UHGV virus genome: UHGV-0865506
Length of the DNA stretch: 43,204 nucleotides
From: a virus
Direction: 5' to 3' (one strand)
Part shown: piece after piece, positions 1 to 43,204 of the stretch
Layout: each line of letters begins with the position of its first letter
Position numbering within the stretch: the stretch's first letter is position 1
Notes under the pieces: generated by a model
Databases searched by the model: none
Told to the model about the DNA's origin: nothing
What the model saw: the letters and a program-made list of their open reading frames with translations, nothing else
Program-made: the position numbers and the translations under genes

Positions 1-182
1 ATCCAGTGTGATGGCTTCCACGAAGCTCCGGGAATTAACCACCCATCATCGGCATCAGGGTGCCCCGGAATATAGGTAGCCCACTTCATACGCCAATCAC
101 CTTTATGTCCGAACTCCGTTGCTACAAGAACGCCCGTAATTTTAGGCGGCATCCGCTCGCTACACTTAATCCACTCGCCCAT
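1..182 (-). CDS. DUF551-like protein, 5' portion; ORF runs off the window start
   Basis: ATG at 182..180 preceded by GAGGTGA Shine-Dalgarno; translation MGEWIKCSERMPPKITGVLVATEFGHKGDW... stays open to position 1. If the genome is circular the frame continues into 43204..43174 (MPLPEPPSLV, stop). DUF551 assignment is from memory of the family pattern. Confidence 0.4.
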   Translation of the reverse strand, partial: MGEWIKCSERMPPKITGVLVATEFGHKGDWRMKWATYIPGHPDADDGWLIPGASWKPSHW

Positions 183-185
183 ATC

Positions 186-383
186 TCACCTCGGATTCGC
201 AACAGACAACACACCAGCCTTCCACGCCCGCCACGCGAGACGCGTCTTAACGTTCAGGTACTCTTTCTTTGAACCCTTGTTAACCGGCAGCCCCTCGACG
301 ACGGCCCACCGTTCGAATGCTTCTCTCATAACTAATAACTCCGATAACTTTAGATTTCTCGCGCCTGGTGCAACCATGCTCAA
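186..383 (-). CDS. hypothetical protein; true start may be the internal Met (MREAFERW...) near 329
   Basis: Track ORF; its stop lies inside the Shine-Dalgarno of the downstream DUF551-like ORF, suggesting translational coupling. Overlaps 280..567 in another frame, so one of the two may be spurious. Confidence 0.35.
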   Translation of the reverse strand: MSMVAPGARNLKLSELLVMREAFERWAVVEGLPVNKGSKKEYLNVKTRLAWRAWKAGVLSVANPR

Positions 384-567
384 TGTAGTAGCGCGCCTGC
401 TTTACGCTTTCACAACGGGTCAGAGTAACCCACCAGAACAACCCGACCCGCACCTGTACCGCGGGCGTAATGCGTTTCTCACCGAAGGCGGTAACCCACT
501 CCTCGCTAACTATGCGGTATTTACTTAACACGGCAACCTCCATCAGAGTCGTCGGCACGAGCATCAT
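280..567 (-). CDS. hypothetical protein
   Basis: Track ORF in the leftward operon; overlaps neighbouring ORFs at both ends, start uncertain. Confidence 0.3.
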   Translation of the reverse strand: MMLVPTTLMEVAVLSKYRIVSEEWVTAFGEKRITPAVQVRVGLFWWVTLTRCESVKQARYYIEHGCTRREKSKVIGVISYERSIRTVGRRRGAAG

Positions 568-730
568 GATTAGATGCCGTGCGTAGTGCTCGTAAAACTT
601 TCAGCAAATCTTCACATGCCCAGGAAGAAATAGTTGAACCCCCTAATAAAGTAACCTTGTAATTGTTAGTTATGAAATGCACTTTCTCCAGTCTATGATG
701 TTTCAGATCTTCAAATAATTCTTCCATCAC
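521..730 (-). CDS. hypothetical protein
   Basis: Track ORF; start overlaps stop of upstream gene by 4 nt. Confidence 0.45.
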   Translation of the reverse strand: MMEELFEDLKHHRLEKVHFITNNYKVTLLGGSTISSWACEDLLKVLRALRTASNHDARADDSDGGCRVK

Positions 731-909
731 TTCACCCCTTTGAATTTAAAATTGTTGCCGATGAGTTCCATATCCTGTGCGTATAAAACGGTGAGATACG
801 ATCCTGTTAAAGATGCAGCAAAATAATATCTATTTTCTTTGTGGGACGCGAATATAACCGAGAGTTCTTTGGTCTCTTTAATTTTAACCAACTGACCCTT
901 CTTAAACAT
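727..909 (-). CDS. hypothetical protein
   Basis: Track ORF 727..936 trimmed to the internal Met (MFKKGQLVKIKE...), which has a GGAG/GAGGG Shine-Dalgarno; the first ATG sits at the predicted transcription start. Confidence 0.5.
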   Translation of the reverse strand: MFKKGQLVKIKETKELSVIFASHKENRYYFAASLTGSYLTVLYAQDMELIGNNFKFKGVK

Positions 910-944
910 AACCCTCACTCCTCTGTCTCGTTCCAATAAGTGAA

Positions 945-972
945 TAGTATCCTATTATGTTGGGGTGCGCAA
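945..972 (-). promoter_or_regulatory. sigma70-like promoter, TTGCGC-N17-TACTAT, member of the TACTATTCA family
   Basis: Reverse complement reads TTGCGCACCCCAACATAATAGGATACTATTCA; near-identical motif at 23504, 32569 and 42842. Confidence 0.45.
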
Positions 973-1136
973 GAGAATAGTTACGTTGCCGTTGTGATTC
1001 TTTCGTTTCTTAAAAGAGTACGCAACGCAGTGGGTGGGCGTTAGCCCACCCCAGCGGAGTGAAGTACTCTCTACCTTGCTCACGGCAACTATAGAAACTT
1101 TTAATTATCAGTGACTTGGATATTTAGGCGGGATTA

Positions 1137-1290
1137 ACAATAGACTTTGACCCTTCCGAAAGCGTCAGCGGAACTACACTCAAGTGCCTAATGGCACGCG
1201 TTGCGTTCCCTGCCGCTCCGCGGTCGCTTGCGATATCTCACAAGCTCAGTGAAGCTTAGCATATTTTTAAGTAAAAGTCAATACTAGTAG
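1137..1290. repeat. conserved intergenic element, copy 1 (structured leader with embedded minus-strand promoter)
   Basis: About 150 bp, roughly 80% identical to 32359..32512, with compensatory changes in a hairpin (GTGCC-TAAT-GGCAC here, GGAC-TTAC-GTCC in copy 2). Confidence 0.6.
1253..1281 (-). promoter_or_regulatory. sigma70-like promoter TTGACT-N17-TAAGCT inside repeat copy 1
   Basis: Minus-strand hexamers with 17-nt spacer, conserved in both repeat copies. Confidence 0.4.
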
Positions 1291-1328
1291 CATCTTTTGC
1301 ATCTTAGTAACTTTGTGTGGTGTTTTGG

Positions 1329-1357
1329 TTGCTTTTACAAAGTTACCGCCTTATACT
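1329..1357 (+). promoter_or_regulatory. sigma70-like promoter TTGCTT-N17-TATACT for the rightward early operon
   Basis: Hexamers with 17-nt spacer about 30 nt upstream of the first rightward gene. Confidence 0.4.
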
Positions 1358-1386
1358 TCGATACATCTTACACAGGAGAGCGCGAA

Positions 1387-1557
1387 ATGACTATCAATGA
1401 AGTTGCAGAATTAATCGGCGTCACCCGCCAGACAATCAATAACTGGATTAAGAGTGGAAAGTTTCCTGATTGCAGCGTTAAAGTAATGGGCCGCCGGATG
1501 CCAGGAACATTTGACCGTAATAAAGTTGAAGCATGGATTAAGGAGAACGTGAAATGA
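1387..1557 (+). CDS. helix-turn-helix DNA-binding protein, AlpA/excisionase-like
   Basis: MTINEVAELIGVTRQTINNWIKSGKF is a typical HTH_17/AlpA motif; AGGAGA Shine-Dalgarno; start taken at the internal Met of track ORF 1297..1557. Confidence 0.6.
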   Translation: MTINEVAELIGVTRQTINNWIKSGKFPDCSVKVMGRRMPGTFDRNKVEAWIKENVK

Positions 1558-1844
1558 AAGGTGTAATTTTCCACGATAAAGAGAACGACAATGCTTATAT
1601 GGTTTATTTAGTGCAAGGTGAATACGCGTTGTGTTTCAACGTTTCCTGTAAACTGGACTCATATTTGCCGTTTTGCGTTACAGAAGAATTGCAGTTGATT
1701 AGTCTCCGAAGACTCAGCACAATGTCGGCTTCCATCGATGTCTCCGACCACCTATCCTACGTTTATCAGTATTTCGGTGATGAGATTGTCGCAGATTATT
1801 ATCGTAAGTACGCACATTTGATGGAATGTCTGGCTAAAAGATAA
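1554..1844 (+). CDS. hypothetical protein
   Basis: Track ORF, ATGA overlap with the upstream gene. Confidence 0.5.
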   Translation: MKGVIFHDKENDNAYMVYLVQGEYALCFNVSCKLDSYLPFCVTEELQLISLRRLSTMSASIDVSDHLSYVYQYFGDEIVADYYRKYAHLMECLAKR

Positions 1845-1902
1845 AAGAAAGCCCCGACGTTAGAGCGCCGAGGCCAAATTACTTGCTGAAGGAATATACA
1901 AC

Positions 1903-4170
1903 ATGTCCGATGTAATTTTATCCTACTCGTGGTCACGCCGCAACGCGCGAGCAGAGAAAAAGGATATAAACGTCAGAACCACACACACGGCAACACTGGA
2001 CGACCTGAAAGAGCTAATCAAGCCGCTCGATGCCGTTCGTGACGGGATTAACCCCAAGACTGCGGCCGGTTATATCACGGCCGCGTGCGATTCTACACAC
2101 AGCACCGTAAAAGACCCGGAAACCGGTGGCTTTAAACAAGCGCGTAAAGGCTTCTTCTATCGCTGTGACGCGTCTGTGAGCAAATCGTCGCTGGCGTATC
2201 TGGACTTCGACAGTGCAACACCGGAAGAGTACCAGGAAGCGGTGCGCCAGGTTAATCGCAGCCGCCGGGCGATGTGTCTCTACACCACGGCATCACATAC
2301 CGATGAGTCGCCGCGCTTTCGCGTCGTTATGCCGCTGGCCCGCCCGGTTGAGGGTGGTGATATCATCCGTGTTCGCCACGGATTGCTGGAACACTTCTTC
2401 AAAGGCATGGGTGCGGACCGCAGCGGGTTTACTCTGTCGCAGCCGATGTACCTACCACCGGTTGGCTCTCAGGTTATCTGGTCGCGCCGCAACGACCTGA
2501 TTGACCCGGACGAATTACTGGAAGGCGCCACCGCCGTTGACGTTAGCAGCGCATCGGATTACCAGATACCGGAAGAACTGCGCACAGCGTTTACAGACGC
2601 GTTCGAAGCGCTGGCGTTTGAGTACGGCGGCGTCATGACGCCGCGCGGCCTTAAGATGCCAGCTACACCGGAACACGCAGAGAACTACAGCGACCCTACG
2701 CCGCGCCCGGATGACTTCCTGCTGTGTTTCCCGCGTGAAGGGTACGAAGCGCCGAACGTAACCATGATTCACGACACCGACATTACGGCAACCGAAGGCA
2801 TGTCACCGAAAGAGGTGTGGAAATACGCGTGTGATGCGACCGGGCTGCCGTTCAGTGAAGTGGCTGAGGCTATAGGGTGGGGCGCGCGTGAATCTGTTTC
2901 ATGCAGCCTTGACGACCTGGAAGACGAGGATGACTCAGAGGAGGACGAGTTACCGGAACCGGTAAAGGCTGATTTCGTCGTTGAAGGGTACATGCCGTCG
3001 GATTGTATATGGGATATTGTCGGGGAATCAGGCACGTACAAATCGTTCTATACGCTGGGTATGATGTACCTTAGCGCGGCGGGATACCGGTTCGCAGGGG
3101 CTGATACCCAGCGTTGCCACCACTTCTATATCGACGGTGAGGGTGGTGCCGCTACGCGCACCCGTATCGACGCACTAGCGGCTAAATACGGCGTGGAAGG
3201 TAAAGATTATGTACACGTCATCGATATGGGTGAGGTCGGCAAACTGAAGAGCCTGATTAAGCTAATGCGCGAAACCGCGGGAGATGAACCTATTGGCATG
3301 GTCGCGTTCGACACACTAAACCAGACGCTGGCCCTGACGATTGATAAGTTCGACGAGAACAGTTCATCAACGGCAATCGGCATGGGTAAAGTTATCGCCA
3401 TCCTTAAAGAAGTGCGTGACGCGACTAAAGCCGCGGTAGGCGTTGTCCATCATACGCCGAAAGGCGGAAAGAAAGCCCGTGGCAGTGGGGCGCTGTATGC
3501 TGGTGTCGACGTGGAACTGACAATTGAACGCGCAACCGACCGCCAGATAAACGTATATCACTCTAAATTTAAGCACGGGCCTCAACAGAAGACGGTTGGC
3601 ATGGTGCTGGAGTCGGTACAGTTCCGTGAAGCACCGCCGCCGAAAGAGTACCGTGCGGTTGAGTTCATCGGTAGCACAGAGGAATACGGCACAATCGTAA
3701 ACCTCGACCTGCCTGAGCCGCACAAGGCGCTTGTGCTGATGCCGTGGGGCTTCGAGCCGTTCAAGACTGACGAGGAGAAAGAGCGGGAAGAAGGGCTGAC
3801 AAAGGAAGGTAAAGAAAACGTACGTAAAACCGTAGAGAACGCCGTCAACAGTTCGGAGGCCACGATACTGGCAGCGTTTGAGCTGGCAGAAGGAACCTAC
3901 AGCGGCAACGAAGGCATCACGGTAGCTGCAGCGAATAAGCTCGCGCAGTCTGACCCCAACGCGAAGGCGTTTAACTCCAAAGAAGCTATAGAACGCGGGA
4001 AGATTAAGAAAATGGTTGAGGCCGGGTATCTTGTTCCGGGTACTGACGAAAACAATCAGATAATCCCTGGTCGTTACAGGCTGAACACCCGAATAACTGA
4101 TAACAAGATTCCGAAGACAATATACGAACCGAATGAAATGTTGACAGTGACAGAGGAGGATTTGGAATGA
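1903..4170 (+). CDS. primase-polymerase (AEP-like) fused to a RecA-like helicase domain
   Basis: 755 aa. N-terminal LAYLDFDS (DxD) and TTASHTD (sxH) resemble archaeo-eukaryotic primase motifs; central GESGTYKS P-loop-like motif and VVHHTPKGG suggest an NTPase/helicase domain. Confidence 0.75.
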   Translation: MSDVILSYSWSRRNARAEKKDINVRTTHTATLDDLKELIKPLDAVRDGINPKTAAGYITAACDSTHSTVKDPETGGFKQARKGFFYRCDASVSKSSLAYLDFDSATPEEYQEAVRQVNRSRRAMCLYTTASHTDESPRFRVVMPLARPVEGGDIIRVRHGLLEHFFKGMGADRSGFTLSQPMYLPPVGSQVIWSRRNDLIDPDELLEGATAVDVSSASDYQIPEELRTAFTDAFEALAFEYGGVMTPRGLKMPATPEHAENYSDPTPRPDDFLLCFPREGYEAPNVTMIHDTDITATEGMSPKEVWKYACDATGLPFSEVAEAIGWGARESVSCSLDDLEDEDDSEEDELPEPVKADFVVEGYMPSDCIWDIVGESGTYKSFYTLGMMYLSAAGYRFAGADTQRCHHFYIDGEGGAATRTRIDALAAKYGVEGKDYVHVIDMGEVGKLKSLIKLMRETAGDEPIGMVAFDTLNQTLALTIDKFDENSSSTAIGMGKVIAILKEVRDATKAAVGVVHHTPKGGKKARGSGALYAGVDVELTIERATDRQINVYHSKFKHGPQQKTVGMVLESVQFREAPPPKEYRAVEFIGSTEEYGTIVNLDLPEPHKALVLMPWGFEPFKTDEEKEREEGLTKEGKENVRKTVENAVNSSEATILAAFELAEGTYSGNEGITVAAANKLAQSDPNAKAFNSKEAIERGKIKKMVEAGYLVPGTDENNQIIPGRYRLNTRITDNKIPKTIYEPNEMLTVTEEDLE

Positions 4171-4364
4171 GCGGTAAATTTAAAGAAGTAAGCGACGAAC
4201 TGAAAGGTAATAAATACACCAACCACAGAGGCGAAGTAGTAGAAGTTCTTAACGTAGTTCCTTATGGGCGCGGGTATCATGTTGTGTTCAGTTACACAGA
4301 GGCTTACAGCGTGTACTGCGGGTTAGGTAAGTTTCGCAAAAGATACCCGATAAAGGTGCAATAA
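4167..4364 (+). CDS. hypothetical protein
   Basis: Track ORF, ATGA overlap with the primase gene; preceded by the junction repeat ACAGAGGAGGATTTGGAATGAG. Confidence 0.5.
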   Translation: MSGKFKEVSDELKGNKYTNHRGEVVEVLNVVPYGRGYHVVFSYTEAYSVYCGLGKFRKRYPIKVQ

Positions 4365-4390
4365 AAAGAAAGGGGCGTTAAGCCCCTTCA
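4362..4390. terminator. rho-independent terminator, mainly minus-strand (bidirectional position)
   Basis: Hairpin AGGGGC-loop-GCCCCT with A-tract on the plus strand (T-tract on minus) just after the stop of the HTH gene 4378..4593. Confidence 0.55.
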
Positions 4391-4593
4391 CCGAACGCCA
4401 GCCACTTAGCATCTACTTGCAGCACTTCCGCCAGTTTAAACAGCGTTGCCGGGCGGACGTCCTGAGTTACCCCGAGCGCAAGCTGGTTAATCGCGCCCTG
4501 GGAAACCCCGGCCAGGACAGCCAGACGACGCTGGGAGATGCCGAGTTCTTTGCGGCGTTGTTCTACACGGATACCTAGTTCTGATGGTTGCAT
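4378..4593 (-). CDS. XRE-family (Cro/CI-type) helix-turn-helix transcriptional regulator
   Basis: ELGISQRRLAVLAGVSQGAINQLALG is a canonical HTH_XRE motif; divergent from the rightward promoter at 4658. Confidence 0.75.
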   Translation of the reverse strand: MQPSELGIRVEQRRKELGISQRRLAVLAGVSQGAINQLALGVTQDVRPATLFKLAEVLQVDAKWLAFGEGA

Positions 4594-4624
4594 GTCAGTT
4601 ACTCCTTAGTCAGTTGATACGTGA

Positions 4625-4653
4625 ATAGTACCATATTAATTATTTTAGAAAAG
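4625..4653 (-). promoter_or_regulatory. candidate promoter for the XRE regulator gene (TACTATTCA family, extended -10 TGGTACTAT, weak -35)
   Basis: Reverse complement contains TGGTACTATTCAC immediately upstream of the gene. Confidence 0.35.
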
Positions 4654-4657
4654 CCCA

Positions 4658-4687
4658 TTGACAACATGAATAGTTCGCTATTATAGT
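4658..4687 (+). promoter_or_regulatory. sigma70 promoter TTGACA-N18-TATAGT
   Basis: Consensus -35 and near-consensus -10; back-to-back with the regulator promoter. Confidence 0.55.
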
Positions 4688-4718
4688 TAACCAATACCAA
4701 ACGAGAGGAGAGAAACAA

Positions 4719-4922
4719 ATGTTAGAGAAATTTTTGAAATTACCTGAAAAACAGTTCGTTGCAGTATGGTTCATTGGTGGCAACCCATTTTCAATGACCT
4801 TCAACTGGGTTAATGGCGTTCTTAAGGCATACGACTTCACCGCAGATAAATTCGAAGCAGAGCACGGGATAACATCAGAATTTCTTTCTAAAGTAAACGC
4901 ACAGATTATTGAAACTAAATAA
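4719..4922 (+). CDS. hypothetical protein; N-terminus paralogous to 4938..5438
   Basis: Strong GAGAGGAGAG Shine-Dalgarno; begins MLEKFLKLPEKQFVA, matching MLEQFLKLLERFVVA of the next gene. Confidence 0.5.
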   Translation: MLEKFLKLPEKQFVAVWFIGGNPFSMTFNWVNGVLKAYDFTADKFEAEHGITSEFLSKVNAQIIETK

Positions 4923-4937
4923 ACAGGAGAACAAATA

Positions 4938-5438
4938 ATGTTAGAACAATTCTTAAAATTACTGGAACGTTTCGTAGTTGCGCATGAACTGATTGCTGCG
5001 AACAGTGCGAAACAAGTTGTTCAGGCTTCCGCACCGATGGAAGTAGAGACGGTAGTGTATACCAAAGAAGCGGTAGCCGAGTGCGCCGAAGAAGAAACAA
5101 AAGAAATCCCGGTTGAAGGCGAAGACGTCGTTGACACCAAACCGACAGAAGACGAGAAGCCTAAACGCAAGCCGCGTAAAGCTAAAGTAGAGGAACCAAC
5201 GCCAGAGCCGGAAGAAGTGAAAGAAGAGGTAGATTACCAGTCTCTTCGTGACCAGATTCAGGCTATCGATGATGCCATTAACGAAGGCCCGAGCGATGCC
5301 GCGTGCGATGATTCCGATGAACTGCTGGAAGAGTTCACCGGCAAGAAGATGAAGATTGCCGCGATTAAAGACGAAGACCTGGCCGAGTACCTGAAGCGTC
5401 TGACAGCAATCAAGAACAAGTATTTCGAAGAAGAATAA
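4938..5438 (+). CDS. acidic low-complexity protein
   Basis: AGGAGA Shine-Dalgarno; long Glu/Asp/Pro/Lys-rich region. Confidence 0.55.
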   Translation: MLEQFLKLLERFVVAHELIAANSAKQVVQASAPMEVETVVYTKEAVAECAEEETKEIPVEGEDVVDTKPTEDEKPKRKPRKAKVEEPTPEPEEVKEEVDYQSLRDQIQAIDDAINEGPSDAACDDSDELLEEFTGKKMKIAAIKDEDLAEYLKRLTAIKNKYFEEE

Positions 5439-5481
5439 CTATCTCGCGGCCTTCGGGTCGCTTTAACTGAGGGTCGGAATT

Positions 5482-5718
5482 ATGATTATTAAAGATATTA
5501 ACAACGATGAAGCCAGAGTTAGCCTTGAGGTTCGCAACACGATACAGGGAAAGCAGAAAAGAGTAACCCTAGATTTCGACCCTGCGGATGAGATGAACGG
5601 GCTTTCGTTCATGGAATATACTCCTGATATGGCGAGAGAACTTGCTAAAGCGCTTATTTCCGCAGCGGATGAGGCGGAGGCTATGCTGGACGAACTTGAC
5701 TTTGATAGTTTTGAATGA
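5482..5718 (+). CDS. hypothetical acidic protein
   Basis: Track ORF; preceded by the repeated initiation region TGAGGGTCGGAATTATG. Confidence 0.5.
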   Translation: MIIKDINNDEARVSLEVRNTIQGKQKRVTLDFDPADEMNGLSFMEYTPDMARELAKALISAADEAEAMLDELDFDSFE

Positions 5719-5729
5719 GGGTCGGAAAT

Positions 5730-6002
5730 ATGATTTATCAACTATACCGCGCCATCGACAGGCGGGATAACACCGAGGCGATATGGCTGTTGCGTGCGCC
5801 GTCCGGTGCACACCAGATGGAAGAGATGGCGTACTTAGGCAAAGTACCGCGGCCTAAAGATATAGGCCGTCACGTGTCGCAGATTAAGCGCACGACTTTC
5901 GCCAAACCTGACTTTTATGTCTTCGAGTCGATGTATGGATGGGCTATGCACCGCCAGCACCAGACACAACATTTAATTGACCAGTGGGAGAACAGGGTAT
6001 GA
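5730..6002 (+). CDS. hypothetical protein
   Basis: Track ORF 5715..6002 with start moved to the internal Met that follows the repeated TGAGGGTCGGAAATATG initiation region. Confidence 0.5.
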   Translation: MIYQLYRAIDRRDNTEAIWLLRAPSGAHQMEEMAYLGKVPRPKDIGRHVSQIKRTTFAKPDFYVFESMYGWAMHRQHQTQHLIDQWENRV

Positions 6003-7264
6003 TTTTAAAGGAACGCGGCGGCAATAACGACGTACACGCTTTACTGTCGCCGTCAGGCGCTAAGAAGTGGCTAAGTTGCGCCGCATCGCTGGCTTGTGAA
6101 AAAGATATTCCTAACACGTCGGGTAAATCCGCCGTTACGGGGACAGCGTGTCACACAATAGCTGAGGTACATCTAAACCAGTACATCAAAGGCACTGCGC
6201 TGCCGTTAGAGCGTGAAGTCGGTGCGTACGTGCTGGATGAGGGTAAAGGACAGATTAAGGCACTAATCAGTCCGATGAAAGGTGCGGTACTGATTACGGC
6301 TGACATGATTGAGCAGGTGCGCAAGTATACCGACTACTGTAAACCGATTATCGATGTAGCGACTTACGCCAAGCTGGAAATGCGTGTCAATCTTACTGAG
6401 GTATTGCATCCGGGATACATCCATAGCCCCGGTGGGAGGCAAGAAGAAATTCAAACCTTCGGAACCGCTGACCTTGTTGCCGTGCAGGAACTGGCCAACA
6501 CTGATGAGCACATGTTAATTATCGGCGACCTGAAAACCGGACGGCATCGTGTCGAAGCGAAAGAAAACAAGCAGCTTATGCTTTACGCTCTCGGTGTTTA
6601 TCGCCGACTCAAGAGACGTTATAACATAACAACCGTTCGTCTGGTCATCTTCCAGCCGTACGCGGGCGGTGCGTCGGAGTGGGACATCTCGGTTGAAGGT
6701 CTGGAACTGTTCGCTAAGTTCGCCCAGAAGCGCGCACTGTTAGCGCTTGATGCGTATTTCCGCGGTAAGAAGAACCTGAAAGCGTCGGACTTCAAGCCGT
6801 CGGTAGATGGTTGTCAGTGGTGTCGGTTCTCAGAACAGTGCGCAGCGCGTACAAAAACCGTTAACGCGGTACTGGCGGAAGAACTGGAGGACGACTTTGC
6901 TCTTGAAATGACACCTGAGCAACTCGTAGCTGAGTATGAGAAGTTGCCGTTGTTGCGCCAGCACATCGACAAGGTTGAGAAAGCTATGGCTGCCGCGCTG
7001 CATTCGGGTAAGAAAGTTCCGGGGTACAAGCTGGTTGAAGGTCGCCCGGGTAATCGTGCATGGAAAGACACTGATGCGGTATTCGAGAAGTACGGTACTA
7101 TGCTGCAAAAGGTAGTGCTCATGACGCCAACCGAAGCTGTTAAAGTTGTGCCGGAAGAAGAACTGAAAGACTTCATTACTCGTAAGCCAGGAGCGCCGTG
7201 CGTCACAACGGCAGATGACAAACGGCCTGAGTGGAATCAGGTAACAGAGGAGGATTTGGAATGA
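5999..7264 (+). CDS. PD-(D/E)XK nuclease, Cas4/RecB-like (DUF2800-type)
   Basis: N-terminal LSPSGAKKWLSC, central IIGDLKTG and C-terminal cysteine cluster CQWCRFSEQC are typical of Cas4-like nucleases; ATGA coupling to the upstream gene. Confidence 0.7.
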   Translation: MILKERGGNNDVHALLSPSGAKKWLSCAASLACEKDIPNTSGKSAVTGTACHTIAEVHLNQYIKGTALPLEREVGAYVLDEGKGQIKALISPMKGAVLITADMIEQVRKYTDYCKPIIDVATYAKLEMRVNLTEVLHPGYIHSPGGRQEEIQTFGTADLVAVQELANTDEHMLIIGDLKTGRHRVEAKENKQLMLYALGVYRRLKRRYNITTVRLVIFQPYAGGASEWDISVEGLELFAKFAQKRALLALDAYFRGKKNLKASDFKPSVDGCQWCRFSEQCAARTKTVNAVLAEELEDDFALEMTPEQLVAEYEKLPLLRQHIDKVEKAMAAALHSGKKVPGYKLVEGRPGNRAWKDTDAVFEKYGTMLQKVVLMTPTEAVKVVPEEELKDFITRKPGAPCVTTADDKRPEWNQVTEEDLE

Positions 7265-7761
7265 GTTTAGTTCGGGAGCGTTTCATTTATGAAAACGGGA
7301 AACTAATCTATCGCCACAATACAAAAAGAATGTTAGCTGGTCAGGAGGCAGGAAGCCTCCACCATTCAGGGTATGTGCAGATCTACATTAATCGTAAGTC
7401 CTACCAAAGAAGCCGTTTAATATGGGAGTACCACAACGGCCCTATACCTGAAGGGTTTGAGGTGGACCATATAAATGCGATAAGAAATGATGACAGGATA
7501 GAGAATCTCCAGTTAATCGCTCATAGCGATAATGTGGCTAAAGGCGGCATTCAAACCGGAAGAAGTCATAACAAAAGCGGGTACACTGGCGTGTTTTGGC
7601 GCAAAAGCCATGGTAAATGGCAGGCTGGAATTACCGTAAACGGGCAATATCGTTACCTTGGACTATTCGAAACTCCTGAACAGGCTAACGTGGCGAGAAA
7701 GAATTTTGAAAGTAATTTGCTAAAAGAAGTTGACTACCGAATAGCGAACTATTATAGTTAA
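7261..7761 (+). CDS. HNH homing endonuclease with AP2 DNA-binding domain
   Basis: HNH motifs (YHNGPIPEGFEVDHINAIRNDDRIENLQLIAHSDN) followed by an AP2-like segment (GVFWRKSHGKWQAGITVNGQYRYLGLFETPEQA). Confidence 0.8.
   Translation: MSLVRERFIYENGKLIYRHNTKRMLAGQEAGSLHHSGYVQIYINRKSYQRSRLIWEYHNGPIPEGFEVDHINAIRNDDRIENLQLIAHSDNVAKGGIQTGRSHNKSGYTGVFWRKSHGKWQAGITVNGQYRYLGLFETPEQANVARKNFESNLLKEVDYRIANYYS
7730..7758 (+). promoter_or_regulatory. sigma70 promoter TTGACT-N17-TATAGT embedded in the 3' end of the HNH gene
   Basis: Near-consensus hexamers; part of a 32-bp repeat shared with 11631..11660. Confidence 0.5.
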
Positions 7762-7821
7762 ATCACTGGCCGGGCAGTTCCCGGAGTAAACTTAAAATCT
7801 AAACTTAATGAGGGCTGAACT

Positions 7822-8448
7822 GTGGGACTGAAATTAAATCTGCGTAAAGTAAACACTGCATGGGTTAACGTATTTGAACGCGAAAAAGACCGTGAAAACG
7901 ATGATGGCTCAATCACTAAAGGCCAGTACAGCGCGACTATCATCCTGCAGTCTGGCCATGCTCAAATCGACGCACTCTACGACACTGTTTACGCTGTAGT
8001 TGAAGAAGCGTTAGGTGCAGCCGCCGCCGAGAAATGGATGAAGTCCAACTACGGCGAAGGTAAGCACATGGATAAATGCGCGATTAAAGATATTGCCGAG
8101 CGTGACAATCCGTTTGAAGACTTCCCTGAAGGCTTCTACTTCAAAGCGAAGGCACAGAAACAACCGCTGATTGTAACATCTAAAAAAGGTGAGACTCAGG
8201 TAGAGCAGGATTTCAATGTAGACGGCGAACAGATTGAAGGCGAACAGGTTTACAGCGGCTGCGTCGCTAACGTAAGCGTTGAAATCTGGTTCAGCCAGAA
8301 ATACAAAGTACTCGGTGTTAACCTGCTGGCAATTAAGTACGTTGGTGAAGGTAAAGCGTTTGGTGGTTCTAAAGTAGCTGCGAGTGTCGAGGACCTGGAA
8401 GACGACGAAGAAGATGAAGCACCGCGCCGCGAACGTCGTCGCCGTTAA
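7822..8448 (+). CDS. single-stranded DNA-binding protein-like (DUF2815-type)
   Basis: GTG start with GAGGG Shine-Dalgarno; acidic C-terminal tail DLEDDEEDEAP typical of SSBs; sits between Cas4-like nuclease and DNA polymerase as in the conserved replication module. Confidence 0.55.
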   Translation: MGLKLNLRKVNTAWVNVFEREKDRENDDGSITKGQYSATIILQSGHAQIDALYDTVYAVVEEALGAAAAEKWMKSNYGEGKHMDKCAIKDIAERDNPFEDFPEGFYFKAKAQKQPLIVTSKKGETQVEQDFNVDGEQIEGEQVYSGCVANVSVEIWFSQKYKVLGVNLLAIKYVGEGKAFGGSKVAASVEDLEDDEEDEAPRRERRRR

Positions 8449-8468
8449 TATCTGAACCAATTTAACTA

Positions 8469-8491
8469 AGGCCCTTCATTGGGCCTTTTTA
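8469..8491 (+). terminator. rho-independent terminator
   Basis: Hairpin AGGCCC-TTCATT-GGGCCT followed by TTTTT. Confidence 0.6.
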
Positions 8492-8502
8492 CCGGAGTCA
8501 GA

Positions 8503-8976
8503 ATGGAACATATAAAAGATTTTCTTAGTTATAACCGAGAAACCGGAATATTCACATGGATACAACCTACGTACAGACGAGGGAGACCCGGAGACATTGC
8601 GGGATGTATGAATAGTAGCGGATACTGGCGCATACCCTACATGGGTAGATACTACATGGCCCATAGGCTTGCTTGGTTTTTCGAGTACGGCGAATGGCCT
8701 GAGGGGCCTCTTGACCATATAAACCGTGACAGGTTAGACAATAGGATTTCTAACCTAAGGAAAGCAACCACAGCGGATAATGTGCGAAACGCTAAAAATA
8801 AGGGAGCTAGAACGGGAGTTAAGGGAGTAGTTAAAAACGGCAACCGGTTTTATGGGCGTGTACATTTTAACTACAAAAGTTATAACGCTGGTAGCTACGG
8901 AACTCTTGAAGAAGCAGAAAGCGCTGTAAAGAAATTAAGAGAAAAACTGCATAAGGAATTTTATTGCCATGACTAG
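8503..8976 (+). CDS. HNH homing endonuclease with AP2-like domain (second copy)
   Basis: HNH motifs (EGPLDHINRDRLDNRISNLR) plus AP2-like GVKGVVKNGNRFYGRVHF; start at internal Met with GGAG Shine-Dalgarno. Confidence 0.8.
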   Translation: MEHIKDFLSYNRETGIFTWIQPTYRRGRPGDIAGCMNSSGYWRIPYMGRYYMAHRLAWFFEYGEWPEGPLDHINRDRLDNRISNLRKATTADNVRNAKNKGARTGVKGVVKNGNRFYGRVHFNYKSYNAGSYGTLEEAESAVKKLREKLHKEFYCHD

Positions 8977-11173
8977 TTTATTGTACCTGGATACCGAGAC
9001 ATTCTCCGAAGCAGACTTAAAGAAAGTCGGGTCGTATGCGTATGCGGAGCACCCAACGACAGAGGTTATAATTTGTACGTATGCCGTTGATGACGGTCCT
9101 GTAGAAGTATGGGATTGCACTTCCGAATCAGTAATGCCGATAAGCCTCCGTGTGGCTCTCCGTAATGTTATGCGTGGACGTATGAAAATCGTGGGCCATA
9201 ACTTTTTAATGTTCGATCGCCTAATCATGAAACACTGCTGGGGCTTCGATATACCGGTAAGCAACACCATTGACACGATGATTTGGGCGTTTCGTCACGC
9301 GCTGCCAGGTTCACTTGATGCGCTGTGTGAAGTGCTTGGCGTGTCCGCTGATAATGCGAAAGACAAACGCGGCAAGGCGCTGATTCAGCGTTTCTCTAAA
9401 CCGACACCGAAGAACTACAAAATTCGCCGCTACACCGCCGAAACACACCCTGACGAGTGGGCGCTGTTCATCAAGTACGCCGTGAGTGACATTACTGCTA
9501 TGCGTGAAGTCTTCCATAAGCTTCCGCGGTGGGGTAACTCTGAGTTTGAAGACCGTGTACTGGAACTGGACCAGTTAATCAATGACCGTGGGTTTAAGGT
9601 TGACGTTGCACTGGCGGAAGCCGCGATTGAAGCCGTGGAGAAACACAAAGCACAGTTACAGGAAGAAGCCCAACGCAAATACGGCGGCTCGCTTACGGGT
9701 AAAGACTTTCTGCCGATTCTGCGTGAACTTGCCCCAGCGCACCACATACACAATGCGCAGAAGTCGACGCTTAACGACCTGTTGGTGGACGATGATTTAC
9801 CTGACGACGCCCGCACGATTATCGAAATGCGCCTCGGGGCCGCGTCCACAGCGTCAACGAAATATAACCCGCTGCTGTTGGGCCGCTCGTCGGACGACCG
9901 ACGCCGCGGTTGTTTACAGTACGGCGGGGCAAAACGTACTTTGCGGTGGGCGGGTAAAGGCTTTCAGCCGCAGAACCTGGCCCGCGGGTACTATCATGAT
10001 GATGAACTGGATAAAGGCATTTCAGCGTTACTTAAGGGTCGTGCTCACCGCCGATTTGACGTAGCCAAGCTGACGGCATCGACGGTCCGTAGCTGCATCA
10101 TACCGGAAGCCGGGCACAAGTTTGTCGTAGCTGATTACTCTAACGTCGAAGGTCGTGGGTTAGCGTGGTTAGCAGGAGAAGAAACCGCGCTCGATACGTT
10201 CCGTGCCGGACTGGATATTTACTGTGTAACCGCAGGTAAGATGTTTGGCATGGACCCTGACGATATTAAGAAAAACTTTAAGGAAATCAGACAGATAGGC
10301 AAGGCTTGCGAACTGGGCCTCGGCTACGAGGGGGGTGTCGGAGCGTTCGTTACGTTTGCTAAAAACTTAGGTCTTGACCTTATTGAGATGGCAAAAACAA
10401 TGGACGGGACTTTCCCTGACCACATCTGGGCCGCTACCGCGAGAGGATATGAATGGGCGCGCATCCAGGAAGCCAAGCGCCCCCCACATCCAGGTGAAAA
10501 GGACGATAGGCCATCGTATATTCTTGATAAAAAAGTATGGCGTACTTGTGATGCTATCAAGCGTATGTGGCGCGAGTCACACCCGGAAACAGTAGCGTTC
10601 TGGCGCGACCTTAAAGACGGAATTTTAGCCGCTGTGCGTAATCCTGGCCGTGAATTTTGGGCGGGGGCACACTTGCGCAGGAATGGGGAAAGGGCTATCC
10701 GTATATGGCGTACTGTAGAATTTGATTCATCCGGCAGGAAGGTTCCTGGTTGGTGGTTGTGTATGGAGCTGCCGTCAGGCCGTATCCTCTCGTATCCAGG
10801 AATAGGCGTTAGTGTGACTGTGACAAAGGAAACAGACGAAGGCGGACGGGTAAACACGGATGTGCGAATCAAGTATCAGGGTGAAAACCAGTTAACCCGC
10901 CAATGGACTACCCTGTACACCCATGGCGGCAAAGCCTGCGAAAACATTGTCCAGGCGTTGTGTCGTGATTTACTCGCGTATGCGATGATTAATGTTGAGG
11001 GTGGCGGGTACCCCATCGTGCTTTCGGTACACGATGAACTGGTATGTGAAACTCCCGACACACCTGAGTACACGGTGGCCGAACTGGAAAAATTAATGTG
11101 CGCATTGCCGGAGTGGGCCGAGGGGTTCCCTCTTGTAGCAGAAGGCGCGGAGATGATGCGTTATGCCAAGTAA
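8969..11173 (+). CDS. family A DNA polymerase with 3'-5' exonuclease domain
   Basis: Exo motif LYLDTETF; Pol A motif A (VVADYSNVEGRGLA), motif B (RQIGKACELGLGYEGG), motif C (VHDELV). Confidence 0.9.
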   Translation: MTSLLYLDTETFSEADLKKVGSYAYAEHPTTEVIICTYAVDDGPVEVWDCTSESVMPISLRVALRNVMRGRMKIVGHNFLMFDRLIMKHCWGFDIPVSNTIDTMIWAFRHALPGSLDALCEVLGVSADNAKDKRGKALIQRFSKPTPKNYKIRRYTAETHPDEWALFIKYAVSDITAMREVFHKLPRWGNSEFEDRVLELDQLINDRGFKVDVALAEAAIEAVEKHKAQLQEEAQRKYGGSLTGKDFLPILRELAPAHHIHNAQKSTLNDLLVDDDLPDDARTIIEMRLGAASTASTKYNPLLLGRSSDDRRRGCLQYGGAKRTLRWAGKGFQPQNLARGYYHDDELDKGISALLKGRAHRRFDVAKLTASTVRSCIIPEAGHKFVVADYSNVEGRGLAWLAGEETALDTFRAGLDIYCVTAGKMFGMDPDDIKKNFKEIRQIGKACELGLGYEGGVGAFVTFAKNLGLDLIEMAKTMDGTFPDHIWAATARGYEWARIQEAKRPPHPGEKDDRPSYILDKKVWRTCDAIKRMWRESHPETVAFWRDLKDGILAAVRNPGREFWAGAHLRRNGERAIRIWRTVEFDSSGRKVPGWWLCMELPSGRILSYPGIGVSVTVTKETDEGGRVNTDVRIKYQGENQLTRQWTTLYTHGGKACENIVQALCRDLLAYAMINVEGGGYPIVLSVHDELVCETPDTPEYTVAELEKLMCALPEWAEGFPLVAEGAEMMRYAK

Positions 11174-11294
11174 ACTGATTATAGCGGTACTGGCAGGGTT
11201 TGCTGCCGGTGTCTACTGTCACGAGGGCCAATACGGCATGATGGCTGCTGTATTAGGTATGTTCATCGCAATTCATCTGTGGGTGATGGAATGA
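11163..11294 (+). CDS. small hydrophobic protein (about 43 aa), candidate
   Basis: Hand-derived ORF overlapping the polymerase stop; sequence MPSKLIIAVLAGFAAGVYCHEGQYGMMAAVLGMFIAIHLWVME. Confidence 0.25.
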   Translation: MPSKLIIAVLAGFAAGVYCHEGQYGMMAAVLGMFIAIHLWVME

Positions 11295-11389
11295 AAATTT
11301 ACTGGTTCTACGAAGAAGACTGTCGAATCTGCCCGCGCTGTGGTATCGAGCATACGAAACGGGAGGGGTGCATAGATGAGTACGCCTGA
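11291..11389 (+). CDS. small Cys-rich zinc-ribbon-like peptide (about 32 aa), candidate
   Basis: Hand-derived ORF MKIYWFYEEDCRICPRCGIEHTKREGCIDEYA, coupled by ATGA overlaps on both sides. Confidence 0.25.
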   Translation: MKIYWFYEEDCRICPRCGIEHTKREGCIDEYA

Positions 11390-11663
11390 GGGGCGCATCC
11401 AGAAATACGCAAAAGAGCGATTCGAGGCTATCGGCGGCCTCGTACGCAAATTGTCGTACGAAAATAGAGCGGGCGCTCCTGACCTGCTGGTAATTCTCCC
11501 CGGCGGCATCATCTGGTTCGTCGAGGTTAAGAAAGACGAAAACACGAAGCCAGACCCACACCAGCTACGAGAGCACGAGCGGATGCGTAAACGTGGAGCA
11601 AATGTTTTTGTCGTTGGTTCGTTTAAACAGGTTGACGACCTAATAGCGAACTATTATAGTTAG
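11376..11663 (+). CDS. VRR-NUC domain nuclease
   Basis: GAPDLLV...WFVEVKKD matches the PD-(D/E)XK core of VRR-NUC proteins; position after DNA polymerase is typical. Confidence 0.7.
   Translation: MSTPEGRIQKYAKERFEAIGGLVRKLSYENRAGAPDLLVILPGGIIWFVEVKKDENTKPDPHQLREHERMRKRGANVFVVGSFKQVDDLIANYYS
11632..11660 (+). promoter_or_regulatory. sigma70 promoter TTGACG-N17-TATAGT embedded in the 3' end of the VRR-NUC gene
   Basis: Part of the 32-bp repeat shared with 7730..7758. Confidence 0.5.
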
Positions 11664-11693
11664 CCATACACCAACAATATAAGGAATTGAGAA

Positions 11694-11885
11694 ATGAAAC
11701 ACGAATATGACCGTAAACCAGCACGTGACATCGTACCTGGCGACATGATTTTCAACGTTAAGACACGTCGCCCTGTTGCCGTTGATACGGTGTTCGTCGA
11801 GTCGAACGGTAAACTGGTTATCGAAGATGTAACTGGTAACGTTACGGCGTTCGGGCGTAAAGAGCTGGTGCTGGTGGCAAAATGA
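11694..11885 (+). CDS. hypothetical protein
   Basis: Track ORF with AAGGAA Shine-Dalgarno. Confidence 0.5.
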   Translation: MKHEYDRKPARDIVPGDMIFNVKTRRPVAVDTVFVESNGKLVIEDVTGNVTAFGRKELVLVAK

Positions 11886-12565
11886 TTGTCTGGTCATTGT
11901 TTGACGGTTCGGGCCTTATGGCCCAACCGTGGGCAGAAGCGGGCCATACTTGCTATTGTTTCAACTACGATGGTGCCGACCACGGCGACTACGCGCGATT
12001 GGGCGCAAAAGTTGAACACGAGAACATCCACTATATAAACGCGTGGATTGATAATAAGTTCGACTTCGAGGTTTCGCCAGATATTATTTTTGCGTTCCCT
12101 CCTTGCACAGATTTAGCCGTTAGTGGCGCGGCGCATTTCGAAACGAAGCGTAAGAAGAACCCAACGTTTCAGGTAGAGGCTGTTATCACATGCAAAGTGG
12201 CGGCACGCCTGGCTAAAAGGTATAACGTACCTTATATGATTGAGAACCCAGTTAGCGTCCTCTCGTCTTTGTGGCGTAAGCCCGATTATGTGTTCAATCC
12301 TTACGAATACGGCGGCTATCTACCGGAAGACGATACGCATCCAATGTTCCCTGAATACATAAAACCCCGAGACGCGTACCCTAAAAAGACATGTCTTTGG
12401 ACGGGTAATGGTTTCGTAATGCCGGTTAAGTCAGGTGTTGCCGTGGGTGATGGGTATTCTGACCAGCACAACAAACTTGGCGGTAAATCAGTGCGGACAA
12501 AAACAATCCGCAGCCTTACTCCTCGGGGTTTCGCAAAAGCAGTTTACGAGGCTAATCATGTCTAA
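11882..12565 (+). CDS. DNA (cytosine-5)-methyltransferase-like protein, compact, no obvious target-recognition domain
   Basis: LFDGSG (motif I-like), FAFPPCTDLAVSG (PC catalytic motif IV-like), MIENPVS (ENV motif VI-like); only 227 aa. Confidence 0.5.
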   Translation: MIVWSLFDGSGLMAQPWAEAGHTCYCFNYDGADHGDYARLGAKVEHENIHYINAWIDNKFDFEVSPDIIFAFPPCTDLAVSGAAHFETKRKKNPTFQVEAVITCKVAARLAKRYNVPYMIENPVSVLSSLWRKPDYVFNPYEYGGYLPEDDTHPMFPEYIKPRDAYPKKTCLWTGNGFVMPVKSGVAVGDGYSDQHNKLGGKSVRTKTIRSLTPRGFAKAVYEANHV

Positions 12566-13982
12566 GTTTCAAAGACGCGAGTACCAGAAACTCATGACCT
12601 CGTTCATGTTGCAACACCATCGCTGCAACATATGGGCAAGCATGGGCGCCGGGAAGACTGGCAGCGTACTGTGGGCATTAAACCGACTGTTCCGAAACGG
12701 GCAGCTTAATGACGAGGACCGCGTGTTAATCCTCGCCCCGTTACGTGTTGCGTCTGGCACATGGCCAGCAGAACAAGAGAAATGGAATTTCCCATGCCTG
12801 AGTGTCGTCGATGCTACCGGTTCAGAGAAGCGCCGCATCGCGGCGCTGGAGTCAGACGCTAATGTAATTTGTATTAACTATGAGGTTATAGAGTGGCTTA
12901 TCGACTATTACGGGGTAGATGACTGGCCCTTTACTGTGATAGTTAACGATGAAAGTACAAAGTTGAAATCGTACCGTAGCCGTTCTGGCGGGAGCAAGAG
13001 GGCAAAGGCGCTTAGTAAAGTAGCATTTAGAAATGTTAAGCGGCTGATAAACCTTACGGGAACACCGTCGCCGAACGGCCTCAAAGACTTGTGGGGGCAG
13101 AACTGGTTTATTGACGCTGGCGAGCGCCTCGGTTCTTCATACACGGCATTCACCGACCGATGGTTTAACTCTGTACAGAAAGGCAAATCGGCTATGGCGC
13201 GTGAGTACCATGCCCGCCCTGGTGCTGATAATGAGATTCACCAGAAGATGAAGGACATCAGTCTTACGATTGATGCTGCCGAGTGGTTCGGTTGTGAAGC
13301 ACCTATTATCGTGCCGGTGGAAATTGACCTGCCGAAGAAAGCACGTCAGGCGTACATCGATATGGAGGAGAAGTTATTCGCTGAACTTGAGAGCGGGGAA
13401 GTTGAAGCGGCTAACGCAGCGGCGAAGACGTCGAAGTGTTTGCAGATTGCATCCGGTGCCGTATATGTGTCCGGGCCGGATGGTGAAGCAACGAAAGAAT
13501 GGGAGAAAGTGCACGACACGAAACTGGATGCGCTGGAGTCCATTGTTGAGGAGTTACAGGGCGCGCCGTTACTGGTGGCCTATCAGTTCAAGCATGAACT
13601 GGAGCGTATCCTTAAGCGATTCCCACAGGCCCAGGCGTTTGCAAAAGGCGCTAAGGGCAATAAGCAGATGGAAGCGTGGAACCGCGGTGAAATCGAGATT
13701 TTGTGTGTGCATCCCGCATCAGCCGGGCATGGTTTGAATTTACAGGACGGCGGGCATCATCTGGCGTTTATTTCACAAGGGTGGAACCTTGAGCACTATT
13801 TGCAGGTTGTCGAGCGTATAGGCCCAGTACGCCAGAAACAGGCAGGCCATGAGCGCCCGGTGTTCCTGTATCACATCGTAGCTAAAGACACGCTGGACGA
13901 GGTTGTTGCCGCGCGTACCGACGAGAAGAAATCGGTGCAGGAAGAATTGCTTAATTACATGAAGAGACGAGGTAAGAAATGA
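12558..13982 (+). CDS. SNF2-family helicase
   Basis: Walker A ASMGAGKT, DExx box VNDEST, C-terminal helicase motifs; start at internal Met overlapping the upstream stop. Confidence 0.8.
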   Translation: MSKFQRREYQKLMTSFMLQHHRCNIWASMGAGKTGSVLWALNRLFRNGQLNDEDRVLILAPLRVASGTWPAEQEKWNFPCLSVVDATGSEKRRIAALESDANVICINYEVIEWLIDYYGVDDWPFTVIVNDESTKLKSYRSRSGGSKRAKALSKVAFRNVKRLINLTGTPSPNGLKDLWGQNWFIDAGERLGSSYTAFTDRWFNSVQKGKSAMAREYHARPGADNEIHQKMKDISLTIDAAEWFGCEAPIIVPVEIDLPKKARQAYIDMEEKLFAELESGEVEAANAAAKTSKCLQIASGAVYVSGPDGEATKEWEKVHDTKLDALESIVEELQGAPLLVAYQFKHELERILKRFPQAQAFAKGAKGNKQMEAWNRGEIEILCVHPASAGHGLNLQDGGHHLAFISQGWNLEHYLQVVERIGPVRQKQAGHERPVFLYHIVAKDTLDEVVAARTDEKKSVQEELLNYMKRRGKK

Positions 13983-14164
13983 AACTTAATGTTGGCGATG
14001 AGATATACAGCATACACTCATTCAATACTTTCACCATCGAGTACATATCGAAAGACGGCAACAGCTTTGTTTTGGTAAGCTCGGACGGTAAATACGAAAA
14101 GTCACGCTGCTACACGCTGCCGGACATAAAGCGCAGTTTCAAGAAAAGCGAAGGTAAGAAATGA
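13979..14164 (+). CDS. hypothetical protein
   Basis: Track ORF, ATGA overlap, junction repeat GGTAAGAAATGAA. Confidence 0.45.
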   Translation: MKLNVGDEIYSIHSFNTFTIEYISKDGNSFVLVSSDGKYEKSRCYTLPDIKRSFKKSEGKK

Positions 14165-14298
14165 ACATCATAGCCCCGATTCCAGCATTGCAAAAACGTA
14201 TCAAGGAACTTGAAGAAGAGGTTCTACGGCTACGGCAACAAAGAGACGCCGCTAATGCGCAACTGGCGTTTGTACTGGAGAAGTTACCTGAAGAGTAG
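14161..14298 (+). CDS. small coiled-coil protein (45 aa), candidate
   Basis: Hand-derived ORF MNIIAPIPALQKRIKELEEEVLRLRQQRDAANAQLAFVLEKLPEE, coupled by the same junction repeat. Confidence 0.3.
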   Translation: MNIIAPIPALQKRIKELEEEVLRLRQQRDAANAQLAFVLEKLPEE

Positions 14299-14301
14299 AG
14301 A

Positions 14302-14326
14302 AAAGGCCCCGTTTGGGGCCTAATCA
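14302..14326. terminator. bidirectional rho-independent terminator between the convergent early and late arms
   Basis: Hairpin AGGCCCC-GTTT-GGGGCCT flanked by A-tract upstream and T-rich sequence on the minus strand. Confidence 0.6.
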
Positions 14327-14335
14327 CTTCTTACG

Positions 14336-16423
14336 CTATACCACCCATGTCCCGTATGAGCTTATTATTTCTGAAAATGTGCCCTCATTGTTCTTGAACG
14401 TTAGTCTTGCTGAAAAATCAGCGCTGTGCATGGAAGCACCGCTGGGTGTGTTAAGTCCGGAAACATAAACGCTATTTACCACGTCAGAGTTAGGAAACTT
14501 ACCGACTGTCAATTCCCGAAAATCGCCAGTGGTGTCTACCGTTATGTTGCCGGATTGAGCTAAAGTGTTGCAGCGTATAGTGCTGTTGTATAACTTGCTC
14601 TTTATACCGGTGGTATTGGTTGTGGTGTACACACCCCCTATAAAACCTCGCATTTGAGCTGGCCCGGTGTCGCCTGCCGTATAAGCAAGAGACGTCACTA
14701 TAGGGTCGTTTTTCTGACCTATATTTATGTCGAGGAAGTATTGTTCAAGGCTTATACCTGCTAGTAGCGTGAATGTAGATATTTTTGACGAACATTTACC
14801 TACGCTTATGTTGCTAAAGTTTCGGGACAGACCTTGCCCGACAGGGTCTGCCGTTCTAGGTAACAGCCGTATATTCCTGTCACCGCCAGCGGTTGTGCTC
14901 TCGTCAGAAATTTCACCTATTTCTACAAAAAGTCTATCATTACCTAACATCTCAAAAACACAAAAATCGATTGGAAGTGTTTTAAATACCACACGGTTAA
15001 TAAATATTTTCCCTATACCGTTAGGCTGAACTCTGGTAGCTGTTACCCCCCTATTAGTCACGTTAACCAATGTTGTGTTACCTGATACCACCACATCGGC
15101 AACAAGACTGTTTGGGAAAATATTAAGTTCAAGACCTGTATACGCGCCGTTAATATACGGGTTTGAAATTTCGCAGTTAATTAACCGCGGAACAGTATAT
15201 CCCGGGGTTCCTTCGTCTGCTTCCGGCTCAATATCTATACCAGATTTCGGCATGGCACCCGTTACCCCACCATAGTCACCTATGTTATAAATCTCGGGGT
15301 TAACTATCAGGACATTCTCTCCAGAAGTTAGGCTTATGCCATTACGGCGGCATTGTCGTATGACTGGTTTTTCTATGTAAATGTTTCCAGGTACTGTGCC
15401 GTCTGTCGTGCCCCATTTCATGCCGATGTATATTCCATCTCCGAACATGTTTGTGAAGGTGCCGCCTATAACTCGGATGTTGGAAGATTGGAGTATTGTA
15501 AGCCCCCAGCCATGTTCCCCTATTGTGGTGTTTGTGAGCCTGTCCCCCTCTAGTACAGGGTTGTAAATATTTACGTTTTGAACACCATTTGCGACGTAAA
15601 TGATGTGGCTTTGAGGTCTGCCTTGATTAGCCAGACGTAGTGCGCCATCACCTACGAAACGTATTGTTGAGTTGCTAACGCAACAAATAACTGACTTAAA
15701 GGCGTTATTACCTGGGCTTACAGGGTCATCTGTAGATGCCATCAGACCCGTCATATTTTTATCAATAATAAAATCGCACGCTAGTGCAACGGATGCGGTG
15801 TACGCTTTCATAAGAGAAGTGGTATCCGTACAAAAATCAGACGCGTATATCCCAGTCGCGGATGTTAACTCCCACACGCCCCCATCGGCGGATGCTATTT
15901 TTGTAATCCCGTCAACCGCTCCGGTGGACCTGGAATATACGTAGCGAGACCCAACACATACAGTATCGTAGATAGCACTAATATCGGCGGTAGATATCTC
16001 GGACACTTCCATAAAGTAAGCGGATACCAGTCTTAAATCATTCCGCAGGTTTGGGTCAGTCTGTGGCTTCCAGTCCGCGTTTCCTACTGGGTTAAGTCCT
16101 GCAGGAACTACTACAGGCAGAGTCCCGGCATACGAGTACCACGTTTTACTCACAGGGTCGTACACCACTTTGTCGCGGTCATTAACTGTTAACGTACCGC
16201 CAGTGGAGAAATCCCACGATACAGGAGAAAAACCAGCATCACGCAACACGGCGGGTAACGTCTTCTGGGTCTGTCCCGTAACCTGATTAGTTGCGTAATC
16301 AATATCGGCGCCCGTAGCAACGCCGCCGGATTTACCCGTGATAACCTCGGCCTCGAAAATCTGGTGTTTCTTGGCGGTTTGTAAGTCCGCCAGGCTTAAA
16401 ACGTCACCGCATCCGCTTGACAT
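14336..16423 (-). CDS. tailspike or tail fibre protein with probable beta-helix depolymerase domain
   Basis: 695 aa, last gene of the tail operon, Gly/Asn/Thr-rich repetitive central region typical of right-handed beta-helix tailspikes. Confidence 0.7.
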   Translation of the reverse strand: MSSGCGDVLSLADLQTAKKHQIFEAEVITGKSGGVATGADIDYATNQVTGQTQKTLPAVLRDAGFSPVSWDFSTGGTLTVNDRDKVVYDPVSKTWYSYAGTLPVVVPAGLNPVGNADWKPQTDPNLRNDLRLVSAYFMEVSEISTADISAIYDTVCVGSRYVYSRSTGAVDGITKIASADGGVWELTSATGIYASDFCTDTTSLMKAYTASVALACDFIIDKNMTGLMASTDDPVSPGNNAFKSVICCVSNSTIRFVGDGALRLANQGRPQSHIIYVANGVQNVNIYNPVLEGDRLTNTTIGEHGWGLTILQSSNIRVIGGTFTNMFGDGIYIGMKWGTTDGTVPGNIYIEKPVIRQCRRNGISLTSGENVLIVNPEIYNIGDYGGVTGAMPKSGIDIEPEADEGTPGYTVPRLINCEISNPYINGAYTGLELNIFPNSLVADVVVSGNTTLVNVTNRGVTATRVQPNGIGKIFINRVVFKTLPIDFCVFEMLGNDRLFVEIGEISDESTTAGGDRNIRLLPRTADPVGQGLSRNFSNISVGKCSSKISTFTLLAGISLEQYFLDINIGQKNDPIVTSLAYTAGDTGPAQMRGFIGGVYTTTNTTGIKSKLYNSTIRCNTLAQSGNITVDTTGDFRELTVGKFPNSDVVNSVYVSGLNTPSGASMHSADFSARLTFKNNEGTFSEIISSYGTWVV

Positions 16424-16435
16424 ATAGAGTCCTCT

Positions 16436-18985
16436 TTAATTAAAACCATTGCCGAATCCGTCGGAGAAACCGCTGCCGTATGGCGCGACGCCGTCGTATT
16501 TATAGAAATCCGCTTCGTAGTTAATCCCGGTAATCTTAACTGTTCTGTCATCTCCGGGGTCAACTGTAGAAACGAGAATCATCTGAGCATTATGCCTTGC
16601 TTCGTTGCCGAATGAAAACTCAGTTTTTAGCGCGCTATTCCCCGTGTAAATCGCTTCTTGAGGCGCCGATAACATAATCACTTCACGGTCGTGACTCCCC
16701 GGCACAACTGCAACACTCTGAACTCCGCCATCACGCTTCTTAAGGATGAGTGAATGGTCATCCCCGGAGGTAAACGTAACCGGCTGTGATAACGTAAGCG
16801 TCAGCCCGTTAACGGCGATTATATAGCCATCCTGAGGGGCTATGCGAGAACCTTTCACCACACTTACGGCACGTCCTGGCATCGCAAAAATCCCTTCTTC
16901 TGTAGCCGTGAAAGATACCGTGACCTTTTTCAGCAGGTTTTTCTGGTATCGACGATATGCGGCCCAGTACGCCTGTCGATAATTACGGATACCTTTAGAG
17001 TCGTACGTTTCAGTATTAACCCCACCTTCGGCCGGGATGCTGATTGTCTCTTTGACGTTAGTATCCGGGTCGATGTATGAAAACTTAAGGCTATCGTATA
17101 CCTGGGCATCGTTAAACGTGCGCGTCCACTTCTCCGTAGCGGTAGTTTTGCTGCGGTGGGTGAATACCATCTCAGGGCCAATCCGCGGGCGTTCAAAGTC
17201 CAGAAGAATATCTGCACCTCTCCGATATGGGGTACAGAAAATTGCTTCCGCTATCGTGGTTACTATGTCCTGCATCGTAGTTTTGTAATCGTCGAATGTG
17301 TAGCAGAACTGACCGGCGGATGCGCTTCCGAAATAGCTTTCAATTTCGCTCTGTACCGCTAACAGTTTATCCATATTTGCCGTTGTCAGATTCAACGCGC
17401 CGACATCCGGGTCGCGAGCAAGCCGTATCAGGGACTGTACCGCTTGCGTGTTTGGCGTTCTTACGGAGTCAAAAACACCGTTACCGAGGTACTTGTATAC
17501 CATCTCAGTTACTACCATTCGCAATTGTGGTTGTTTAACCTCTGCGGCCCGTGGCGTCTGTTTACGTGCGGAATGCACGGTGGTTCTGTTGCCGAAGTTA
17601 GGTGTGGTGTCGCGTATTTGCCCGTACAGGTTTATGTAAGAAACCTCGTCCACTACTGTACCCTCAAAAGCAAGGTCAAGGTTTGTCACCCTGCGCGCCC
17701 GTACACGAACGTTAGACGGTGATGGCAGGTCAGCGTAGATTGTCACGCCTGTGTAATCCGAGGAGCGCCCGGAGATAGTGCCTTGTTTACTATATACAGG
17801 CCCGTAGGGTGTTCCGGTGTCGTCGAGTAACTGGTACTGCAACTCGACGGTAACGGAAGCCCTTAGTTTACTGCCGTTGTCTTTATACATGCCGTTAGCG
17901 GCGGCGATATTGGCGACGATGCGCTCTACCGGCAGACGGTTAAGCGTAGTCCAGTCCGTTAATGACTTATCATATGTGTTTGAGGGTGAAATCCACGCCT
18001 CGTTACCCTGTGTCAGCCGTGTGAAACCAGACGGCAACTTCTGCCATTCGGTGAGCATACCACCTACAGCGACTCTAACCTCGAAATCATCGACGTAAGT
18101 GACCACATAATTACCGCTTACGTTAGCGACATCTTTTACCAGAATGAGATTGAAAACAGCCACATCGCCAACTGACAGAATTTCTGTAAACGCGGAATCT
18201 CCGGTCGCGTCACGTACAATACCCGTTGTCCCTTGCAGCGATATCTCACCGGTATCGCTGGGGTTTACCCTTATGCCGTTTTGCGCTTTCAGTACCGCGC
18301 CATCTACTTCATTAGATGCGATGGTGGTATACAACTTTTGGTCGATAGGTTCGCCAACAAGAAGTTGAGGGGAGCTTGTGTTATTGGGTGATGTGTACGG
18401 GGCATACACCGCGACAGAAGTTCCGGTTATCTCCTGGACTTTGGTGTCACCGTCGGTGATGTCTTCTGCTTTAACGTCAAGATACCCGCGCCCGGCATCA
18501 TAGTAGCCATACTCAATGATGCGGCCCGCGTTATCGAAAACCTTATAAGTGGTCATAAGGTTATTAGGTATTGTCTGCACCCTACCGCAGATGTCATAAG
18601 TTCGCTCGTACGGGCGAGCTTTGTTATTCCGGTCTGTCAGGCTGTTATTCGGCGAGTCCGCTTGCTGGTTAGCGAGATTGTTAGACGCGCCCTTTGTTGA
18701 CGGTGTGAGTAATTTAGCTAGAGGTTTAAGGATTATGCTGAACACTTTCATCACACCCTTGATAGCACCGCCGCCAGCACCTTCCAGGACGTGGAAAACA
18801 GCATCCTGTTTTAACGCGTCGAAATTTTCTGTTACGTCGTTATCCTCTCCTATCTCTTCGAGGAAAACGCGAAACGGCACACCATCAGGGATATGTTTTA
18901 CGACGAAATTCAGCGGCGAGTCGTTATGCCGTTTTTGCGAGAACGTCCCGTCTTCGTTGCGGGTGTAGTGGATGACTATCGCCAA
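16436..18985 (-). CDS. tail tip / host specificity protein (lambda J-like)
   Basis: 849 aa, directly downstream of the K/L/M-like tail genes; assignment by size and position. Confidence 0.65.
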   Translation of the reverse strand: MAIVIHYTRNEDGTFSQKRHNDSPLNFVVKHIPDGVPFRVFLEEIGEDNDVTENFDALKQDAVFHVLEGAGGGAIKGVMKVFSIILKPLAKLLTPSTKGASNNLANQQADSPNNSLTDRNNKARPYERTYDICGRVQTIPNNLMTTYKVFDNAGRIIEYGYYDAGRGYLDVKAEDITDGDTKVQEITGTSVAVYAPYTSPNNTSSPQLLVGEPIDQKLYTTIASNEVDGAVLKAQNGIRVNPSDTGEISLQGTTGIVRDATGDSAFTEILSVGDVAVFNLILVKDVANVSGNYVVTYVDDFEVRVAVGGMLTEWQKLPSGFTRLTQGNEAWISPSNTYDKSLTDWTTLNRLPVERIVANIAAANGMYKDNGSKLRASVTVELQYQLLDDTGTPYGPVYSKQGTISGRSSDYTGVTIYADLPSPSNVRVRARRVTNLDLAFEGTVVDEVSYINLYGQIRDTTPNFGNRTTVHSARKQTPRAAEVKQPQLRMVVTEMVYKYLGNGVFDSVRTPNTQAVQSLIRLARDPDVGALNLTTANMDKLLAVQSEIESYFGSASAGQFCYTFDDYKTTMQDIVTTIAEAIFCTPYRRGADILLDFERPRIGPEMVFTHRSKTTATEKWTRTFNDAQVYDSLKFSYIDPDTNVKETISIPAEGGVNTETYDSKGIRNYRQAYWAAYRRYQKNLLKKVTVSFTATEEGIFAMPGRAVSVVKGSRIAPQDGYIIAVNGLTLTLSQPVTFTSGDDHSLILKKRDGGVQSVAVVPGSHDREVIMLSAPQEAIYTGNSALKTEFSFGNEARHNAQMILVSTVDPGDDRTVKITGINYEADFYKYDGVAPYGSGFSDGFGNGFN

Positions 18986-19341
18986 AATTCAATCTCCTGA
19001 TATGTGTCGCGTAAATCGTCAAGGCGGTCGAGACGCACTTGTCTGGATGCTAACTCACAGTGGCTCACCATTCCATCATAATACACGCCTGCATGCCACA
19101 CTACACGCCCTCTGTGATAAGTGCCCAGCAACACGGCATCATAATTCTGCGGACTGGTGGTGCGTTCCAGACCTTTAGGGTTGGAGTGCCCAGCATCAAA
19201 CGCCGCGGGTATTGCAGTTGGTGATGTTACGTCGAAAGCGGGCGTAGATAGGCCAACATCACCGCGCACCCTGCGCACGTGATGCCAACAATTGTAACGA
19301 CGGAAGTCATAAGGGGTGCCCGTATAATCGGTGATACTCAT
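18976..19341 (-). CDS. tail assembly protein, NlpC/P60-like (lambda K-like)
   Basis: YNCWHHV Cys-His motif; position between L-like and J-like genes. Confidence 0.6.
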   Translation of the reverse strand: MSITDYTGTPYDFRRYNCWHHVRRVRGDVGLSTPAFDVTSPTAIPAAFDAGHSNPKGLERTTSPQNYDAVLLGTYHRGRVVWHAGVYYDGMVSHCELASRQVRLDRLDDLRDTYQEIEFWR

Positions 19342-19868
19342 GACAAAAGTACCCCACGCAGCAGCGGTATTTCTTCCGGTGTCATCAGGATTCCGGTCTG
19401 CCGCTGGTTGAGCATAGGCGTTCCGGTCTCGGCGGTGAACACGCCTTTTTCTTGCGTCAACGTCTGCAACTCATATACCACTGGGCCGTCGCACGGGTAC
19501 GACAGGTCCGTGCTTACGTAGCGGCGGAATATGAATTTAGGCAACTCTGTGTTGCTGTAGGGGATGCGGTCCATCTCTTCATCGAGAATGTTAAGGACAT
19601 CCGGCAGCGAGAATGACGCTGTCTGGTCCATGTCATTATTGTTCGCGGCGTTCTTGGCGTCCATAGGCGTGGCCTCGAACGTAACGGTTTCGCCAGTCTC
19701 AAGCGTAGCGGTAAGGTCAGACGTACCGCGCACAAGCAACCACCGCTTTGAGAGAAGCGGGTGTGTTATTTCAAGCGTAATGTAATCCAGTTCGCCGTCT
19801 GGGTTTGATGCCAGTTTACGGCGATATGCAGCTTCTACTGATTCCTGACTCATTGCATCGGGTCCCAA
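19338..19868 (-). CDS. minor tail protein (lambda L-like)
   Basis: Positional call within the H-M-L-K-J order. Confidence 0.5.
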   Translation of the reverse strand: MGPDAMSQESVEAAYRRKLASNPDGELDYITLEITHPLLSKRWLLVRGTSDLTATLETGETVTFEATPMDAKNAANNNDMDQTASFSLPDVLNILDEEMDRIPYSNTELPKFIFRRYVSTDLSYPCDGPVVYELQTLTQEKGVFTAETGTPMLNQRQTGILMTPEEIPLLRGVLLS

Positions 19869-20344
19869 ATTCGTGGAAACGTTGATTGCGCGGTTCCGTA
19901 TGCTTTAAGGAATCCGCCTAAGCAATCCCCATAACAGCCGAACAAATCCGGTAGATTCTTAGTAAGGCATGTATCTTCCTGAATCGCTGTTCTCTCTGCC
20001 GTAGCAGTGAACGTAATCACCCAGTTCTTTCCGTCGTCGGTGCTGTCACTAATCGTCGACGTGATGAGTATCTGGTGGTCCTCGATGCCCATACCTGTAT
20101 CATGCGGCATGATAAACGAGGACGCCCCGCCGTCGATGTTGTTCAGGAAGCTATAAAACGCCTGGCGCCCGAGAGAAGACACGACGAGCGTTACACTAAT
20201 AGGAACCGGTTCGAAGTACGTGTCCCTCCCCTGTCGAGGTAACCCACCCTGAACCTCGGTGCGCCAGATATTACTCCCCCTGGTCTGGGAGTACCCCTTC
20301 GACACTATCGGGCGAAGGGACATTGGGAATCTCAAATCGCTCAT
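19850..20344 (-). CDS. minor tail protein (lambda M-like / distal tail protein)
   Basis: Immediately downstream of the tape measure gene. Confidence 0.5.
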   Translation of the reverse strand: MSDLRFPMSLRPIVSKGYSQTRGSNIWRTEVQGGLPRQGRDTYFEPVPISVTLVVSSLGRQAFYSFLNNIDGGASSFIMPHDTGMGIEDHQILITSTISDSTDDGKNWVITFTATAERTAIQEDTCLTKNLPDLFGCYGDCLGGFLKAYGTAQSTFPRIWDPMQ

Positions 20345-20347
20345 TAA

Positions 20348-22633
20348 TTAATACCCCGGCTGACCGCGAGTAGAGCGGCGAGCTTTAGAAATCGGTGAGT
20401 TGTTATCCTGTAACTGCGACGCTACTGTTTCACTGATTATAATACGTAAACGCCCTTCGTCATCACGTTCTGTTACAGCAGAATCTACGCGCCCCGTAGT
20501 GTTATTAACTATAGTGACGTTATCACCGCCGGACTGGCCGCCGTTTTGCCCCATAATCTCTTTCATCTGCTGCGCAGTTCGTACGCGCGATGCGCCAGCA
20601 GGCATGATAACTTCCGGTTTGCCGCGTTCTGCGATGGTAGACATCTGCCCCGCTGATAACTGACCGCCCTGCTCACGTGCCGAGCGGATTTTGGCGATAT
20701 TAGCCAGCCCCGCGGCAACGGCAGTAGCTGCGGCAACCGGCGCCAGGAATGGGCCGACAACAGGGATGGCAGCCGTTGACTTATATGCCTCAATAGCCGA
20801 TGTGTACGTGGCGATAGTGGCCTGTGCAATAGCGAACGCTTTATACGCGGTGGACGCCTCGCCAAATGCAGTTTTAGCATTAGCCGCCATGTCACCGAAA
20901 GAACTACCTAAAGCATCTGCACGTTTCGTGGCATACTGCTCATTTATAGCGTTAAGCGCCGCCTGATACTGTTCCTCGTTAATCAGACCCTGTTCGCGGT
21001 ATTTATCGGCTACCGCCAGTTTCTGCTGTTCCTGGATGTCGAGAAGCTCAAGCTCAGTAGCGTTCTGGCCCATAATCTGAGCCATGAAGTCGTCACCTTT
21101 CTGTTGCTTTTCCTGCCGTTCTTTCTCTCGCTTATCCAGCTCTTCCTGCCGTGCTTGCCCGGCTTCGAGGACAATAGCCGTTTTTGCTTGCTCGTATTCT
21201 TTCAGCGACAACGCGCCCTGGCTGTAGAACTCTTTTGCTTTAGCCAGTTTCTGCTGTTCCTGCGCGTCAATAGCCTTTAACTCGTCGTTATTCTGACGGG
21301 CCAGAGTATCGAGGTAATCTTGCGCCTGTTTACGCAATTGCTCCGCTTTCTTAGCCGCGGCTTTCGCGTCTTTGTCGTTGGTGTTTCCGGCTCCGCCATT
21401 TTCACCCTTTTTATTAACAAGGCTGGCTAAGTCAATCTCTTGCTTCTTGCGCTCATCATACTGCTTGCGTTGTTCCTCAATTTCTTTCTTACGCTGCTTA
21501 GACCTGTTGGTAATGGCCTGCGACTCGGCCTCCGCCCGTTTTATGCTGGCATCGTATGCGGCATCAGCCTCTGCGGTAAGGTTTTTAAATGTGAGCGCTG
21601 CCGTTTTGCTCGGGTCAAACACATCAGCAAGGGTCTGACCTAACGCTACGGCGTAATCGTCAATACGCTGGAACCACGCGATAACCTCGTGGAATGTCTG
21701 CTGGATGTCAGGCAACCACTCCCTGATGGCATCAGGGATAGTTCCCAGCGAGTCTGACATATCTGCGGATTTGTCCTCGGTGTCAAATGCCAGGTCGTTC
21801 AAGGCATCAGAAATAAACTTGAACGATTCATTGAACAGTGTCACCCAATCCTGGAGCGTGGCGACTATCTCATTAGACGCTATGGCGTCGGTGAGTGACG
21901 TGATAGCATCTTCCGCTGTTGCAGCTTGCTCGCCTACGGCGTCGCCAAAACCTGATTGCGCTACGGCAAGAACAAGGCCGTCGAAGGAGTCGGCGAGGCT
22001 CGACAACTGACCATCTAATGTCTTCGAGCGCGTCTCCATCGCCCCGGCGAAATCAGTATTGCCGATGTTTAGCAGGTATTTCTGAATCTCTTCGGAGTTC
22101 TTTTTAACCGTGGTGGTAACGCCGCGGAACGTGAACGAAACTGTATCTGCCTGCTGTGACGACTTAATGCCGAACTCTTTCAGCCGCTCAAACTCAAAGG
22201 TACTGGCGTCCGCCACGGCCTCAATCATCTGATTAAGGTCTTTACCCATAGCCGCTGCGGTGTTGCCGTAGGAGATTAACGCTTCTTTGCTGGGGTTCAG
22301 ACCCAGAGCCACCAGCTTAGTAAAGCCTTCCACCGCCTGGTTAAGCCCGTATGGGGTTTCTTTCGCGAACTGTTGCAGGACGCTGAAAGCCTTAGCCGCG
22401 TTCTCAGCACTCCCGGTCATTGTGATTAGGCCGGAGTTCAGCTTATCGAAGTTGCGCTGGGAGTCCACCAGCGCGCTGAACACCTGCTTAGCGGTTTCCA
22501 GACTGACGACGGCAGCCGCGGCGGCGCCTGCGGCTTTAGTAAGCCCGTTCAGTTGTGATGTGACTTTATCGACGCCGGTTGCGGATACTCGTACTATCAA
22601 GCTAGCGATATCAGCCATGATTTCTACCTTCAA
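20348..22633 (-). CDS. tail tape measure protein
   Basis: 761 aa, Ala/Gln/Glu/Lys-rich coiled-coil character, preceded by chaperone-like ORFs. Confidence 0.85.
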   Translation of the reverse strand: MKVEIMADIASLIVRVSATGVDKVTSQLNGLTKAAGAAAAAVVSLETAKQVFSALVDSQRNFDKLNSGLITMTGSAENAAKAFSVLQQFAKETPYGLNQAVEGFTKLVALGLNPSKEALISYGNTAAAMGKDLNQMIEAVADASTFEFERLKEFGIKSSQQADTVSFTFRGVTTTVKKNSEEIQKYLLNIGNTDFAGAMETRSKTLDGQLSSLADSFDGLVLAVAQSGFGDAVGEQAATAEDAITSLTDAIASNEIVATLQDWVTLFNESFKFISDALNDLAFDTEDKSADMSDSLGTIPDAIREWLPDIQQTFHEVIAWFQRIDDYAVALGQTLADVFDPSKTAALTFKNLTAEADAAYDASIKRAEAESQAITNRSKQRKKEIEEQRKQYDERKKQEIDLASLVNKKGENGGAGNTNDKDAKAAAKKAEQLRKQAQDYLDTLARQNNDELKAIDAQEQQKLAKAKEFYSQGALSLKEYEQAKTAIVLEAGQARQEELDKREKERQEKQQKGDDFMAQIMGQNATELELLDIQEQQKLAVADKYREQGLINEEQYQAALNAINEQYATKRADALGSSFGDMAANAKTAFGEASTAYKAFAIAQATIATYTSAIEAYKSTAAIPVVGPFLAPVAAATAVAAGLANIAKIRSAREQGGQLSAGQMSTIAERGKPEVIMPAGASRVRTAQQMKEIMGQNGGQSGGDNVTIVNNTTGRVDSAVTERDDEGRLRIIISETVASQLQDNNSPISKARRSTRGQPGY

Positions 22634-22943
22634 AGATTGCTTCTAAGCCCATGATAATGTCTATCTCGAACAGGCTAAGCTGTTTTTGCGTAACATCGAG
22701 ATAGGCTTTCAGGTCTTGCCACGTAACGGATTCTCTTGCAAACAATACTACAGCGTCCTTGCGCACGTGTCGCGTAAACTTAATGTCGCAATACGTCTCA
22801 AAGGTGGATATAAAAAGGGGCGGGCATTCTGGCCCACCCCGTCGCGCTGCACGTTTTTTCTTATCGATTACACCCATCGCGATAAGCGCCTGCTCGTGAC
22901 CGTCAGCTATAGAATCAAACTCTCTGATTTTATGCTTATCCAC
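22611..22943 (-). CDS. tail assembly chaperone, T-like portion (possibly made as G-T fusion by -1 frameshift)
   Basis: ORF in the -1 frame relative to the upstream chaperone-like gene, open across that gene's stop codon. Confidence 0.45.
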   Translation of the reverse strand: MDKHKIREFDSIADGHEQALIAMGVIDKKKRAARRGGPECPPLFISTFETYCDIKFTRHVRKDAVVLFARESVTWQDLKAYLDVTQKQLSLFEIDIIMGLEAIFEGRNHG

Positions 22944-22975
22944 AAACTCGTAGGTGGCGAACCTGTACAGCGCGT

Positions 22976-23395
22976 CTACTTTTCCTGTAATGCTTTGCGC
23001 TCAGCGTTATGGAACGACGCCACCTGGGTTCCAAGCCCTTTGAACTGGTCCAGCAATTTGTTAAACGCATCCTTAGAGAAAGGCTCGTCGTCAAAACTCC
23101 AGCCGTTTACTACTTCTGCCGCGAGTTGTCTGTTGAGGTCTTCCGCCAGTTCATTAACAGCCAGGTTATATTCAGTATAGTCGCCGGATTCTTTGGCTGC
23201 TTTTTCCAGTTCTTCGAAACGTGCCAACCCGCGACGGTACGCGATAATGAAAGCACGCCCTGCTTTAACGGCGGCATCCGCATCAGGGCTTACAACGTTA
23301 AGCCACTCCCCTGAGTCTTCGCCGTTCGGTAGCAGAATCGGCATCTTCTTGCCTACCAGTGCTTTCTCTTCGAAATAAAAATCAGAAAGTTTCAT
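22976..23395 (-). CDS. tail assembly chaperone (lambda G-like)
   Basis: 139 aa acidic protein immediately upstream of the tape measure region. Confidence 0.5.
   Translation of the reverse strand: MKLSDFYFEEKALVGKKMPILLPNGEDSGEWLNVVSPDADAAVKAGRAFIIAYRRGLARFEELEKAAKESGDYTEYNLAVNELAEDLNRQLAAEVVNGWSFDDEPFSKDAFNKLLDQFKGLGTQVASFHNAERKALQEK
22979..22985 (-). other. candidate -1 programmed ribosomal frameshift site (G GAA AAG)
   Basis: Heptamer immediately before the stop codon of the G-like gene; the -1 frame stays open into ORF 22611..22943. Confidence 0.3.
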
Positions 23396-23503
23396 TCTTT
23401 AATCCTTTGGTTAAGAGGTTACAGGTTAAAGGTAAATGCGCCAGACGGGAACCACCCGCTTTTCGTGTGCGACACTAGGCGCAAAATTATTCTATCACAT
23501 TAC

Positions 23504-23532
23504 TTGCACACCCCAATATAATAGGGTACTAT
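23504..23532 (+). promoter_or_regulatory. sigma70-like promoter TTGCAC-N17-TACTAT (TACTATTCA family) driving the rightward cassette
   Basis: TTGCACACCCCAATATAATAGGGTACTATTCA; near-identical to 32569..32600. Confidence 0.5.
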
Positions 23533-23562
23533 TCACTTACACCAACAATGAAGGGGTTTAAA

Positions 23563-23754
23563 ATGTCAAGTTTACCAGTTTCCTTAATTCTGTTTGCACT
23601 TCTCGCTTATTTCGCGCCTTTCCTGGTTGCGTATTTCCGCAACCATAAAGCGAAGTTGGCAATATTTATGGCTAACCTGTTTCTTGGTTGGGTTCTGCTG
23701 CCGTGGGTATTTATTTTAATCTGGGCGTGCAACTCGAATGTTAACGAGAAGTGA
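23563..23754 (+). CDS. small membrane protein
   Basis: Two predicted transmembrane helices; start at the internal Met with AAGGGG Shine-Dalgarno. Confidence 0.5.
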   Translation: MSSLPVSLILFALLAYFAPFLVAYFRNHKAKLAIFMANLFLGWVLLPWVFILIWACNSNVNEK

Positions 23755-23792
23755 GCTAGTATAGGACAAATCCTAAACACGAGGAAGTAAGC

Positions 23793-24932
23793 ATGGCCCA
23801 GAAGAAAATAACCGACGAACAGTTACAGGAAGAATTGAACGCCGGGATGAAGAATGTAGACATCGCCCGTAAATACGGCATCTCAGACCGCGTAATTCGT
23901 ATCCGTAAAGCGAAGCTGGCAAAGAAAGGCGTAGGTCACGGGCGTGATGTTAGTCACCTTGTACCGGACGGCTACAAGATTAAAGGGACGTCGTCCCTGG
24001 TGGACGAGTTTGGCAACACTAAGTTGCAATGGGTTAAGACCGACACCGATGCCGAACGTCAGGTCGAGTTGATGAAAGCCGTGATTGAAGGTATGAAGTC
24101 AGAGATTACACCGGTTGCGCCTGTTAAACCTGTTCGCGCCAAACGTGACGATAAACTGCTCAATCTCTACACTGTATCTGATTTCCATCTCGGTATGCTT
24201 GCATGGGCTGACGAGAGCGGCGATGACTGGGATATGAAGATTGCAGAAGACCTGTTCTCCCGCTGGTTCGATGCCGCGTTTCAGAAAGCACCGGATGCGG
24301 GGACTGGGGTTATTAACCTGCTGGGCGACTTCGCGCACTTCGATAGTCTTGATGCCGTTACCCCTGAGTCGCGTCATGTGTTAGACGCCGATACTCGCTA
24401 TCAGAAACTAGTTCGCTACATGATTCGTATGGTGCGTCGTGTTGTCGATATGGCGCTTGTTAAACATCACACAGTCAAACTTTTAATAGTTCAAGGTAAC
24501 CACGACCCTGTAGGCTCTGTATGGCTCGCCGAAATGTTCTGTACATTGTACGACAACGAACCTCGCGTATTTGTGGACACCTCCCCAGACGTATACAAGA
24601 TGGTCCAGCACGGGAAAACTACGCTATTCATGCATCATGGACACCGTGCGAGATTCGACGCCATAGAGTCAGTAATGATTTCTAAATTCCGTAAGGCTTT
24701 TGGAGAAAGCACATACAGCTACGCTCATGTAGGGCATCTACATCATCAGAAATTAGTAGAAAGCCGCAATATGGTAGTCGAACAACACCGAACCCTGGCT
24801 GCGAAAGATGCTTACGCATCGCGAGGGGGCTGGATGTCCGGTCGTAGTGCTAACGTGATAACTTATAGTGCCGAATATGGGGAGGTGGCACGTTTAACAA
24901 TATCACCAGAAATGATAGGGGGTATAAATTGA
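23793..24932 (+). CDS. calcineurin-like metallophosphoesterase with N-terminal helix-turn-helix-like region
   Basis: Motifs DFHLG, GDFAHFD, GNHD, HHGH and GHLHH match the metallophosphoesterase signature; N-terminus resembles an HTH. Confidence 0.65.
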   Translation: MAQKKITDEQLQEELNAGMKNVDIARKYGISDRVIRIRKAKLAKKGVGHGRDVSHLVPDGYKIKGTSSLVDEFGNTKLQWVKTDTDAERQVELMKAVIEGMKSEITPVAPVKPVRAKRDDKLLNLYTVSDFHLGMLAWADESGDDWDMKIAEDLFSRWFDAAFQKAPDAGTGVINLLGDFAHFDSLDAVTPESRHVLDADTRYQKLVRYMIRMVRRVVDMALVKHHTVKLLIVQGNHDPVGSVWLAEMFCTLYDNEPRVFVDTSPDVYKMVQHGKTTLFMHHGHRARFDAIESVMISKFRKAFGESTYSYAHVGHLHHQKLVESRNMVVEQHRTLAAKDAYASRGGWMSGRSANVITYSAEYGEVARLTISPEMIGGIN

Positions 24933-25402
24933 CATGGAATGATGTTTACGAATACGAAAACGGGAATCTTTACGCTAAGGACAGCGTAAACCCTAAGTAC
25001 CCGAAAGGACGTAAAGTAGGGTATGTGGACCAACGAGGGTATGTAAGAACTAAACTAGGGTCAAAAATGACATTCGCCCACAGAATTATATGGGAAATGT
25101 TTAACGGAGCTATACCAGAAGGCAAGGAGATTGACCATATAAACGGTGTGAAAAGCGATAACCGTATAGAGAATCTTCGACTGTGTGACCGGCGCATAAA
25201 CTGCAAAAATGCAGCAAAGCGCAGGGATAACTCGTCTGGCGTTACCGGGGTTAGTAAAACATATAACGGTAAGTGGGTAGTTCAAATTCAATATAACGGA
25301 AATAGAATAGCCAAGCGTTTCGACAACAAAGAAGACGCCGTAAGATATGCCGAAGGTTTTTACAAAGAAAAGAAAGACTTTACTGAGAGGCACGGAAAAT
25401 GA
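24929..25402 (+). CDS. HNH homing endonuclease with AP2-like domain (third copy)
   Basis: HNH motifs (EIDHINGVKSDNRIENLR) plus AP2-like GVSKTYNGKWVVQIQYNGNRIAKRF. Confidence 0.8.
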   Translation: MTWNDVYEYENGNLYAKDSVNPKYPKGRKVGYVDQRGYVRTKLGSKMTFAHRIIWEMFNGAIPEGKEIDHINGVKSDNRIENLRLCDRRINCKNAAKRRDNSSGVTGVSKTYNGKWVVQIQYNGNRIAKRFDNKEDAVRYAEGFYKEKKDFTERHGK

Positions 25403-25629
25403 CTTCAAAATACAACCGCACAATGACAAACACCCACGGCAGCACCATGACAGTAGACGTCTATGATGTGCTACGCGCCTTCGATATCCGTGACCCGGCG
25501 CTACAGCATGCGTTAAAGAAACTGCTGTGTATGGGTCTGCGCGGTCACAAAGACACCGGAACCGACTTAGCAGAAGCAATTGAAAGTCTGGAGAAGTTAC
25601 GGGAGTACAGGAGTAATATTGATGAGTGA
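25399..25629 (+). CDS. hypothetical protein
   Basis: Track ORF with ATGA overlap. Confidence 0.45.
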   Translation: MTSKYNRTMTNTHGSTMTVDVYDVLRAFDIRDPALQHALKKLLCMGLRGHKDTGTDLAEAIESLEKLREYRSNIDE

Positions 25630-25798
25630 AAATATTATGAAAACAATATATGTAATCCGTGTATATGACGAAGAATGGGATGAGTGGGTTGATATTTATG
25701 CTGTCGGTAGCAAGGAAGAGGCCTCGAAAGAAATGACAGAACGAAGTGACCGAGGCCAGTTAACTAACTTCTACGAAATGCCGTTCAAAAGTGAGTAA
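25622..25798 (+). CDS. hypothetical protein
   Basis: Track ORF 25580..25798 with start moved to the Met overlapping the upstream stop. Confidence 0.4.
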   Translation: MSENIMKTIYVIRVYDEEWDEWVDIYAVGSKEEASKEMTERSDRGQLTNFYEMPFKSE

Positions 25799-25802
25799 GA
25801 AA

Positions 25803-25830
25803 AAGGCCCCTTTCGGGGCCTTAGTTTTAT
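25803..25830. terminator. bidirectional rho-independent terminator
   Basis: Hairpin AGGCCCC-TTTC-GGGGCCT with T-rich flanks on both strands; separates the rightward cassette from the tail tube gene. Confidence 0.6.
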
Positions 25831-27002
25831 ACGTAACTAATACGTTGAATTACGATAGACGACTGATACTGGTTGCCTGTGGACTGTCCTTCTATGCTTT
25901 GGGTAATTGATTCCGGGCCAGATATTTCTGGTGTGACCGCCGTAAGCTCTGCGCGTTTTAAACTGAAAGACATAGCCCCGTTTACCCCCGCCAGAATAGA
26001 GTTAATCTCTACCTGCTGCTCGTTGATAAACTTCTGAATCATCGCCATGTCGTACAGCTTACCAGAGATGGAGAAGGTGTTAGCTGCGCGACCACGTTCC
26101 ACGAACGCGACGCTACTGTTGCCGAGTTCGAACTGCGCGGAAGCACCGTTGTCGTTGGTGATGGTCAGAGTATCGCAACGCAACGGCGTAGAACCGTCGA
26201 ACACAGACACATCTACAGAAGAGAACGGCTCGTCAGTGAATGTGACCTGGGAGAAGTCGGAACCTGCTGGCGCCGCGGTAAGAATCTCCTGACTCAGACC
26301 GATGAATGGGAAGCTGCCGGTTACCATCGCATTTACGGCTTGCTCGATAGTAAAACCGGAGATTTCCACACCTTTGGTCAACATGTACGCGTCCGGGTTC
26401 CCGCACTGTCCTTTGAACCACGTCAGGATGGAGAATGTCTTACACGCGTTACCGGTTTCCAGCTTGTCACCCGTTTTACCGTCGGTCTCGATAGGGCCTT
26501 CGGCGGTCAGGGTGTGTTGGATACCCGCACCCGTAACAACCGTAGCAGTTACCGCGGTAACGATAAACGGCTTGGCGTTGTCTCCGGTTAAGCCGTCGAA
26601 GTACAGAAGGTCGCCGACTTCAACGCCATCGGTAATGAAGCTACCGGCGGCGCGGGTGAAGGTTTTCGCTACCGGGTCTACCGTAATACCTACCGCAGTT
26701 AAGGTTACGCCATCCTGCCACGTAGACGTCATCGCGCCTGCGAGGAAATCATCCTGGCTACGTGAGCTAAGTTCGATTGCGTACTCACCACTAACCTGCT
26801 TGTTACCGGTGCGGATGGATGTGGTTTCACGGCTGCCGTCCAGTTCGTTGGAGGTCAGCGCGTCGCGGGTTACCGCAGGAACGCCGCCGGTGTTTCGCAA
26901 CGGCGACCAGACCGGGTTACTTGGTGTTACGCCCGGGGTCACTTCCGCCACATAGAATTGCGCGGTATTCGCGCCCTTAAAAGGAGTTGTAGCCATATTC
27001 AC
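25827..27002 (-). CDS. major tail (tube) protein
   Basis: 391 aa, in the major tail position of the lambda/HK97 gene order; Thr/Gly/Ser-rich. Confidence 0.6.
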   Translation of the reverse strand: MNMATTPFKGANTAQFYVAEVTPGVTPSNPVWSPLRNTGGVPAVTRDALTSNELDGSRETTSIRTGNKQVSGEYAIELSSRSQDDFLAGAMTSTWQDGVTLTAVGITVDPVAKTFTRAAGSFITDGVEVGDLLYFDGLTGDNAKPFIVTAVTATVVTGAGIQHTLTAEGPIETDGKTGDKLETGNACKTFSILTWFKGQCGNPDAYMLTKGVEISGFTIEQAVNAMVTGSFPFIGLSQEILTAAPAGSDFSQVTFTDEPFSSVDVSVFDGSTPLRCDTLTITNDNGASAQFELGNSSVAFVERGRAANTFSISGKLYDMAMIQKFINEQQVEINSILAGVNGAMSFSLKRAELTAVTPEISGPESITQSIEGQSTGNQYQSSIVIQRISYV

Positions 27003-27415
27003 AGCCTCTTGGTGAATGCGATAAAGTTAATTGACAATGGCCGTTTGGCCCATCCGTTTTCTACAATCAGCGGCCCCAGGCTAACCGATTGAACCTCGGC
27101 GCAGATGTCGTTACGTGAAAATGACTTACCTGCTTTAAACGCCGTGTTAAGTAAGTCTGCCATTTTATTGATTGGCGCGCTACCTTTCACCGATGCGTAG
27201 TTAATGTCAACCTGATAAATACCAGAGCGTTGTTCCGTGAAGAACAAATCCGCCTGCTCGGTGTCCGCAAGTAACATGTAACTTGCCAGATACGGTGTGT
27301 CGGTTGACGTCGGTGTGTCGATGTTTTCAAGCGCAACCTTGATGCCGTTGGTTGTTCCGAAGGCTACCAGCGGCACATCGAACGCTTTTGTTAAGTCCTC
27401 GAAATAGCCCATCAA
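26999..27415 (-). CDS. tail terminator / tail completion protein
   Basis: Positional call. Confidence 0.45.
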   Translation of the reverse strand: MMGYFEDLTKAFDVPLVAFGTTNGIKVALENIDTPTSTDTPYLASYMLLADTEQADLFFTEQRSGIYQVDINYASVKGSAPINKMADLLNTAFKAGKSFSRNDICAEVQSVSLGPLIVENGWAKRPLSINFIAFTKRL

Positions 27416-27810
27416 TCTGCCCTCGCCGCAGCTTCGTTGAGTAGACGTTGGAATCTGGCGACAGTCACACGGACCATGCCTTGAGGTGCTTGCTGTGAGT
27501 ACCCATATTCTAACCTTTCCGCATATGGCAAATTATTTGTAAAACAGAAATTTTCCCACTCAGGAGATGACATAACGTAACTTGTCATCCGACCTATGGC
27601 TCTGCTCCCGGAAGGGTCGTTGGCTATTAAAACACCCGTTGCTGGCGTGTTATTACTGACCTGCCAATTCATCCGGAATCTACCCGTGTCAACGGGACTT
27701 GCCATTATAATCTGAGAATATAATTTAATCGTGACCTGGCGAACCACCAGTTCAGGGTTCTTTTTGGCCTTCTTTATAAAATTCTGAATAGACTGTTCAA
27801 ATGGTGTCAT
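27412..27810 (-). CDS. HK97 gp10-like head-tail joining protein
   Basis: VDTGRFRMNW resembles the conserved gp10-family motif. Confidence 0.55.
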   Translation of the reverse strand: MTPFEQSIQNFIKKAKKNPELVVRQVTIKLYSQIIMASPVDTGRFRMNWQVSNNTPATGVLIANDPSGSRAIGRMTSYVMSSPEWENFCFTNNLPYAERLEYGYSQQAPQGMVRVTVARFQRLLNEAAARAD

Positions 27811-28166
27811 TTTCTTACCTGAATAAAGTAGGCTACGACATCATCATTAACCATCTTCTTCTCAATAGCTTCGATAGACCATTGCTCGCCGCCGAATTGT
27901 ACCTTGTCTTCCATCTTCGGTACGACGCGGTAATCGGCTTTAACAATCATGTCACCGGCCTGAATCGTCGTACCGTTTACCAGTCCCGCGTTTACCGGAA
28001 CCGGAACGGCCTTCAACGGCAGCACTTCATCCGCAGACCAGACGTACTCACCGAGAACTTCATCCCATACTTTCGAACCAGCGCGAACAAGAGATACCGT
28101 GCTGCCGAATTTGGTTAGCAGGCGTGTGCCAACGCCTTGCATACGTTTACTGAAAGCGGTGCTCAT
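27807..28166 (-). CDS. head closure / head-tail adaptor protein
   Basis: Positional call. Confidence 0.45.
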   Translation of the reverse strand: MSTAFSKRMQGVGTRLLTKFGSTVSLVRAGSKVWDEVLGEYVWSADEVLPLKAVPVPVNAGLVNGTTIQAGDMIVKADYRVVPKMEDKVQFGGEQWSIEAIEKKMVNDDVVAYFIQVRK

Positions 28167-28786
28167 CAGGCGGCCTCCAGTCTAGAGATAACCAGTAGCG
28201 CGGACGGTGCAGTGCCCCATGCGGTTACGGTAGCCGCTTGCGGGTATACGCCACCGTAGTTGCTTCCGGAGCTATCTCGCATAATCTGAACGGCAAACGT
28301 CTGGCCTGCTGTCGGGTTAATAACGACGCGGGATTCAATCGGAATCGTTACGTCGGCGCTGACCAGTTTAGTAGCTGCGGGGGAGCCGTACTGAGCGCCG
28401 TTAAGGAGAATGCGTGATAAAAGGATTGATGTACCACTCGCCCCCGTACGCCCGGCCTGTAACTTGATGCGAACGGCGTAGTTACCCGCGGTGTTAAACG
28501 TAACCAGCCCAGCGGCATTAATCATTACCGGGTCAGATGCGCTTCCCTGAGCGGAGCCGAAAGTTAACTGCAACGCTGTGTCCACTGCGGATGGCACTTG
28601 TGCTACGGTCGACGCTGCGCGGAGAACTTCAACCTCTTTAACGCCAGGAGTGGCGTAAATAGGTGAGTCAGCCATCTGCGTCATTACCTCGCGTAGTTTC
28701 GCGGGGGTAATAAGTCCGGTGGTGTTATCGGGGAGGTTCGCGCCGATAAGGGTAAACATCTCTGTTTTTGTCTTCGCCATTTTCAA
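28166..28786 (-). CDS. hypothetical virion structural protein
   Basis: Track ORF within the neck gene block. Confidence 0.45.
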   Translation of the reverse strand: MKMAKTKTEMFTLIGANLPDNTTGLITPAKLREVMTQMADSPIYATPGVKEVEVLRAASTVAQVPSAVDTALQLTFGSAQGSASDPVMINAAGLVTFNTAGNYAVRIKLQAGRTGASGTSILLSRILLNGAQYGSPAATKLVSADVTIPIESRVVINPTAGQTFAVQIMRDSSGSNYGGVYPQAATVTAWGTAPSALLVISRLEAA

Positions 28787-29295
28787 CCCCGGTACACGTT
28801 AAACGAGAAGCCATTGTTAAGACCACCACACAATAACGGGCGTAGAGCGTCGTCAGCAGCGGTAATCGCGGTTGTAGTGCCACTGTTGCCGTTGTTGAAG
28901 TAGGTCACTGTTACTGCACCTTCTACGCGCTCGGTCTGCACGGAACGCCCATCAGAGTTAGCCCGCACTTCTGTACCCGCACCATATGTAGCAGAGGCGA
29001 TTACCTGCGCAAGAATAACCTGTTTTGGGATGGCATTGTTCGCTACAGGGAACCCGTTTAGCGTAACACCAGTGCGAGGATACGCCAGAGACTGTTCAGC
29101 GGATACACGACGACCGCACATCTGCGGTTCTGCAAGCCCGATATACGTAGCGCCGTTGCGCAGGGCCACCTCTGCGGCGGTATCGTCTTCCGGCAGTTCA
29201 AGGCCATAATTAGCCGCTAACGCGCGGGCGTCAGCCAGACTAACGTAACTGTCGGCATTCGGGACGATTGCCCCAGTTTCCACGATTAGCGGCAT
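28783..29295 (-). CDS. head-tail connector protein (gp6-like)
   Basis: Position after the capsid block; GAGGAA Shine-Dalgarno. Confidence 0.5.
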   Translation of the reverse strand: MPLIVETGAIVPNADSYVSLADARALAANYGLELPEDDTAAEVALRNGATYIGLAEPQMCGRRVSAEQSLAYPRTGVTLNGFPVANNAIPKQVILAQVIASATYGAGTEVRANSDGRSVQTERVEGAVTVTYFNNGNSGTTTAITAADDALRPLLCGGLNNGFSFNVYRG

Positions 29296-29298
29296 AAA

Positions 29299-29478
29299 TT
29301 ATTCCTCTGACTTACGGCGACGACGCTTAGTACCACCGCCGTTGTTGTGCGCTTCTTCGTTGTCCGGTTGAGTCGCAACCAGTTCATCCGCTTCTACCAC
29401 ACCGCGAACAGGCATCACCTGACCGTCAACAATATCGACGTGGGTGTACTTTTCGCGGATTACATAATTATCTGCCAT
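29299..29478 (-). CDS. small basic-tailed protein (about 59 aa), candidate
   Basis: Hand-derived ORF MADNYVIREKYTHVDIVDGQ...KRRRRKSEE between the Ig-like and connector genes. Confidence 0.3.
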   Translation of the reverse strand: MADNYVIREKYTHVDIVDGQVMPVRGVVEADELVATQPDNEEAHNNGGGTKRRRRKSEE

Positions 29479-29514
29479 GACCTTTCCTTATTACGGCCCC
29501 GAAGGGCCGTTGTA

Positions 29515-29856
29515 TTAAGACACAGTTGCTACAGTGCTGCTGGAGATAATATTACCATACACATCGTGAACAACCACTTTATACGTGCCGGAGTCGGCGG
29601 TAGTGGTCGACGCTTTAGCATAGGAAGCAGCGTTTGCCCCGGCGATGGCGTTGTTATTCTTGTACCACTGGTAGGAATACGGCTCCAGACCGCCGGTTAC
29701 GGTTACGGTCAGTGTCATGGTTTCACCCGCGGTTACTGTGGTAGTAGCCGCCAGCGCGGATGAGAAAGACGCAGGAGAAATAGTAGCCATGTCAATCTTA
29801 GCACCCGGGGTATCAGCGGAGACGCCGGTGATGCGTCGCTTCAATACGTCTGCCAT
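29515..29856 (-). CDS. Ig-like domain protein, probable head decoration protein
   Basis: Thr-rich beta-strand pattern with YSYQWYKNNNAI, an Ig-like (Big_2-type) signature; immediately downstream of the capsid gene. Confidence 0.55.
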   Translation of the reverse strand: MADVLKRRITGVSADTPGAKIDMATISPASFSSALAATTTVTAGETMTLTVTVTGGLEPYSYQWYKNNNAIAGANAASYAKASTTTADSGTYKVVVHDVYGNIISSSTVATVS

Positions 29857-29871
29857 TTAGGAATCCTCTTA

Positions 29872-29899
29872 GTAAATGAAAAGAGGGACCGAAGTCCCT
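29872..29899 (-). terminator. rho-independent terminator after the major capsid gene
   Basis: Hairpin AGGGAC-CGAA-GTCCCT followed on the minus strand by TTTTCATTT. Confidence 0.5.
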
Positions 29900-29917
29900 C
29901 TCGATTATAGCTTAACC

Positions 29918-30967
29918 TTAAGCCCCTACACCAGTTACCAGGAAGGCAATCGGTACATGCTTACGGTCAACCACACGGTTCCAGTTGGAGGCGTTCGCCA
30001 GGTCCTGCCAGGAAGCAGAGCGTGCTACGGTCTCGGTGCCATTGCCGGTGATTACTGCGCTGGTGAAGCTGTAACCAAACGGATGCAGCAACCAGGTCTT
30101 GCGAGTCCACAAAGTTTCAACGCCACCACCGTTGCCGCGAGACGCTTCGCGCTCGTATTCCAGCGGGTTGGACGGAGAACCTTCGCCGTAACCGATAGCG
30201 CCGTTACCGAAGATGATGGAAATGAACTTACGGCTCGGGCCAGTACCGACTACGGTCATGCTGTCGTCAACAATCACGCGGTAGCCCTGGTAGGTGGCGA
30301 ACAAGGTGTCGTTGTCAGCGTCTTTGATGAAGTCGATAAGCTGCTGTTTACGCGCCTGTGCATAAACGAAGCTGTGCATCGCGATAGCGCCGAGCACTTC
30401 GCCACCATTACCCATCAGTGCGTCGCCCATAGTCTGGGTAGCGTCGATGAATGCTCCAGCGTCGAAGCCAAGAGTAGCGGACACGTCAATTACCATGTCG
30501 TTCTGCTCGTGGTATGCGTCGGTAGCGGCTACGTTGTCATTGTACAGGCCGAGCGCGGTAGCAATCAGACGGCGTTGTGCCTGGCGCTGCCAGAAGTTAT
30601 CCAGACGGGACGCTACTGATTGCAGCGGGTTCTGGCTGGTCAGTTCAACAGTCAGGTCAGCCTGACCGAATCCTTCGTTCAGATACGCTACGCGCGCCAT
30701 CATCTCACTGGTCTGCACGTTACGTGGGGTTGCGATGTCCTGGTATACGTCGTTCGAGTAGTTTGGCTCGATAGAGGTATCAATCGCTTTCCAGAAAGGA
30801 ATGTTAGCGATGTTGGACGGGCCGCGGGCAATCTCGGCAGCGTACGGAGTCGGGGTCAGAATGCCGGACTGGAAGAACGCGGTTTTTTCTACCGGGTCCT
30901 CGGTCATGTAAGACGCCAGGACCGGGATGTTGCCAGTTACGATATCGCCGATAGTGGTAATTGCCAT
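29918..30967 (-). CDS. major capsid protein (HK97 fold)
   Basis: 349 aa, follows the scaffold gene and precedes a terminator. Confidence 0.8.
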   Translation of the reverse strand: MAITTIGDIVTGNIPVLASYMTEDPVEKTAFFQSGILTPTPYAAEIARGPSNIANIPFWKAIDTSIEPNYSNDVYQDIATPRNVQTSEMMARVAYLNEGFGQADLTVELTSQNPLQSVASRLDNFWQRQAQRRLIATALGLYNDNVAATDAYHEQNDMVIDVSATLGFDAGAFIDATQTMGDALMGNGGEVLGAIAMHSFVYAQARKQQLIDFIKDADNDTLFATYQGYRVIVDDSMTVVGTGPSRKFISIIFGNGAIGYGEGSPSNPLEYEREASRGNGGGVETLWTRKTWLLHPFGYSFTSAVITGNGTETVARSASWQDLANASNWNRVVDRKHVPIAFLVTGVGA

Positions 30968-30969
30968 TA

Positions 30970-31671
30970 TTATTTCCTCAGGGCTTTAAGTTGCCGTTCA
31001 AATTCGGCAGGGTTCGATTTATGCAGGGCTAAACGCTCTGCTTCACTCATGTCTTTAAACGCTGGTGCGGCCCCGCCGCCTTTGCTACCGGAAGCCCCGC
31101 CGCCGGAAGCTGCATTTGCTTTAATCAAATGCGAAAACGCTTTGTGTTCGCGCAGGTATTTGCGGAACTGTTCCGTGTCAGTCGTGATTACGTTGCCATC
31201 TGCGCCAACAAACTTAGTAACCACGTCATCGCCTTCGAACTCAGTCTTAACGAACGGTGCAAGAATGTCCACTGCTTCCGGGGTGATAAAGTCACCTGCG
31301 AAAGAACCTAACACCGCTTTACGTTCGCTGCCGAGGATGCGCTCTGCCATTCTGGAGATACGACCATCTTTCTCAGCTAACACCGGGTCATACTGGCTAC
31401 GAATCGTCTTTTCGAACTCGTCCATCTTACCAGCAGCTTTTAATGCCTCCTGGTGCGCGCGCTGCCGTTCTTCTTCGGCCTCTTTTGCTTTACGGGCGGC
31501 TTCTTTTTTCTCCGCCAGCAATGCTTCCTGATTGGCCTTAAGCCCGGCAACTTCTTTCTCAATCAGCGCCTGAACTTCTTCAGCGGTGAACATTTTTGGC
31601 GCGCCACCGCCGCCAGCTTTATCTTCTGCCCCAGCTTCTTCCTGGAACGGGTAACGTAAAAAACGATTCAT
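30970..31671 (-). CDS. scaffolding protein
   Basis: Ala/Glu/Lys-rich coiled-coil protein immediately upstream of the capsid gene; start at internal ATG because the track start is TTG. Confidence 0.6.
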   Translation of the reverse strand: MNRFLRYPFQEEAGAEDKAGGGGAPKMFTAEEVQALIEKEVAGLKANQEALLAEKKEAARKAKEAEEERQRAHQEALKAAGKMDEFEKTIRSQYDPVLAEKDGRISRMAERILGSERKAVLGSFAGDFITPEAVDILAPFVKTEFEGDDVVTKFVGADGNVITTDTEQFRKYLREHKAFSHLIKANAASGGGASGSKGGGAAPAFKDMSEAERLALHKSNPAEFERQLKALRK

Positions 31672-31753
31672 AGTCAGTATGTCCCCTGGACGTTGGAACC
31701 CGGCCCCCCCGGATTTACATGTCAAGAATAAATTATTCCAACATGCAAGGCAA

Positions 31754-32017
31754 CTATTCCAGAATATTCCTCACGTAATCCTGCAGCATGAACACTTTCA
31801 GTCTTAGTTGCCGTATGCATTCAGCGTTCTGAACGTCGATAGCTAAATCCTCGTCCGAGTCGCTACTTGGCAGCGCCAGTTTGCACGGCGGCTGCATCAT
31901 CGTCGTATCCGGGGATGGAATTGGCGTTGGTGACAGCGCGGGACTTGAGCAGGACGCGAGCATCGTCGAAAGTGCACACGCTGCGGCCAGGCGTTTTAAT
32001 GTACTTAACGACTTCAC
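31754..32017 (-). CDS. o-spanin (Rz1-like outer-membrane lipoprotein), overlapped arrangement
   Basis: Signal peptide with lipobox (MLASC) followed by a Pro-rich segment; reading frame begins inside the i-spanin gene and extends beyond it. Confidence 0.55.
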   Translation of the reverse strand: MKSLSTLKRLAAACALSTMLASCSSPALSPTPIPSPDTTMMQPPCKLALPSSDSDEDLAIDVQNAECIRQLRLKVFMLQDYVRNILE

Positions 32018-32249
32018 GGGTAATCACCTCCGATTTCGTCTTGCCTTCGTTGTCAGCGGCTGCGGCCTTCGATTCGTCCTGCTGCTGCCGTTGTGTTTTC
32101 TTCGCTAACTCAGCCTGTGCTTTCTGCTGTTGCTGCGAAACGAGATTAGCGCGGCCTTCGCCCCAGCCGCTGCGATACTGGTAGATGCCGTGTGCGTAGG
32201 CCAGGATGATGAAACATGCTCCCGCTACGACAGTTGCTTTAAGATTCAT
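31863..32249 (-). CDS. i-spanin (Rz-like)
   Basis: N-terminal transmembrane helix followed by Gln/Ala/Lys-rich coiled coil; AAGGAGAAAC Shine-Dalgarno. Confidence 0.6.
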   Translation of the reverse strand: MNLKATVVAGACFIILAYAHGIYQYRSGWGEGRANLVSQQQQKAQAELAKKTQRQQQDESKAAAADNEGKTKSEVITREVVKYIKTPGRSVCTFDDARVLLKSRAVTNANSIPGYDDDAAAVQTGAAK

Positions 32250-32358
32250 GTTTCTCCTTTCTCGATAAGTAAAGCCCCGCCTTAAAGCGGGGCGCTAGTC
32301 CTTATCATTTAAACATAGAAACGGCGTAATCTCCGTAAACCAGTTACTTTTTACACAA

Positions 32359-32512
32359 GCAATAGACTATGGCCCTTCCGAACGCGTCAGCGTAACTACA
32401 CTCAGGACTTACGTCCCGCTCCGTTACCTGCCCGCGCCGCGGTCGCTTGTTCATACTTCACAAGCTCAGGTGGAGCTTAGCACATTTTTAGTGAAAAGTC
32501 AACTATTCGAAT
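32359..32512. repeat. conserved intergenic element, copy 2
   Basis: Homologous to 1137..1290; lies in the 5' leader region of the spanin/late operon. Confidence 0.6.
32474..32502 (-). promoter_or_regulatory. sigma70-like promoter TTGACT-N17-TAAGCT inside repeat copy 2
   Basis: Same hexamers and spacing as in copy 1. Confidence 0.4.
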
Positions 32513-32568
32513 AGTTTATTCCAACATTTACAATTAGGTGGAATAACAGGAATACGTAAACAAATAGT

Positions 32569-32597
32569 TTGCACACACCAATATAATAGGGTACTAT
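32569..32597 (+). promoter_or_regulatory. sigma70-like promoter TTGCAC-N17-TACTAT (TACTATTCA family)
   Basis: TTGCACACACCAATATAATAGGGTACTATTCA, about 28 nt upstream of the 32625 gene. Confidence 0.5.
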
Positions 32598-32624
32598 TCA
32601 GTTAACTTAAACAGGAGATGGAAA

Positions 32625-32909
32625 ATGACACACAAATTTAAAGGTACAGACGGTGCATGGGTTAATCGCGGAACGGCTATCTGGGCAGGACATGTTTATG
32701 TGGCCGAGGTAATGAGTGTGCGGGAAAATGACTCAGTAAAATTGGCTAACGCAAAACTTATTTCCTCGGCACCAGAGTTACTCGAAGCACTTCGCCAGCT
32801 TCGCGATTACGTCGAGGATGTTTGCGAGGTATCCTCCGATGATTGCCATGAAGACCATCCATTAAATCAGGCCAGCAGAGCAATTAAGAAAGCATTAGGA
32901 AAGCAATAA
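32625..32909 (+). CDS. hypothetical protein in a moron-like cassette
   Basis: AGGAGA Shine-Dalgarno; own promoter and terminator; opposite strand to the flanking late genes. Confidence 0.55.
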   Translation: MTHKFKGTDGAWVNRGTAIWAGHVYVAEVMSVRENDSVKLANAKLISSAPELLEALRQLRDYVEDVCEVSSDDCHEDHPLNQASRAIKKALGKQ

Positions 32910-32913
32910 AACT

Positions 32914-32938
32914 AAGGCCCCGTAAGGGGCCTTTTATC
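32914..32938. terminator. bidirectional rho-independent terminator
   Basis: Hairpin AAGGCCCC-GTAA-GGGGCCTT followed by TTTTAT; T-rich on the minus side as well. Confidence 0.6.
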
Positions 32939-33398
32939 ATTCTGGCTTAGTGACCTTCGCCGCTTTGCTTACCGCCTCTACACCATCGGCATCAGTAACT
33001 TTAACGAAGTATTCACCAACTGCGTTAACAGTCAGAGACAAGGCCTCTTCCGGGGCGTTTACCACTTCTTTGCCGTCTTTGTACCAGGTCAGCACATACG
33101 GCGCTTTGCCCGCCTTAACTTCGACAGCGATAGTTGCGCTGCCGTCGGTCAGTTCAGTGTCTTTTGGTTGCGCAGAGAAATACACATCGCCCGCGTCAGC
33201 CAGATACGGAATCTCATATAGCATGCCCGCCGCGGGCAGCGCAATACCAGTCTTGTCCGCAAACGGCATATCATCTACCGGCGTACCCAGTTCACTTTCA
33301 TCCTCAATAAACACCACGTTCTCGCCAGAGCCAGACACACGGGCAAACTGGACTACGCGACGCGACGGTACATCAGTAATTTTGAAAAAGCCCATCAT
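32937..33398 (-). CDS. Ig-like domain protein (second)
   Basis: C-terminal YVLTWYKDGKEV Ig-like pattern, similar to 29515..29856. Confidence 0.5.
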   Translation of the reverse strand: MMGFFKITDVPSRRVVQFARVSGSGENVVFIEDESELGTPVDDMPFADKTGIALPAAGMLYEIPYLADAGDVYFSAQPKDTELTDGSATIAVEVKAGKAPYVLTWYKDGKEVVNAPEEALSLTVNAVGEYFVKVTDADGVEAVSKAAKVTKPE

Positions 33399-34453
33399 TA
33401 TTCCCCTTTCAGATAATCAGCAACACGTTTATCGAGTTCCGCCATCTGCTTAAGCGTGAGCGGGTTCCCGAAACCATCTACAGATATTACGCGAAACTCT
33501 TCCGGCGATATACCGCTGTTGCGGAAAATCTTACCGCGAACAGGTCCTAGAGCCTGGTCCTGAAACCATGCAGGCTGTTGTTTCAGGAACTCGTAATAGG
33601 TTGTATCTGCGCTTACCTGAGTACCGCCGTCTGCGCCCTTAGCCGCCCGCTTAGCCCCCTCGTCTAGAAAGTCCAGGAAGTCATCTTCGATTACCGGGAT
33701 AGTGGTACTGCGGCAGTTTGGGTGTGCAGGGGGCATAGGCCCTCTACCTACGTCATATTTCTGGCCGTCGCGCGACTTACATACAGTCGAAGTGCGGCTG
33801 TCGAGCGTAGATACCCACTGATATTTGCGCACAATATCGCTGTTGCTGTCGTACACAGAATCTCGCGCCGTGTTCGATACGTGGCTCACTGCTGTTCGGA
33901 CTACCGTCATTACGTTGCGCTCAGAGATATCAGCCAGGCCGCCAGGGCCTGCAACGGCAGAGACAATCTGGCGGGTTGTCTGTCCCTGCACAAAGCCGGT
34001 CTGTACGCCACGCACAAGGCGGTTACGCTCAGTCTGCGCCCAACCGGACATCAGGTCCATAACGCCAACAGGTGCGTTACCCAGCGCCAGTGGTGCGAAC
34101 TTGATACGCGACCACAGTTCTTCAGCCGTAGGTCCAGTAATGAACGTTTTTGGCTTCGTGTTGGCCCCCAGCGTATGGATAAACCACTTATTCTCGTAGT
34201 CGGCAATCTCGCGCAGGCTCTTCTCTATCGTGCTCTTCCAGTCGCTGGTGACGTCATCCAGGACGCCATCCAGGCTTGCCAGCATTTTATTCAGCTTCTT
34301 CACTGTTCGCGCGTCGTCACCGAACCTAAGCACCGCGTCGCGCACCTCAGCCCGCATCTTATTGACGAAGGGGACGGACAGCGACGCTGTTTGCGTTCCG
34401 AGTCTCTGTAGCCATATTTGATGGCTGATAATCATCTGCGATAGCTGGCTCAT
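33398..34453 (-). CDS. head morphogenesis protein (Mu F / SPP1 gp7 family)
   Basis: HPNCRS motif and position directly downstream of portal. Confidence 0.75.
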   Translation of the reverse strand: MSQLSQMIISHQIWLQRLGTQTASLSVPFVNKMRAEVRDAVLRFGDDARTVKKLNKMLASLDGVLDDVTSDWKSTIEKSLREIADYENKWFIHTLGANTKPKTFITGPTAEELWSRIKFAPLALGNAPVGVMDLMSGWAQTERNRLVRGVQTGFVQGQTTRQIVSAVAGPGGLADISERNVMTVVRTAVSHVSNTARDSVYDSNSDIVRKYQWVSTLDSRTSTVCKSRDGQKYDVGRGPMPPAHPNCRSTTIPVIEDDFLDFLDEGAKRAAKGADGGTQVSADTTYYEFLKQQPAWFQDQALGPVRGKIFRNSGISPEEFRVISVDGFGNPLTLKQMAELDKRVADYLKGE

Positions 34454-35925
34454 TGCTCCGCCTCTTCATCCTGCTGCGCTGTAGCCGGAATCTCCCCGGT
34501 AGTCTGTGTAACCAACGGCAGAGGCGCATCCTCGATAGCATTCTGGATGTCCTCGTCGGTCCAGTCAGTCACCCCCGCCTTACGCAACGCCGCGTAGTAA
34601 GCGGTAGCTGGTAGCAGGCCTGCGTTAATGTCTGCCATCCACTGAGCACGGTCTTGCGCAGTCATCGGTTGCAGGAAGAACTCCATATTCAGCTTGAACT
34701 CAATTTCTGTGCCTTCACGTAGCCCAAGCATCGCCGCCGCCCAGCGCAACGCATCGGTGTACGCCATGCTTACGTTCCGTGCGATTGTTGCCATAACGGA
34801 CGTATCCGCGCCGCGTTGTAGGCGGGCCGATTCAGCGGTGATTTGCTGTGTAGGGGTGATAAGCTGAGCACCAATCTGGATGGCCTGGTTCTCCTTATCC
34901 AGCATATTCTGCTTAGCCAGGTTGTTCTCTCCCGCCTGAACCAGAAACGCATTGCCGCCGTACCCGATGTTATGGCCTGAACGCGACCCCATGCGCACGC
35001 CGTGCGGGTTGGCTTCTTTCCACTGCTCCATGCTCATGTTATCGCCGGGGGCAATGAACAGAGTTGGTTGCCCAACAACGAAGCTGGACTCCTCATTGTC
35101 CGCGCTATTACGGAAATGCCCGATATTAAGTTCAGCCAACGGCAGCAAAGGTGCGTCGTCAATGGTTGCATCGTTGTTGCTTGCCCCAATGAACGTGAAC
35201 GGGATTTTGCCGCGCAACTGTTCGCCAAGTTCCGGGAAGATTTCGATTACTTGGCCCTGTGCACCACCTTCGGCATCGAAGCGGTAAATGCGCTGGCGGT
35301 AGCGTCCGTCAATCAAATCGAGAACGCGATACTGCTCGCCGAACTTTGTTTCAAACTCTGCACCAGGTTCCGAGTATTCCCATGCCTCACGCAACACGAC
35401 CATCGTCACGCGGTTAACAGAACCGACGCGAGTCAGCCGCCAGTTGATGATGTTCTCTGCGGTGTAGAATGCGATGACCGGGTTTAATAATCCCGCGTTC
35501 TGCTCTGCCGCCGTTGCCGCGGCCGTCTCCGGGGCGTCCACCAGCAACCCACCACGGCCCACCGAGTCAATCTCCATTAACGTATCCTGCGCGTGCTGCC
35601 ACAGCCCGACGCCGGAACCATCGGCATTGCGTAGCAGGTACTCCAGTTCAGGCGGGATAATTTGCTCGGGGTCTTTGCGCATTACGGACCCGACCATCCC
35701 CGCCAGCGTTCTCTTAGTGAAGTTGTAGCAGATAGCGCCGTTCTCGTATTCTTCCTGGCGCTGTGCTGCGTAGGCCGGGTCCGGTTCGTTCTTCCCGACG
35801 TTGCGAAGATAGCGAATAAGGTCGCCTTCCAGTGCGTGGCGTACCTTCTGCCATTTATCGAAGTGATGCAGCCATTCCCGGTGTTTTGTCTTAACACCCT
35901 GATTCTGACCGTTCATAGTTAACAT
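34450..35925 (-). CDS. portal protein
   Basis: 491 aa, between terminase large subunit and head morphogenesis gene. Confidence 0.85.
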   Translation of the reverse strand: MLTMNGQNQGVKTKHREWLHHFDKWQKVRHALEGDLIRYLRNVGKNEPDPAYAAQRQEEYENGAICYNFTKRTLAGMVGSVMRKDPEQIIPPELEYLLRNADGSGVGLWQHAQDTLMEIDSVGRGGLLVDAPETAAATAAEQNAGLLNPVIAFYTAENIINWRLTRVGSVNRVTMVVLREAWEYSEPGAEFETKFGEQYRVLDLIDGRYRQRIYRFDAEGGAQGQVIEIFPELGEQLRGKIPFTFIGASNNDATIDDAPLLPLAELNIGHFRNSADNEESSFVVGQPTLFIAPGDNMSMEQWKEANPHGVRMGSRSGHNIGYGGNAFLVQAGENNLAKQNMLDKENQAIQIGAQLITPTQQITAESARLQRGADTSVMATIARNVSMAYTDALRWAAAMLGLREGTEIEFKLNMEFFLQPMTAQDRAQWMADINAGLLPATAYYAALRKAGVTDWTDEDIQNAIEDAPLPLVTQTTGEIPATAQQDEEAEQ

Positions 35926-35937
35926 TGAATAATCCTC

Positions 35938-37209
35938 TTAAAGTGCGAAAGTCACCGGGACGTTAATAACTGGTTTGCGAATCGGCATTTCATACGCGAT
36001 AGGGTATGTGGTTCCATCATTCTGGTGGTCCACACCACCTGATTTATCCGGTTCGCCGTTCTTGTCGTAAGCCTGTTGCTCGAGACATCGCGCCGTAACC
36101 GGACAAGCCTGCTCGTTAATCATGACCATACCAGATTCAAGCGCCTTATTCATCGCCGATACGCGGTCTTTAACCGGTGGGTTTGTCGATTTTGCACGCA
36201 CTTCGAACCCGGCCTGCTGTAACTGAGCAATATCGGATGTACTGGCGTTGTTGCTTTTACGGTTCTTGCCGCTGGCGTCCGGGTACATAACGATATAGTG
36301 GCCCTTACTTTTCCAGCGCTCGGTTATGGCCCGCACTACATCCGGCGTATCGAACATATCCACCAACTCGGCAACCGCGTGCCAGACCTTACCGCGTTGC
36401 ACGTAAACTGTGCTCGCCATGTGCCCTACGTTAAAGTCCTGCCCAATATACAGAGTCTCGCCAGGCTTGATTGTTTCGCGGCTGCTGTTTTTCCTGCGGT
36501 CGTAAGCGTAGTAGACCGTCCCCGCCGTGAGGTTTACGAACTCGCCGTTAATGTAAGCATCAATCAATTGCCCGGGGTAGGTATCTCGTAAGGACTGCAC
36601 ATAATCTTCTGGCAGGAACGGGTTAGACAGGGTGGACGCCTGAATCATCTCGTAACCAGGATTCTTTTTAACAACCCAGCGGTCATGCACGAAACGGAAT
36701 CCTTCCGGCGTAGTGAACACGGAAACGGTGTTAGCCGGTTTTGGCGTAATAGGTTTATATGTCCGTGGTAACTGGCGGTTACGGGCGATGACTTTGTTCC
36801 ACGCGTGTTCTGCGTGCTCCATGTTAAGGGTATCTAACTCGTCGATTTTTGCCCGAAACGATTCGTAGCCAACGATTCGTGCGGGGTTATCAAGCGTACG
36901 CAGAACAAAATCCCCGAATTGTCCGGATGACGTATATATTATGTTGTCAGACTTGTTGTATTTGTACCGGATACCCCAGTCTGTCAGCTTCTCTTCCATA
37001 CGGGGAGCAAGGATAAGGCGTACAAGGTCATAGGTCGGCTCATACATGGCAATGATAGAATCGCTACCACCTTCCATGCTGTCGAGTAGTGCAGAGTTAC
37101 ACATAACTTCGGATTTACCCGTACCGAAGCCCGCTACGAAGGCAGGGAACTTGCAATGCATGCCGAGAAACGCGCCTTGCGGTTCCGTTGCCGTGATATT
37201 AACGTTCAC
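35938..37209 (-). CDS. terminase large subunit
   Basis: Walker A-like FVAGFGTGKS near the N-terminus; size and position. Confidence 0.85.
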   Translation of the reverse strand: MNVNITATEPQGAFLGMHCKFPAFVAGFGTGKSEVMCNSALLDSMEGGSDSIIAMYEPTYDLVRLILAPRMEEKLTDWGIRYKYNKSDNIIYTSSGQFGDFVLRTLDNPARIVGYESFRAKIDELDTLNMEHAEHAWNKVIARNRQLPRTYKPITPKPANTVSVFTTPEGFRFVHDRWVVKKNPGYEMIQASTLSNPFLPEDYVQSLRDTYPGQLIDAYINGEFVNLTAGTVYYAYDRRKNSSRETIKPGETLYIGQDFNVGHMASTVYVQRGKVWHAVAELVDMFDTPDVVRAITERWKSKGHYIVMYPDASGKNRKSNNASTSDIAQLQQAGFEVRAKSTNPPVKDRVSAMNKALESGMVMINEQACPVTARCLEQQAYDKNGEPDKSGGVDHQNDGTTYPIAYEMPIRKPVINVPVTFAL

Positions 37210-37708
37210 CGGACACCACCTTAATGGTTACTTCACTGATTGGCTCGTCACGTACTTCTTCGGCGGTAACAGTTTTATTCAACCCCAGCTTAGCTGCGGC
37301 AAACGTAGCAGAGATGCCAGCGGCTCCTGTCTCAGTGAAATAGGCCTCTTCCAGTGCCTGGGCTGTCTCCCAGGCTTCTGCAAATGCAGGAATCTCGCGC
37401 AGCCACAGCTTAATAATTGGGATAGTGACGCCGATGTGTAGTGCGAAGCGGGCCAGTGACGGTGGTTTATCCTGAATCAGTGGGCGTTCGTCACCCTTAG
37501 ACGTAGGCACAAGCTCCCACGACGTGCGGTCGAAGAACTCGATTAATTCGTCACAATAGTCCGGGTCCCACAGCGCGGCGGAATTACGGGATGATTGATA
37601 AAGGCTCTGTTTGCCGCGCGGTCGTTTACGGCGACGGTTTGCGCTAACAGCTTCTTCATGTGCAGCTTGCACCACCTCTGGCGATGGCTGCTTGAGTTTC
37701 AGCTTCAT
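37199..37708 (-). CDS. terminase small subunit
   Basis: HTH-like segment; start at internal Met with AAGGGGA Shine-Dalgarno; overlaps the large subunit start. Confidence 0.55.
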   Translation of the reverse strand: MKLKLKQPSPEVVQAAHEEAVSANRRRKRPRGKQSLYQSSRNSAALWDPDYCDELIEFFDRTSWELVPTSKGDERPLIQDKPPSLARFALHIGVTIPIIKLWLREIPAFAEAWETAQALEEAYFTETGAAGISATFAAAKLGLNKTVTAEEVRDEPISEVTIKVVSGER

Positions 37709-37773
37709 AGAATCCCCTTGCATATGCGTCTGACCATCAGAGCGCACCAGACGCGCCCTACGCGTCTAAAGGG

Positions 37774-37803
37774 ATTATATAAGGGGATTGGGCTGTATGT
37801 ACA
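37774..37803 (-). promoter_or_regulatory. candidate promoter for the terminase genes (TGTACA-N18-TATAAT)
   Basis: Consensus -10 on the minus strand directly downstream of a terminator hairpin. Confidence 0.3.
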
Positions 37804-37826
37804 GAAAAGCCCTCCGTAGAGGGCTT
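37801..37826 (-). terminator. rho-independent terminator
   Basis: Hairpin AAGCCCTC-CGTA-GAGGGCTT followed on the minus strand by TTTTCTGT. Confidence 0.5.
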
Positions 37827-37927
37827 GTATCAGTTATATAGGCCGTGTCGTGGTGCTCTTTTACCATCGCCGCCATAATGGTCGTTGGCTACGGCGATAA
37901 CCCAAGCGTTAGGTATGATTAGTAGTC

Positions 37928-38107
37928 TCATTTGAAGAACCACAAAAGGATGCCTGCGATACCAGATAGCCCCATGCCTAAAACCATGGGCCACCAGATA
38001 TACCGTGGCAAATTGTAAAATACATCACTGTAGGCAGTGAAAGCTACTAGAAACGCCAGCCAAAACACCAGGTCACCGATGTTATTAAGTAATTTCAAGA
38101 TAATCAT
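37928..38107 (-). CDS. small membrane protein (about 59 aa), candidate
   Basis: Hand-derived ORF MIILKLLNNIGDLVFWLAFLVAF..., ATGA-coupled to the upstream gene. Confidence 0.3.
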   Translation of the reverse strand: MIILKLLNNIGDLVFWLAFLVAFTAYSDVFYNLPRYIWWPMVLGMGLSGIAGILLWFFK

Positions 38108-38364
38108 TCCCCACTCTCCCCTTTAGCAATGCGTTGTTCAGTTTTAGTAATACCGCGGCGCGTGAATAACACCGGGCTTGTTTTAACGTGCGTCATCAGA
38201 CGATTGTTATAAATTACGTGGCGCTCGCAATCAACGTCTTTGCTATACTTCGCAATCGTCATTTCGTTTATGCCGGTTTGTCGGCATGTCTCCGCCATCG
38301 TGCCATATTCTTTAATCAGGTTCGGAATGCTGGTAATCATCCTAAGAAATTCCTCGTTGTCCAC
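38104..38364 (-). CDS. hypothetical protein
   Basis: Track ORF. Confidence 0.45.
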   Translation of the reverse strand: MDNEEFLRMITSIPNLIKEYGTMAETCRQTGINEMTIAKYSKDVDCERHVIYNNRLMTHVKTSPVLFTRRGITKTEQRIAKGESGE

Positions 38365-38509
38365 ATCGCATTCGGATATTTATTATCGCGGTCCTGCACT
38401 ACGGAAACCATGTTCCCACGTTGCACCAGGCAGAAGTGCCGTTGCTGCTCGCCGTTGTAGCGACGCCAGATTGCCTCTTCAATTGCTGCGTTAATGTCAC
38501 TGAACATAA

Positions 38510-38701
38510 CTACCCCACTATCTCATCGCCTAACCACGCCGTTTCTCGTATATCGTCGACCACACAGGCTGCGTGCTCACGGCTAATCGCAAAAATGTAG
38601 AAGCTAAACTTCTTCCCGTCGGCGTCGATATGGTTAACAGAGTATGGTTTCCACAGGACGCCATCAATCACTACTGGTTCAGGCGCTTTCATGACCATCA
38701 C
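38510..38701 (-). CDS. hypothetical protein
   Basis: Track ORF with alternative start codon. Confidence 0.35.
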   Translation of the reverse strand: MMVMKAPEPVVIDGVLWKPYSVNHIDADGKKFSFYIFAISREHAACVVDDIRETAWLGDEIVG

Positions 38702-38891
38702 CGGAGGCTTTGTTCAGGTTGAAGCGGTTAATCAGTTCACGGCGCGTCTCATAAAGCGACTCAACCATTTGCTCAGCTACCGCGATTTTAGTATTCAGGA
38801 CGTGCATCACGTGGCTAATGTCTACACCGCTATTAACGGCCTCCACCATCATCTTTTCGTATTCACGGTCGGTCATATGCTTACGCCTCAA
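38679..38891 (-). CDS. hypothetical protein
   Basis: Track ORF with alternative start codon; true start may be an internal Met. Confidence 0.35.
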   Translation of the reverse strand: MRRKHMTDREYEKMMVEAVNSGVDISHVMHVLNTKIAVAEQMVESLYETRRELINRFNLNKASGDGHESA

Positions 38892-39103
38892 TTAATCAAA
38901 TAATAAATATCATCACGGGCGAACTCATCCGCATCATCCTGGCAGTCGATATCGTAGTCGCCGTCGCCCCACTCAATCGCCATTACTCGCGCTAACTGTC
39001 GGCGCATCCGCTTGTTGTTCTTTAGGTCTGTAAATATCTTAAGTTCTTTGTCGTACGCACGTACCATCATCTTCATTTTGCTTTTCATTTCTTCTCTCCC
39101 CAC
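38888..39103 (-). CDS. hypothetical acidic protein
   Basis: Track ORF. Confidence 0.4.
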   Translation of the reverse strand: MGREEMKSKMKMMVRAYDKELKIFTDLKNNKRMRRQLARVMAIEWGDGDYDIDCQDDADEFARDDIYYLIN

Positions 39104-39382
39104 ATGCGATTGAGATACTTGTTCTTGTCTGGCCCCTGGAAACTGTTGCGTTTCATCAGTTCCTCACGTGTCGGGAACGGAGTGTGACTGACTTTACGGC
39201 CTACTCGTAATGGTTGGCTAACTGGACCTTGTTCGCTCATTTCTTCTCTCCTGCATAAGCTGCTTTCAGTGTCTGCATCGCAGCGAACCAGAACGCGGCC
39301 GCCGGGATGCTGTTGCTCAGGTTACTAACGGCGATGCGTGCCATCAGTTGTGCGTCTTTGAATGCTTCTATATCTGTGATTT

Positions 39383-39580
39383 TCATTCGTAACCCCCAAA
39401 CTTACGTAAAGTGCCTTTAGTTATATATTTATAGCGAGCCACTACCGTATCCACGTCATAATCCATTAGTGCGCCTGTTTCTTCTCCTTCTGGTGTCATA
39501 CTCGGCCCGTAAACAGAAAGACCCATCTCGTTAAGGTACTCCATAAACTGCTCTACCGTTTTCTTCTGGTAACGCTTCAT
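39383..39580 (-). CDS. hypothetical protein
   Basis: Track ORF, first gene after the promoter at 39614..39642. Confidence 0.45.
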   Translation of the reverse strand: MKRYQKKTVEQFMEYLNEMGLSVYGPSMTPEGEETGALMDYDVDTVVARYKYITKGTLRKFGGYE

Positions 39581-39613
39581 CTTCTCTACTCCGTTCTCGT
39601 TGTTGATGGAGTA

Positions 39614-39642
39614 AATATAGTAGGGTCGATGGTAATAGTCAA
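39614..39642 (-). promoter_or_regulatory. sigma70 promoter TTGACT-N17-TATATT
   Basis: Near-consensus hexamers on the minus strand, immediately after the lysis-cassette terminator. Confidence 0.5.
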
Positions 39643-39662
39643 CTAGTCATTGCAGAAAATAG

Positions 39663-39694
39663 ATAAAAAAATACCCGGCTGGGTCAGGGCCGGG
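39663..39694 (-). terminator. rho-independent terminator after the endolysin gene
   Basis: Hairpin CCCGGC-loop-GCCGGG followed on the minus strand by TATTTTTTTATCTATTTT. Confidence 0.65.
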
Positions 39695-39760
39695 ATAAAA
39701 CTGGAGAGCAGAGGGATGGAGCAGGAGGTGATTTAAGTATCGTCTGATTACTCTCAGGTG

Positions 39761-40267
39761 TCAACCTTTCACCGCGCGCCCGATAGCTTCTGCCTCCCGC
39801 CATGGTTTACCGTCGAACAGTGCCAGACGTCCGGCTACGCGACGGCGTAGGCCAAGCACAGGCTCGAGTTTACCGGTTTTCGGGTTGCGTTGGTTGATGA
39901 ACTGGCTCAACTTATGCCGTAAGGTGGGGATGTCCCCGCTACGTAGTGCCTTACCGGTTCCGGTATTAGCAGCAATAACGCCAGTTCCTGCGTTAAACAC
40001 CAGGTCAACAACAGCATCAAACTGGGCCTGGGTCAGTGAGGGGTGCGCTACCTCGTCGACTGCTTTCACAGCCCACTGCATATCGCGGTTCAGTAGCAGA
40101 AGCCCCTGACCCTCAGTAATCTTCTGCCCTTCATACACATCCGGCCCGGTATGGCCCCAGCCTATAGTCCAGTATTTCTCGTTCTTTGTGGCTTTGTATG
40201 CAGTTCCGCGAAACTTCTCCCACGCTTTCTTGAACTGCAATCCATTATCTGAAATGTTTCGAGACAC
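39761..40267 (-). CDS. endolysin, GH24 lysozyme
   Basis: YWTIGWGHTG resembles the T4-lysozyme-type signature; GTG start with GGAGGA Shine-Dalgarno. Confidence 0.8.
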   Translation of the reverse strand: MSRNISDNGLQFKKAWEKFRGTAYKATKNEKYWTIGWGHTGPDVYEGQKITEGQGLLLLNRDMQWAVKAVDEVAHPSLTQAQFDAVVDLVFNAGTGVIAANTGTGKALRSGDIPTLRHKLSQFINQRNPKTGKLEPVLGLRRRVAGRLALFDGKPWREAEAIGRAVKG

Positions 40268-40517
40268 GCTTATGTCCTCCGTATGACAGCCACGCCTGGC
40301 GAATCTGGCGCAGCGCAACTAATGTGATTAATGTCTCAGGCAGCGTTGGTGACATGCTGCCCTGTAACAGGTGGATACATCCGGCGGCGCAGACGATAGC
40401 TGTCAGGATATAGAGCACCCGACCGAACAGCCCGTCGTCCACGCTGGGGTGATAAACATTAAACAGCGATGTGCCTCCGATTGCCAGCATACCGCCGAAC
40501 CAGAATAACTCATTCAT
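40245..40517 (-). CDS. holin-like membrane protein (possible second holin or antiholin)
   Basis: Two hydrophobic helices, immediately upstream of the endolysin gene. Confidence 0.5.
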   Translation of the reverse strand: MNELFWFGGMLAIGGTSLFNVYHPSVDDGLFGRVLYILTAIVCAAGCIHLLQGSMSPTLPETLITLVALRQIRQAWLSYGGHKRVSKHFR

Positions 40518-40818
40518 CCGGGCCTCCTCGACGTGCGATGTATTCTCCGGCGACGATGCCAGAAAGGCGGGAATAGATGGGCATCCAGAGGACAGCGATG
40601 ATAAATCCGAGGCCAGCTATCTCGCGTTCCCCGGTAATGCCGAACCATTGAGCCGCGAGGGGTGCGCCAAATACGGCGCAGGTGAAGCCAGTTGCGATAA
40701 AGCAGAAGCCGTCGATAGGGCCAGAAATAACGGACTTATGTTGTCGTAGCCCGATTACCCCTCCTGCTAGTGCGGCAGCCAGAAGCCACCCCGTCACTGT
40801 TTCAGTAAATTTATCCAA
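40510..40818 (-). CDS. holin
   Basis: Three predicted transmembrane segments and a charged C-terminus; first gene of the lysis block. Confidence 0.55.
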   Translation of the reverse strand: MDKFTETVTGWLLAAALAGGVIGLRQHKSVISGPIDGFCFIATGFTCAVFGAPLAAQWFGITGEREIAGLGFIIAVLWMPIYSRLSGIVAGEYIARRGGPDE

Positions 40819-40877
40819 GATGAATCCTCCAGGTGCGTATTAAGTATGCAGTAACTGGAGGATAGCACGGTTAGGAT

Positions 40878-41318
40878 TTATCCTAATAGTTGTTTGGTAA
40901 TAATCTTGCCACCTGTGTCAGTGTTAAACTTCGACGCCACAGCTACGCCACCATGTGCAGAATACCCGCATTCCATAGCCGCTAGCGCATAAGGCGCACC
41001 GGAGCCGACGGCGGCAAAGCCGTCTGCGATCGGAATAACCGAACTAAGCTCACAATCCCATGATTTGTAGAACTCCACCTTACACAACGTTTCGATGTCT
41101 TTAACCCACACCAAAGCAGAGAAATCAAAATCATAATGCTTAGGCACTAAAATACTATCGTCCTTCACTAAAAGGATTCCAACCCCAGCATCACCAGCCA
41201 CCCCGATAACAACAAATTCGTTCTCATATATCTTTGTGTCTGTGTTGTAATAGTTACTTCCACTCACAACACGGGTGTCACATGCCATCGTCTTTCCGTC
41301 AAACGCGATAGTAGTCAT
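40878..41318 (-). CDS. HslV-like N-terminal nucleophile hydrolase
   Basis: N-terminal MTTIAF (Thr after Met), KIYENEFVVIGVAGDAG and AVGSGAPYALAAM parallel the HslV motifs. Confidence 0.5.
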   Translation of the reverse strand: MTTIAFDGKTMACDTRVVSGSNYYNTDTKIYENEFVVIGVAGDAGVGILLVKDDSILVPKHYDFDFSALVWVKDIETLCKVEFYKSWDCELSSVIPIADGFAAVGSGAPYALAAMECGYSAHGGVAVASKFNTDTGGKIITKQLLG

Positions 41319-41614
41319 TTATGTCTCCAGATGTATTGTCGTCTCTGCGGTTTCGTCGGAATATCTTCATATCCCAGCGATTTCCAGTATTTAAATAGCC
41401 GATTAGCGATTGCTGCGCGTTCCTTTGTTTTAAACTCACCGAGATTCACGGCCTTCCCGTTCTGGAATCCGCAGGCACGGACAGCTTTGCGTCTGGCCTG
41501 AATCTCGGGGTACAGCGCATTACGGCGGCGCTTGTATATTCGTGTTTTAGCTCTCGGCGACAGCGGCACAAGGCCGCTTCGCTTCAGGATGTCAGTTGCC
41601 AGGCTCATTTTCAT
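41315..41614 (-). CDS. basic protein with AP2-like DNA-binding segment
   Basis: ACGFQNGKAVNLGEFKTKERAAIANRLF resembles the AP2 segments of the three HNH endonucleases. Confidence 0.4.
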   Translation of the reverse strand: MKMSLATDILKRSGLVPLSPRAKTRIYKRRRNALYPEIQARRKAVRACGFQNGKAVNLGEFKTKERAAIANRLFKYWKSLGYEDIPTKPQRRQYIWRHK

Positions 41615-41942
41615 CCTCCGCAGGAAATACTTCCCATAGCCCTACTCCTTCCCAGTAGCCGTAAGCACACCGCTGCGCCGTAAACGTGCGCCCAAACAAT
41701 TCGTAGTTAGCGAGGAATAGCCTTAACCAGTTGTGTACTTTAATCCTGTGCGCTTTTCCGATTCTTCGGTAGTACCGCGCCATGCTGGCCGCTTCTACGG
41801 CGGGGAACAGTACCCAACACCAAAGCACCCAAAGAACCGCAGCGACAAGGGTAAAATTAAAAGCTATCCCGCTCCAATAGATATATGCGTCAATCATCAC
41901 TCCACCCCTTCCACATGTGTGACCGACCCACAGTTCGCGCAC
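41592..41942 (-). CDS. membrane protein
   Basis: Hydrophobic helix FNFTLVAAVLWVLWCWVLF; true start probably an internal Met. Confidence 0.4.
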   Translation of the reverse strand: MRELWVGHTCGRGGVMIDAYIYWSGIAFNFTLVAAVLWVLWCWVLFPAVEAASMARYYRRIGKAHRIKVHNWLRLFLANYELFGRTFTAQRCAYGYWEGVGLWEVFPAEDENEPGN

Positions 41943-42151
41943 TCTACATAATCCGGGAACTGGTCCTTGTATTTCTGTAACTCTTTTTGCTGTTCGTCAA
42001 TAATCCAGTCGCGATACGCCAACTCCGCGGCGATAGCCGATTTGCTGTTTAACCCTTCTCCGGTCATTGCCATCACATGTCTTGAATAGTAATTGTTAGT
42101 CATGTCGAGCATTTCTAAATCGCGCTCTGCGTATAATTTAATCATAATCAC
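41897..42151 (-). CDS. hypothetical protein
   Basis: Track ORF, ATGA-coupled. Confidence 0.45.
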   Translation of the reverse strand: MIMIKLYAERDLEMLDMTNNYYSRHVMAMTGEGLNSKSAIAAELAYRDWIIDEQQKELQKYKDQFPDYVECANCGSVTHVEGVE

Positions 42152-42366
42152 TTCTCCTGTTTACCAAGTCGCTTAGGTGAGCAGATAGCACGTACCTCTG
42201 AATCGTTTGGCTTGTCACCCTGAAACAGAAAGTGCGCGTTCTCCGCGGCGCGTGCCGCTGACTGGCACGCCTCCATTGAGTAAAACGTTTCTGCTGCCGC
42301 TAGTTGCATCTGGCCTGCGGACAATACCCAGATAAATAAGATGCTGGTCATTTCTTTAACCCGCAT
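42148..42366 (-). CDS. predicted secreted protein
   Basis: N-terminal signal-peptide-like segment MTSILFIWVLSAGQMQLAAA. Confidence 0.45.
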   Translation of the reverse strand: MRVKEMTSILFIWVLSAGQMQLAAAETFYSMEACQSAARAAENAHFLFQGDKPNDSEVRAICSPKRLGKQEK

Positions 42367-42701
42367 TTAACGCACATACACGGAAATCCTACTCCGTAAA
42401 ATTGCCATTCGTGCTCGCATTCTTCAGGTTTAGCCACACCACATTTACGGCAACCGGATTGCTCGTGACCAAGCGCACCCTTGCGGATAAGTTTGTACGC
42501 CTCCACGTCACCAGTAGCTTGGGCCAGCGCCAGTTGCAGCTCCTTAATCTGCGCCGACGCATCACGTAACTGATTCTTAAGTGACTGCACCTCATGCGCC
42601 AGGTCTTCGCTCCGGCTGTTATTTACCTGCTGCCGTAGCTGGTCGATCAGGTACTCGAATACTTCGTTTTTGTTACTCATCAGCTTCACCCATTTTCTCA
42701 T
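42348..42701 (-). CDS. coiled-coil protein with C-terminal Cys-rich zinc-finger-like motif
   Basis: CRKCG...CEHEW...CMCVKCG; true start may be Met at about 42680. Confidence 0.45.
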   Translation of the reverse strand: MRKWVKLMSNKNEVFEYLIDQLRQQVNNSRSEDLAHEVQSLKNQLRDASAQIKELQLALAQATGDVEAYKLIRKGALGHEQSGCRKCGVAKPEECEHEWQFYGVGFPCMCVKCGLKK

Positions 42702-42810
42702 CCGCCCCGACTAGAAGCGATTTAGTGTCTCCGTTGCACACCGAAGTGCTGCCCATTATTTCGTAAGCATCTACCAGTTCGCCTAAAGTCCAGCTACCGT
42801 ACCCGCCCAT
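42673..42810 (-). CDS. small protein (about 45 aa), candidate
   Basis: Hand-derived ORF with strong GAGGAGA Shine-Dalgarno, directly downstream of the promoter at 42842..42870. Confidence 0.3.
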   Translation of the reverse strand: MGGYGSWTLGELVDAYEIMGSTSVCNGDTKSLLVGADEKMGEADE

Positions 42811-42841
42811 CTTCCGTCTCTCCTCTCGTTTGTGTAAATGA

Positions 42842-42870
42842 ATAGTAGCCTATTCTATCTTAGCATGCAA
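42842..42870 (-). promoter_or_regulatory. sigma70-like promoter TTGCAT-N17-TACTAT (TACTATTCA family)
   Basis: Reverse complement reads TTGCATGCTAAGATAGAATAGGCTACTATTCA. Confidence 0.45.
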
Positions 42871-42877
42871 GTAAATT

Positions 42878-43048
42878 TTATTGGTGTTTTAAAGATAATC
42901 GTTCACTGCGAATCCAGTAGTACCTCGGGCGGCGTGCCCACTGACGCCATCGCATAACACGGTACTTGTTGCCGTCTGACTCAACAATAAGCCCGAATCG
43001 CTTTTCTCCGTTTCTACCGGTCCAGGTTACGATGTCATTCAGTTTCAT
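42878..43048 (-). CDS. small basic protein (56 aa), candidate
   Basis: Hand-derived ORF MKLNDIVTWTGRNGEKRFGLIVESDGNKYRVMRW... with AGGAGA Shine-Dalgarno. Confidence 0.3.
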   Translation of the reverse strand: MKLNDIVTWTGRNGEKRFGLIVESDGNKYRVMRWRQWARRPRYYWIRSERLSLKHQ

Positions 43049-43100
43049 TGTTGCATCTCCTGCAATAGTCGCTTCGATTGTTGCGTTTGGTGAAATAGAA

Positions 43101-43139
43101 CAAAAATGAGAAAAATGATACGCTGCTGTGTAGCAGCGT
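43101..43139 (-). terminator. rho-independent terminator
   Basis: Hairpin ACGCTGCT-GTGT-AGCAGCGT followed on the minus strand by ATCATTTTTCTCATTTTTG; lies just after the stop of the junction-spanning ORF if the genome is circular. Confidence 0.55.
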
Positions 43140-43204
43140 AAGTCACAAAGCCAAATAGTAAACTATTGACCTGTTACACCAGCGATGGCGGCTCTGGTAA
43201 CGGC

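What the first reader, a model, noticed from the sequence alone, without database searches (positions are those of the whole stretch)
11882..12565. Compact C5-methyltransferase-like protein without obvious target-recognition domain
Motif I-like LFDGSG, catalytic PC-like FPPCTD and ENV-like IENPVS occur in the canonical order, but the protein is only 227 aa, well below typical C5 methyltransferases. It could be a minimal methyltransferase protecting phage DNA, a nucleotide-modifying enzyme, or an inactive relic.
Basis: partly seen in the sequence, partly recalled or inferred. Interest (0 to 1): 0.5.

Follow-up and report, generated by a model that had tools for sequence, protein, structure and literature searches.

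The report
Compact phage cytosine-C5 DNA methyltransferase
This gene encodes an unusually small but apparently complete DNA cytosine-C5 methyltransferase of a family that is very common in phages of enterobacteria; a 57%-identical relative has been reported to make 5-methylcytosine, so the finding is real but not new.

The parts
11882..12565 (+). Coding sequence of the compact C5-cytosine DNA methyltransferase (227 aa plus stop)
11897..11914 (+). Motif I (LFDGSG, residues 6-11), the SAM-binding loop after strand beta1
   Evidence: Position. L6 is 94%, D8 77% and G11 76% conserved. hhalign aligns it with DNMT3A 'SLFDGIATG'.
11963..11971 (+). Motif II position at the end of strand beta2 (N28-Y-D30). 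Asn replaces the Asp found in 94% of distant relatives.
   Evidence: The 'FNxD' form is shared by all relatives of about 55% identity or more, including KarlJaspers.
12095..12112 (+). Motif IV (FPPCTD, residues 72-77) with the catalytic nucleophile Cys75 (codon 12104-12106)
   Evidence: C75 is 99% conserved. It aligns to M.HhaI Cys81 and equals Cys82 of K42/KarlJaspers Dcm.
12239..12256 (+). Motif VI (IENPVS, residues 120-125) with Glu121 (codon 12242-12244)
   Evidence: E121 and P123 are invariant and N122 is 95% conserved. E121 aligns to M.HhaI Glu119 and equals Glu128 of K42 Dcm.
12296..12388 (+). Motif VIII-like region (residues 139-169): 'NPYEYGGYLP', a conserved insertion of about 18 residues (HP..P..I), then D164-A-Y166-P-K168-K169 leading into strand beta7
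   Evidence: P140, Y166 and K168 are invariant or 99% conserved. Positions 150-160 are occupied in only 67-76% of members. K168/K169 equal K175/K176 mutated in K42 Dcm. The assignment as motif VIII is inferred from the pattern and the order of secondary-structure elements.
12407..12490 (+). Short segment between strand beta7 and the C-terminal helices (residues 176-203). It takes the place of the target-recognition domain. Residues 187-198 are the most variable part of the protein.
   Evidence: Column entropies and secondary structure of the model. It is 28 residues long, against roughly 80 in M.HhaI (M.HhaI domain boundaries are from my knowledge of that enzyme).
12491..12562 (+). C-terminal helix pair (residues 204-210 and 215-225) carrying R210-S-x-T-P214-R215-G216-F217-A. 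This is the presumed fused motif IX/X.
   Evidence: R210 97%, P214 94%, G216 97% and A220 94% conserved. Helices are from the model. Equivalence to DNMT3A '...RQRLLGRSWSVPV' is inferred from the pattern only. Profile alignment of this part was not reliable.
11694..11885 (+). Upstream 63-aa ORF whose stop codon overlaps the methyltransferase start (ATGA). Not a conserved partner.
   Evidence: No Pfam hit. No BLASTP similarity to neighbours of the methyltransferase in five other phages.
12558..13982 (+). Downstream SNF2-family helicase gene. Its ATG overlaps the last 8 nt of the methyltransferase gene. It is context, not shown to be a functional partner.
   Evidence: Sequence. Pfam SNF2-rel_dom E 3.7e-12. 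The same order is seen in RP180. The helicase is absent next to the homolog in 9NA, Daob, RHph_Y1_10 and kvi.

Best explanation
The gene encodes a stand-alone, catalytically competent DNA cytosine-C5 methyltransferase of the compact phage family PHROG 757, the 'Dcm-like' proteins of Drexlerviridae, Guernseyvirinae, 9NA-like, rV5-like, RB49-like and many other phages.

Chemistry (inferred from the fold and conserved residues, by analogy with M.HhaI and DNMT3A). The target cytosine is flipped out. The Cys75 thiolate (motif IV, PPC) attacks C6. Glu121 (motif VI, ENP) protonates N3. The methyl group of SAM, held by motifs I-III and the C-terminal helix, goes to C5. Beta-elimination then releases 5-methylcytosine.

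DNA recognition (inferred). There is no separate target-recognition domain. Recognition must come from short elements: the loop after Cys75, the conserved insertion at residues 139-169, and the 28-residue segment 176-203. Overall the enzyme is built most like the DNMT3 catalytic domain.

Expression (inferred from overlapping start and stop codons). It is made with the replication module: DNA polymerase, small nuclease, methyltransferase, SNF2 helicase.

Biological role (inferred). It marks replicating phage DNA with 5mC and so blunts host restriction enzymes that are sensitive to 5mC.

Reported for a relative. For the K42 enzyme, whose KarlJaspers counterpart is 57% identical to this protein, the preprint reports that the protein alone produces 5mC on retron Ec86 msDNA in E. 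coli, and that this triggers that abortive-infection system. The gene is therefore also a liability in retron-carrying hosts.

Not known. The recognition sequence has not been mapped. CCWGG is assumed in the literature, not demonstrated.
For: - Family membership: PHROG 757 E 1.7e-87. tblastn finds homologs in 1,526 phage records, many annotated as DNA cytosine methyltransferase or Dcm. There are 1,296 clusters at 50% identity, nearly all 200-260 aa.
- Catalytic residues: C75, E121, N122, P123, K168 and R210 are invariant or nearly so. They are in register with M.HhaI C81 and E119 and with DNMT3A motifs I-IV (E 3.4e-4).
- Link to experiment: KarlJaspers bas06_0055 (711 bp) is 57% identical at E 2e-97, and its C82, E128, K175 and K176 correspond to C75, E121, K168 and K169 here. 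The K42 counterpart gave 5mC on msDNA by LC-MS, lost in the quadruple mutant, and escaper phages had lost the gene. The work was published as Cell Rep 2024;43:114857, cited.
- Selection: dN/dS is 0.05 against the RP180 ortholog.
- Self-sufficiency: the flanking genes differ in the six phage contexts compared, and BLASTP finds no shared neighbour outside the two Drexlerviridae.
Against: - Sequence-profile support for a methyltransferase is weak. PF00145 scores 17.1 bits against a cut-off of 22 and covers only residues 3-100. Only 3 of 79 relatives hit it at E<=0.01. There is no NCBIfam hit and no significant PDB sequence hit.
- Canonical motif VIII (QxRxR) is absent, and the motif IX/X assignment is only inferred.
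- The motif II acid is Asn in this subclade.
- No activity, cofactor or methylation data exist for this protein or this phage.
- The K42 evidence is from a preprint read here, uses a quadruple mutant as control, and does not map the site.
- Many 6-bp palindromes are still avoided in the genome, so whatever protection it gives is narrow.
Confidence: 0.85

Rival explanations
1. It is only the catalytic half of a methyltransferase and needs a partner for DNA targeting. The partner could be a separate specificity subunit, as in the split enzyme M.AquI, or the adjacent SNF2 helicase, as in the ATPase-coupled DNMT5.
For: - There is no target-recognition domain. Only 28 residues lie between strand beta7 and the C-terminal helices.
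- The helicase gene overlaps the 3' end of the methyltransferase gene by 8 nt.
- In BFVD, a domain with this fold (TM 0.67-0.68, 25-29% identity) is part of very large phage proteins of 1,397 and 1,126 aa, the first named 'Helicase/UvrB, N-terminal'.
- A putative helicase lies two genes away in Drexlerviridae.
Against: - The homologs in 9NA, Arthrobacter phage Daob, Rhizobium phage RHph_Y1_10 and RB49-like phage kvi have no helicase nearby and no shared small neighbour.
- K42 Dcm expressed alone from a plasmid was reported to methylate msDNA and trigger the retron.
- The C-terminal conserved helices look like motifs IX/X, so the catalytic domain appears complete.
Confidence: 0.07
2. It transfers something other than a methyl group, for example carboxymethyl from Cx-SAM like phage CmoX, or it acts on RNA or single-stranded DNA rather than phage duplex DNA.
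For: - CmoX selects Cx-SAM through an Arg that replaces M.HhaI Asn304 in motif X (PMC12783734). This protein has a conserved Arg215 in its C-terminal 'TPRGF'.
- E. coli supplies Cx-SAM.
- The only substrate reported for a relative is the hairpin of a retron msDNA.
Against: - LC-MS on the K42 relative detected 5mC.
- DNMT3A uses SAM and also has Arg at the matching place (GRSW), an equivalence I infer from the pattern only.
- Arg215 is only 71% conserved in the family.
- No CmoA or amide-ligase gene is annotated in the related phage RP180.
Confidence: 0.04
3. It is a catalytically dead relic or regulatory pseudo-enzyme, comparable to DNMT3L.
For: - It is half the usual size.
- Pfam is sub-threshold.
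- The motif II Asp is replaced by Asn.
- Canonical motif VIII is absent.
Against: - The catalytic Cys and Glu are invariant across a family of more than 1,000 clusters.
- dN/dS is 0.05.
- The Asn28 variant is shared by KarlJaspers, whose near-identical K42 counterpart was reported active.
Confidence: 0.03

Closest known systems
Phage K42 / KarlJaspers (Bas06) 'Dcm-like C5 cytosine methyltransferase', the trigger of retron Ec86 (Eco1) (bioRxiv 10.1101/2023.08.16.553469; Cell Rep 2024;43:114857)
   Same: - Same family and architecture: 57% identity over the full length, E 2e-97, 236 aa against 227 aa.
- The same catalytic Cys, Glu and Lys-Lys, and the same 'FNYD' motif II variant.
- Both lie in an early or replication gene block near a helicase.
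   Different: - Different phage family: Drexlerviridae against a Kagunavirus-like member of Guernseyvirinae.
- Different immediate neighbours.
- Nothing has been measured for the protein in this window.
Eukaryotic DNMT3A/DNMT3B catalytic domains
   Same: - Similar motif wording: 'SLFDG..G' and 'PC-x-DL'.
- A very small recognition region and, apparently, fused motifs IX/X.
   Different: - Only 13-17% identity.
- DNMT3 domains are about 285 aa and work as DNMT3L-assisted oligomers on CpG.
- The oligomeric state and target of the phage enzyme are unknown.
- No evolutionary link was tested.
Classical bacterial type II C5-methyltransferases (M.HhaI, M.HaeIII; Pfam PF00145)
   Same: The same fold and the same order of motifs I, IV and VI. 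Cys75 and Glu121 align with M.HhaI Cys81 and Glu119.
   Different: - About 100 residues shorter.
- No separate target-recognition domain of about 80 residues.
- No QxRxR motif VIII.
- Below the PF00145 gathering score.
E. coli Dcm (CCWGG methylase, 472 aa, paired with vsr)
   Same: Same enzyme class. Many phage records use the name 'Dcm' for this family.
   Different: - No significant similarity: BLASTP E 0.37 and hhalign E 0.058, limited to motifs IV-VI.
- Half the size, with no vsr partner.
- The shared name does not justify assuming CCWGG specificity.
Phage DNA cytosine C5-carboxymethyltransferase CmoX (PDB 8yf3; PMC12783734)
   Different: - CmoX has the full-size C5-MTase layout. Its Arg350 corresponds to M.HhaI Asn304, and the solved chain is 333 residues.
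- It is typically encoded alongside CmoA and CmoY ligase homologs (abstract).
- It makes 5cxmC. None of those companion genes is annotated in the related phage RP180.

Membership tests
C5-cytosine DNA methyltransferase superfamily (Pfam PF00145 / M.HhaI-DNMT type) | Class I SAM-methyltransferase fold with the C5-MTase topology | tested here: met
   [not shown]
C5-cytosine DNA methyltransferase superfamily (Pfam PF00145 / M.HhaI-DNMT type) | Motif IV Pro-Cys with the catalytic cysteine | tested here: met
   FPPCTD, with Cys75 99% conserved. It aligns to M.HhaI Cys81.
C5-cytosine DNA methyltransferase superfamily (Pfam PF00145 / M.HhaI-DNMT type) | Motif VI Glu-Asn-Val with the catalytic glutamate | tested here: met
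   IENPVS, with Glu121 invariant and Asn122 95% conserved. Pro is invariant in place of Val. Glu121 aligns to M.HhaI Glu119.
C5-cytosine DNA methyltransferase superfamily (Pfam PF00145 / M.HhaI-DNMT type) | Motif I FxGxG and the motif II acidic residue for SAM binding | tested here: inconclusive
   F7-x-G9-x-G11 is present here, but G9 is not conserved in the family. The motif II position is Asn28 here and Asp in 94% of distant members. SAM binding was not tested.
C5-cytosine DNA methyltransferase superfamily (Pfam PF00145 / M.HhaI-DNMT type) | Motif VIII QxRxR | tested here: not met
   There is no QxRxR. D164-A-Y166-P-K168-K169 precedes strand beta7 instead, with Y166 and K168 invariant or 99% conserved. 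Functional equivalence is inferred only.
C5-cytosine DNA methyltransferase superfamily (Pfam PF00145 / M.HhaI-DNMT type) | Variable target-recognition domain between motifs VIII and IX | tested here: not met
   Only 28 residues (176-203) lie there. Just residues 187-198 are variable.
C5-cytosine DNA methyltransferase superfamily (Pfam PF00145 / M.HhaI-DNMT type) | Score above the curated Pfam gathering threshold | tested here: not met
   The score is 17.1 bits against 22, at E 0.0039, covering residues 3-100 only. Only 3 of 79 relatives match at E<=0.01.
C5-cytosine DNA methyltransferase superfamily (Pfam PF00145 / M.HhaI-DNMT type) | SAM-dependent formation of 5-methylcytosine in DNA | not testable with these tools
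   Reported for the K42 enzyme, whose KarlJaspers counterpart is 57% identical to this protein, by LC-MS of msDNA. Not measured for this protein.
Compact phage 'Dcm-like' methyltransferases (PHROG 757; K42/KarlJaspers Dcm family) | Full-length profile match to the family | tested here: met
   phrog_757 E 1.7e-87, covering residues 1-226.
Compact phage 'Dcm-like' methyltransferases (PHROG 757; K42/KarlJaspers Dcm family) | Single-domain protein of about 200-260 aa with the conserved family residues | tested here: met
   227 aa, with all invariant and near-invariant family positions present except Asp28, which is Asn across the whole subclade.
Compact phage 'Dcm-like' methyltransferases (PHROG 757; K42/KarlJaspers Dcm family) | Close full-length relationship (57% identity) to the experimentally studied member, with its mutated residues conserved | tested here: met
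   57% identity at E 2e-97. C82, E128, K175 and K176 correspond to C75, E121, K168 and K169.
E. coli Dcm / EcoRII-type CCWGG methylases | Sequence relationship to Dcm beyond the generic catalytic motifs | tested here: not met
   BLASTP E 0.37 and hhalign E 0.058 over motifs IV-VI only.
E. coli Dcm / EcoRII-type CCWGG methylases | Methylation of the inner cytosine of CCWGG | not testable with these tools
   Assumed but not mapped in the K42 study. Mutating CCTGG in the msDNA abolished defence. CCWGG is only mildly under-represented in this genome, 90 against 116 expected, z -2.4.

The most novel reading that the evidence does not exclude
The family may be a mechanistically distinct minimal C5-methyltransferase, despite the 'Dcm' name. 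With no recognition domain and a DNMT3-like build, it might work as an oligomer. It might recognise a very short or structural target rather than CCWGG, such as hairpins, single-stranded DNA or replicating DNA, possibly in step with the neighbouring helicase. That would explain why it methylates retron msDNA in a dcm+ host strain (MG1655) in which the empty-vector control showed only low msDNA methylation. Mapping its sites would then define a new specificity class and give the smallest known C5-methyltransferase scaffold.
Probability: 0.15. Interest if true: 0.55.

Novelty: already known. Interest (0 to 1): 0.22.

Why it matters
For this window the result is mainly an annotation. The gene is the phage's only recognisable DNA methyltransferase, judged from the single methyltransferase annotated in the related phage RP180. 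It is probably an anti-restriction device, and by analogy with K42 it is a possible trigger of retron Ec86 (Eco1) immunity. Both points bear on host range when such phages are considered for therapy.

More generally, the family is poorly captured by curated sequence profiles. It falls below the Pfam threshold and has no NCBIfam model, and many GenBank records call it 'hypothetical protein'. At about 230 aa it is far shorter than the classical enzymes compared here, M.HhaI (327 aa) and E. coli Dcm (472 aa). Its recognition sequence has never been mapped.

Tried and rejected
- Sequence searches against solved structures gave nothing significant. The single-sequence search had no hit. The family profile's best relevant hit was DNMT2 at E 0.38, below unrelated dehydrogenases.
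- I tried to fix the motif VIII-X equivalences by profile alignment. I built a profile from 120 M.HhaI relatives and ran hhalign locally. The relatives were all 71-100% identical, the E-value stayed at 0.042, and the C-terminal alignment had zero confidence. The motif IX/X assignment therefore remains an inference.
- I guessed that P0064 (236 aa, with C82, E128, K175 and K176) was the K42 protein. tblastn showed it belongs to 9NA-like Salmonella phages instead. The true KarlJaspers gene was then fetched directly.
- I looked for a conserved partner gene, either a split-enzyme subunit or the helicase. None was shared across six phage contexts.
- I considered the CmoX-type carboxymethyltransferase idea and ranked it low.
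- Genome word statistics cannot settle the specificity. CCWGG is only mildly depleted.
- Literature searches for a methylome or restriction mapping of this family found only the retron study. The published Cell Reports version is not held in the library.

Full report
**Observation.** LFDGSG is at residues 6-11, FPPCTD at 72-77 (Cys75) and IENPVS at 120-125 (Glu121). The stop codon of an upstream 63-aa ORF overlaps the start (ATGA). The ATG of the downstream SNF2-family helicase (12558) overlaps the last 8 nt. The gene therefore sits in a translationally coupled block. The block belongs to a replication module:
- a primase-helicase-like AAA_25 protein;
- a Cas4-like PD-(D/E)XK nuclease;
- an Enc34-type ssDNA-binding protein;
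- a family A DNA polymerase;
- a small nuclease-like ORF;
- this gene;
- the SNF2 helicase.

The window is a Kagunavirus-like siphophage of Guernseyvirinae, 88-91% identical at the nucleotide level to Raoultella phage RP180 and Escherichia phage vB_EcoS-22664BS2.

**Is it a methyltransferase? Sequence evidence.** Curated sequence profiles give an almost negative answer.
- Pfam PF00145 scores 17.1 bits (E 0.0039), below its cut-off of 22, and covers only residues 3-100.
- Only 3 of 79 diverse relatives hit PF00145 at E<=0.01.
- NCBIfam has nothing.
- Sequence searches of the PDB have nothing significant.
- hhalign of the family alignment gives E 0.043 against M.HhaI, with Cys75 on Cys81 and Glu121 on Glu119. 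It gives E 3.4e-4 against the DNMT3A catalytic domain over motifs I-IV.

**Is it a methyltransferase? Structure evidence.** The fold gives a clear answer. An AlphaFold2 model built on a 79-sequence alignment has mean pLDDT 95.1 and pTM 0.91.
- tRNA-specific DNMT2 reaches 9.5-9.6.
- The first 49 Foldseek matches are all DNMT3A/B/C.

**Family.** PHROG 757 ('DNA methyltransferase') matches end to end at E 1.7e-87. tblastn finds homologs in 1,526 phage records. These include Escherichia, Klebsiella, Salmonella, Vibrio, Arthrobacter and Rhizobium phages, and span Drexlerviridae, Guernseyvirinae, 9NA-like, rV5-like and RB49-like groups. The homologs are annotated variously as DNA cytosine methyltransferase, Dcm or hypothetical protein. 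The large protein collections hold more than 7,797 clusters at 90% identity and 1,296 at 50% identity, almost all 200-260 aa. Small size is thus a fixed family trait and not a truncation.

Conservation in the 79-sequence alignment:
- Invariant: Glu121, Pro123, Pro140, Tyr166, Trp173 and Pro181.
- At least 90% conserved: Leu6, Gly21, position 28, Phe72, Pro73, Cys75, Gly82, Lys89, Ala100, Asn122, Asp164, Lys168, Thr170, Arg210, Pro214, Gly216 and Ala220.

One deviation was checked. Position 28 is the motif II acid at the end of strand beta2. It is Asp in 94% of the distant members of the alignment but Asn in this protein. All relatives above about 55% identity share the same 'FNxD' form, so it is a stable subclade feature and not a lesion. 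Against the RP180 ortholog (95% amino-acid and 90% nucleotide identity), dN/dS is 0.05.

**Link to experiment.** A preprint on retron Ec86 reports the following for phage K42, a close relative of BASEL phage KarlJaspers (bioRxiv 10.1101/2023.08.16.553469; published as Cell Rep 2024;43:114857, cited).
- K42 escapes the retron by losing a 711-bp 'dcm' gene.
- The protein expressed alone is toxic only in retron-carrying cells.
- msDNA from cells expressing it shows a high 5mC signal by LC-MS.
- That signal is lost in a C82A/E128A/K175A/K176A mutant.

I fetched KarlJaspers (MZ501090). Its 711-bp gene bas06_0055, annotated 'Dcm-like C5 cytosine methyltransferase', is 57% identical to the window protein over the full length at E 2e-97. 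C82, E128, K175 and K176 fall exactly on C75, E121, K168 and K169, and it has the same 'CFNYD' segment. The window protein is therefore a close full-length relative of an enzyme with reported 5mC-forming activity.

**Architecture and likely mechanism.** The order of secondary-structure elements in the model, together with the conserved residues, gives this reading:

| Element | Residues | Assignment |
|---|---|---|
| beta1 | 2-6 | motif I |
| beta2 | 23-28 | motif II position |
| beta3 | 49-53 | followed by Asp57 |
| beta4 | 68-71 | followed by PPC (motif IV) |
| two helices | 80-92, 96-114 | |
| beta5 | 118-123 | carries ENP (motif VI) |
| beta6 | 136-138 | |
| conserved stretch | 139-169 | 'NPYEYGGYLP...HP..P..I..RDAYxKK' |
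| beta7 | 170-175 | |
| segment | 176-203 | 28 residues; 187-198 is the only strongly variable stretch |
| two helices | 204-210, 215-225 | 'R-S-x-T-P-R-G-F-A' |

I read 139-169 as a motif VIII whose 'DYG.PQxRxR' has been opened by an insertion and whose arginines are replaced by Tyr166 and Lys168. I read the C-terminal helices as a fused motif IX/X resembling DNMT3A '...RQRLLGRSWSVPV'. These two assignments are inferences from pattern and element order. The attempt to confirm them by profile alignment failed, and I had no coordinates to superpose.

The chemistry I propose is the standard one for the class. Cys75 attacks C6 of a flipped cytosine, Glu121 protonates N3, the methyl group comes from SAM, and beta-elimination follows. 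What is missing relative to classical enzymes is the separate target-recognition domain of about 80 residues. This fits with DNMT3, the class member with the smallest recognition region, being the best structural match.

**Partner proteins.** I tested whether the missing domain is supplied by another gene. The flanking genes differ in the six phage contexts examined: this window/RP180, Bas11, Bas06, 9NA, Arthrobacter phage Daob, Rhizobium phage RHph_Y1_10 and RB49-like phage kvi. BLASTP finds no shared small neighbour outside the two Drexlerviridae. A helicase is adjacent only in some lineages. BFVD does contain giant phage proteins in which a domain of this fold is joined to other modules, one of them named 'Helicase/UvrB, N-terminal', so a functional liaison in some lineages cannot be excluded. 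The K42 protein was reported to act when expressed alone. I therefore rate an obligatory partner as unlikely.

**Specificity and role.** The name 'Dcm' does not rest on orthology. E. coli K-12 Dcm (472 aa, fetched) shows no significant similarity: BLASTP E 0.37, and hhalign E 0.058 limited to motifs IV-VI. The retron study assumed CCWGG because the msDNA stem contains CCTGG and mutating it abolished defence. The methylated position was not mapped.

In this genome CCWGG is only mildly under-represented, 90 sites against 116 expected, z -2.4. GATC is almost absent, 6 against about 146 expected. Several 6-bp palindromes are missing altogether. Whatever protection the enzyme gives is therefore narrow and not global. 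Protection of phage DNA from 5mC-sensitive restriction is the conventional role for such orphan enzymes. It is my inference here, not a result.

**Other readings.**
- A carboxymethyltransferase like CmoX is conceivable. CmoX is a strong structural hit, and its Cx-SAM selectivity depends on an Arg in motif X (PMC12783734). However, the K42 product was reported as 5mC, Arg215 is only 71% conserved in the family, and RP180 has no annotated CmoA or ligase gene.
- An inactive relic is contradicted by residue conservation and by purifying selection.

**Verdict.** The object is an already described and widely annotated phage gene family. A protein 99.6% identical is in GenBank, though it is labelled hypothetical there. 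The remaining open points are the unmapped recognition sequence, how DNA is recognised without a recognition domain, and the DNMT3-like build. These are of moderate specialist interest and apply to the whole family, not to this window.

Noticed in passing
window 1-43204 (whole window): GATC is almost absent: 6 sites against about 146 expected from a maximal-order Markov model, z about -16. CTAG is also depleted (26 against 71). Several 6-bp palindromes do not occur at all: CAGCTG, GGGCCC, GCCGGC and GAATTC. This points to strong selection against Dam, MutH or DpnII-type sites and against type II restriction sites. The related phage RP180 has no Dam-like gene annotated.
   Followed up: partly
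window 7231-7761 and 8479-8976 (+): Two HNH_3-domain ORFs, the first with an additional AP2 domain, sit inside the replication module on either side of the Enc34-type ssDNA-binding protein gene. The second lies just upstream of the DNA polymerase gene. They are likely homing endonucleases. RP180 does not have them at the corresponding places.
   Followed up: no
window 11963-11971 (residues 28-30 of the methyltransferase): The motif II position that is Asp in 94% of distant family members is Asn in this protein. It is Asn in every relative above about 55% identity ('FNxD'), including KarlJaspers. How the SAM ribose is bound in this subclade is unclear.
   Followed up: partly
BFVD entries A0A6J5SE15 (1397 aa) and A0A6J5NPY6 (1126 aa), not in the window: A domain with the same compact fold (TM 0.67-0.68, 25-29% identity) occurs inside very large proteins of uncultured Caudovirales. 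One is named 'Helicase/UvrB, N-terminal'. This echoes the overlap of the methyltransferase gene with the SNF2 helicase gene in this window.
   Followed up: no
window 11376-11663 (+): This 95-aa ORF is annotated in relatives as VRR-NUC, restriction endonuclease or Holliday junction resolvase. It has no Pfam hit at E<=0.001.
   Followed up: no
L006 (Arthrobacter phage Daob) 2077-4136: In this actinophage the compact homolog (gene 48, 651 bp) directly follows a second, larger 'DNA methylase' (gene 47, 1,413 bp) and overlaps it by 4 nt. The pairing of two methylases may be informative about division of labour.
   Followed up: no

What the first reader, a model, noticed from the sequence alone, without database searches (positions are those of the whole stretch)
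23504..25830. Rightward cassette inside the tail operon encoding an HTH-metallophosphoesterase
Between the tail chaperone and tail tube genes, on the opposite strand, lies a self-contained unit: promoter (23504..23532), small membrane protein, a 379-aa HTH-like region fused to a full calcineurin-like metallophosphoesterase motif set, an HNH endonuclease, two small ORFs, and a bidirectional terminator (25803..25830). Class III cyclic-nucleotide phosphodiesterases share this fold, so degradation of defence signalling nucleotides is one hypothesis; an SbcD/Mre11-like nuclease or a protein phosphatase are alternatives. The placement and orientation mark it as accessory cargo rather than morphogenesis.
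Basis: partly seen in the sequence, partly recalled or inferred. Interest (0 to 1): 0.7.

Follow-up and report, generated by a model that had tools for sequence, protein, structure and literature searches.

The report
Phage HTH-metallophosphoesterase accessory operon
A five-gene operon on the opposite strand inside the tail genes of a Kagunavirus-type coliphage is real but ordinary for its group; its main gene belongs to a very common, biochemically uncharacterised phage enzyme family (phage T1 gp16, Bas01_0050) that most likely cuts DNA rather than destroying immune signalling nucleotides.

Summary
A promoter-to-terminator operon (23504..25822, + strand) lies between the tail assembly chaperone and tail tube genes. 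The window is a near-complete Kagunavirus (Guernseyvirinae) genome, and the operon is a fixed feature of that subfamily, not recent cargo.

Its genes are:
- a T4 Imm-family two-helix membrane protein;
- a 379-aa HTH-metallophosphoesterase (MPE);
- a sporadically distributed HNH homing endonuclease, inserted at 24915..25398;
- two small unknown ORFs.

A 44%-identical ortholog, Bas01_0050, is reported as toxic in E. coli. It is dispensable, and it is mutated in phage Bas1 escapers of the DRT7 defence system.

Best reading: an HTH-tethered, metal-dependent nuclease acting on host DNA. The cyclic-nucleotide hypothesis has no specific support. This is a new member of a known, uncharacterised family; interest is moderate to low.

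The parts
23504..23532 (+). Putative sigma-70 promoter TTGCAC-17-TACTAT for the operon
   Evidence: Sequence. Conserved as TTGCAT-17-TATTAT in Jerseyvirus f18SE. The scanner gives an overlapping alternative at 23494..23522. No transcription start has been mapped.
23563..23754 (+). Imm-family membrane protein, 63 aa with two predicted transmembrane helices (alternative upstream ATG at 23548)
   Evidence: PF14373 Imm_superinfect E 9.3e-13, 48.3 bits against a cutoff of 27.9. phrog_1039 'immunity to superinfection' E 1.1e-22. 70-100% identical in ZCEC5, HSE2, Snoke, Golestan and f18SE.
23793..24932 (+). HTH-metallophosphoesterase, 379 aa (PHROG 704; ortholog of T1 gp16 and Bas01_0050)
   Evidence: phrog_704 E 8e-163 over the full length. 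4,537 clusters at 50% identity. 44% identity to Bas01_0050, E 2e-110. AF2 pLDDT 92.
23793..23933 (+). N-terminal three-helix HTH domain (aa 1-47)
23973..24098 (+). Family-specific beta-hairpin plus helix (aa 61-102), consensus KGxSTLY..DG....QWVK
24147..24929 (+). Binuclear metallophosphoesterase catalytic domain (aa 119-379) with all five motifs
24929..25402 (+). Free-standing HNH_3 (+AP2-like) homing endonuclease; the insertion relative to ZCEC5 spans about 24915..25398
   Evidence: PF13392 E 5.1e-22. The ZCEC5 alignment breaks at 24914/25399. Only 8 phage records carry the full-length insertion, at 95-99% identity. HSE2 carries a different HNH (37% identical) at the same site.
25399..25629 (+). 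Small conserved ORF, 76 aa, function unknown (phrog_2452)
   Evidence: phrog_2452 E 2.4e-36, matching the C-terminal part of the profile. 91-100% identical in HSE2, ZCEC5, Snoke and f18SE. ATGA overlap with the HNH stop.
25622..25798 (+). Small ORF, 58 aa, function unknown
   Evidence: No family hit. 98% identical in ZCEC5 and 62% in Snoke.
25803..25822 (.). Bidirectional intrinsic terminator hairpin shared with the convergent tail tube gene
   Evidence: 8-bp stem with 6 GC pairs and T-runs on both strands. Free energy -17.4 and -16.3 kcal/mol, z -3.7 and -3.9. Annotated as a terminator on both strands in Snoke.

Best explanation
The region is a conserved, host-RNA-polymerase-driven accessory operon of Guernseyvirinae phages. 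It is embedded antisense in the tail gene block.

Shown here:
- Five tightly packed genes run from a sigma-70-like promoter to a bidirectional terminator.
- Gene 1 is a T4 Imm-family membrane protein.
- Gene 2 belongs to the very large phage family PHROG 704, which includes T1 gp16 and Bas01_0050. It consists of an N-terminal LuxR/sigma-4/resolvase-like HTH, a family-specific beta-hairpin plus helix, and a metallophosphoesterase domain with every metal ligand and the catalytic His intact.
- Gene 3 is a selfish HNH homing endonuclease inserted at the 3' end of gene 2.

Inferred: the HTH-MPE is a Mn2+/Fe2+-type phosphodiesterase that works on DNA, that is, a nuclease. The HTH holds it on duplex DNA while the binuclear centre hydrolyses backbone phosphodiesters. 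Its target is most likely host DNA. The purpose would be host takeover, nucleotide supply or blunting host responses. That would explain why an ortholog is toxic when expressed alone, why it is dispensable for plaque formation, and why losing it lets phage Bas1 escape the DRT7 reverse-transcriptase defence.

Also inferred, from T4 Imm only: the Imm-like protein probably excludes superinfecting phage DNA at the inner membrane.
For: Family and active site:
- phrog_704 'DNA repair exonuclease' matches at E 8e-163 over the full length.
- The family has 4,537 clusters at 50% identity, with the full-length architecture retained.
- Metal ligands are invariant across 84 diverse members.
- The motif I and II contexts (DFHLG, GDFAH) align with Thermotoga Mre11/SbcD (DWHLG, GDLLH) in the best, though non-significant, PDB profile hit.

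Fold:
- The model has pLDDT 92.
- Lower hits are Rv0805 at 12.1, GpdQ at 12.4, and PP1/PP5 at or below 9.2.

DNA-binding module:

Genomic context is always DNA metabolism or the early-late boundary, never structural genes:
- T1 and tiwna: helicase, VRR-NUC, Dam ... MPE, then lysis genes.
- Pseudomonas lambdoid prophages: NinB ... Holliday junction resolvase ... MPE, then the Q antiterminator.

Experimental data on a 44%-identical ortholog:
- Bas1 escapers of DRT7 carry missense or frameshift mutations in Bas01_0050.
- Its expression in E. coli was toxic (bioRxiv 10.64898/2026.02.16.706125).

Precedents for phage MPE proteins that destroy host DNA:
- T5 A1, a predicted metallophosphatase, is reported as essential and sufficient for host chromosome digestion (bioRxiv 10.64898/2026.04.02.716235).
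- Mycobacteriophage A10ZJ24 gp48 (PMC12287305).

In the only Kagunavirus transcriptome found, the Imm gene peaks with the DNA polymerase and methylase genes, while most of the other genes were assigned to a separate middle class (PMC12645636). That dataset has low resolution.
Against: - No biochemical assay exists for any family member, so the substrate is inferred.
- No sequence-level match to any characterised nuclease is significant. The best PDB profile E-value is 0.076 for SbcD.
- The protein lacks the Mre11/SbcD capping domain, and the genome encodes no Rad50/SbcC.
- In K1G and Golestan the gene is followed by a HAD-type PNKP 3'-phosphatase and a P-loop kinase. That could instead indicate an end-healing role.
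- Profile comparison with the T5 A1 family shows only a superfamily-level relationship (probability 41%).
- I found no evidence that Guernseyvirinae degrade host DNA.
- The toxicity and DRT7 data come from a Drexlerviridae ortholog, not from this phage, and from a preprint.
Confidence: 0.55

Rival explanations
1. Nucleic-acid end-healing enzyme. The MPE would remove 2',3'-cyclic or 3'-phosphates from broken RNA or DNA, like the metallophosphoesterase module of bacterial Pnkp. It would work with a kinase and phosphatase to repair damage from host anticodon nucleases or other nucleases.
For: In K1G and Golestan the genes directly downstream of the MPE are a HAD_PNKP 3'-phosphatase (PF25109, E 6.7e-20) and a P-loop dNMP-kinase-like protein (phrog_139, E 6e-46). 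Together these resemble a split T4-Pnkp. The K1G annotation notes the same three genes as similar to Era103 and T1. That bacterial Pnkp uses an MPE-fold healing domain is established knowledge.
Confidence: 0.13
2. Phage DNA end-processing or recombination nuclease: an Mre11-like enzyme working without Rad50. It would act on the phage's own replication or recombination intermediates, or on packaging substrates, rather than on host DNA.
For: The closest folds are Mre11, SbcD and DP1. In lambdoid prophages the gene sits in the nin-type recombination region, next to NinB/Orf and Holliday junction resolvases. In T1-like phages it sits after a helicase and VRR-NUC.
Against: Frameshift mutants of the Bas1 ortholog are viable, so any replication role is dispensable. 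No Rad50/SbcC, capping domain or partner-binding motif is present. Toxicity when expressed alone suggests action on host molecules.
Confidence: 0.17
3. Anti-defence phosphodiesterase that hydrolyses cyclic nucleotide or oligonucleotide immune messengers from CBASS, Pycsar, Thoeris or type III CRISPR.
Against: These enzymes rank below the nuclease-type MPEs. NCBIfam, PADLOC and PDB sequence searches give no match to CpdA-type models. A DNA-binding HTH is unexplained by a small-molecule substrate. Toxicity in E. coli K-12, and loss-of-function escape from a reverse-transcriptase/primase defence that was paired with lambda gam mutants, point to DNA metabolism. No phage anti-signalling enzyme with this fold turned up in the literature searched.
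Confidence: 0.08
4. Regulatory protein: an HTH transcription factor, or a NinI-like protein phosphatase, that controls the early-to-late switch. The MPE domain would act as a phosphatase or sensor rather than a nuclease.
For: In several lineages the gene sits immediately before late functions. It precedes the Q antiterminator in Pseudomonas prophages (the slot of lambda ninI), TerS/TerL in Dhillonvirus, and the lysis genes in T1-like phages. There is a weak hit of the HTH to a late transcriptional activator PHROG (phrog_836, E 9.5e-4).
Against: PPP-type phosphatases are the most distant MPE class (Z at or below 9.4). The GDxxDRG and GNHE signatures are replaced by GDFAHFD and GNHD. Frameshift mutants of the Bas1 ortholog are viable, so it is not an essential late activator. 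In Guernseyvirinae the gene is not near a late-gene boundary.
Confidence: 0.05

Closest known systems
Phage T1 gp16 (ST16) / BASEL Bas01_0050 / PHROG 704 'DNA repair exonuclease' (pVOG VOG9929)
   Same: Full-length homologs with the same HTH, hairpin-helix and MPE architecture and similar length (376-379 aa). Identity to Bas01_0050 is 44%, E 2e-110. phrog_704 matches at E 8e-163. An HNH_3 homing endonuclease lies immediately downstream in T1 and Bas1 as well.
   Different: The genomic position differs. In T1-like phages the gene ends the replication operon before the lysis genes. Here it sits in an antisense island inside the tail genes and is paired with an Imm-family gene. The names attached to the family are predictions; no member has a demonstrated activity.
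Mre11 / SbcD nucleases
   Different: No capping domain, no Rad50/SbcC-binding region and no Rad50/SbcC gene in the genome. An N-terminal HTH is present instead. Sequence similarity is not significant (E 0.076).
Archaeal PolD small subunit DP1 (3'-5' proofreading exonuclease)
   Different: 12% identity. No DP2 partner. The phage uses a family A polymerase. DP1's OB domain is absent.
Phage T5 A1 (with the DNA-binding protein A2)
   Same: A predicted metallophosphatase that is toxic and is reported as essential and sufficient for host DNA degradation. It works with a separate DNA-binding protein. Distant A1 homologs carry N-terminal HTH domains. There is local similarity after motif III (NHDxxxSxWL).
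   Different: Only a superfamily-level relationship (hhalign probability 41%). A1 is 556 aa with an unrelated N-terminal half, and it is essential. The T5 two-TM protein T5.005 is not an Imm family member.
Mycobacteriophage A10ZJ24 gp48 metallophosphoesterase
   Same: A phage MPE with demonstrated phosphodiesterase activity. It is toxic, damages host genomic DNA and acts as a counter-defence factor (PMC12287305).
   Different: A different MPE family. No HTH is described in the parts of that paper read here, and no sequence relationship was tested here.
Class III cyclic-nucleotide phosphodiesterases (CpdA, Rv0805) and GpdQ
   Different: Lower structural similarity than the nucleases, no sequence-level match, and these enzymes have no HTH.
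T4 Imm (superinfection immunity protein), for gene 1
   Same: PF14373 match above the curated cutoff. Small protein with two hydrophobic helices.
   Different: 63 aa against 83 aa in T4 (T4 length from my own knowledge). Exclusion activity and specificity are untested.

Membership tests
Calcineurin-like metallophosphoesterase superfamily | Five signature motifs supplying the binuclear metal ligands: DxH, GD, GNH[DE], H, GHxH | tested here: met
   D130/H132, D179, N236/H237/D238, H282 and H315/H317 are present. They are invariant or at least 90% conserved in 84 homologs.
Calcineurin-like metallophosphoesterase superfamily | Beta-sandwich MPE fold | tested here: met
Calcineurin-like metallophosphoesterase superfamily | Pfam Metallophos or Metallophos_2 score above the gathering threshold | tested here: not met
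   22.3 bits against 27, and 18.4 against 21.5. Only 22 and 16 of 84 members match at all, at E of 0.01 or better. This is a divergent branch with no Pfam family of its own.
PHROG 704 / T1 gp16 / Bas01_0050 family | Full-length homology, including the N-terminal HTH and the hairpin-helix linker | tested here: met
   phrog_704 E 8e-163, residues 3-375 on profile positions 1-389 of 390. 44% identity to Bas01_0050 across residues 1-374. Representative hits cover the full length.
Mre11/SbcD nuclease family | C-terminal capping domain following the MPE core | tested here: not met
Mre11/SbcD nuclease family | Partner Rad50/SbcC SMC-type ATPase encoded alongside | tested here: not met
   No such gene appears in the collinear, fully annotated K1G genome or among the window's ORFs of 100 aa or more.
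Mre11/SbcD nuclease family | Mn2+-dependent exo- or endonuclease activity on DNA | not testable with these tools
   Needs a biochemical assay.
Class III cyclic-nucleotide phosphodiesterase (CpdA/Rv0805) | Sequence or structure closer to CpdA/Rv0805 than to other MPE classes | tested here: not met
Class III cyclic-nucleotide phosphodiesterase (CpdA/Rv0805) | Hydrolysis of 3',5'-cyclic nucleotides | not testable with these tools
   Needs an enzyme assay.
PPP / lambda phosphatase family | GDxxDRG and GNHE motifs, and structural proximity to PPP enzymes | tested here: not met
T5 A1 family | Specific homology beyond the shared superfamily motifs | tested here: inconclusive
   hhalign of the full profiles aligns only the N-terminus (probability 23%). 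The MPE parts give probability 41%, E 2.7e-4, with motif I misaligned.
Imm_superinfect (T4 Imm) family, gene 1 | PF14373 match above the gathering threshold | tested here: met
   48.3 bits against 27.9, E 9.3e-13. phrog_1039 E 1.1e-22.
Free-standing HNH_3 homing endonuclease, gene 3 | HNH_3 domain, plus presence/absence polymorphism at a fixed site among close relatives | tested here: met
   PF13392 E 5.1e-22. Precise 484-bp insertion relative to ZCEC5. The full-length element is in only 8 phage records, at 95-99% identity, while the flanks are about 89% identical.

The most novel reading that the evidence does not exclude
The HTH-MPE family (T1 gp16, Bas01_0050 and this protein) may be the unidentified host-chromosome-degrading nuclease of T1-like, Dhillonvirus and Guernseyvirinae siphophages. 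It would be a single-chain functional analogue of T5 A1 plus A2. Its DNA-damage products would be what host systems such as DRT7 sense, and possibly also the m6dAMP-sensing systems that protect against a Tunavirinae phage. In Guernseyvirinae it would be coupled with an Imm-type membrane protein in one exclusion and takeover operon.
Probability: 0.3. Interest if true: 0.6.

Novelty: new member of a known kind. Interest (0 to 1): 0.35.

Why it matters
This locus is a routine copy of a gene found in more than 2,000 sequenced phages and about 4,500 protein clusters at 50% identity. Databases label the gene inconsistently: DNA repair exonuclease, DNA polymerase II small subunit, phosphatase, transcriptional regulator, even a Mur ligase.

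No activity has been demonstrated for any member. A preprint already links an ortholog to host toxicity and to triggering of the DRT7 defence. Pinning down the substrate would correct thousands of annotations. It might also identify how T1-like and related therapeutic coliphages and Salmonella phages attack host DNA or are sensed by immunity.

For this window specifically, the value is mostly negative. The anti-CBASS-type reading should not be carried forward without assays.

Tried and rejected
- **Direct sequence searches of the MPE.** Against PDB (phmmer and a family profile), NCBIfam and PADLOC I got only non-significant or HTH-only hits.
- **T5 comparison.** I tested whether the family is specifically related to T5 A1, and whether the T5 A2 / 2-TM / A1 gene trio mirrors Imm plus HTH-MPE. 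Profile comparisons gave 16-41% probability. A2 does not match the HTH. T5.005 is not an Imm family member. I rejected homology and kept it as a functional analogy.
- **ORF4 partner test.** I tested whether ORF4 (76 aa) relates to the dGTP_diPhyd_N/DUF3310-like protein next to the MPE in Pseudomonas prophages. There was no similarity.
- **Conserved partner genes.** I looked for partners across lineages. Imm and ORF4 are restricted to Guernseyvirinae.
- **CRISPRi-ART dataset.** Phage PTXU04 looked promising as a fitness dataset, but nothing in the text read (92 coding sequences, a 2,198-aa putative polyvalent protein) links it to this cassette. I did not check it for an ortholog.
- The genome-contig scan with the family alignment failed, so I used a single distant member instead.
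- **Upstream conserved block (23396..23495).** It is not significantly structured (z -1.2 to -1.6).
- **RNA genes.** No Rfam families or tRNAs in the window.
- **Literature.** I found no biochemical study of the family.
Full report
**What the window is.** Megablast of the region, and of the first 25 kb, finds about 420-500 phage genomes, nearly all Salmonella or Escherichia Guernseyvirinae (Kagunavirus, Jerseyvirus). The best are about 86-89% identical: RP180, 536P11, K1G and ZCEC5. The 43.2-kb window is therefore an almost complete genome of a new Kagunavirus-level phage. Its layout matches K1G: replication genes on one strand, and terminase, head and tail genes on the other.

**Checking the observation.** Between the tail assembly chaperone (22976..23395, - strand, PF08748, plus its frameshift extension with PF23812) and the tail tube gene (25827..27002, - strand, PF18906, E 2.8e-37) lie five + strand ORFs:
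- 23563..23754 (63 aa);
- 23793..24932 (379 aa);
- 24929..25402 (157 aa);
- 25399..25629 (76 aa);
- 25622..25798 (58 aa).

A mechanical start for the first ORF exists at 23548, but ATG 23563 follows a GAAGGGG ribosome-binding site and matches the annotation of relatives. The last three junctions overlap by 4, 4 and 8 nt, as expected of an operon.

The consensus scanner preferred an overlapping ATCACA-17-TATAAT, which is less conserved. Promoter-like sites are not enriched over shuffles, so the promoter remains a conserved prediction.

The terminator hairpin at 25803..25822 is strong on both strands (-17.4 and -16.3 kcal/mol; 0 of 200 shuffles fold as well). It fills the 28-bp gap between the convergent stop codons, and the same element is annotated in phage Snoke. 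The cassette has lower G+C (0.44-0.48) than the structural genes around it (0.51-0.56), similar to parts of the replication region.

**How the cassette varies among relatives.** Synteny in Snoke, HSE2, ZCEC5, Golestan, K1G and f18SE shows a constant core: the promoter region, the Imm-like gene and the MPE gene. The slot between the MPE stop codon and the terminator is variable.
- ZCEC5 has ORF4 directly after the MPE.
- Snoke has an extra 66-aa ORF.
- K1G and Golestan carry a HAD-type PNKP 3'-phosphatase (PF25109, E 6.7e-20) plus a P-loop dNMP-kinase-like protein (phrog_139).
- f18SE carries an Ant/Rha-like protein.

In this window the slot holds an HNH_3 endonuclease. Relative to ZCEC5 this is a clean 484-bp insertion at 24915..25398. 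Only eight records in the phage database carry the full-length element. There it is 95-99% identical, while the flanking DNA in the Salmonella records that carry it is about 89% identical. HSE2 has a different HNH, 37% identical, at the same position. This is the signature of a mobile homing endonuclease. The operon as a whole is a lineage-wide feature. Only its 3' half behaves like exchangeable cargo.

**Gene 1.** The protein matches PF14373 (Imm_superinfect) above the curated cutoff, at 48.3 bits against 27.9, and phrog_1039 at E 1.1e-22. It has two hydrophobic helices. Its function is inferred by analogy with T4 Imm: blocking DNA entry of superinfecting phages. That is untested.

**Gene 2, family membership.** Pfam sees the metallophosphoesterase domain only below threshold. 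NCBIfam and PDB sequence searches give nothing significant, and PADLOC gives no hit. PHROG 704 ('DNA repair exonuclease') matches end to end at E 8e-163.

An exhaustive search of 1.84 billion representatives finds 4,537 clusters at E of 1e-3 or better and 1,144 at 1e-30 or better. Most are 370-420 aa and align over the full length. tblastn finds the gene in 2,013 phage records. These include Guernseyvirinae, Dhillonvirus (74% identity), Drexlerviridae including T1 itself (ST16), Klebsiella T1-like phages, Vibrio and roseobacter phages, Campylobacter CP8-type myoviruses and a Salicola jumbo phage. Database names for it are inconsistent.

**Gene 2, sequence and structure.** In an alignment of 84 members at 31-50% identity, D130, H132, G178, D179, N236, H237, H282, G314 and H317 are invariant. 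H315, D238, H182 and D184 are at least 90% conserved. The binuclear centre and the catalytic histidine are therefore under strict selection.

An AlphaFold2 model built on that alignment has mean pLDDT 92. It shows three parts:
- a three-helix HTH (residues 8-44);
- a low-confidence linker followed by a conserved beta-hairpin plus helix (61-102, consensus KGxSTLY..DG....QWVK);
- an MPE sandwich running from about residue 119 to the C-terminus.

**Gene 2, context elsewhere.**
- In T1, tiwna and Bas1 the gene closes the helicase / VRR-NUC / Dam operon just before the lysis genes.
- In Dhillonvirus it lies between the lysis and terminase genes.
- In an uncultured 41-kb phage it ends a rightward run of unannotated genes, opposite the replication genes.
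- In Pseudomonas and Stenotrophomonas lambdoid prophages it sits in the nin-type region. There it follows NinB/Orf and a Holliday junction resolvase. In two of the three loci it comes immediately before the Q-like antiterminator, the slot that ninI occupies in lambda (the lambda gene order is from my own knowledge).

No partner gene is conserved across lineages. The recurring neighbours are DNA-metabolism genes, not structural or signalling genes.

**Experimental evidence from the literature.** No paper in the searchable library characterises the family biochemically. A 2026 preprint on DRT7/UG10 reverse transcriptases (bioRxiv 10.64898/2026.02.16.706125) reports that spontaneous Bas1 mutants escaping DRT7 carry missense or frameshift mutations in Bas01_0050. 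[quoted passage not shown] The lambda escapers from the same screen were gam mutants.

I verified that Bas01_0050 is the T1-gp16-position gene of phage AugustePiccard. It is 44% identical to the window protein over residues 1-374, E 2e-110. So an ortholog is dispensable, harmful to the host on its own, and functionally connected to host DNA-metabolism sensing.

Two other phage MPE proteins are reported to destroy host DNA:
- T5 A1, a predicted metallophosphatase that is essential and sufficient for chromosome digestion (bioRxiv 10.64898/2026.04.02.716235).
- Mycobacteriophage A10ZJ24 gp48 (PMC12287305).

Profile comparison with a T5 A1 family alignment shows only a superfamily-level relationship. 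Distant A1 homologs do, however, also carry N-terminal HTH domains. A Kagunavirus transcriptome places the Imm gene in the same temporal class as the DNA polymerase and methylase genes, while most other genes fall in a separate middle class. Its resolution is poor (PMC12645636).

**Most likely mechanism.** The operon is transcribed by host RNA polymerase from its own promoter, independently of the late tail transcript that converges on the shared terminator. The HTH-MPE binds DNA through its HTH and hydrolyses phosphodiester bonds at the binuclear metal site. The most probable target is host DNA, for takeover, nucleotide supply or interference with host responses (confidence about 0.55).

What is established here or reported:
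- established here: gene structure, family membership, intact active site, nuclease-like fold and DNA-binding domain;
- reported for an ortholog: toxicity, dispensability and the DRT7 link.

What remains inferred is the DNA substrate, the host target and the timing of expression.

The rivals are:
- an end-healing enzyme working with PNKP-like partners, suggested by the K1G/Golestan cargo, which this genome lacks;
- a dispensable recombination or end-processing nuclease for phage DNA;
- a regulator or NinI-like phosphatase, the least compatible structurally.

**Novelty and score.** The cassette is already annotated in hundreds of genomes, and the protein family is known by name though not by function. 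This window adds one more member, plus a rare HNH insertion. I rate it a new member of a known kind, with moderate to low interest (0.35). The family itself deserves biochemical work. The most novel reading that remains open is that it is the host-DNA-degrading nuclease of T1-like and related siphophages and the trigger sensed by DRT7. I put that at about 0.3 probability.

Noticed in passing
window 24915..25398; L021 (T1) 42028..42510; L022 (Bas1) 17209..17694; L009 (Vibrio phage) 4741..5250: An HNH_3(+AP2-like) homing endonuclease lies immediately downstream of the HTH-MPE gene in this phage, in T1 (ST15), in Bas1 (0051) and in a Vibrio phage. The HNH proteins are 38-40% identical to each other, about as diverged as the MPEs (44%). 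HSE2 has yet another HNH (37% identical) at the same site. This could be repeated homing into the conserved 3' end of the MPE gene or an old linkage; I did not resolve which.
   Followed up: partly
L019 (K1G) 12327..13366; L010 (Golestan) 3628..4670: In K1G and Golestan the slot downstream of the MPE holds a HAD-type PNKP 3'-phosphatase, mislabelled 'polynucleotide kinase', plus a separate P-loop dNMP-kinase-like protein. Together these resemble a split T4 Pnkp-like pair next to the MPE.
   Followed up: partly
window 23396..23495: The intergenic block upstream of the tail chaperone gene is highly conserved between Kagunavirus and Jerseyvirus, with long invariant runs including an imperfect dyad TGCGCC...GGCGCA. 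It is not significantly structured as RNA (z about -1.2 to -1.6). It may hold the RBS and a late promoter or regulatory site that restarts tail-gene transcription after the bidirectional terminator.
   Followed up: partly
P0391, P0393, P0394, P0421, P0433 (distant T5 A1 homologs): Homologs of the T5 host-DNA-degradation protein A1, about 530 aa and 45-49% identical, carry precomputed N-terminal HTH Pfam domains (HTH_23, HTH_38, HTH_7, HTH_31; CENP-B N-terminal domain). Many of these come from contigs far shorter than the T5 genome. An HTH-plus-MPE architecture therefore recurs in a second phage MPE family.
   Followed up: no
phage records Jk06, Salmonella phage 36, RDJL Phi 1, phiJLA23, mEp010: In several T1-like phages and roseophages the HTH-MPE gene appears as two or more short ORFs. 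In mEp010 a homing endonuclease and a terminator are annotated under the match. This suggests interruption by mobile elements, or frameshifts or sequencing errors.
   Followed up: no
L012 6385..8499; L018 6256..8490; L014 5759..8083: In two of three Pseudomonas/Stenotrophomonas lambdoid prophages the HTH-MPE sits directly upstream of the Q-like antiterminator; in all three it lies in the nin-type region, and in two it follows a Holliday junction resolvase, the slot of the ninI phosphatase in lambda. Two of the three loci have a dGTP_diPhyd_N-domain protein immediately upstream.
   Followed up: partly
phage records CTH7, PST-H1, pse-D34, NCTh5, nctD30: In these Salmonella Jerseyvirus records the gene under the match is annotated 'UDP-N-acetylmuramoylalanyl-D-glutamate--2,6-diaminopimelate ligase'. 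This looks like an annotation error that has spread between records.
   Followed up: no
window 37750..39760 and 42700..43204: These stretches have no ORF of 100 aa or more on either strand. The collinear K1G genome has a comparable stretch with no annotated gene (its 36453..38610). I did not examine them.
   Followed up: no

What the first reader, a model, noticed from the sequence alone, without database searches (positions are those of the whole stretch)
31754..32249. Spanin pair separated by about 7.5 kb from holin and endolysin
Holin-like genes and the GH24 endolysin are at 39761..40818, whereas the overlapped i-spanin/o-spanin pair lies at 31754..32249 between head morphogenesis and scaffold genes, under the conserved leader element. 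This splits the lysis function across two transcription units with potentially different timing.
Basis: partly seen in the sequence, partly recalled or inferred. Interest (0 to 1): 0.45.

Follow-up and report, generated by a model that had tools for sequence, protein, structure and literature searches.

The report
Known spanin pair in head module
The two overlapping genes are a genuine outer-membrane-disrupting spanin pair sitting 7.5 kb from the holin and endolysin, but this layout is standard and already published for this phage group; the only fresh item is a conserved structured RNA leader in front of the pair.

Summary
Observation confirmed. Window 31863..32249(-) encodes a 128-aa i-spanin with an N-terminal membrane helix. 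Window 31754..32017(-) encodes an 87-aa o-spanin lipoprotein (GTG start, strong Shine-Dalgarno (SD) ribosome-binding site, lipobox LAS|C, Cys23). The o-spanin is in the +1 frame and overlaps the i-spanin by 155 nt. Two holins and a GH24 endolysin lie 7,511 nt upstream on the same strand.

The window is a Kagunavirus (Guernseyvirinae) genome. The pair belongs to the published 'Jersey' overlapped spanin family (Kongari 2018, which lists K1G, K1H and K1ind1-3). The same position, between the Hoc-like head decoration gene and the scaffold gene, occurs in Jerseyvirus, Cornellvirus and, without the leader, Dhillonvirus. Kagunavirus papers already note that the spanins are apart from the holin and endolysin, and T4 is the textbook precedent. 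So the finding is ordinary and already known.

The 'separate transcription unit' idea is supported by sequence only. A bidirectional terminator follows the Hoc-like gene. A near-consensus extended -10 promoter lies 225 nt upstream of the i-spanin. Timing is untested, and spanins are gated by peptidoglycan anyway.

In passing, I found that the leader is a covariation-supported, roughly 115-nt three-helix RNA with no Rfam match. It is 98% identical across genera whose spanin genes are about 72% identical, and this genome carries a second copy. Its function is unknown; a transcription read-through control element is my leading guess.

The parts
31863..32249 (-). i-spanin gene (128 aa; N-terminal transmembrane helix about residues 1-23; Gln/Lys-rich helical periplasmic domain; conserved Cys92)
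   Evidence: ORF. phrog_2536 Rz-like spanin, E=3.8e-55, full length. Hydropathy peak 1.72 at residues 5-23. 65% identity to phage Jersey gp09, with Cys92 invariant.
31754..32017 (-). o-spanin gene (87 aa precursor; signal peptide with lipobox L-A-S-C, Cys23; Ser at +2; conserved Cys45 and Cys67). It is in the +1 frame and overlaps the i-spanin by 155 nt.
   Evidence: ORF. phrog_5672 E=4e-30 and phrog_1267 E=4e-17. Match to a PROSITE PS51257-like lipobox pattern, and an in-frame stop two codons upstream of the GTG. Cys23, Cys45 and Cys67 invariant in Jersey, SP-031, St162 and KarlBarth. ATG at the equivalent site in Jersey, SP-031, St162 and KarlBarth.
32025..32031 (-). Shine-Dalgarno sequence GGAGGTG for the o-spanin GTG start, lying inside the i-spanin reading frame
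   Evidence: Sequence read directly.
32274..32293 (-). GC-rich hairpin GCCCCGCU-UUAA-GGCGGGGC followed by UUUACUUAUC, 24 nt before the i-spanin ATG. It is terminator-like or a 5' stabiliser. A hairpin is kept at this position, with different sequences, in Jersey, SS3e, Kenya-K24 and SP-031.
   Evidence: Terminator scan. Alignment A4 shows the arms changing together: GCCCGGC/GCCGGGC and GCCCGAC/GTCGGGC.
32357..32473 (-). Structured leader RNA core, spanin-proximal copy. It has P1 (CCU/AGG), stem-loop SL1 (GCUUGU/ACAAGC), a long stem-loop SL2 with a covarying apical hairpin, and a conserved tail UUCGGAAGGGCC..GUCUAUUG.
   Evidence: Covariance model R1 hit of 132 bits. Pair counts: 94.6% of cells paired against 31-46% in slid controls, and 14 of 28 pairs changed on both sides. 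No Rfam family.
32474..32502 (-). Sigma-70-type promoter for the leader-spanin-scaffold-capsid unit: -35 TTGACT, 17-nt spacer ending in TGc (extended -10), -10 TAAGCT. The A/T-rich palindrome CTATTCGAATAG lies just upstream (32503..32514).
   Evidence: The pattern occurs exactly twice in the window, with 0 expected. Coordinates checked. Conserved in all copies in alignments A3 and A4.
32914..32933 (.). Bidirectional intrinsic terminator between the Hoc-like head decoration gene (minus strand) and the convergent plus-strand moron. It marks the probable end of the upstream late unit.
   Evidence: Terminator scan, 8-bp stem with a T-run on both strands. An equivalent hairpin follows the Hoc-like gene in Jersey and SETP13.
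32625..32909 (+). Opposite-strand accessory gene (94 aa, phrog_1273, unknown function) with its own promoter (32569..32604). It occupies a variable slot upstream of the leader.
   Evidence: The same slot holds endonuclease VII in SETP13, a PAPS reductase in SP-031 and a methyltransferase in S102.
1135..1281 (-). Second copy of the promoter plus leader RNA. It is followed by the hairpin GGGTGGGC-TAAC-GCCCACCC (1051..1032) and then a second promoter (972..937). On the circular map it points toward the gene array that contains the holins and endolysin, about 3.7 kb downstream.
   Evidence: Repeat D4, alignment, R1 hit of 95.5 bits at 1135..1252, promoter match, coordinates.
40510..40818 (-). Holin 1 (102 aa, two hydrophobic segments)
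   Evidence: phrog_2359 holin, E=5e-29; hydropathy.
40245..40517 (-). Holin 2 (90 aa)
   Evidence: phrog_2508 holin, E=2e-33; hydropathy.
39761..40318 (-). GH24 endolysin. The longest ORF is given here; the likely start is the GTG at 40267. There is no N-terminal hydrophobic segment, so it is not a signal-anchor-release (SAR) endolysin.
   Evidence: PF00959, E=5e-24; no transmembrane-like segment; GTG checked.
42842..42870 (-). Promoter of a different class (TTGCAT-N17-TACTAT, overlapping the palindrome AATAGgctaCTATT) that heads the unit containing the holins and endolysin
   Evidence: Palindrome count: 8 exact plus 4 one-mismatch sites against 1.1 expected. Sequence context. Coordinates.

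Best explanation
The locus encodes a two-component spanin of the published 'Jersey' family, in the overlapped gene architecture.

The i-spanin is anchored in the inner membrane by its N-terminal helix. The o-spanin is exported, lipidated on Cys23 and, having Ser at +2, sorted to the outer membrane. Their periplasmic domains join across the periplasm, and conserved cysteines (i-spanin C92; o-spanin C45 and C67) allow covalent homodimers. Once the holins release the endolysin and the peptidoglycan is degraded, the complex fuses the inner and outer membranes as the last step of lysis. These mechanistic steps are inferred from family membership and established spanin biology; they are not shown here.

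The pair is not part of the holin-endolysin cassette. It is the first cistron of the scaffold, major capsid and downstream structural unit, and that position is ancestral to Guernseyvirinae and Dhillonvirus.

In this phage the unit most likely starts at its own strong sigma-70 promoter (32502..32474). It then runs through a conserved structured leader RNA and a terminator-like hairpin before the i-spanin ribosome-binding site. Spanin synthesis would therefore be tied to head-protein synthesis rather than to the holin. This is tolerated because spanins are held inactive by the intact cell wall, so the holin alone sets lysis time.
For: - Family membership: phrog_2536 at E=3.8e-55 and phrog_5672/phrog_1267 at E=4e-30/4e-17. 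The pair is 65-66% identical to Jersey gp09/gp10, with identical gene lengths (387 and 264 nt) and an identical 155-nt overlap. Kongari 2018 lists K1G, K1H and K1ind1-3 in the Jersey overlapped family and notes conserved Cys45 and Cys67.
- Topology: a transmembrane helix at the i-spanin N-terminus; a lipobox LAS|C with basic residues before it, and Ser at +2.
- o-spanin start: a strong SD sequence 8 nt upstream and no earlier start possible. Relatives have ATG at the same site.
- Position: the same gene order is seen in Bas70, Jersey, SETP13 and SP-031. In Dhillonvirus KarlBarth the spanin sits directly after the minor capsid gene.
- Transcription unit: a terminator after the Hoc-like gene, a dedicated promoter, and a different promoter class for the holin unit.
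Against: - There are no transcript or protein data for any Guernseyvirinae phage in the searchable literature.
- The simple promoter scan did not flag the leader promoter, because its -10 (TAAGCT) scores below that scan's rule.
- The hairpin before the spanin could terminate most transcripts. Expression might then depend on read-through from far upstream or on an unknown factor.
- Coiled-coil content and complex formation were not tested.
Confidence: 0.85

Rival explanations
1. There is no real split. Holins, endolysin, packaging and head genes and the spanins are all read as one long late transcript from promoters upstream of 42.8 kb. The element before the spanins only boosts or processes that transcript, so all lysis genes have the same timing.
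For: All these genes are on the same strand and in the same order as transcription. In Dhillonvirus the homologous spanin directly follows the minor capsid gene, overlapping it by 8 nt, with no promoter or leader. The predicted internal terminators other than 32933..32914 are weak, and the total number of terminator-like sites is no higher than in shuffled sequence.
Against: An 8-bp GC-rich bidirectional terminator and a convergent plus-strand gene sit between the Hoc-like gene and the spanins. A near-consensus -35 plus extended -10 promoter is conserved in front of the leader in three genera.
Confidence: 0.25
2. The second gene is only the 47-aa product from the internal ATG (Met41), as annotated in many GenBank records. 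It would then have no signal peptide or lipobox, and the pair would not be a canonical i-/o-spanin.
For: Bas70, K-02 and SETP13 annotate a 144-nt gene (S102 147 nt). The phrog_5672 profile covers only residues 41-87.
Against: The GTG at 32017 has a GGAGGTG SD sequence 8 nt upstream. The upstream 40 codons are conserved as a signal peptide with an invariant lipobox Cys across four genera. Relatives carry ATG at that exact site. phrog_1267 matches residues 8-86. Kongari 2018 curates the full-length lipoproteins.
Confidence: 0.03
3. The leader, hairpin and spanin block is a mobile or frequently exchanged cassette. On this view its place in the head module reflects a recombination hot spot rather than any regulatory logic.
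For: The slot just upstream holds unrelated opposite-strand genes in different phages. The 243-nt leader is 98.4% identical between this coliphage and Salmonella phage SETP13, while the adjacent spanin genes are 71-74% identical. Two leader types (this window's spanin-proximal type and the Jersey type) occur at the same site within Jerseyvirus.
Against: The spanin position itself is constant across Kagunavirus, Jerseyvirus, Cornellvirus and Dhillonvirus. No repeats, integrase or homing endonuclease flank the pair in this window. Exchange of the leader does not explain why the spanins are there.
Confidence: 0.15

Closest known systems
Salmonella phage Jersey gp09/gp10: the 'Jersey' i-spanin and o-spanin families, overlapped architecture (Kongari et al. 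2018, PMC6139136)
   Same: Same gene lengths (387 and 264 nt), same 155-nt overlap and same +1 frame. 65-66% amino-acid identity. Same transmembrane helix, lipobox Cys23, Cys45, Cys67 and i-spanin Cys92. Same position between the Hoc-like and scaffold genes. The Kagunavirus phages K1G, K1H and K1ind1-3 are listed as family members.
   Different: GTG instead of ATG as the o-spanin start. The leader RNA upstream is of a different sequence type.
Phage lambda Rz/Rz1 in the S-R-Rz/Rz1 lysis cassette
   Same: A two-component spanin: a type II inner-membrane protein plus an outer-membrane lipoprotein encoded in the +1 frame of the same DNA. Periplasmic cysteines are present. The presumed membrane-fusion role is the same.
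   Different: The architecture is overlapped rather than embedded. There is no Pfam-level sequence similarity. The pair is not adjacent to the holin and endolysin; it lies 7.5 kb away in the head module.
Phage T4 pseT.3/pseT.2 spanins
   Same: The spanin genes are not linked to the holin (t) and endolysin (e). This is stated explicitly in Kongari 2018 and shows that split lysis genes are a known arrangement.
   Different: T4 spanins have the separated architecture, belong to a different sequence family, and sit among early/middle genes rather than in the head module.
Lambda PR'-6S RNA-tR' late leader, and HK022 putL/putR antiterminator RNAs (for the leader element only)
   Same: A strong promoter is followed at once by a structured transcript and a terminator-like hairpin, ahead of lysis and head genes (as in lambda). 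There are two related copies per genome, each directly downstream of a promoter, with stem-loops whose arms covary (as in put, described in PMC9378689).
   Different: No sequence or structure match: model R1 finds nothing in the HK022 genome. The core is about 115 nt with three helices, against about 70 nt with two. No Q-like protein is annotated in relatives. The function is untested.

Membership tests
Two-component spanin (i-spanin/o-spanin) | i-spanin: a single N-terminal transmembrane helix, with the rest of the protein periplasmic | tested here: met
   Kyte-Doolittle 19-residue window peaks at 1.72 for residues 5-23, and there is no other hydrophobic segment.
Two-component spanin (i-spanin/o-spanin) | o-spanin: signal peptidase II signal with a lipobox and an invariant Cys | tested here: met
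   MKSLSTLKRLAAACALSTMLAS|C matches a PS51257-like pattern. The Cys is invariant in five phages from four genera. LipoP and SignalP themselves were not available.
Two-component spanin (i-spanin/o-spanin) | Outer-membrane sorting: the residue after the lipidated Cys is not Asp | tested here: met
   The mature N-terminus is C-S-S.
Two-component spanin (i-spanin/o-spanin) | The o-spanin gene is embedded in, overlapping or adjacent to the i-spanin gene | tested here: met
   155-nt overlap in the +1 frame, which is the overlapped class.
Two-component spanin (i-spanin/o-spanin) | Periplasmic cysteines for intermolecular disulfides | tested here: met
   i-spanin Cys92 and o-spanin Cys45 and Cys67 are invariant. 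Kongari 2018 reports the same positions 45 and 67.
Two-component spanin (i-spanin/o-spanin) | Helical or coiled-coil periplasmic domain in the i-spanin | not tested
   Only composition was seen (QQQQKAQAELAKKTQRQQQ). No coiled-coil or structure prediction was run.
Two-component spanin (i-spanin/o-spanin) | Required for outer-membrane disruption; complements lambda Rz/Rz1 | not testable with these tools
   This needs genetics.
'Jersey' spanin sequence family (Kongari 2018) | Sequence homology to Jersey gp09/gp10 over the full length | tested here: met
   65% (i-spanin) and 66% (o-spanin) identity. tblastn finds 627 phage records, dominated by Salmonella and Escherichia Guernseyvirinae.
Contiguous lambda-type lysis cassette (holin-endolysin-spanin) | Spanin genes adjacent to the endolysin and holin | tested here: not met
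   7,511 nt and more than ten genes lie between them. A distant relative, Klebsiella phage Kp4886-1, does have the i-spanin homologue directly after a lysozyme gene.
HK022 put antiterminator RNA (considered for the leader) | Sequence and structure homology to putL/putR | tested here: not met
   Model R1 gives no hit at E<=1 in the whole HK022 genome. The reciprocal test with a put model was not possible.
HK022 put antiterminator RNA (considered for the leader) | Nascent RNA binds the RNA polymerase beta' zinc-binding domain and suppresses downstream terminators in cis | not testable with these tools
   This needs in vitro transcription or reporter assays.
Any Rfam 15 family (for the leader) | Score at or above a family's gathering threshold | tested here: not met
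   No match on the whole window. The best sub-threshold hit was wcaG at 19 bits against a threshold of 42, partly overlapping the core's 3' tail.

The most novel reading that the evidence does not exclude
The spanin pair is the first cistron behind a previously undescribed, Guernseyvirinae-specific structured RNA. It consists of a strong extended -10 promoter, a roughly 115-nt three-helix core and a terminator-like hairpin. I propose that it acts in cis as a transcription read-through switch, either put-like or like lambda PR'-tR', for the spanin-scaffold-capsid late unit. In genomes with a second copy, such as this one, it would also act on the gene array that leads to the holins and endolysin, putting both halves of the lysis function under the same RNA device.
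Probability: 0.25. Interest if true: 0.55.

Novelty: already known. Interest (0 to 1): 0.15.

Why it matters
The finding as stated adds nothing new. Spanins placed away from the holin and endolysin are known from T4. The placement is the rule in Guernseyvirinae and Dhillonvirus, and it is mentioned in Kagunavirus genome papers.

It has two practical uses. First, it flags a widespread annotation error: the o-spanin is truncated to 47 aa wherever its start codon is GTG. Second, it points to an unannotated, unusually conserved structured leader RNA. If that RNA is shown to control terminator read-through, it would be a new example of RNA-based late-gene control in virulent siphophages that depend on host RNA polymerase.

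Tried and rejected
- Pfam on both spanins gave no family; PHROGs was needed instead.
- Rfam gave nothing at gathering thresholds on the whole window and only chance-level hits at relaxed thresholds on both leader copies. No tRNA or tmRNA was found.
- I considered that the leader is a small protein gene, the 36-aa ORF 32344..32454(-) annotated as 'hypothetical' in relatives. I rejected this: the second copy has no ATG and carries frame-breaking indels, Jersey has a different ORF over the same RNA, and the base pairs covary.
- I tested for homology to HK022 put RNA by running model R1 on the HK022 genome. There was no hit.
- The genome-contig scan for the leader gave 7 pattern hits. Six were chance matches in GC-rich MAGs. 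One is a true hit (118 bits) on a 6.2-kb contig labelled as a Bacillota MAG, probably a mis-binned phage fragment. The element is therefore not a host RNA.
- The palindrome CTATTnnAATAG upstream of the promoter is not over-represented (2 sites against 1.2 expected), so I make no operator claim for it.
- Literature searches for transcriptomes or promoter maps of Guernseyvirinae found only software predictions.
- The Sciku genome announcement does not mention spanins. One paper query failed on a term that was too short.

Full report
**What the window is.** The 2.5 kb around the finding is 92-94% identical to many Escherichia phages of the genus Kagunavirus (subfamily Guernseyvirinae) and matches 491 phage records in all, mostly Salmonella Jerseyviruses. 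The window length of 43.2 kb equals a whole genome of this group. Relatives such as Bas70 are deposited as circular maps.

**Checking the observation.** The two ORFs are exactly as described: 31863..32249(-), 128 aa, and 31754..32017(-), 87 aa. They overlap by 155 nt, with the second gene in the +1 frame. The i-spanin start lies 7,511 nt downstream of the endolysin stop on the same strand.
- The first product matches PHROG 2536 'Rz-like spanin' over its full length (E=3.8e-55). The second matches PHROG 5672 (E=4e-30) and 1267 (E=4e-17).
- The upstream lysis genes are real: two holins (phrog_2359 and phrog_2508) and a PF00959 (GH24) lysozyme with no hydrophobic N-terminus.
- The immediate neighbours are a Hoc-like head decoration gene plus a plus-strand accessory gene upstream, and the scaffold gene downstream. 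The Mu-F-like head morphogenesis gene is one step further up.

**Are they spanins by the defining features?**
- The i-spanin has one N-terminal hydrophobic helix (residues about 5-23) and a Gln/Lys/Ala-rich remainder.
- The o-spanin frame is closed by a stop two codons before the GTG at 32017, and that GTG is preceded by GGAGGTG at the right distance.
- The o-spanin product begins MKSLSTLKRLAAACALSTMLAS|CSS, a classical lipoprotein signal with Ser at +2.
- In alignments with phages Jersey, FSL SP-031, St162 and KarlBarth, the lipobox Cys23, Cys45 and Cys67 are invariant, as is i-spanin Cys92.
- Jersey, SP-031, St162 and KarlBarth have ATG at the site where this phage, Bas70 and SETP13 have GTG.
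The 47-aa 'Rz-like spanin' annotated in many records is a start-codon artefact.

**What is already known.**
- Kongari et al. 2018 define 'Jersey' i- and o-spanin families of 27 phages in the overlapped class. They list K1G, K1H and K1ind1-3 (Kagunavirus), give a 155-bp overlap for Jersey, and note conserved Cys45 and Cys67. All of this matches the present pair.
- The same paper points out that the T4 spanins are not near the T4 holin and endolysin.
[quoted passage not shown] The Golestan and SeF1 papers list the same split.
- The order Hoc-like gene, spanins, scaffold is found in Jersey, SETP13, SP-031 and Bas70.
- In Dhillonvirus KarlBarth the homologous pair directly follows the minor capsid gene.
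- A distant homologue in Klebsiella phage Kp4886-1 follows a lysozyme gene, the classical layout.
- The finding is thus a correct description of a known, conserved arrangement.

**Transcription units (inferred from sequence only).**
- Downstream of the Hoc-like gene is an 8-bp GC-rich hairpin with T-runs on both strands (32914..32933). It is shared with the convergent plus-strand gene 32625..32909, which has its own promoter.
- At 32502..32474 on the minus strand lies TTGACT-N17-TAAGCT, with TG at the extended -10 position.
- This promoter type occurs only twice in the genome (0 expected). The other copy is at 1281..1253.
- Most other promoter-like sites of the phage carry the palindrome AATAG-N4-CTATT over the -10 region: 8 exact and 4 one-mismatch sites against 1.1 expected. 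These include the promoter at 42870..42842 that heads the array containing the holins and endolysin.
- The spanins and the holin/endolysin genes therefore do appear to sit behind different promoter classes. No experimental transcript data were found.

**The leader.** Between the promoter and the i-spanin lie about 225 nt. The first roughly 115 nt are repeated at 1135..1252 with about 80% identity and with indels that destroy the 36-aa ORF annotated there in relatives.
- Independent folds of the variants seen in Kagunavirus and Jerseyvirus give the same architecture. There is a short closing helix (CCU/AGG), a 6-bp hairpin SL1, and a long hairpin SL2. The apical stem of SL2 has quite different sequences (CGGGAC/GUCCUG, GUGCC/GGCAC, GCACG/CGUGU, GGGCGU/ACGCCC). 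A conserved tail UUCGGAAGGG.C follows. The Cornellvirus SP-031 leader folded differently, and I read the same elements in it only by eye.
- A covariance model built from seven Kagunavirus variants recovers the Jersey-type leaders at E of about 1e-7 to 1e-9.
- On the resulting alignment 94.6% of cells are paired, against 31-46% when partners are slid. Fourteen of 28 pairs show double changes, against 2-5. The covariation score is 0.266, against 0.086 or less. The caveat is that this alignment is fitted to the model.
- There is no Rfam match and no hit in HK022.
- In IMG/VR, 59 of the 63 matching stretches carry the element, nearly all on contigs of 40-45 kb typical of Guernseyvirinae. Several contigs carry two copies.
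- It is absent from bacterial genomes, apart from one probable mis-binned phage contig.
- The 243-nt promoter-to-hairpin segment is 98.4% identical between this coliphage and Salmonella phage SETP13. The adjoining spanin genes are only 71-74% identical, and the Hoc-like and scaffold genes 83-87%.
- The spanin-proximal copy is present in 181 phage records. About 20 records carry a second copy closely matching this window's, and a few more a diverged one. Bas70 has only the spanin-proximal copy.
- A GC-rich hairpin directly before the spanin ribosome-binding site is also kept through compensatory changes. Its U-tract is good here (UUUACUUAU) but poor in Jersey and absent in SP-031.

[quoted passage not shown] Only the sequence prerequisites are shown here.

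For expression, I commit to the pair being the first cistron of the scaffold-capsid unit, driven by its own promoter through the structured leader. My estimates for what the leader does:
- control of read-through at the following hairpin and later terminators, put-like or PR'-tR'-like: about 0.25-0.35
- a processing or stability element, for example an RNase III site: about 0.2
- a trans-acting small RNA: about 0.2
- something else: the remainder

None of these is tested here.

**Verdict.** The split from holin and endolysin is real but ordinary and published. The separate-unit idea is plausible from sequence, and timing is unknown and of little mechanistic weight. Interest is low. The leader RNA is the only potentially new element and deserves its own follow-up.

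Noticed in passing
window 32268..32502 (-) and 1032..1281 (-): There are two copies of a promoter plus structured leader RNA plus GC-rich hairpin. The RNA core has strong covariation support, no Rfam family, and is found only in Guernseyvirinae-like phages. The spanin-proximal copy is 98.4% identical to that of Salmonella phage SETP13, although the flanking genes are 71-87% identical.
   Followed up: yes
window 32344..32454 (-): A 36-aa ORF lies inside the leader RNA and is annotated as 'hypothetical protein' in relatives such as Bas70_0007 and K-02. Jersey gp08 covers the same RNA in another frame. These are almost certainly spurious gene calls over a non-coding RNA.
   Followed up: yes
window 31754..32017 (-); L002 5839..5982; L005 2424..2567; L001 9755..9898: In many GenBank records the o-spanin is annotated as a 47-aa protein starting at an internal ATG, because the true start is GTG. 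This removes the signal peptide and lipobox. The PHROG 5672 profile (47 positions) seems to be built from these truncated calls.
   Followed up: yes
window 943, 4669, 7740, 11642, 23520, 32585, 42841, 43154 (14-nt sites): The palindrome AATAG-N4-CTATT overlaps the -10 region of most promoter-like sites: 8 exact and 4 one-mismatch sites against 1.1 expected. It looks like a shared operator or promoter signature, and corresponds to the 'phage promoter' consensus reported by PHIRE in the fBC-Eco01 paper, although this phage group has no RNA polymerase gene annotated.
   Followed up: partly
window 32569..32933 (+): This is a self-contained opposite-strand moron: a promoter (a near-identical copy of the ones at 23504..23539 and 937..972), a 94-aa gene of unknown function (phrog_1273), and a bidirectional terminator. 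The same slot holds endonuclease VII, a PAPS reductase or a DNA methyltransferase in other Guernseyvirinae.
   Followed up: partly
window 32262..32273 (-) compared with 937..945 (-) and 23533..23545 (+): The short 5'-UTR box ACTTATCGA(G/A)A, lying between the hairpin and the i-spanin ribosome-binding site, resembles the initial transcribed sequence (TTCACTTA...) of the TTGCAC-type promoters. The full ACTTATCGAAA box is seen at this promoter in relatives (alignment A3); the window's own copies have ACTTATTGGAA (~932..942) and ACTTACACC (~23533..23545). Its meaning is unknown.
   Followed up: no
window 7435..7508 and 25103..25176 (+): A 74-nt direct repeat with 73% identity lies within two ORFs on the plus strand (7231..7761 and 24929..25402). 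The motif (..DHINGxxxDNRIENL..) looks like two paralogous HNH homing-endonuclease genes.
   Followed up: no
L081 2130..2248 (JAEWLW010000073.1, 'MAG: Bacillota bacterium'): A 6.2-kb contig binned into a Bacillota MAG carries a full-score (118-bit) copy of the leader RNA. It is most likely a Kagunavirus-like phage fragment that was mis-binned.
   Followed up: partly

What the first reader, a model, noticed from the sequence alone, without database searches (positions are those of the whole stretch)
32274..32512. Copy 2 of the leader element precedes the spanin genes and a hairpin just upstream of the i-spanin start
On the minus strand the order is promoter (32502..32474), conserved leader, hairpin GCCCCGC-TTTA-GCGGGGC (about 32297..32274) with a short T-run, then the Shine-Dalgarno and ATG of the i-spanin at 32249. 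A terminator-like hairpin between a promoter and the first gene suggests regulated read-through (attenuation or antitermination) controlling spanin and possibly downstream late genes.
Basis: inference. Interest (0 to 1): 0.55.

Follow-up and report, generated by a model that had tools for sequence, protein, structure and literature searches.

The report
Conserved structured leader RNA before spanins
In this E. coli phage a strong promoter makes a roughly 200-base folded, non-coding RNA that ends in a terminator-like hairpin just before the spanin and head genes; the RNA is conserved in about 450 related phage records, matches no described RNA family, and most likely controls how far transcription proceeds.

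Summary
The window is a Kagunavirus genome. On the minus strand there is an extended -10 sigma-70 promoter (TTGACT 32502-32497, TGcTAAGCT 32482-32474). It is followed by a conserved leader, a GC hairpin (32293-32274, -15.8 kcal/mol) with TTTACTTAT, the Shine-Dalgarno site and the i-spanin ATG at 32249.

The new result is that the leader is a structured RNA of about 110 nt that starts at the transcription start. It has a short hairpin P1 and a long bent hairpin P2-P4. Covariation supports the fold: 96% of cells are paired, against 30-41% in slid controls, and 18 of 29 pairs change on both sides. It occurs twice in the window, in about 181 Kagunavirus-type records, and in diverged form in about 269 Jerseyvirus records. 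It has no Rfam match, no homology to HK022 put, and is not coding.

In this genome the hairpin scores like the phage's other terminators. Sister genera keep the hairpin but lose the U-run.

The spanins have no other evident promoter, so the hairpin must be read through. My best reading is a cis-acting antitermination or attenuation leader, held at low confidence (0.35). A trans-acting small RNA and a 5'-UTR stabiliser remain serious rivals.

The parts
32516..32526 (-). TGTTGGAATAA motif upstream of the leader promoter. It is also present upstream of the scaffold gene at 31733-31743.
   Evidence: One search finds 2 matches on the same strand. By count alone this is not significant (17 of 100 shuffles reach 2 matches). 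Any role as a regulator site is inferred.
32502..32515 (-). Perfect 14-bp palindrome ACTATTCGAATAGT that abuts the -35 hexamer, centred at about -41.5. It may be an activator or repressor site.
   Evidence: Read directly. The position relative to the promoter is computed from the hexamers. The function is inferred.
32474..32502 (-). Extended -10 sigma-70-type promoter: TTGACT, 17 nt, TGc, TAAGCT.
   Evidence: The hexamers and the TG are near-invariant (over 90% column identity) in 32 distinct relatives while spacer bases vary. The pattern is found only at the two leader copies.
32360..32470 (-). Conserved structured RNA core (copy 2), with the start of transcription inferred near 32467. P1 spans 32465-32445. 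P2-P4, the long bent hairpin, spans 32442-32378 with its P4 tip at 32418-32403. The conserved tail AAGGGCC..GTCTATTG spans 32377-32360.
   Evidence: Covariance model hit of 133 bits. Covariation. Single-sequence folds of 29 variants give the same architecture. No Rfam match.
32297..32359 (-). A+T-rich linker, strongly conserved (diversity 0.032). It contains a small hairpin, GTAAC-NNN-(G)TTTAC, whose loop varies.
32264..32306 (-). Extended stem-loop. The lower stem is GATAAG (32306-32301) paired with CTTATC (32269-32264). The upper GC stem is at 32293-32274. The U-rich tail TTTACTTAT is at 32273-32265. This is the terminator-like hairpin of the finding.
   Evidence: Compensatory changes occur in the upper stem (L003, L086). 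The lower stem covaries between the Kagunavirus and Jerseyvirus types.
32254..32258 (-). Shine-Dalgarno sequence AGGAG of the i-spanin gene.
31863..32249 (-). i-spanin gene (Rz-like), the first gene after the leader.
   Evidence: phrog_2536, E = 3.8e-55. Annotated as spanin in relatives.
31754..31897 (-). o-spanin gene, overlapping the end of the i-spanin gene.
   Evidence: phrog_5672, E = 4e-30, residues 41-87 of the 87-aa ORF. Annotation in Bas74.
29881..29902 (-). Next terminator-like hairpin in the same transcription unit, just after the major capsid gene. It would also have to be read through to reach the connector and tail-tube genes.
   Evidence: Gene order.
1253..1281 (-). Promoter of copy 1, of the same type: TTGACT..TGcTAAGCT.
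1138..1250 (-). Copy 1 of the structured RNA core. It has the same P1, P2 and tail; P3 and P4 are changed by compensatory substitutions.
   Evidence: 105 bits.
1012..1071 (-). Compound stem-loop after copy 1. The outer stem is GAGAGTAC/GTACTC, the inner hairpin is GGGGTGGGC-TAAC-GCCCACCC, and it is followed by TTTT. A separate promoter follows (TTGCGC 972-967, 17 nt, TACTAT 949-944).
   Evidence: The terminator scan did not list it, so it is not a canonical terminator.

Best explanation
The finding region is a promoter-leader unit that heads the late operon of spanins, scaffold, major capsid, connector and tail-tube genes.

Host RNA polymerase starts at an extended -10 promoter, near 32467. 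The first 110 nt or so of the transcript fold into a conserved two-hairpin domain: P1, then the long bent P2-P4 with conserved internal loops, then the tail GGAAGGGCC. About 65 nt further on lies a stable GC hairpin with a short U-run. In this phage that hairpin should stop a fraction of polymerases, giving an RNA of about 195 nt. The rest read through into the spanin genes.

My best guess at the mechanism is that the 5' domain acts in cis on the transcription complex that made it. It would do this either alone, as the put RNAs of phage HK022 do, or as the docking site for a phage or host factor. The effect would be that polymerases from this promoter pass the leader hairpin and the later terminator after the capsid gene.

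Shown: the promoter signature, the RNA structure, its conservation, the terminator-like hairpin, and the lack of room for another spanin promoter.

Inferred: that termination occurs at all, and that the 5' domain affects it.
For: 1. The RNA fold is real. On a plain MAFFT alignment 95.7% of cells are paired, against 32-41% when partners are slid. On 42 distinct sequences 96% are paired and 18 of 29 pairs change on both sides. RNAalifold recovers P1, P2a, P3 and P4 on its own. The G-U pairs fit only the minus-strand transcript.

2. The domain begins 2-5 nt after the inferred start in every variant. It always travels with the same promoter, which occurs nowhere else in the window.

3. Both loci place the unit co-directionally at the head of a long operon, and a stable hairpin always follows.

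4. The same core type (E) is found at either locus with different linkers and hairpins (L058 against L064). The core therefore works independently of the sequence of the hairpin that follows. This fits action on the polymerase and does not fit riboswitch-style alternative pairing.

5. In this genome the hairpin scores like the phage's other terminators. The spanin ATG is 24 nt after it, so read-through is required.

6. A second terminator-like site follows the capsid gene in the same unit.

7. The whole leader is 3-5 times less diverse than the spanin third codon positions (0.03-0.05 against 0.17).

8. Architecture and placement resemble putL, which is two stem-loops starting at the transcript's 5' end (PMC9378689).
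Against: There are no transcript data for any member of the family; the one Kagunavirus RNA-seq paper works at gene level only.

The domain has no sequence or structure homology to put. The model finds nothing at putL or elsewhere in HK022 (best E = 0.05).

The U-run after the hairpin is weak in Jerseyvirus and absent in Cornellvirus, although the hairpin is kept. Termination at this site is therefore not the conserved property.

One deposited Jerseyvirus genome (UPWr_S1) lacks P2-P4 entirely, so the domain may be dispensable, unless that is an assembly error.

Copy 1 is followed by a separate promoter, which also fits a free-standing RNA gene.

The strong conservation of the linker is not explained by this model.

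No antitermination protein is annotated in the well-annotated relative Bas74.
Confidence: 0.35

Rival explanations
1. The unit is the gene of a small non-coding RNA of about 195 nt, with copy 1 about 235 nt, that acts in trans. It could pair with host or phage mRNAs, or bind and sequester a host protein. The spanin operon would then simply borrow its promoter through a leaky terminator.
For: It has its own strong promoter and a structure that starts at +1. A terminator-like hairpin follows that is comparable with the genome's other terminators. A paralogous copy is followed by a stem-loop and then an independent promoter. At the copy-1 locus other phages carry an unrelated promoter-RNA-terminator cassette (Bas74), as if this were a slot for RNA genes. 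The high sequence conservation, including single-stranded GGAAGGGCC, suits a conserved binding partner.
Against: No complementarity longer than 11 nt to anything else in the phage. No match in 5,426 complete E. coli genomes at E <= 1, although short seeds would be missed. The U-tails are short (UUUA, UUUU), unlike Hfq-type small RNAs. In Jerseyvirus, Cornellvirus and the C/D-type cassettes the hairpin lacks a usable U-run, so most transcripts would run on as mRNA leaders. Orientation is always co-directional with the downstream operon.
Confidence: 0.25
2. It is a 5'-untranslated region whose job is post-transcriptional. The hairpin at the very 5' end (P1) and the stem-loop before the SD would protect the late mRNA from RNase E and exonucleases. 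The long P2-P4 or the extended stem-loop could be processing sites, for example for RNase III, as in the phage T7 early mRNAs. The result would be stable, well-translated spanin and capsid messages.
For: P1 starts within 2-5 nt of the inferred 5' end, the arrangement known to stabilise E. coli mRNAs (established knowledge of 5'-terminal stem-loops such as the ompA leader). The property conserved across three genera is a stable stem-loop 15-22 nt before the SD, not a U-run. The lower stem covaries. The operon encodes the most abundant virion proteins.
Against: A simple stabiliser does not need 95 nt with conserved internal-loop sequences kept at 95-99% identity. Nor does it need to be duplicated together with its promoter at a second locus followed by another promoter. 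No RNase III-specific features could be tested.
Confidence: 0.2
3. It is a riboswitch. The conserved 110-nt domain would bind a small molecule or ion and decide whether the downstream hairpin forms as a terminator.
For: The layout of a conserved structured domain, a variable linker and a terminator-like hairpin is riboswitch-like. In the nascent transcript the 5' arm of the hairpin can pair with the conserved GGGC of the tail (probability about 0.58) or with P4 (about 0.41). This would be a possible antiterminator.
Against: No Rfam family matches, even at E <= 10 on the short region. The same core is combined with unrelated hairpins whose arms cannot make that pairing, namely copy 1, the C/D type, and the E type at both loci. 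The complementarity is only 4 G-C pairs. The domain is two tandem hairpins without a closing helix. P4, the tip, is freely variable.
Confidence: 0.07
4. The conservation is at the DNA level, or reflects a protein. Candidates are a replication origin or primer site, regulator binding sites downstream of the promoter, or the 36-codon ORF that several GenBank records annotate inside the leader.
For: Some relatives annotate a 'hypothetical protein' here, for example Bas74_0007. The tail ..ATAGTCTATTG contains the CTATT half-site that recurs in promoter-associated palindromes of this genome.
Against: The ORF has no SD. It is broken by 1-nt indels in several variants (GCGCGGGCAGG against GCGCGGCAGG) and has no ATG in copy 1. 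Substitutions are compensatory for RNA pairing and include G-U pairs, which would be A-C mismatches on the other strand.
Confidence: 0.05

Closest known systems
put RNAs (putL, putR) of lambdoid phage HK022: cis-acting, protein-independent processive antiterminator RNAs
   Same: Both are made from the first bases of a transcript from a strong host-polymerase promoter. Both consist of two stem-loops with bulges and internal loops. Both have two paralogous copies per genome, each heading a long operon and followed by terminators (PMC9378689).
   Different: There is no detectable homology: the model of this RNA finds nothing in the HK022 genome. This RNA is about 95-110 nt, against about 72 nt for put. 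It sits in virulent siphoviruses at a late or structural operon, not at the early operons of a temperate phage. Only about 30% of the relatives carry the second copy. Activity is untested.
Lambda late leader: constitutive promoter PR', the 194-nt '6S' transcript ending at tR', read through under Q protein into the lysis and then head and tail genes
   Same: Both have a strong promoter, a non-coding leader of about 195 nt ending at an intrinsic-terminator-like hairpin, then lysis genes (here the Rz/Rz1-type spanins) followed by head genes.
   Different: No Q-like gene is annotated in the relatives. No conserved -10-like pause element in the initial transcribed region was apparent on reading the variants by eye. 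The lambda leader is not a conserved structured RNA, whereas this one is. These statements about lambda rest on my own knowledge of the system.
EAR (eps-associated RNA) of Bacillus: a cis-acting RNA that promotes read-through of terminators in a long operon
   Same: A structured non-coding RNA inside a long operon's transcript that would act on terminators irrespective of their sequence.
   Different: No Rfam family, EAR included, matched here. The host phylum and the position differ: EAR lies between genes, not at +1.
5'-terminal stabilising stem-loops and RNase III processing hairpins of phage and E. coli mRNAs (ompA leader, T7 early RNase III sites)
   Same: A hairpin within a few nucleotides of the 5' end, and long imperfect hairpins with internal loops ahead of highly expressed genes.
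   Different: Those elements are short or idiosyncratic. They are not 110-nt domains with sequence-conserved loops duplicated together with a promoter. No processing data exist here.

Membership tests
Intrinsic (Rho-independent) terminator | Stable G+C-rich stem-loop | tested here: met
   GCCCCGC(T)-TTAA-(G)GCGGGGC at 32293-32274, -15.8 kcal/mol. Compensatory stem changes occur in relatives.
Intrinsic (Rho-independent) terminator | U-rich tract immediately 3' of the stem | tested here: inconclusive
   In the window the tail is UUUACUUAU, with 5 U in 8 and a tail score of -3.99, similar to this phage's other terminators (-3.6 to -5.0). Jerseyvirus has UUAGCGUAU (-3.04) and Cornellvirus has no U-run (-1.56). 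Part of the tail also pairs as a lower stem.
Intrinsic (Rho-independent) terminator | Transcripts actually end there | not testable with these tools
   No transcript-end data were found for any Guernseyvirinae phage.
HK022-type put antiterminator RNA | Sequence and structure homology to putL or putR | tested here: not met
   Covariance model R1, run with filters off on the whole HK022 genome, gave a best hit of 14.8 bits (E = 0.05) downstream of gene Q. There was no hit at putL (about 28311-28238, minus strand).
HK022-type put antiterminator RNA | Two stem-loops formed by the very start of a transcript from a host-polymerase promoter, followed by terminators | tested here: met
   P1 starts 2-5 nt after the inferred start and P2-P4 follows after 2 nt. 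A hairpin lies about 65-105 nt downstream at both loci. The transcription start is inferred, not mapped.
HK022-type put antiterminator RNA | Suppresses termination in cis without protein factors, through the beta-prime zinc-binding domain | not testable with these tools
   This needs in vitro transcription and rpoC zinc-binding-domain mutants.
Lambda-type Q / PR'-tR' late control | Q-family antiterminator gene | tested here: not met
   None of the 81 annotated genes of the close relative Bas74 is an antitermination protein. I did not scan every window ORF myself.
Lambda-type Q / PR'-tR' late control | Promoter-proximal sigma-dependent pause element | tested here: not met
   By eye only, not by a scan: the +1 to +25 sequence differs between copy 2, copy 1 and the Jerseyvirus type, with no shared -10-like hexamer apparent.
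Known riboswitch or other Rfam RNA family | Match to a curated covariance model | tested here: not met
   There were 0 matches at gathering scores over the whole window. The best sub-threshold hits were chance-level: wcaG at 19 bits against a threshold of 42 over the linker, not the core.
Trans-acting base-pairing small RNA | Own promoter and own efficient terminator with a long U-tail | tested here: inconclusive
   The promoter criterion is met. The tails are short (UUUA.., UUUU) and absent in several variants.
Trans-acting base-pairing small RNA | Conserved single-stranded seed complementary to a target | tested here: inconclusive
   No phage target longer than 11 nt was found. There was no E. 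coli match at E <= 1. Short host seeds could not be assessed.
Protein-coding small ORF (as annotated in some relatives) | Intact, conserved reading frame with translation signals | tested here: not met
   There are frame-breaking 1-nt indels among variants, no ATG in copy 1 and no SD. Substitutions follow RNA pairing.

The most novel reading that the evidence does not exclude
The 110-nt domain is a new class of protein-independent processive antiterminator RNA. It would be functionally like HK022 put but unrelated to it. Virulent Guernseyvirinae siphoviruses would use it to make host RNA polymerase terminator-resistant for their late (spanin, capsid and tail) operon and, where the second copy is present, their lysis and packaging operon. 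Interchangeable core 'alleles' would move between the two loci.
Probability: 0.17. Interest if true: 0.8.

Novelty: new variant of a known kind. Interest (0 to 1): 0.6.

Why it matters
Guernseyvirinae phages (Kagunavirus, Jerseyvirus) are common and are widely isolated for phage therapy and engineering. How they time and drive late transcription with host polymerase alone is unknown.

A covariation-supported RNA sits at the 5' end of the capsid operon, is conserved in about 450 records, and is absent from Rfam and from the searchable literature. That makes it a concrete, testable handle on the question.

If it modifies the elongating polymerase, it would be only the second phage RNA class known to do so. 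It could also serve as a compact tool for terminator-proof expression.

If instead it is a small RNA or a stabiliser, it still corrects a recurrent mis-annotation ('hypothetical protein'). It also marks a region that phage engineers should not disrupt.

Tried and rejected
1. Rfam. The whole window at gathering scores, and both copies at E <= 10, gave nothing credible.

2. Coding potential of the 36-codon ORF annotated in relatives. Rejected because of indels, the missing ATG in copy 1 and RNA-type covariation.

3. Homology to HK022 put. Rejected.

4. A third copy in the window. None was found.

5. Presence in bacterial genomes. A 23-base pattern scan of 185,579 species genomes gave 6 hits. Four were chance matches in G+C-rich DNA. 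Two were small contigs carrying the phage element itself, and I take these to be contamination. There was no match in complete E. coli genomes.

6. Antisense targets within the phage. Only chance-level matches of 11 nt or less.

7. Classical antiterminator pairing between the core and the hairpin. It amounts to only 4 G-C pairs and is impossible for the other hairpin types.

8. A leader peptide. Mini-ORFs in the linker (AUG-UUU-AAA-UGA) have no SD and are absent from copy 1. Judged, without a formal test.

9. Literature. No paper links these phages to small RNAs, non-coding RNAs or antitermination. The one Kagunavirus RNA-seq study reports gene-level classes only.

10. Cornellvirus and Klebsiella-phage spanin leaders were not recognised by the model. 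The Cornellvirus leader is strongly structured (z = -4.4), but I could not align it convincingly.

Full report
What the window is. The 1.1 kb around the finding matches 300 phage records, mostly Escherichia and Salmonella phages of the genera Kagunavirus and Jerseyvirus (subfamily Guernseyvirinae), at up to 96% identity. The fully annotated relative Bas74 shows the gene order. It runs terminase, portal, head morphogenesis, decoration protein, a small reverse gene, then the finding region, then i-spanin, o-spanin, scaffold, major head protein, connectors and tail tube. In the window the ORF at 32249-31863 is an Rz-like i-spanin (E = 3.8e-55). The o-spanin overlaps its end, and 31725-30970 is the scaffold gene.

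The observation.
- TTGACT at 32502-32497, a 17-nt spacer, TG at 32482-32481 and TAAGCT at 32479-32474.
- A GC hairpin at 32293-32274. Its true sequence is GCCCCGC-TTTAAG-GCGGGGC, not a TTTA loop, and its energy is -15.8 kcal/mol.
- The tail TTTACTTAT, AGGAG at 32258-32254, and the ATG at 32249.

The simple promoter scan does not list the promoter because TAAGCT matches only three consensus positions. Among 32 distinct relatives, however, the two hexamers and the TG are near-invariant (over 90% column identity), while spacer bases and the base between TG and the -10 vary. That is the signature of an extended -10 sigma-70 promoter. The 29-nt promoter pattern occurs only twice in the window, at the two leader copies, with none expected by chance.

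The leader is a structured RNA. Copy 2 (32470-32360) and copy 1 (1250-1138) share the promoter and about 110 nt. Differences between them are compensatory. For example, the tip hairpin is GGGAC-GUAA-GUCC in one and GUGCC-AUUA-GGCAC in the other. Scans of viral contigs gave 29 distinct Kagunavirus-type cores of several kinds, and every one folds on its own into the same architecture:
- P1, a short hairpin starting 2-5 nt after the inferred start.
- A 2-nt joiner, then a long bent hairpin. P2 is CCG plus GGNGCG pairing with CGCN'UU plus CGG. P3 is CAG plus GGNAAC pairing with GUUN'C plus CUG. Next comes a conserved internal loop (GGAG opposite GAGUGUA), then the variable tip P4.
- The conserved tail AAGGGCC..GUCUAUUG.

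On a plain MAFFT alignment of 17 variants, 95.7% of cells pair, against 32-41% when partners are slid by 1-3 columns. Four pairs show changes on both sides, for example C-G, U-A and A-U at one P2 pair. A covariance model built from this alignment finds exactly two copies in the window. It also finds diverged homologues upstream of the Jerseyvirus spanin genes at 34-39 bits. On 72 matches (42 distinct), 96% of cells pair and 18 of 29 pairs change on both sides, while slid controls give 30-41%. That alignment is fitted to the model and so leans towards it. RNAalifold nevertheless predicts P1, P2a, P3 and P4 independently on it. Several pairs are G-U, which only makes sense for the minus-strand transcript.

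Not coding. The 36-codon ORF that some GenBank records annotate here is broken by single-base indels and lacks an ATG in copy 1.

Distribution and constraint. The 261-nt promoter-to-SD segment is present in 181 phage records, 178 of them at 95-99% identity. The Jerseyvirus-type version is in 269 more. About 54 of the 181 carry the second copy. Within 32 distinct Kagunavirus-type sequences, nucleotide diversity is as follows:
- promoter 0.05
- core 0.04
- linker 0.03
- hairpin and tail 0.03
- spanin gene 0.10 (0.17 at third codon positions)
- sequence upstream of the promoter 0.23

The whole leader is therefore under stronger constraint than its neighbours.

No Rfam family matches. A pattern scan of one genome per bacterial species found only two true copies, both on tiny contigs that look like phage contamination. 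Complete E. coli genomes have no match. I found no paper describing an RNA or antitermination in these phages. The one Kagunavirus transcriptome study is at gene level only.

The hairpin. It is kept in every Kagunavirus- and Jerseyvirus-type sequence examined. Its loop varies (TTTAAG, TTTATG, TTTACG, TTTAGG, CTTAAG; TTAC, GTAA and TTC in Jerseyvirus). The stem shows compensatory changes: C-G to U-A in L003, and G-C to A-U in L086. In the window its tail score (-3.99) is within the range of the phage's other terminator-like sites (-3.6 to -5.0). In this genome it is therefore a credible intrinsic terminator of moderate strength.

The U-run, however, is not what evolution keeps. Jerseyvirus has UUAGCGUAU (-3.04). 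Cornellvirus has a long hairpin with no U-run (-1.56). Part of the 'T-run' (CUUAUC) pairs with GAUAAG upstream to form a lower stem. In Jerseyvirus that lower stem is UAUACG/CGUAUA, so it covaries. The conserved object is thus an extended stem-loop ending 15-22 nt before the SD.

Only 24 nt separate the hairpin from the ATG, so the spanin genes depend on polymerases that pass it. A weak promoter-like sequence inside the linker (TTTAC[T/G], 16 nt, TATGTT) is the only alternative I can see, and I read it by eye only.

The second copy and exchangeability. Copy 1 lies between the divergently transcribed HTH regulator and replication genes and the operon of small genes, holin, endolysin, terminase and portal. 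It is co-directional with the latter. It is followed by a compound stem-loop with UUUU (1071-1012) that the terminator scan does not call. After that comes a separate promoter, TTGCGC-17-TACTAT.

At this locus relatives carry different core types (B, C/D, E/F) combined with different downstream hairpins. The E-type core occurs at either locus with that locus's own linker and hairpin (L058 against L064). Bas74 has an unrelated promoter-RNA-terminator cassette there instead. Promoter plus core therefore behaves as a module whose function does not depend on the sequence of the hairpin that follows.

How it most likely works. The data establish a promoter-proximal structured leader RNA. They do not establish its function. 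Four arguments favour action in cis on transcription:
- It is always fused to its promoter at the transcript's 5' end.
- It always heads a long operon and is always followed by a stable hairpin.
- It is independent of that hairpin's sequence.
- The operon it heads contains a further terminator-like site after the capsid gene (29902-29881).

This is the logic of the HK022 put RNAs, which are two stem-loops at the start of the PL and PR transcripts (PMC9378689). It is also the logic of the lambda PR'-tR' late leader. The RNA is not a put homologue. No Q-like gene is annotated in relatives.

Several points count against this reading. The U-run is not conserved. One deposited Jerseyvirus genome lacks P2-P4. 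The strongly conserved linker is unexplained.

A free-standing or processed small RNA, and a 5'-UTR that stabilises or processes the late mRNA, explain much of the same evidence. A riboswitch is unlikely, because the only candidate antiterminator pairing is four G-C pairs and cannot form with the other hairpin types.

I put the cis antitermination or attenuation reading at about 0.35, the trans small RNA at 0.25, the stabiliser or processing reading at 0.2, the riboswitch below 0.1, and DNA-level or coding explanations at about 0.05.

Verdict. The element is best described as an undescribed structured leader RNA family of Guernseyvirinae phages, a new variant of the known kind 'promoter-proximal leader that governs read-through'. 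It is worth experimental follow-up.

Noticed in passing
window 1012-1281 (minus strand): Copy 1 of the unit: the same promoter type, the core at 1250-1138, a compound stem-loop with UUUU at 1071-1012, then an independent promoter (TTGCGC 972-967, TACTAT 949-944) and a gene starting at 908. It lies between the divergent HTH regulator gene (1387-1557, plus strand) and the operon of small genes, lysis and packaging genes.
   Followed up: yes
window 23504-23539 (+), 32569-32604 (+), about 975-940 (-); also 4669-4693, 7716-7764, 11618-11666 (+): Repeated promoter-associated palindromes of the form AATAG-N4-CTATT overlap the -10 regions of TTGCAC..TACTAT and TTGAC..TATAGT promoters. The same motif was reported as 'phage promoters' (tgAATAGTa-ccTATTat-T) in the fBC-Eco01 paper (PMC9825357), although these phages encode no RNA polymerase. 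They look like operators of a phage regulator.
   Followed up: partly
window 31715-31790 (minus strand): Between the o-spanin and scaffold genes lies a second TGTTGGAATAA motif. It is followed by the palindrome GAATAATTTATTC abutting TTGACA, then a GC hairpin. This may be a second late promoter with the same upstream site as the leader promoter.
   Followed up: partly
L001 (Bas74) 36420-36690: At the copy-1 locus this relative has an unrelated cassette: a promoter (TTGAAA, 18 nt, TATAAT), about 230 nt of hairpin-rich non-coding sequence, and the terminator GGGCAGGC..GCCTGCCC-TTTAGTTAC. Its promoter closely resembles the one before the Cornellvirus spanin leader (L075:575-600). The locus behaves as a slot for alternative RNA cassettes.
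   Followed up: partly
L054, L056, L057, L059, L067, L070 (C/D-type cassettes, about 190-230 nt after the core start): A (CTCA)n microsatellite of variable length, three to six units, sits just before the hairpin GGTGCC-TTCG-GGCACC in the C/D-type versions of the copy-1 cassette.
   Followed up: no
L073 (Jerseyvirus jersey UPWr_S1) 750-801: This deposited genome lacks the whole P2-P4 hairpin of the leader (ACCGCG-AACGCATTCGG). It keeps the promoter, P1, the tail, the linker and the pre-spanin hairpin. It is either a viable natural deletion or an assembly error.
   Followed up: partly
window 32370-32353 versus 32465-32448; L074 705-720 versus 797-812: The sequence just after the core repeats the 5' arm and loop of P1: GCUUGUG..AAGUA twice in Kagunavirus, and GCUUUCAG twice in Jerseyvirus. 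In Kagunavirus the downstream repeat could pair with the 3' arm of P1 (8 bp) as an alternative long-range helix. It is absent from copy 1.
   Followed up: partly
Relatives: Bas74_0007 (L001 5281-5391) and other 'hypothetical protein' features under the leader: Many GenBank records annotate a 36-aa hypothetical protein inside the RNA core. The frame is not conserved, so this looks like a recurrent mis-annotation.
   Followed up: yes
L093 (contig of a 'Bacillota' MAG, 6.2 kb) and L094 (738-bp scaffold of Taishania pollutisoli): Both carry the phage leader, C-type and Jerseyvirus-type respectively. They are most likely phage contamination or mis-binning in those assemblies.
   Followed up: partly
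window 32914-32933 and 25803-25822: Two bidirectional terminator-like hairpins share the same core, AAGGCCCC-N4-GGGGCCTT. They sit at convergent gene ends and delimit the minus-strand late units.
   Followed up: no
window 7435-7508 and 25103-25176 (+): A 74-nt direct repeat at 73% identity lies inside two ORFs. By eye its translation resembles an HNH-endonuclease motif, but I ran no domain search on it.
   Followed up: no
L075 (Cornellvirus VSiA) 606-900: The spanin leader of this genus is about 295 nt and very strongly structured (z = -4.4). It shares only ...GGGGATAGTCTATTC with the Kagunavirus tail and was not recognised by the model. It may be a distant relative or an analogue.
   Followed up: partly

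What the first reader, a model, noticed from the sequence alone, without database searches (positions are those of the whole stretch)
32569..32938. Moron-like single-gene cassette inside the head gene region
A 94-aa ORF (32625..32909) on the opposite strand to the flanking late genes has its own TACTATTCA-type promoter and a strong bidirectional terminator, the classic moron layout. The protein is acidic with paired Cys/His (CEVSSDDCHEDH) and has no function I recognise. Morons often encode host-interaction or exclusion functions.
Basis: partly seen in the sequence, partly recalled or inferred. Interest (0 to 1): 0.5.

Follow-up and report, generated by a model that had tools for sequence, protein, structure and literature searches.

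The report
Swappable accessory-gene cassette in phage
A small gene of unknown function, with its own promoter and terminator, lies backwards among the head genes of a lytic E. coli/Salmonella-type phage; relatives carry other genes or nothing at this spot, so it is an ordinary but very clean example of a portable "moron" cassette.

Summary
A 94-aa ORF (32625..32909, +) lies antisense between the Hoc-like decoration gene and the spanin, scaffold and capsid genes of a Kagunavirus-like phage. It is preceded by TTGCAC-N17-TACTAT(TCA) and an AGGAG ribosome-binding site, and followed by a two-way hairpin terminator.

Comparison with about 50 relatives shows a true insertion, 32555..~32934. Empty-slot relatives join the same flanks with only about 37 nt and lack the promoter. 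Filled slots always carry the promoter but hold at least 12 unrelated cargos, including a DNA methyltransferase, nuclease-like proteins and small unknowns. Homology usually breaks at the ATG and resumes at the stop codon.

In two relatives the same gene, with the same promoter and terminator, sits at a second site between the MuF-like and portal genes. Four cargo families occur at both sites. This is moron-like and works like T4 PeSL cassettes.

The protein belongs to PF27050 (Phage_P22_Y8K6; phrog_1273). This is a very large family of stand-alone proteins of about 100 aa with no known function. The N-terminal motif and C-terminal helices are conserved, and the middle is hypervariable. The Cys/His motif is not conserved across the family. 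Function remains inferred: a non-essential host-interaction or counter-defence binder.

Next to the cassette lies an unrelated, ultra-conserved structured non-coding leader.

The parts
32555..32936 (+). Whole inserted cassette (promoter module, ORF and terminator), absent from empty-slot relatives
   Evidence: Homology with empty-slot genomes (EF2-1, K1G) ends at 32554 and resumes at the Hoc 3' end. Empty slots are 34-38 nt and filled slots 202-865 nt. GC is about 37-47% here against 52-58% in the flanking head genes.
32569..32600 (+). Sigma-70-like promoter module: -35 TTGCAC (32569-32574), 17-nt spacer, -10 TACTAT (32592-32597), within the recurrent motif TACTATTCA (32592-32600)
   Evidence: 7 copies of TACTATTCA against about 0.3 expected; a second 27-mer copy at 23515. 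The same module precedes every filled slot in relatives and the copy at the MuF|portal site. Activity was not measured.
32613..32617 (+). Shine-Dalgarno AGGAG, 7 nt upstream of the ATG
   Evidence: Read from the sequence. Conserved in relatives whatever the cargo.
32625..32909 (+). 94-aa cargo gene, PF27050 (Phage_P22_Y8K6) / phrog_1273, function unknown
32914..32933 (.). Two-way intrinsic terminator hairpin AAGGCCCC-GTAA-GGGGCCTT, 3 nt from the Hoc-like stop codon
   Evidence: Conserved in relatives from the stop codon onwards. A near-identical copy in mirror orientation lies at 25803-25827.
32937..33398 (-). Hoc-like head decoration gene; right flank of the slot
   Evidence: phrog_3945, E 9.8e-84.
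32250..32554 (-). Left flank: ultra-conserved non-coding element. It has a promoter-like site, a structured leader and a terminator ahead of Rz. It is not part of the cassette.
34450..34453 (-). MuF-like / portal gene overlap. This is the unoccupied state of the second cassette site, which holds the same 94-aa cassette in K-02 and EF2-1.
23504..25827 (+). Second antisense island in the window, using the same promoter module (23504-23532) and a mirror-image terminator (25803-25827). Genes: superinfection-immunity protein, metallophosphatase, HNH endonuclease and two small ORFs.

Best explanation
This is a self-contained, horizontally exchanged accessory-gene cassette (a moron). It lies in the gap between two late transcription units of a lytic Guernseyvirinae siphophage.

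Shown by comparison:
- The unit 32555..~32934 (promoter module, ribosome-binding site, one ORF, hairpin terminator) is present or absent as a block.
- The same promoter/terminator frame holds at least 12 unrelated ORFs in relatives.
- The same cargo genes appear at a second frame-bounded site (MuF-like|portal) in other relatives.

Inferred:
- The roughly 60-nt promoter module and roughly 25-nt terminator are repeated several times per genome. They serve as the homology through which cargo ORFs are swapped, both between co-infecting phages and between sites.
- The promoter is a copy of the phage's own host-RNA-polymerase (sigma-70-type) promoter class, which also heads the small-gene operons. 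The gene is therefore probably made early and independently of late transcription.
- The two-way terminator stops the cassette transcript from running antisense into Hoc, and stops the Hoc transcript.

The product is a soluble 10.4-kDa PF27050 protein that the phage can do without. Its short N-terminal strand motif (FKGTxGxW) and C-terminal helical module (NAxLI..APELLEALRQLRDYVED...HP...A..I.KALG) are conserved. They bracket a hypervariable beta segment. My best guess, at roughly 0.2 on its own, is a binding protein that targets a host or competitor factor (host takeover or counter-defence), with the variable segment setting specificity.
For: Presence/absence with exact junctions.

Homology breaks at the ATG and resumes at the stop codon.

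Cargo at the same slot, from records and family scans:
- N6/N4 DNA methyltransferase PF01555
- phrog_3007 protein of 173 aa
- phrog_1035 protein
- phrog_13472 protein
- proteins of 67, 81, 83, 70-75 and 33 aa

Cargo clusters into at least 12 families at slot 1 and at least 15 at slot 2. Four families occur at both slots, including PF27050 and the methyltransferase.

An identical promoter and terminator accompany the 94-aa gene at MuF|portal in K-02 and EF2-1. SETP13 and many IMG/VR genomes use the same promoter motif at that site.

The promoter class recurs in the window, as does the terminator.

The GC dip and skew flip are consistent with foreign + strand coding.

Protein:
- Family membership.
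- 31,048 cluster representatives at E<=1e-3, nearly all stand-alone proteins of 90-120 aa.
- Residues 13-40 are 0-21% identical where residues 41-94 stay 56-89% identical. P0025 shows the reciprocal pattern.
- Only the 3' half shares 81-90% nucleotide identity with unrelated phage genera.
- No membrane segment; GRAVY -0.43.
- In a lambdoid prophage the family lies in the non-essential nin region.
- In other phages it heads antisense or early islands.

Annotators of phage fEg-Eco19 independently labelled the gene in this slot 'possible moron gene product'.
Against: No transcript, promoter-activity or termination data exist for this phage group in what I could search.

The promoter matches the sigma-70 consensus only moderately (3/6 and 4/6) and was not called by the generic scan. 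The U-tracts after the hairpin are short (4 U).

The phage is lytic, so the classical selective rationale for morons (benefit to a lysogen) does not apply.

The molecular function has no direct support. There is no PDB sequence or fold match, no NCBIfam or PADLOC hit and no consistent gene partner. The hypervariable middle could reflect relaxed constraint rather than diversifying selection.
Confidence: 0.75

Rival explanations
1. The variation is plain allelic replacement at a fixed hotspot. Ordinary homologous recombination in the conserved flanking genes during co-infection would explain it. On this view the promoter and terminator modules play no special role and nothing is mobile.
For: The flanks (the 305-nt element and the Hoc gene) are highly conserved and would support homologous exchange. 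Most variation seen is same-site replacement.
Against: Four cargo families, including this gene, occur at two different sites with different flanking genes but the same promoter and terminator modules. Homology breakpoints fall at the module edges (ATG, stop codon, or just after the -10), not in the flanking genes.
Confidence: 0.15
2. The 94-aa protein is a superinfection-exclusion or immunity factor acting at the cell envelope, as the first reader suggested morons often are.
For: The other antisense island driven by the same promoter class begins with a Pfam Imm_superinfect protein. Morons often encode exclusion functions (PMC3594210).
Against: There is no signal peptide or hydrophobic segment. 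GRAVY is -0.43, and the AF2 model is a compact soluble alpha/beta fold. There is no PADLOC hit. In a lytic phage an exclusion gene would have to act within a single infection cycle.
Confidence: 0.05
3. The protein is a small Zn-binding (Cys2His2) nucleic-acid-binding regulator, for example acting on the adjacent palindrome and promoter of the conserved leader.
For: C67-x6-C74-H75-x2-H78 is present, and a 16-bp perfect palindrome lies 50 nt upstream of the cassette.
Against: The Cys residues and H75 are replaced in many family members; only H78-P79 is near-invariant. The protein has pI 6.0 and an acidic loop. No HTH or Zn-finger fold match was found. The palindrome and leader are invariant in genomes whose slot is empty or holds unrelated cargo, so they cannot depend on this gene.
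Confidence: 0.04
4. The ORF is spurious, and the region is a non-coding spacer or part of the neighbouring regulatory element.
For: It is short, antisense to its neighbours, and has no named function.
Against: It has 123 close and over 6,000 profile-level homologues with residue-level conservation, and 31,048 cluster representatives. It gives a confident fold, has a strong ribosome-binding site, and shows a GC-skew flip.
Confidence: 0.01

Closest known systems
Morons of lambdoid and HK97-like phages (e.g. HK97 gene 15; reviewed in PMC3594210)
   Same: A single gene with its own promoter and terminator, inserted between two adjacent late structural genes. It is absent from close relatives, has lower GC than its surroundings, and carries cargo of accessory function.
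   Different: The host phage is lytic, so there is no prophage in which to express it. The promoter is a copy of the phage's own recurrent promoter class rather than a foreign one. The same frame is reused for many cargos and at several sites.
PeSL (promoter-early stem-loop) regulatory cassettes of T4-type phages (PMC2839356, PMC4122927)
   Same: Repeated sigma-70-like promoter plus stem-loop terminator motifs flank non-essential ORFs of unknown function. Insertions, deletions and replacements between close relatives have their breakpoints in these motifs. The motifs also occur within virion modules next to plastic genes such as hoc.
   Different: PeSLs are compact composite units, with the stem-loop inside or next to the promoter. 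They occur in about 50 copies, mostly in tandem co-oriented arrays in hyperplastic regions of large myoviruses. Here promoter and terminator sit at opposite ends of single antisense cassettes, in only about 5-7 and 2 copies, in a 43-kb siphovirus. Mini-circles were not tested.
Hyper-variability hotspots of phage genomes (iLund4u survey, bioRxiv 10.1101/2024.10.15.618418; P2/P4 hotspots, PMC9122126)
   Same: A fixed position between conserved genes holds alternative accessory cargo, including a DNA methyltransferase.
   Different: Those surveys define hotspots by proteome comparison. Here the nucleotide-level frame (shared promoter and terminator) and between-site sharing are resolved. No known defence or anti-defence gene was identified in this window's cargo.
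PF27050 Phage_P22_Y8K6 / phrog_1273 proteins, including nin-region genes of lambdoid prophages
   Same: Homologous over the full length. Stand-alone proteins of about 100 aa encoded in non-essential regions.
   Different: No member has a described function. This copy is a single-gene antisense cassette in a late operon rather than part of a delayed-early operon.

Membership tests
Moron (sensu Juhala/Hendrix; PMC3594210) | Extra DNA between two genes that are adjacent in close relatives | tested here: met
   Eleven of 49 relatives join the same flanks with 34-38 nt.
Moron (sensu Juhala/Hendrix; PMC3594210) | Own promoter and own terminator (an independent transcription unit) | tested here: inconclusive
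   Sequence motifs are present and travel with the insert. No transcript or reporter data.
Moron (sensu Juhala/Hendrix; PMC3594210) | Base composition differs from the surrounding genes | tested here: met
   GC is 0.37-0.48 across 32500-32900 against 0.52-0.58 in the flanking head genes. The difference is modest.
Moron (sensu Juhala/Hendrix; PMC3594210) | Expressed from the repressed prophage to benefit the lysogen | not testable with these tools
   Guernseyvirinae are reported as lytic (PMC8425127). I did not scan the window for integrase or repressor genes.
PeSL cassettes of T4-type phages | Repeated composite motif of a sigma-70-like early promoter plus a stable stem-loop, preceding ORFs of unknown function | tested here: not met
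   The promoter motif is repeated 5-7 times and the hairpin twice. However, they lie at opposite ends of the ORF and are not one composite unit.
PeSL cassettes of T4-type phages | Indel and replacement breakpoints between close relatives fall in the motifs | tested here: met
PeSL cassettes of T4-type phages | Recombination between motifs yields encapsidated mini-circles | not testable with these tools
   Needs outward-facing PCR on phage DNA.
PF27050 (Phage_P22_Y8K6) / phrog_1273 | Significant full-length match to the family profile | tested here: met
   phrog_1273 at E 3.4e-17 over residues 3-94. All 120 listed homologues, at 37-91% identity, carry a precomputed PF27050 assignment. PF27050 itself is missing from the local Pfam copy, so it could not be scanned directly.
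Known anti-defence or defence proteins (PADLOC; solved Acr, Tad, Acb, Ocr-type folds) | Sequence or fold similarity to a characterised member | tested here: not met

The most novel reading that the evidence does not exclude
Guernseyvirinae may have a PeSL-like gene-shuffling system that has not been described for siphoviruses. A shared promoter module and a shared terminator would define at least three antisense 'expression sockets' inside the late operon, and ORFs would be plugged into and moved between them. On this reading the PF27050 cargo is a modular binder, with a conserved scaffold and a hypervariable specificity segment, used in counter-defence or host takeover. It is one of the most widespread uncharacterised small phage protein families (about 31,000 clusters at 50% identity).
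Probability: 0.2. Interest if true: 0.6.

Novelty: new member of a known kind. Interest (0 to 1): 0.33.

Why it matters
On its own this is a routine accessory gene. Its value is as a clean, well-delimited example.

- The exact cassette boundaries, the reusable promoter/terminator frame and the two interchangeable insertion sites give a ready-made place to insert payload genes into Kagunavirus and Jerseyvirus therapeutic phages without disturbing the late operons.
- The frame also gives a defined set of natural cargo genes to screen for counter-defence activity. This set includes a DNA methyltransferase and a very widespread protein family of unknown function.
- The ultra-conserved structured leader next to the cassette may control late gene expression in this whole subfamily.

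Tried and rejected
**Function searches that found nothing**
- Local Pfam gave no hit; PF27050 is newer than the local copy.
- NCBIfam and PADLOC gave nothing at E<=10.
- PDB sequence searches with the single protein and with the profile gave only chance-level hits.
- BFVD returned family members only, all uncharacterised.
- The afdb50 library was unavailable.
- Literature searches for PF27050 and for the family name returned nothing.

**Guilt by association**
The gene downstream of family members differs between phages. It is ParB-HTH/KorB-like in Sf11, swi2 and INT55. It is an HNH endonuclease in KB2 and an unknown protein in BUCT618. The KB2 and BUCT618 neighbours share only an N-terminal domain of about 75 aa. 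There is no consistent partner, so I rejected a two-gene system.

**Cys2His2 metal site as a family feature**
Rejected, because the Cys residues are not conserved.

**DNA-mimic anti-restriction protein**
Weak. The overall pI is 6.0 and only one loop is acidic.

**Promoter and terminator as backbone features with only the ORF swapped**
This was my first reading. I rejected it once the empty slots were found to lack the promoter.

**The annotated 36-aa ORF 32344..32454 (-) in the conserved flank**
Rejected as a gene. Its start codon and reading frame are lost in L060.

**RNA scans**
Rfam found nothing across the whole window or across the region at relaxed threshold, and no tRNAs were found.

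Full report
**Context**

The window is almost a whole genome of a Kagunavirus-like siphophage (Guernseyvirinae). The region 32250-33000 matches 188 phage records, from Escherichia, Salmonella and Raoultella phages of the genera Kagunavirus and Jerseyvirus.

Around the finding, the - strand carries these genes:
- terminase, 35938..37209
- portal, 34450..35925
- MuF-like head morphogenesis protein, 33398..34453
- Hoc-like decoration protein, 32937..33398
- Rz/Rz1 spanins, 31863..32249 and 31754..32017
- scaffold, 30970..31725
- major capsid protein, 29918..30967

**The observation**

The 94-aa ORF 32625..32909 lies on the + strand between Hoc and Rz. Upstream are TTGCAC (32569-32574), a 17-nt spacer, TACTAT (32592-32597), and AGGAG (32613-32617) 7 nt before the ATG.

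The generic sigma-70 scan did not call this promoter. The motif is still far from random:
- TACTATTCA occurs 7 times in 43 kb, against about 0.3 expected.
- A 27-mer around it has a second copy at 23515, with none in shuffles.
- TTGCRC-N17-TACTAT precedes genes at 32569(+), 23504(+), 42870(-) and 972(-).

Downstream, AAGGCCCC-GTAA-GGGGCCTT (32914-32933) is scored as a terminator on both strands. It folds at -16.3 kcal/mol, z = -3.15. It ends 3 nt from the Hoc stop codon.

**It is an insertion, and the promoter belongs to it**

In relatives the 375 nt upstream are almost invariant. Homology breaks exactly at the ATG and resumes at the stop codon. At first this looked as if only the ORF is exchanged within a fixed frame.

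However, EF2-1, K1G and others keep 32250..32554 and then run straight into a terminator and the Hoc 3' end.

I surveyed 39 IMG/VR relatives retrieved through the Hoc-like protein together with 13 GenBank loci. Some IMG/VR entries are the same isolates as GenBank records. Of the 49 loci where slot length could be measured:
- 11 have an empty slot of 34-38 nt, and none of these has the promoter motif.
- Every filled slot (202-865 nt) has the motif.

The inserted unit is therefore 32555..~32934: promoter, ribosome-binding site, ORF and terminator. Its GC content (about 0.37-0.48) is below that of the flanking head genes (0.52-0.58), and GC skew flips to the + strand.

**The frame is reused**

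At this slot relatives carry the following:
- an N6/N4 DNA methyltransferase (PF01555), intact in S100 and split in ER23
- a 173-aa phrog_3007 protein, annotated variously as RusA-like or DNA polymerase III beta
- a phrog_1035 protein, labelled endonuclease VII
- a 33-aa plus 114-aa pair (phrog_13472)
- unrelated proteins of 67, 81, 83 and 70-75 aa
- a small hydrophobic ORF in K1H

The annotators of fEg-Eco19 had already written 'possible moron gene product' for the gene in this slot.

**The cargo also moves between sites**

In K-02 and EF2-1 the 94-aa gene (86-88% identical) lies between the MuF-like and portal genes, again antisense. It has the same roughly 60-nt promoter and ribosome-binding module and the same terminator. 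In the window these two genes overlap by 4 nt.

That second site is empty in most relatives (53-72 nt, or an overlap). It is filled (270-1461 nt) in more than 15. Most filled copies have the same promoter motif at a fixed position.

Clustering of cargo proteins gives at least 12 families at site 1 and at least 15 at site 2. Four families are found at both sites in different phages: the 173-aa protein, the methyltransferase, PF27050 and a 57-60-aa protein.

A third antisense island in the window (23548..25798) uses the same promoter module (23504-23532) and a mirror-image copy of the terminator (25803-25827). It encodes an Imm_superinfect protein, a metallophosphatase, an HNH endonuclease and two small ORFs. 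The terminator sequence of this island matches the Hoc-side terminator of other Salmonella phages at 97-100%.

**Mechanism**

Shown: the block-wise presence or absence, the breakpoints at module edges, and the sharing of cargo between sites.

Inferred: the repeated promoter and terminator modules provide the homology for exchange. This is the logic shown experimentally for PeSL cassettes of T4-type phages (PMC2839356).

Also inferred is the timing. The promoter resembles a host sigma-70 promoter and belongs to the class that heads the small-gene operons at 972(-) and 42870(-). The cassette is therefore probably transcribed early by unmodified host polymerase. The two-way terminator would insulate it from the convergent Hoc transcript.

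The insertion point also makes sense. It lies between the Hoc terminator and a promoter-like site in the conserved element, that is, between two transcription units.

**The protein**

It matches phrog_1273 (unknown function; E 3.4e-17). All its homologues carry PF27050, which is named Phage_P22_Y8K6.

The family is very large. More than 6,000 profile hits were found among the 8,000 candidates scored. There are 31,048 cluster representatives at E<=1e-3, almost all stand-alone proteins of 90-120 aa.

The AF2 model (pLDDT 85.7) has three short strands followed by three helices.

The family alignment shows three parts:
- an invariant N-terminal motif, F5, G7 and W12
- a middle segment that cannot be aligned
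- a highly conserved C-terminal module, P50-E51-L52 ... A83, I87, K89, G92

Identity to the query is 0-21% over residues 13-40 while it stays 56-89% over residues 41-94. One protein, P0025, shows the reciprocal pattern. At the DNA level only the 3' half matches unrelated genera, at 81-90%. The gene is therefore itself a mosaic.

Only H78-P79 is conserved. The protein has pI 6.0, is soluble and has no membrane segment.

Nothing informative came from PDB sequence or fold searches, NCBIfam or PADLOC.

Elsewhere the family lies in the nin region of a lambdoid prophage. It also heads early or antisense islands of other phages, with no constant neighbour.

My best guess is a dispensable binding protein used in host takeover or counter-defence. 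I put its probability at about 0.2. It rests on three things: the company it keeps at the slot (a methyltransferase and nuclease-like genes), its modular hypervariable build, and its location in non-essential early regions. This is inference, not demonstration.

**Classification**

The locus meets the structural criteria of a moron, although its transcription is untested. It works like a PeSL cassette without being one, because the motifs are not composite and the phage type differs. The protein is a member of a known family of unknown function. I therefore rate it a new member of a known kind, of modest interest.

**Seen in passing**

The left flank 32250..32554 is a separate feature. It is present at 94% identity or more in 181 records. 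It is 97-100% identical between genera where the neighbouring genes are 70-90% identical.

In the sense of the late genes (- strand) it contains, in order:
- a 16-bp perfect palindrome overlapping a promoter-like site, TTGACT-17-TGc-TAAGCT, invariant in 42 distinct copies
- a structured stretch of about 200 nt
- an intrinsic terminator 15 nt before the Rz ribosome-binding site

Six base pairs show compensatory changes, against 0.9 ± 0.8 in shuffles (0 of 500 shuffles reach the observed value). With the 3' partners slid by 1-3 columns the count is 0-3. A GNRA-type hairpin has three independent compensated variants.

The 36-aa ORF annotated there in some records is destroyed in L060. No Rfam family matches.

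The layout recalls the lambda PR'-6S RNA-tR' late leader. That resemblance comes from memory and was not tested.

Noticed in passing
window 32250..32554 (- strand sense): An ultra-conserved non-coding element lies between the cassette and Rz. It is at least 94% identical in 181 phage records, and 97-100% identical between genera whose flanking genes are 70-90% identical. It contains a 16-bp palindrome (32501-32516) overlapping a promoter-like TTGACT-17-TGcTAAGCT, a structured leader of about 200 nt with compensatory base-pair changes, and an intrinsic terminator (32293..32274) just before the Rz ribosome-binding site. It matches no Rfam family. It may be a late-operon leader or attenuator.
   Followed up: partly
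window 32344..32454 (-): A 36-aa ORF annotated as a hypothetical protein in several GenBank relatives (e.g. Bas70_0007) is probably not a gene. In the diverged copy L060 its start codon is lost and its frame is broken, while the RNA hairpins are kept.
   Followed up: yes
window 23504..25827 (+): A second antisense island lies inside the tail genes, between the tail assembly chaperones and the major tail protein. It uses the same promoter module and a mirror-image terminator. It encodes a superinfection-immunity protein (PF14373), an HTH-metallophosphatase, an HNH endonuclease and two small ORFs. It is mosaic among relatives.
   Followed up: partly
window 941, 4622, 8609, 23527, 32592, 42083, 42839: TACTATTCA occurs 7 times (about 0.3 expected), five of them in intergenic promoter-like contexts. 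A second promoter-like class, TTGAC(T/G)-N17-TATAGT containing AATAGCGAACTATT, occurs at 7742(+) and 11644(+), with a related AATAGCGAACTATT-containing sequence at 4669(-). The word CTATTC/GAATAG recurs in both classes and in the palindrome at 32501-32516.
   Followed up: partly
window 34450..34453; loci L023-L060: The window's MuF-like protein is only about 65% identical to that of most relatives, but 98.6% identical to that of L023. Only these two genomes have the MuF and portal genes overlapping; the others have a 69-nt gap. The head-morphogenesis gene therefore exists as two diverged alleles linked to the state of the second cassette site.
   Followed up: no
L002:651-1157 (VIPECOMC04), L018:1651-2157 (fEg-Eco19): In some relatives an HNH homing endonuclease gene is inserted within the Rz/Rz1 spanin region, separating the two annotated spanin ORFs. 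The window has no such insertion.
   Followed up: no
L003:1876-2604 (ER23) versus L019:2876-3604 (S100): The slot-1 DNA methyltransferase is a single 242-aa ORF in S100 but is split into 101-aa and 135-aa ORFs in ER23. This suggests a frameshifted or decaying cargo gene.
   Followed up: no
window 32692..32909; H126-H128: Only the 3' half of the 94-aa gene shares 81-90% nucleotide identity with phages of unrelated genera (swi2, vB_Se_EI_sp1, EcoIv28_Lewi). This indicates recombination breakpoints inside the ORF, between the variable and conserved modules.
   Followed up: partly
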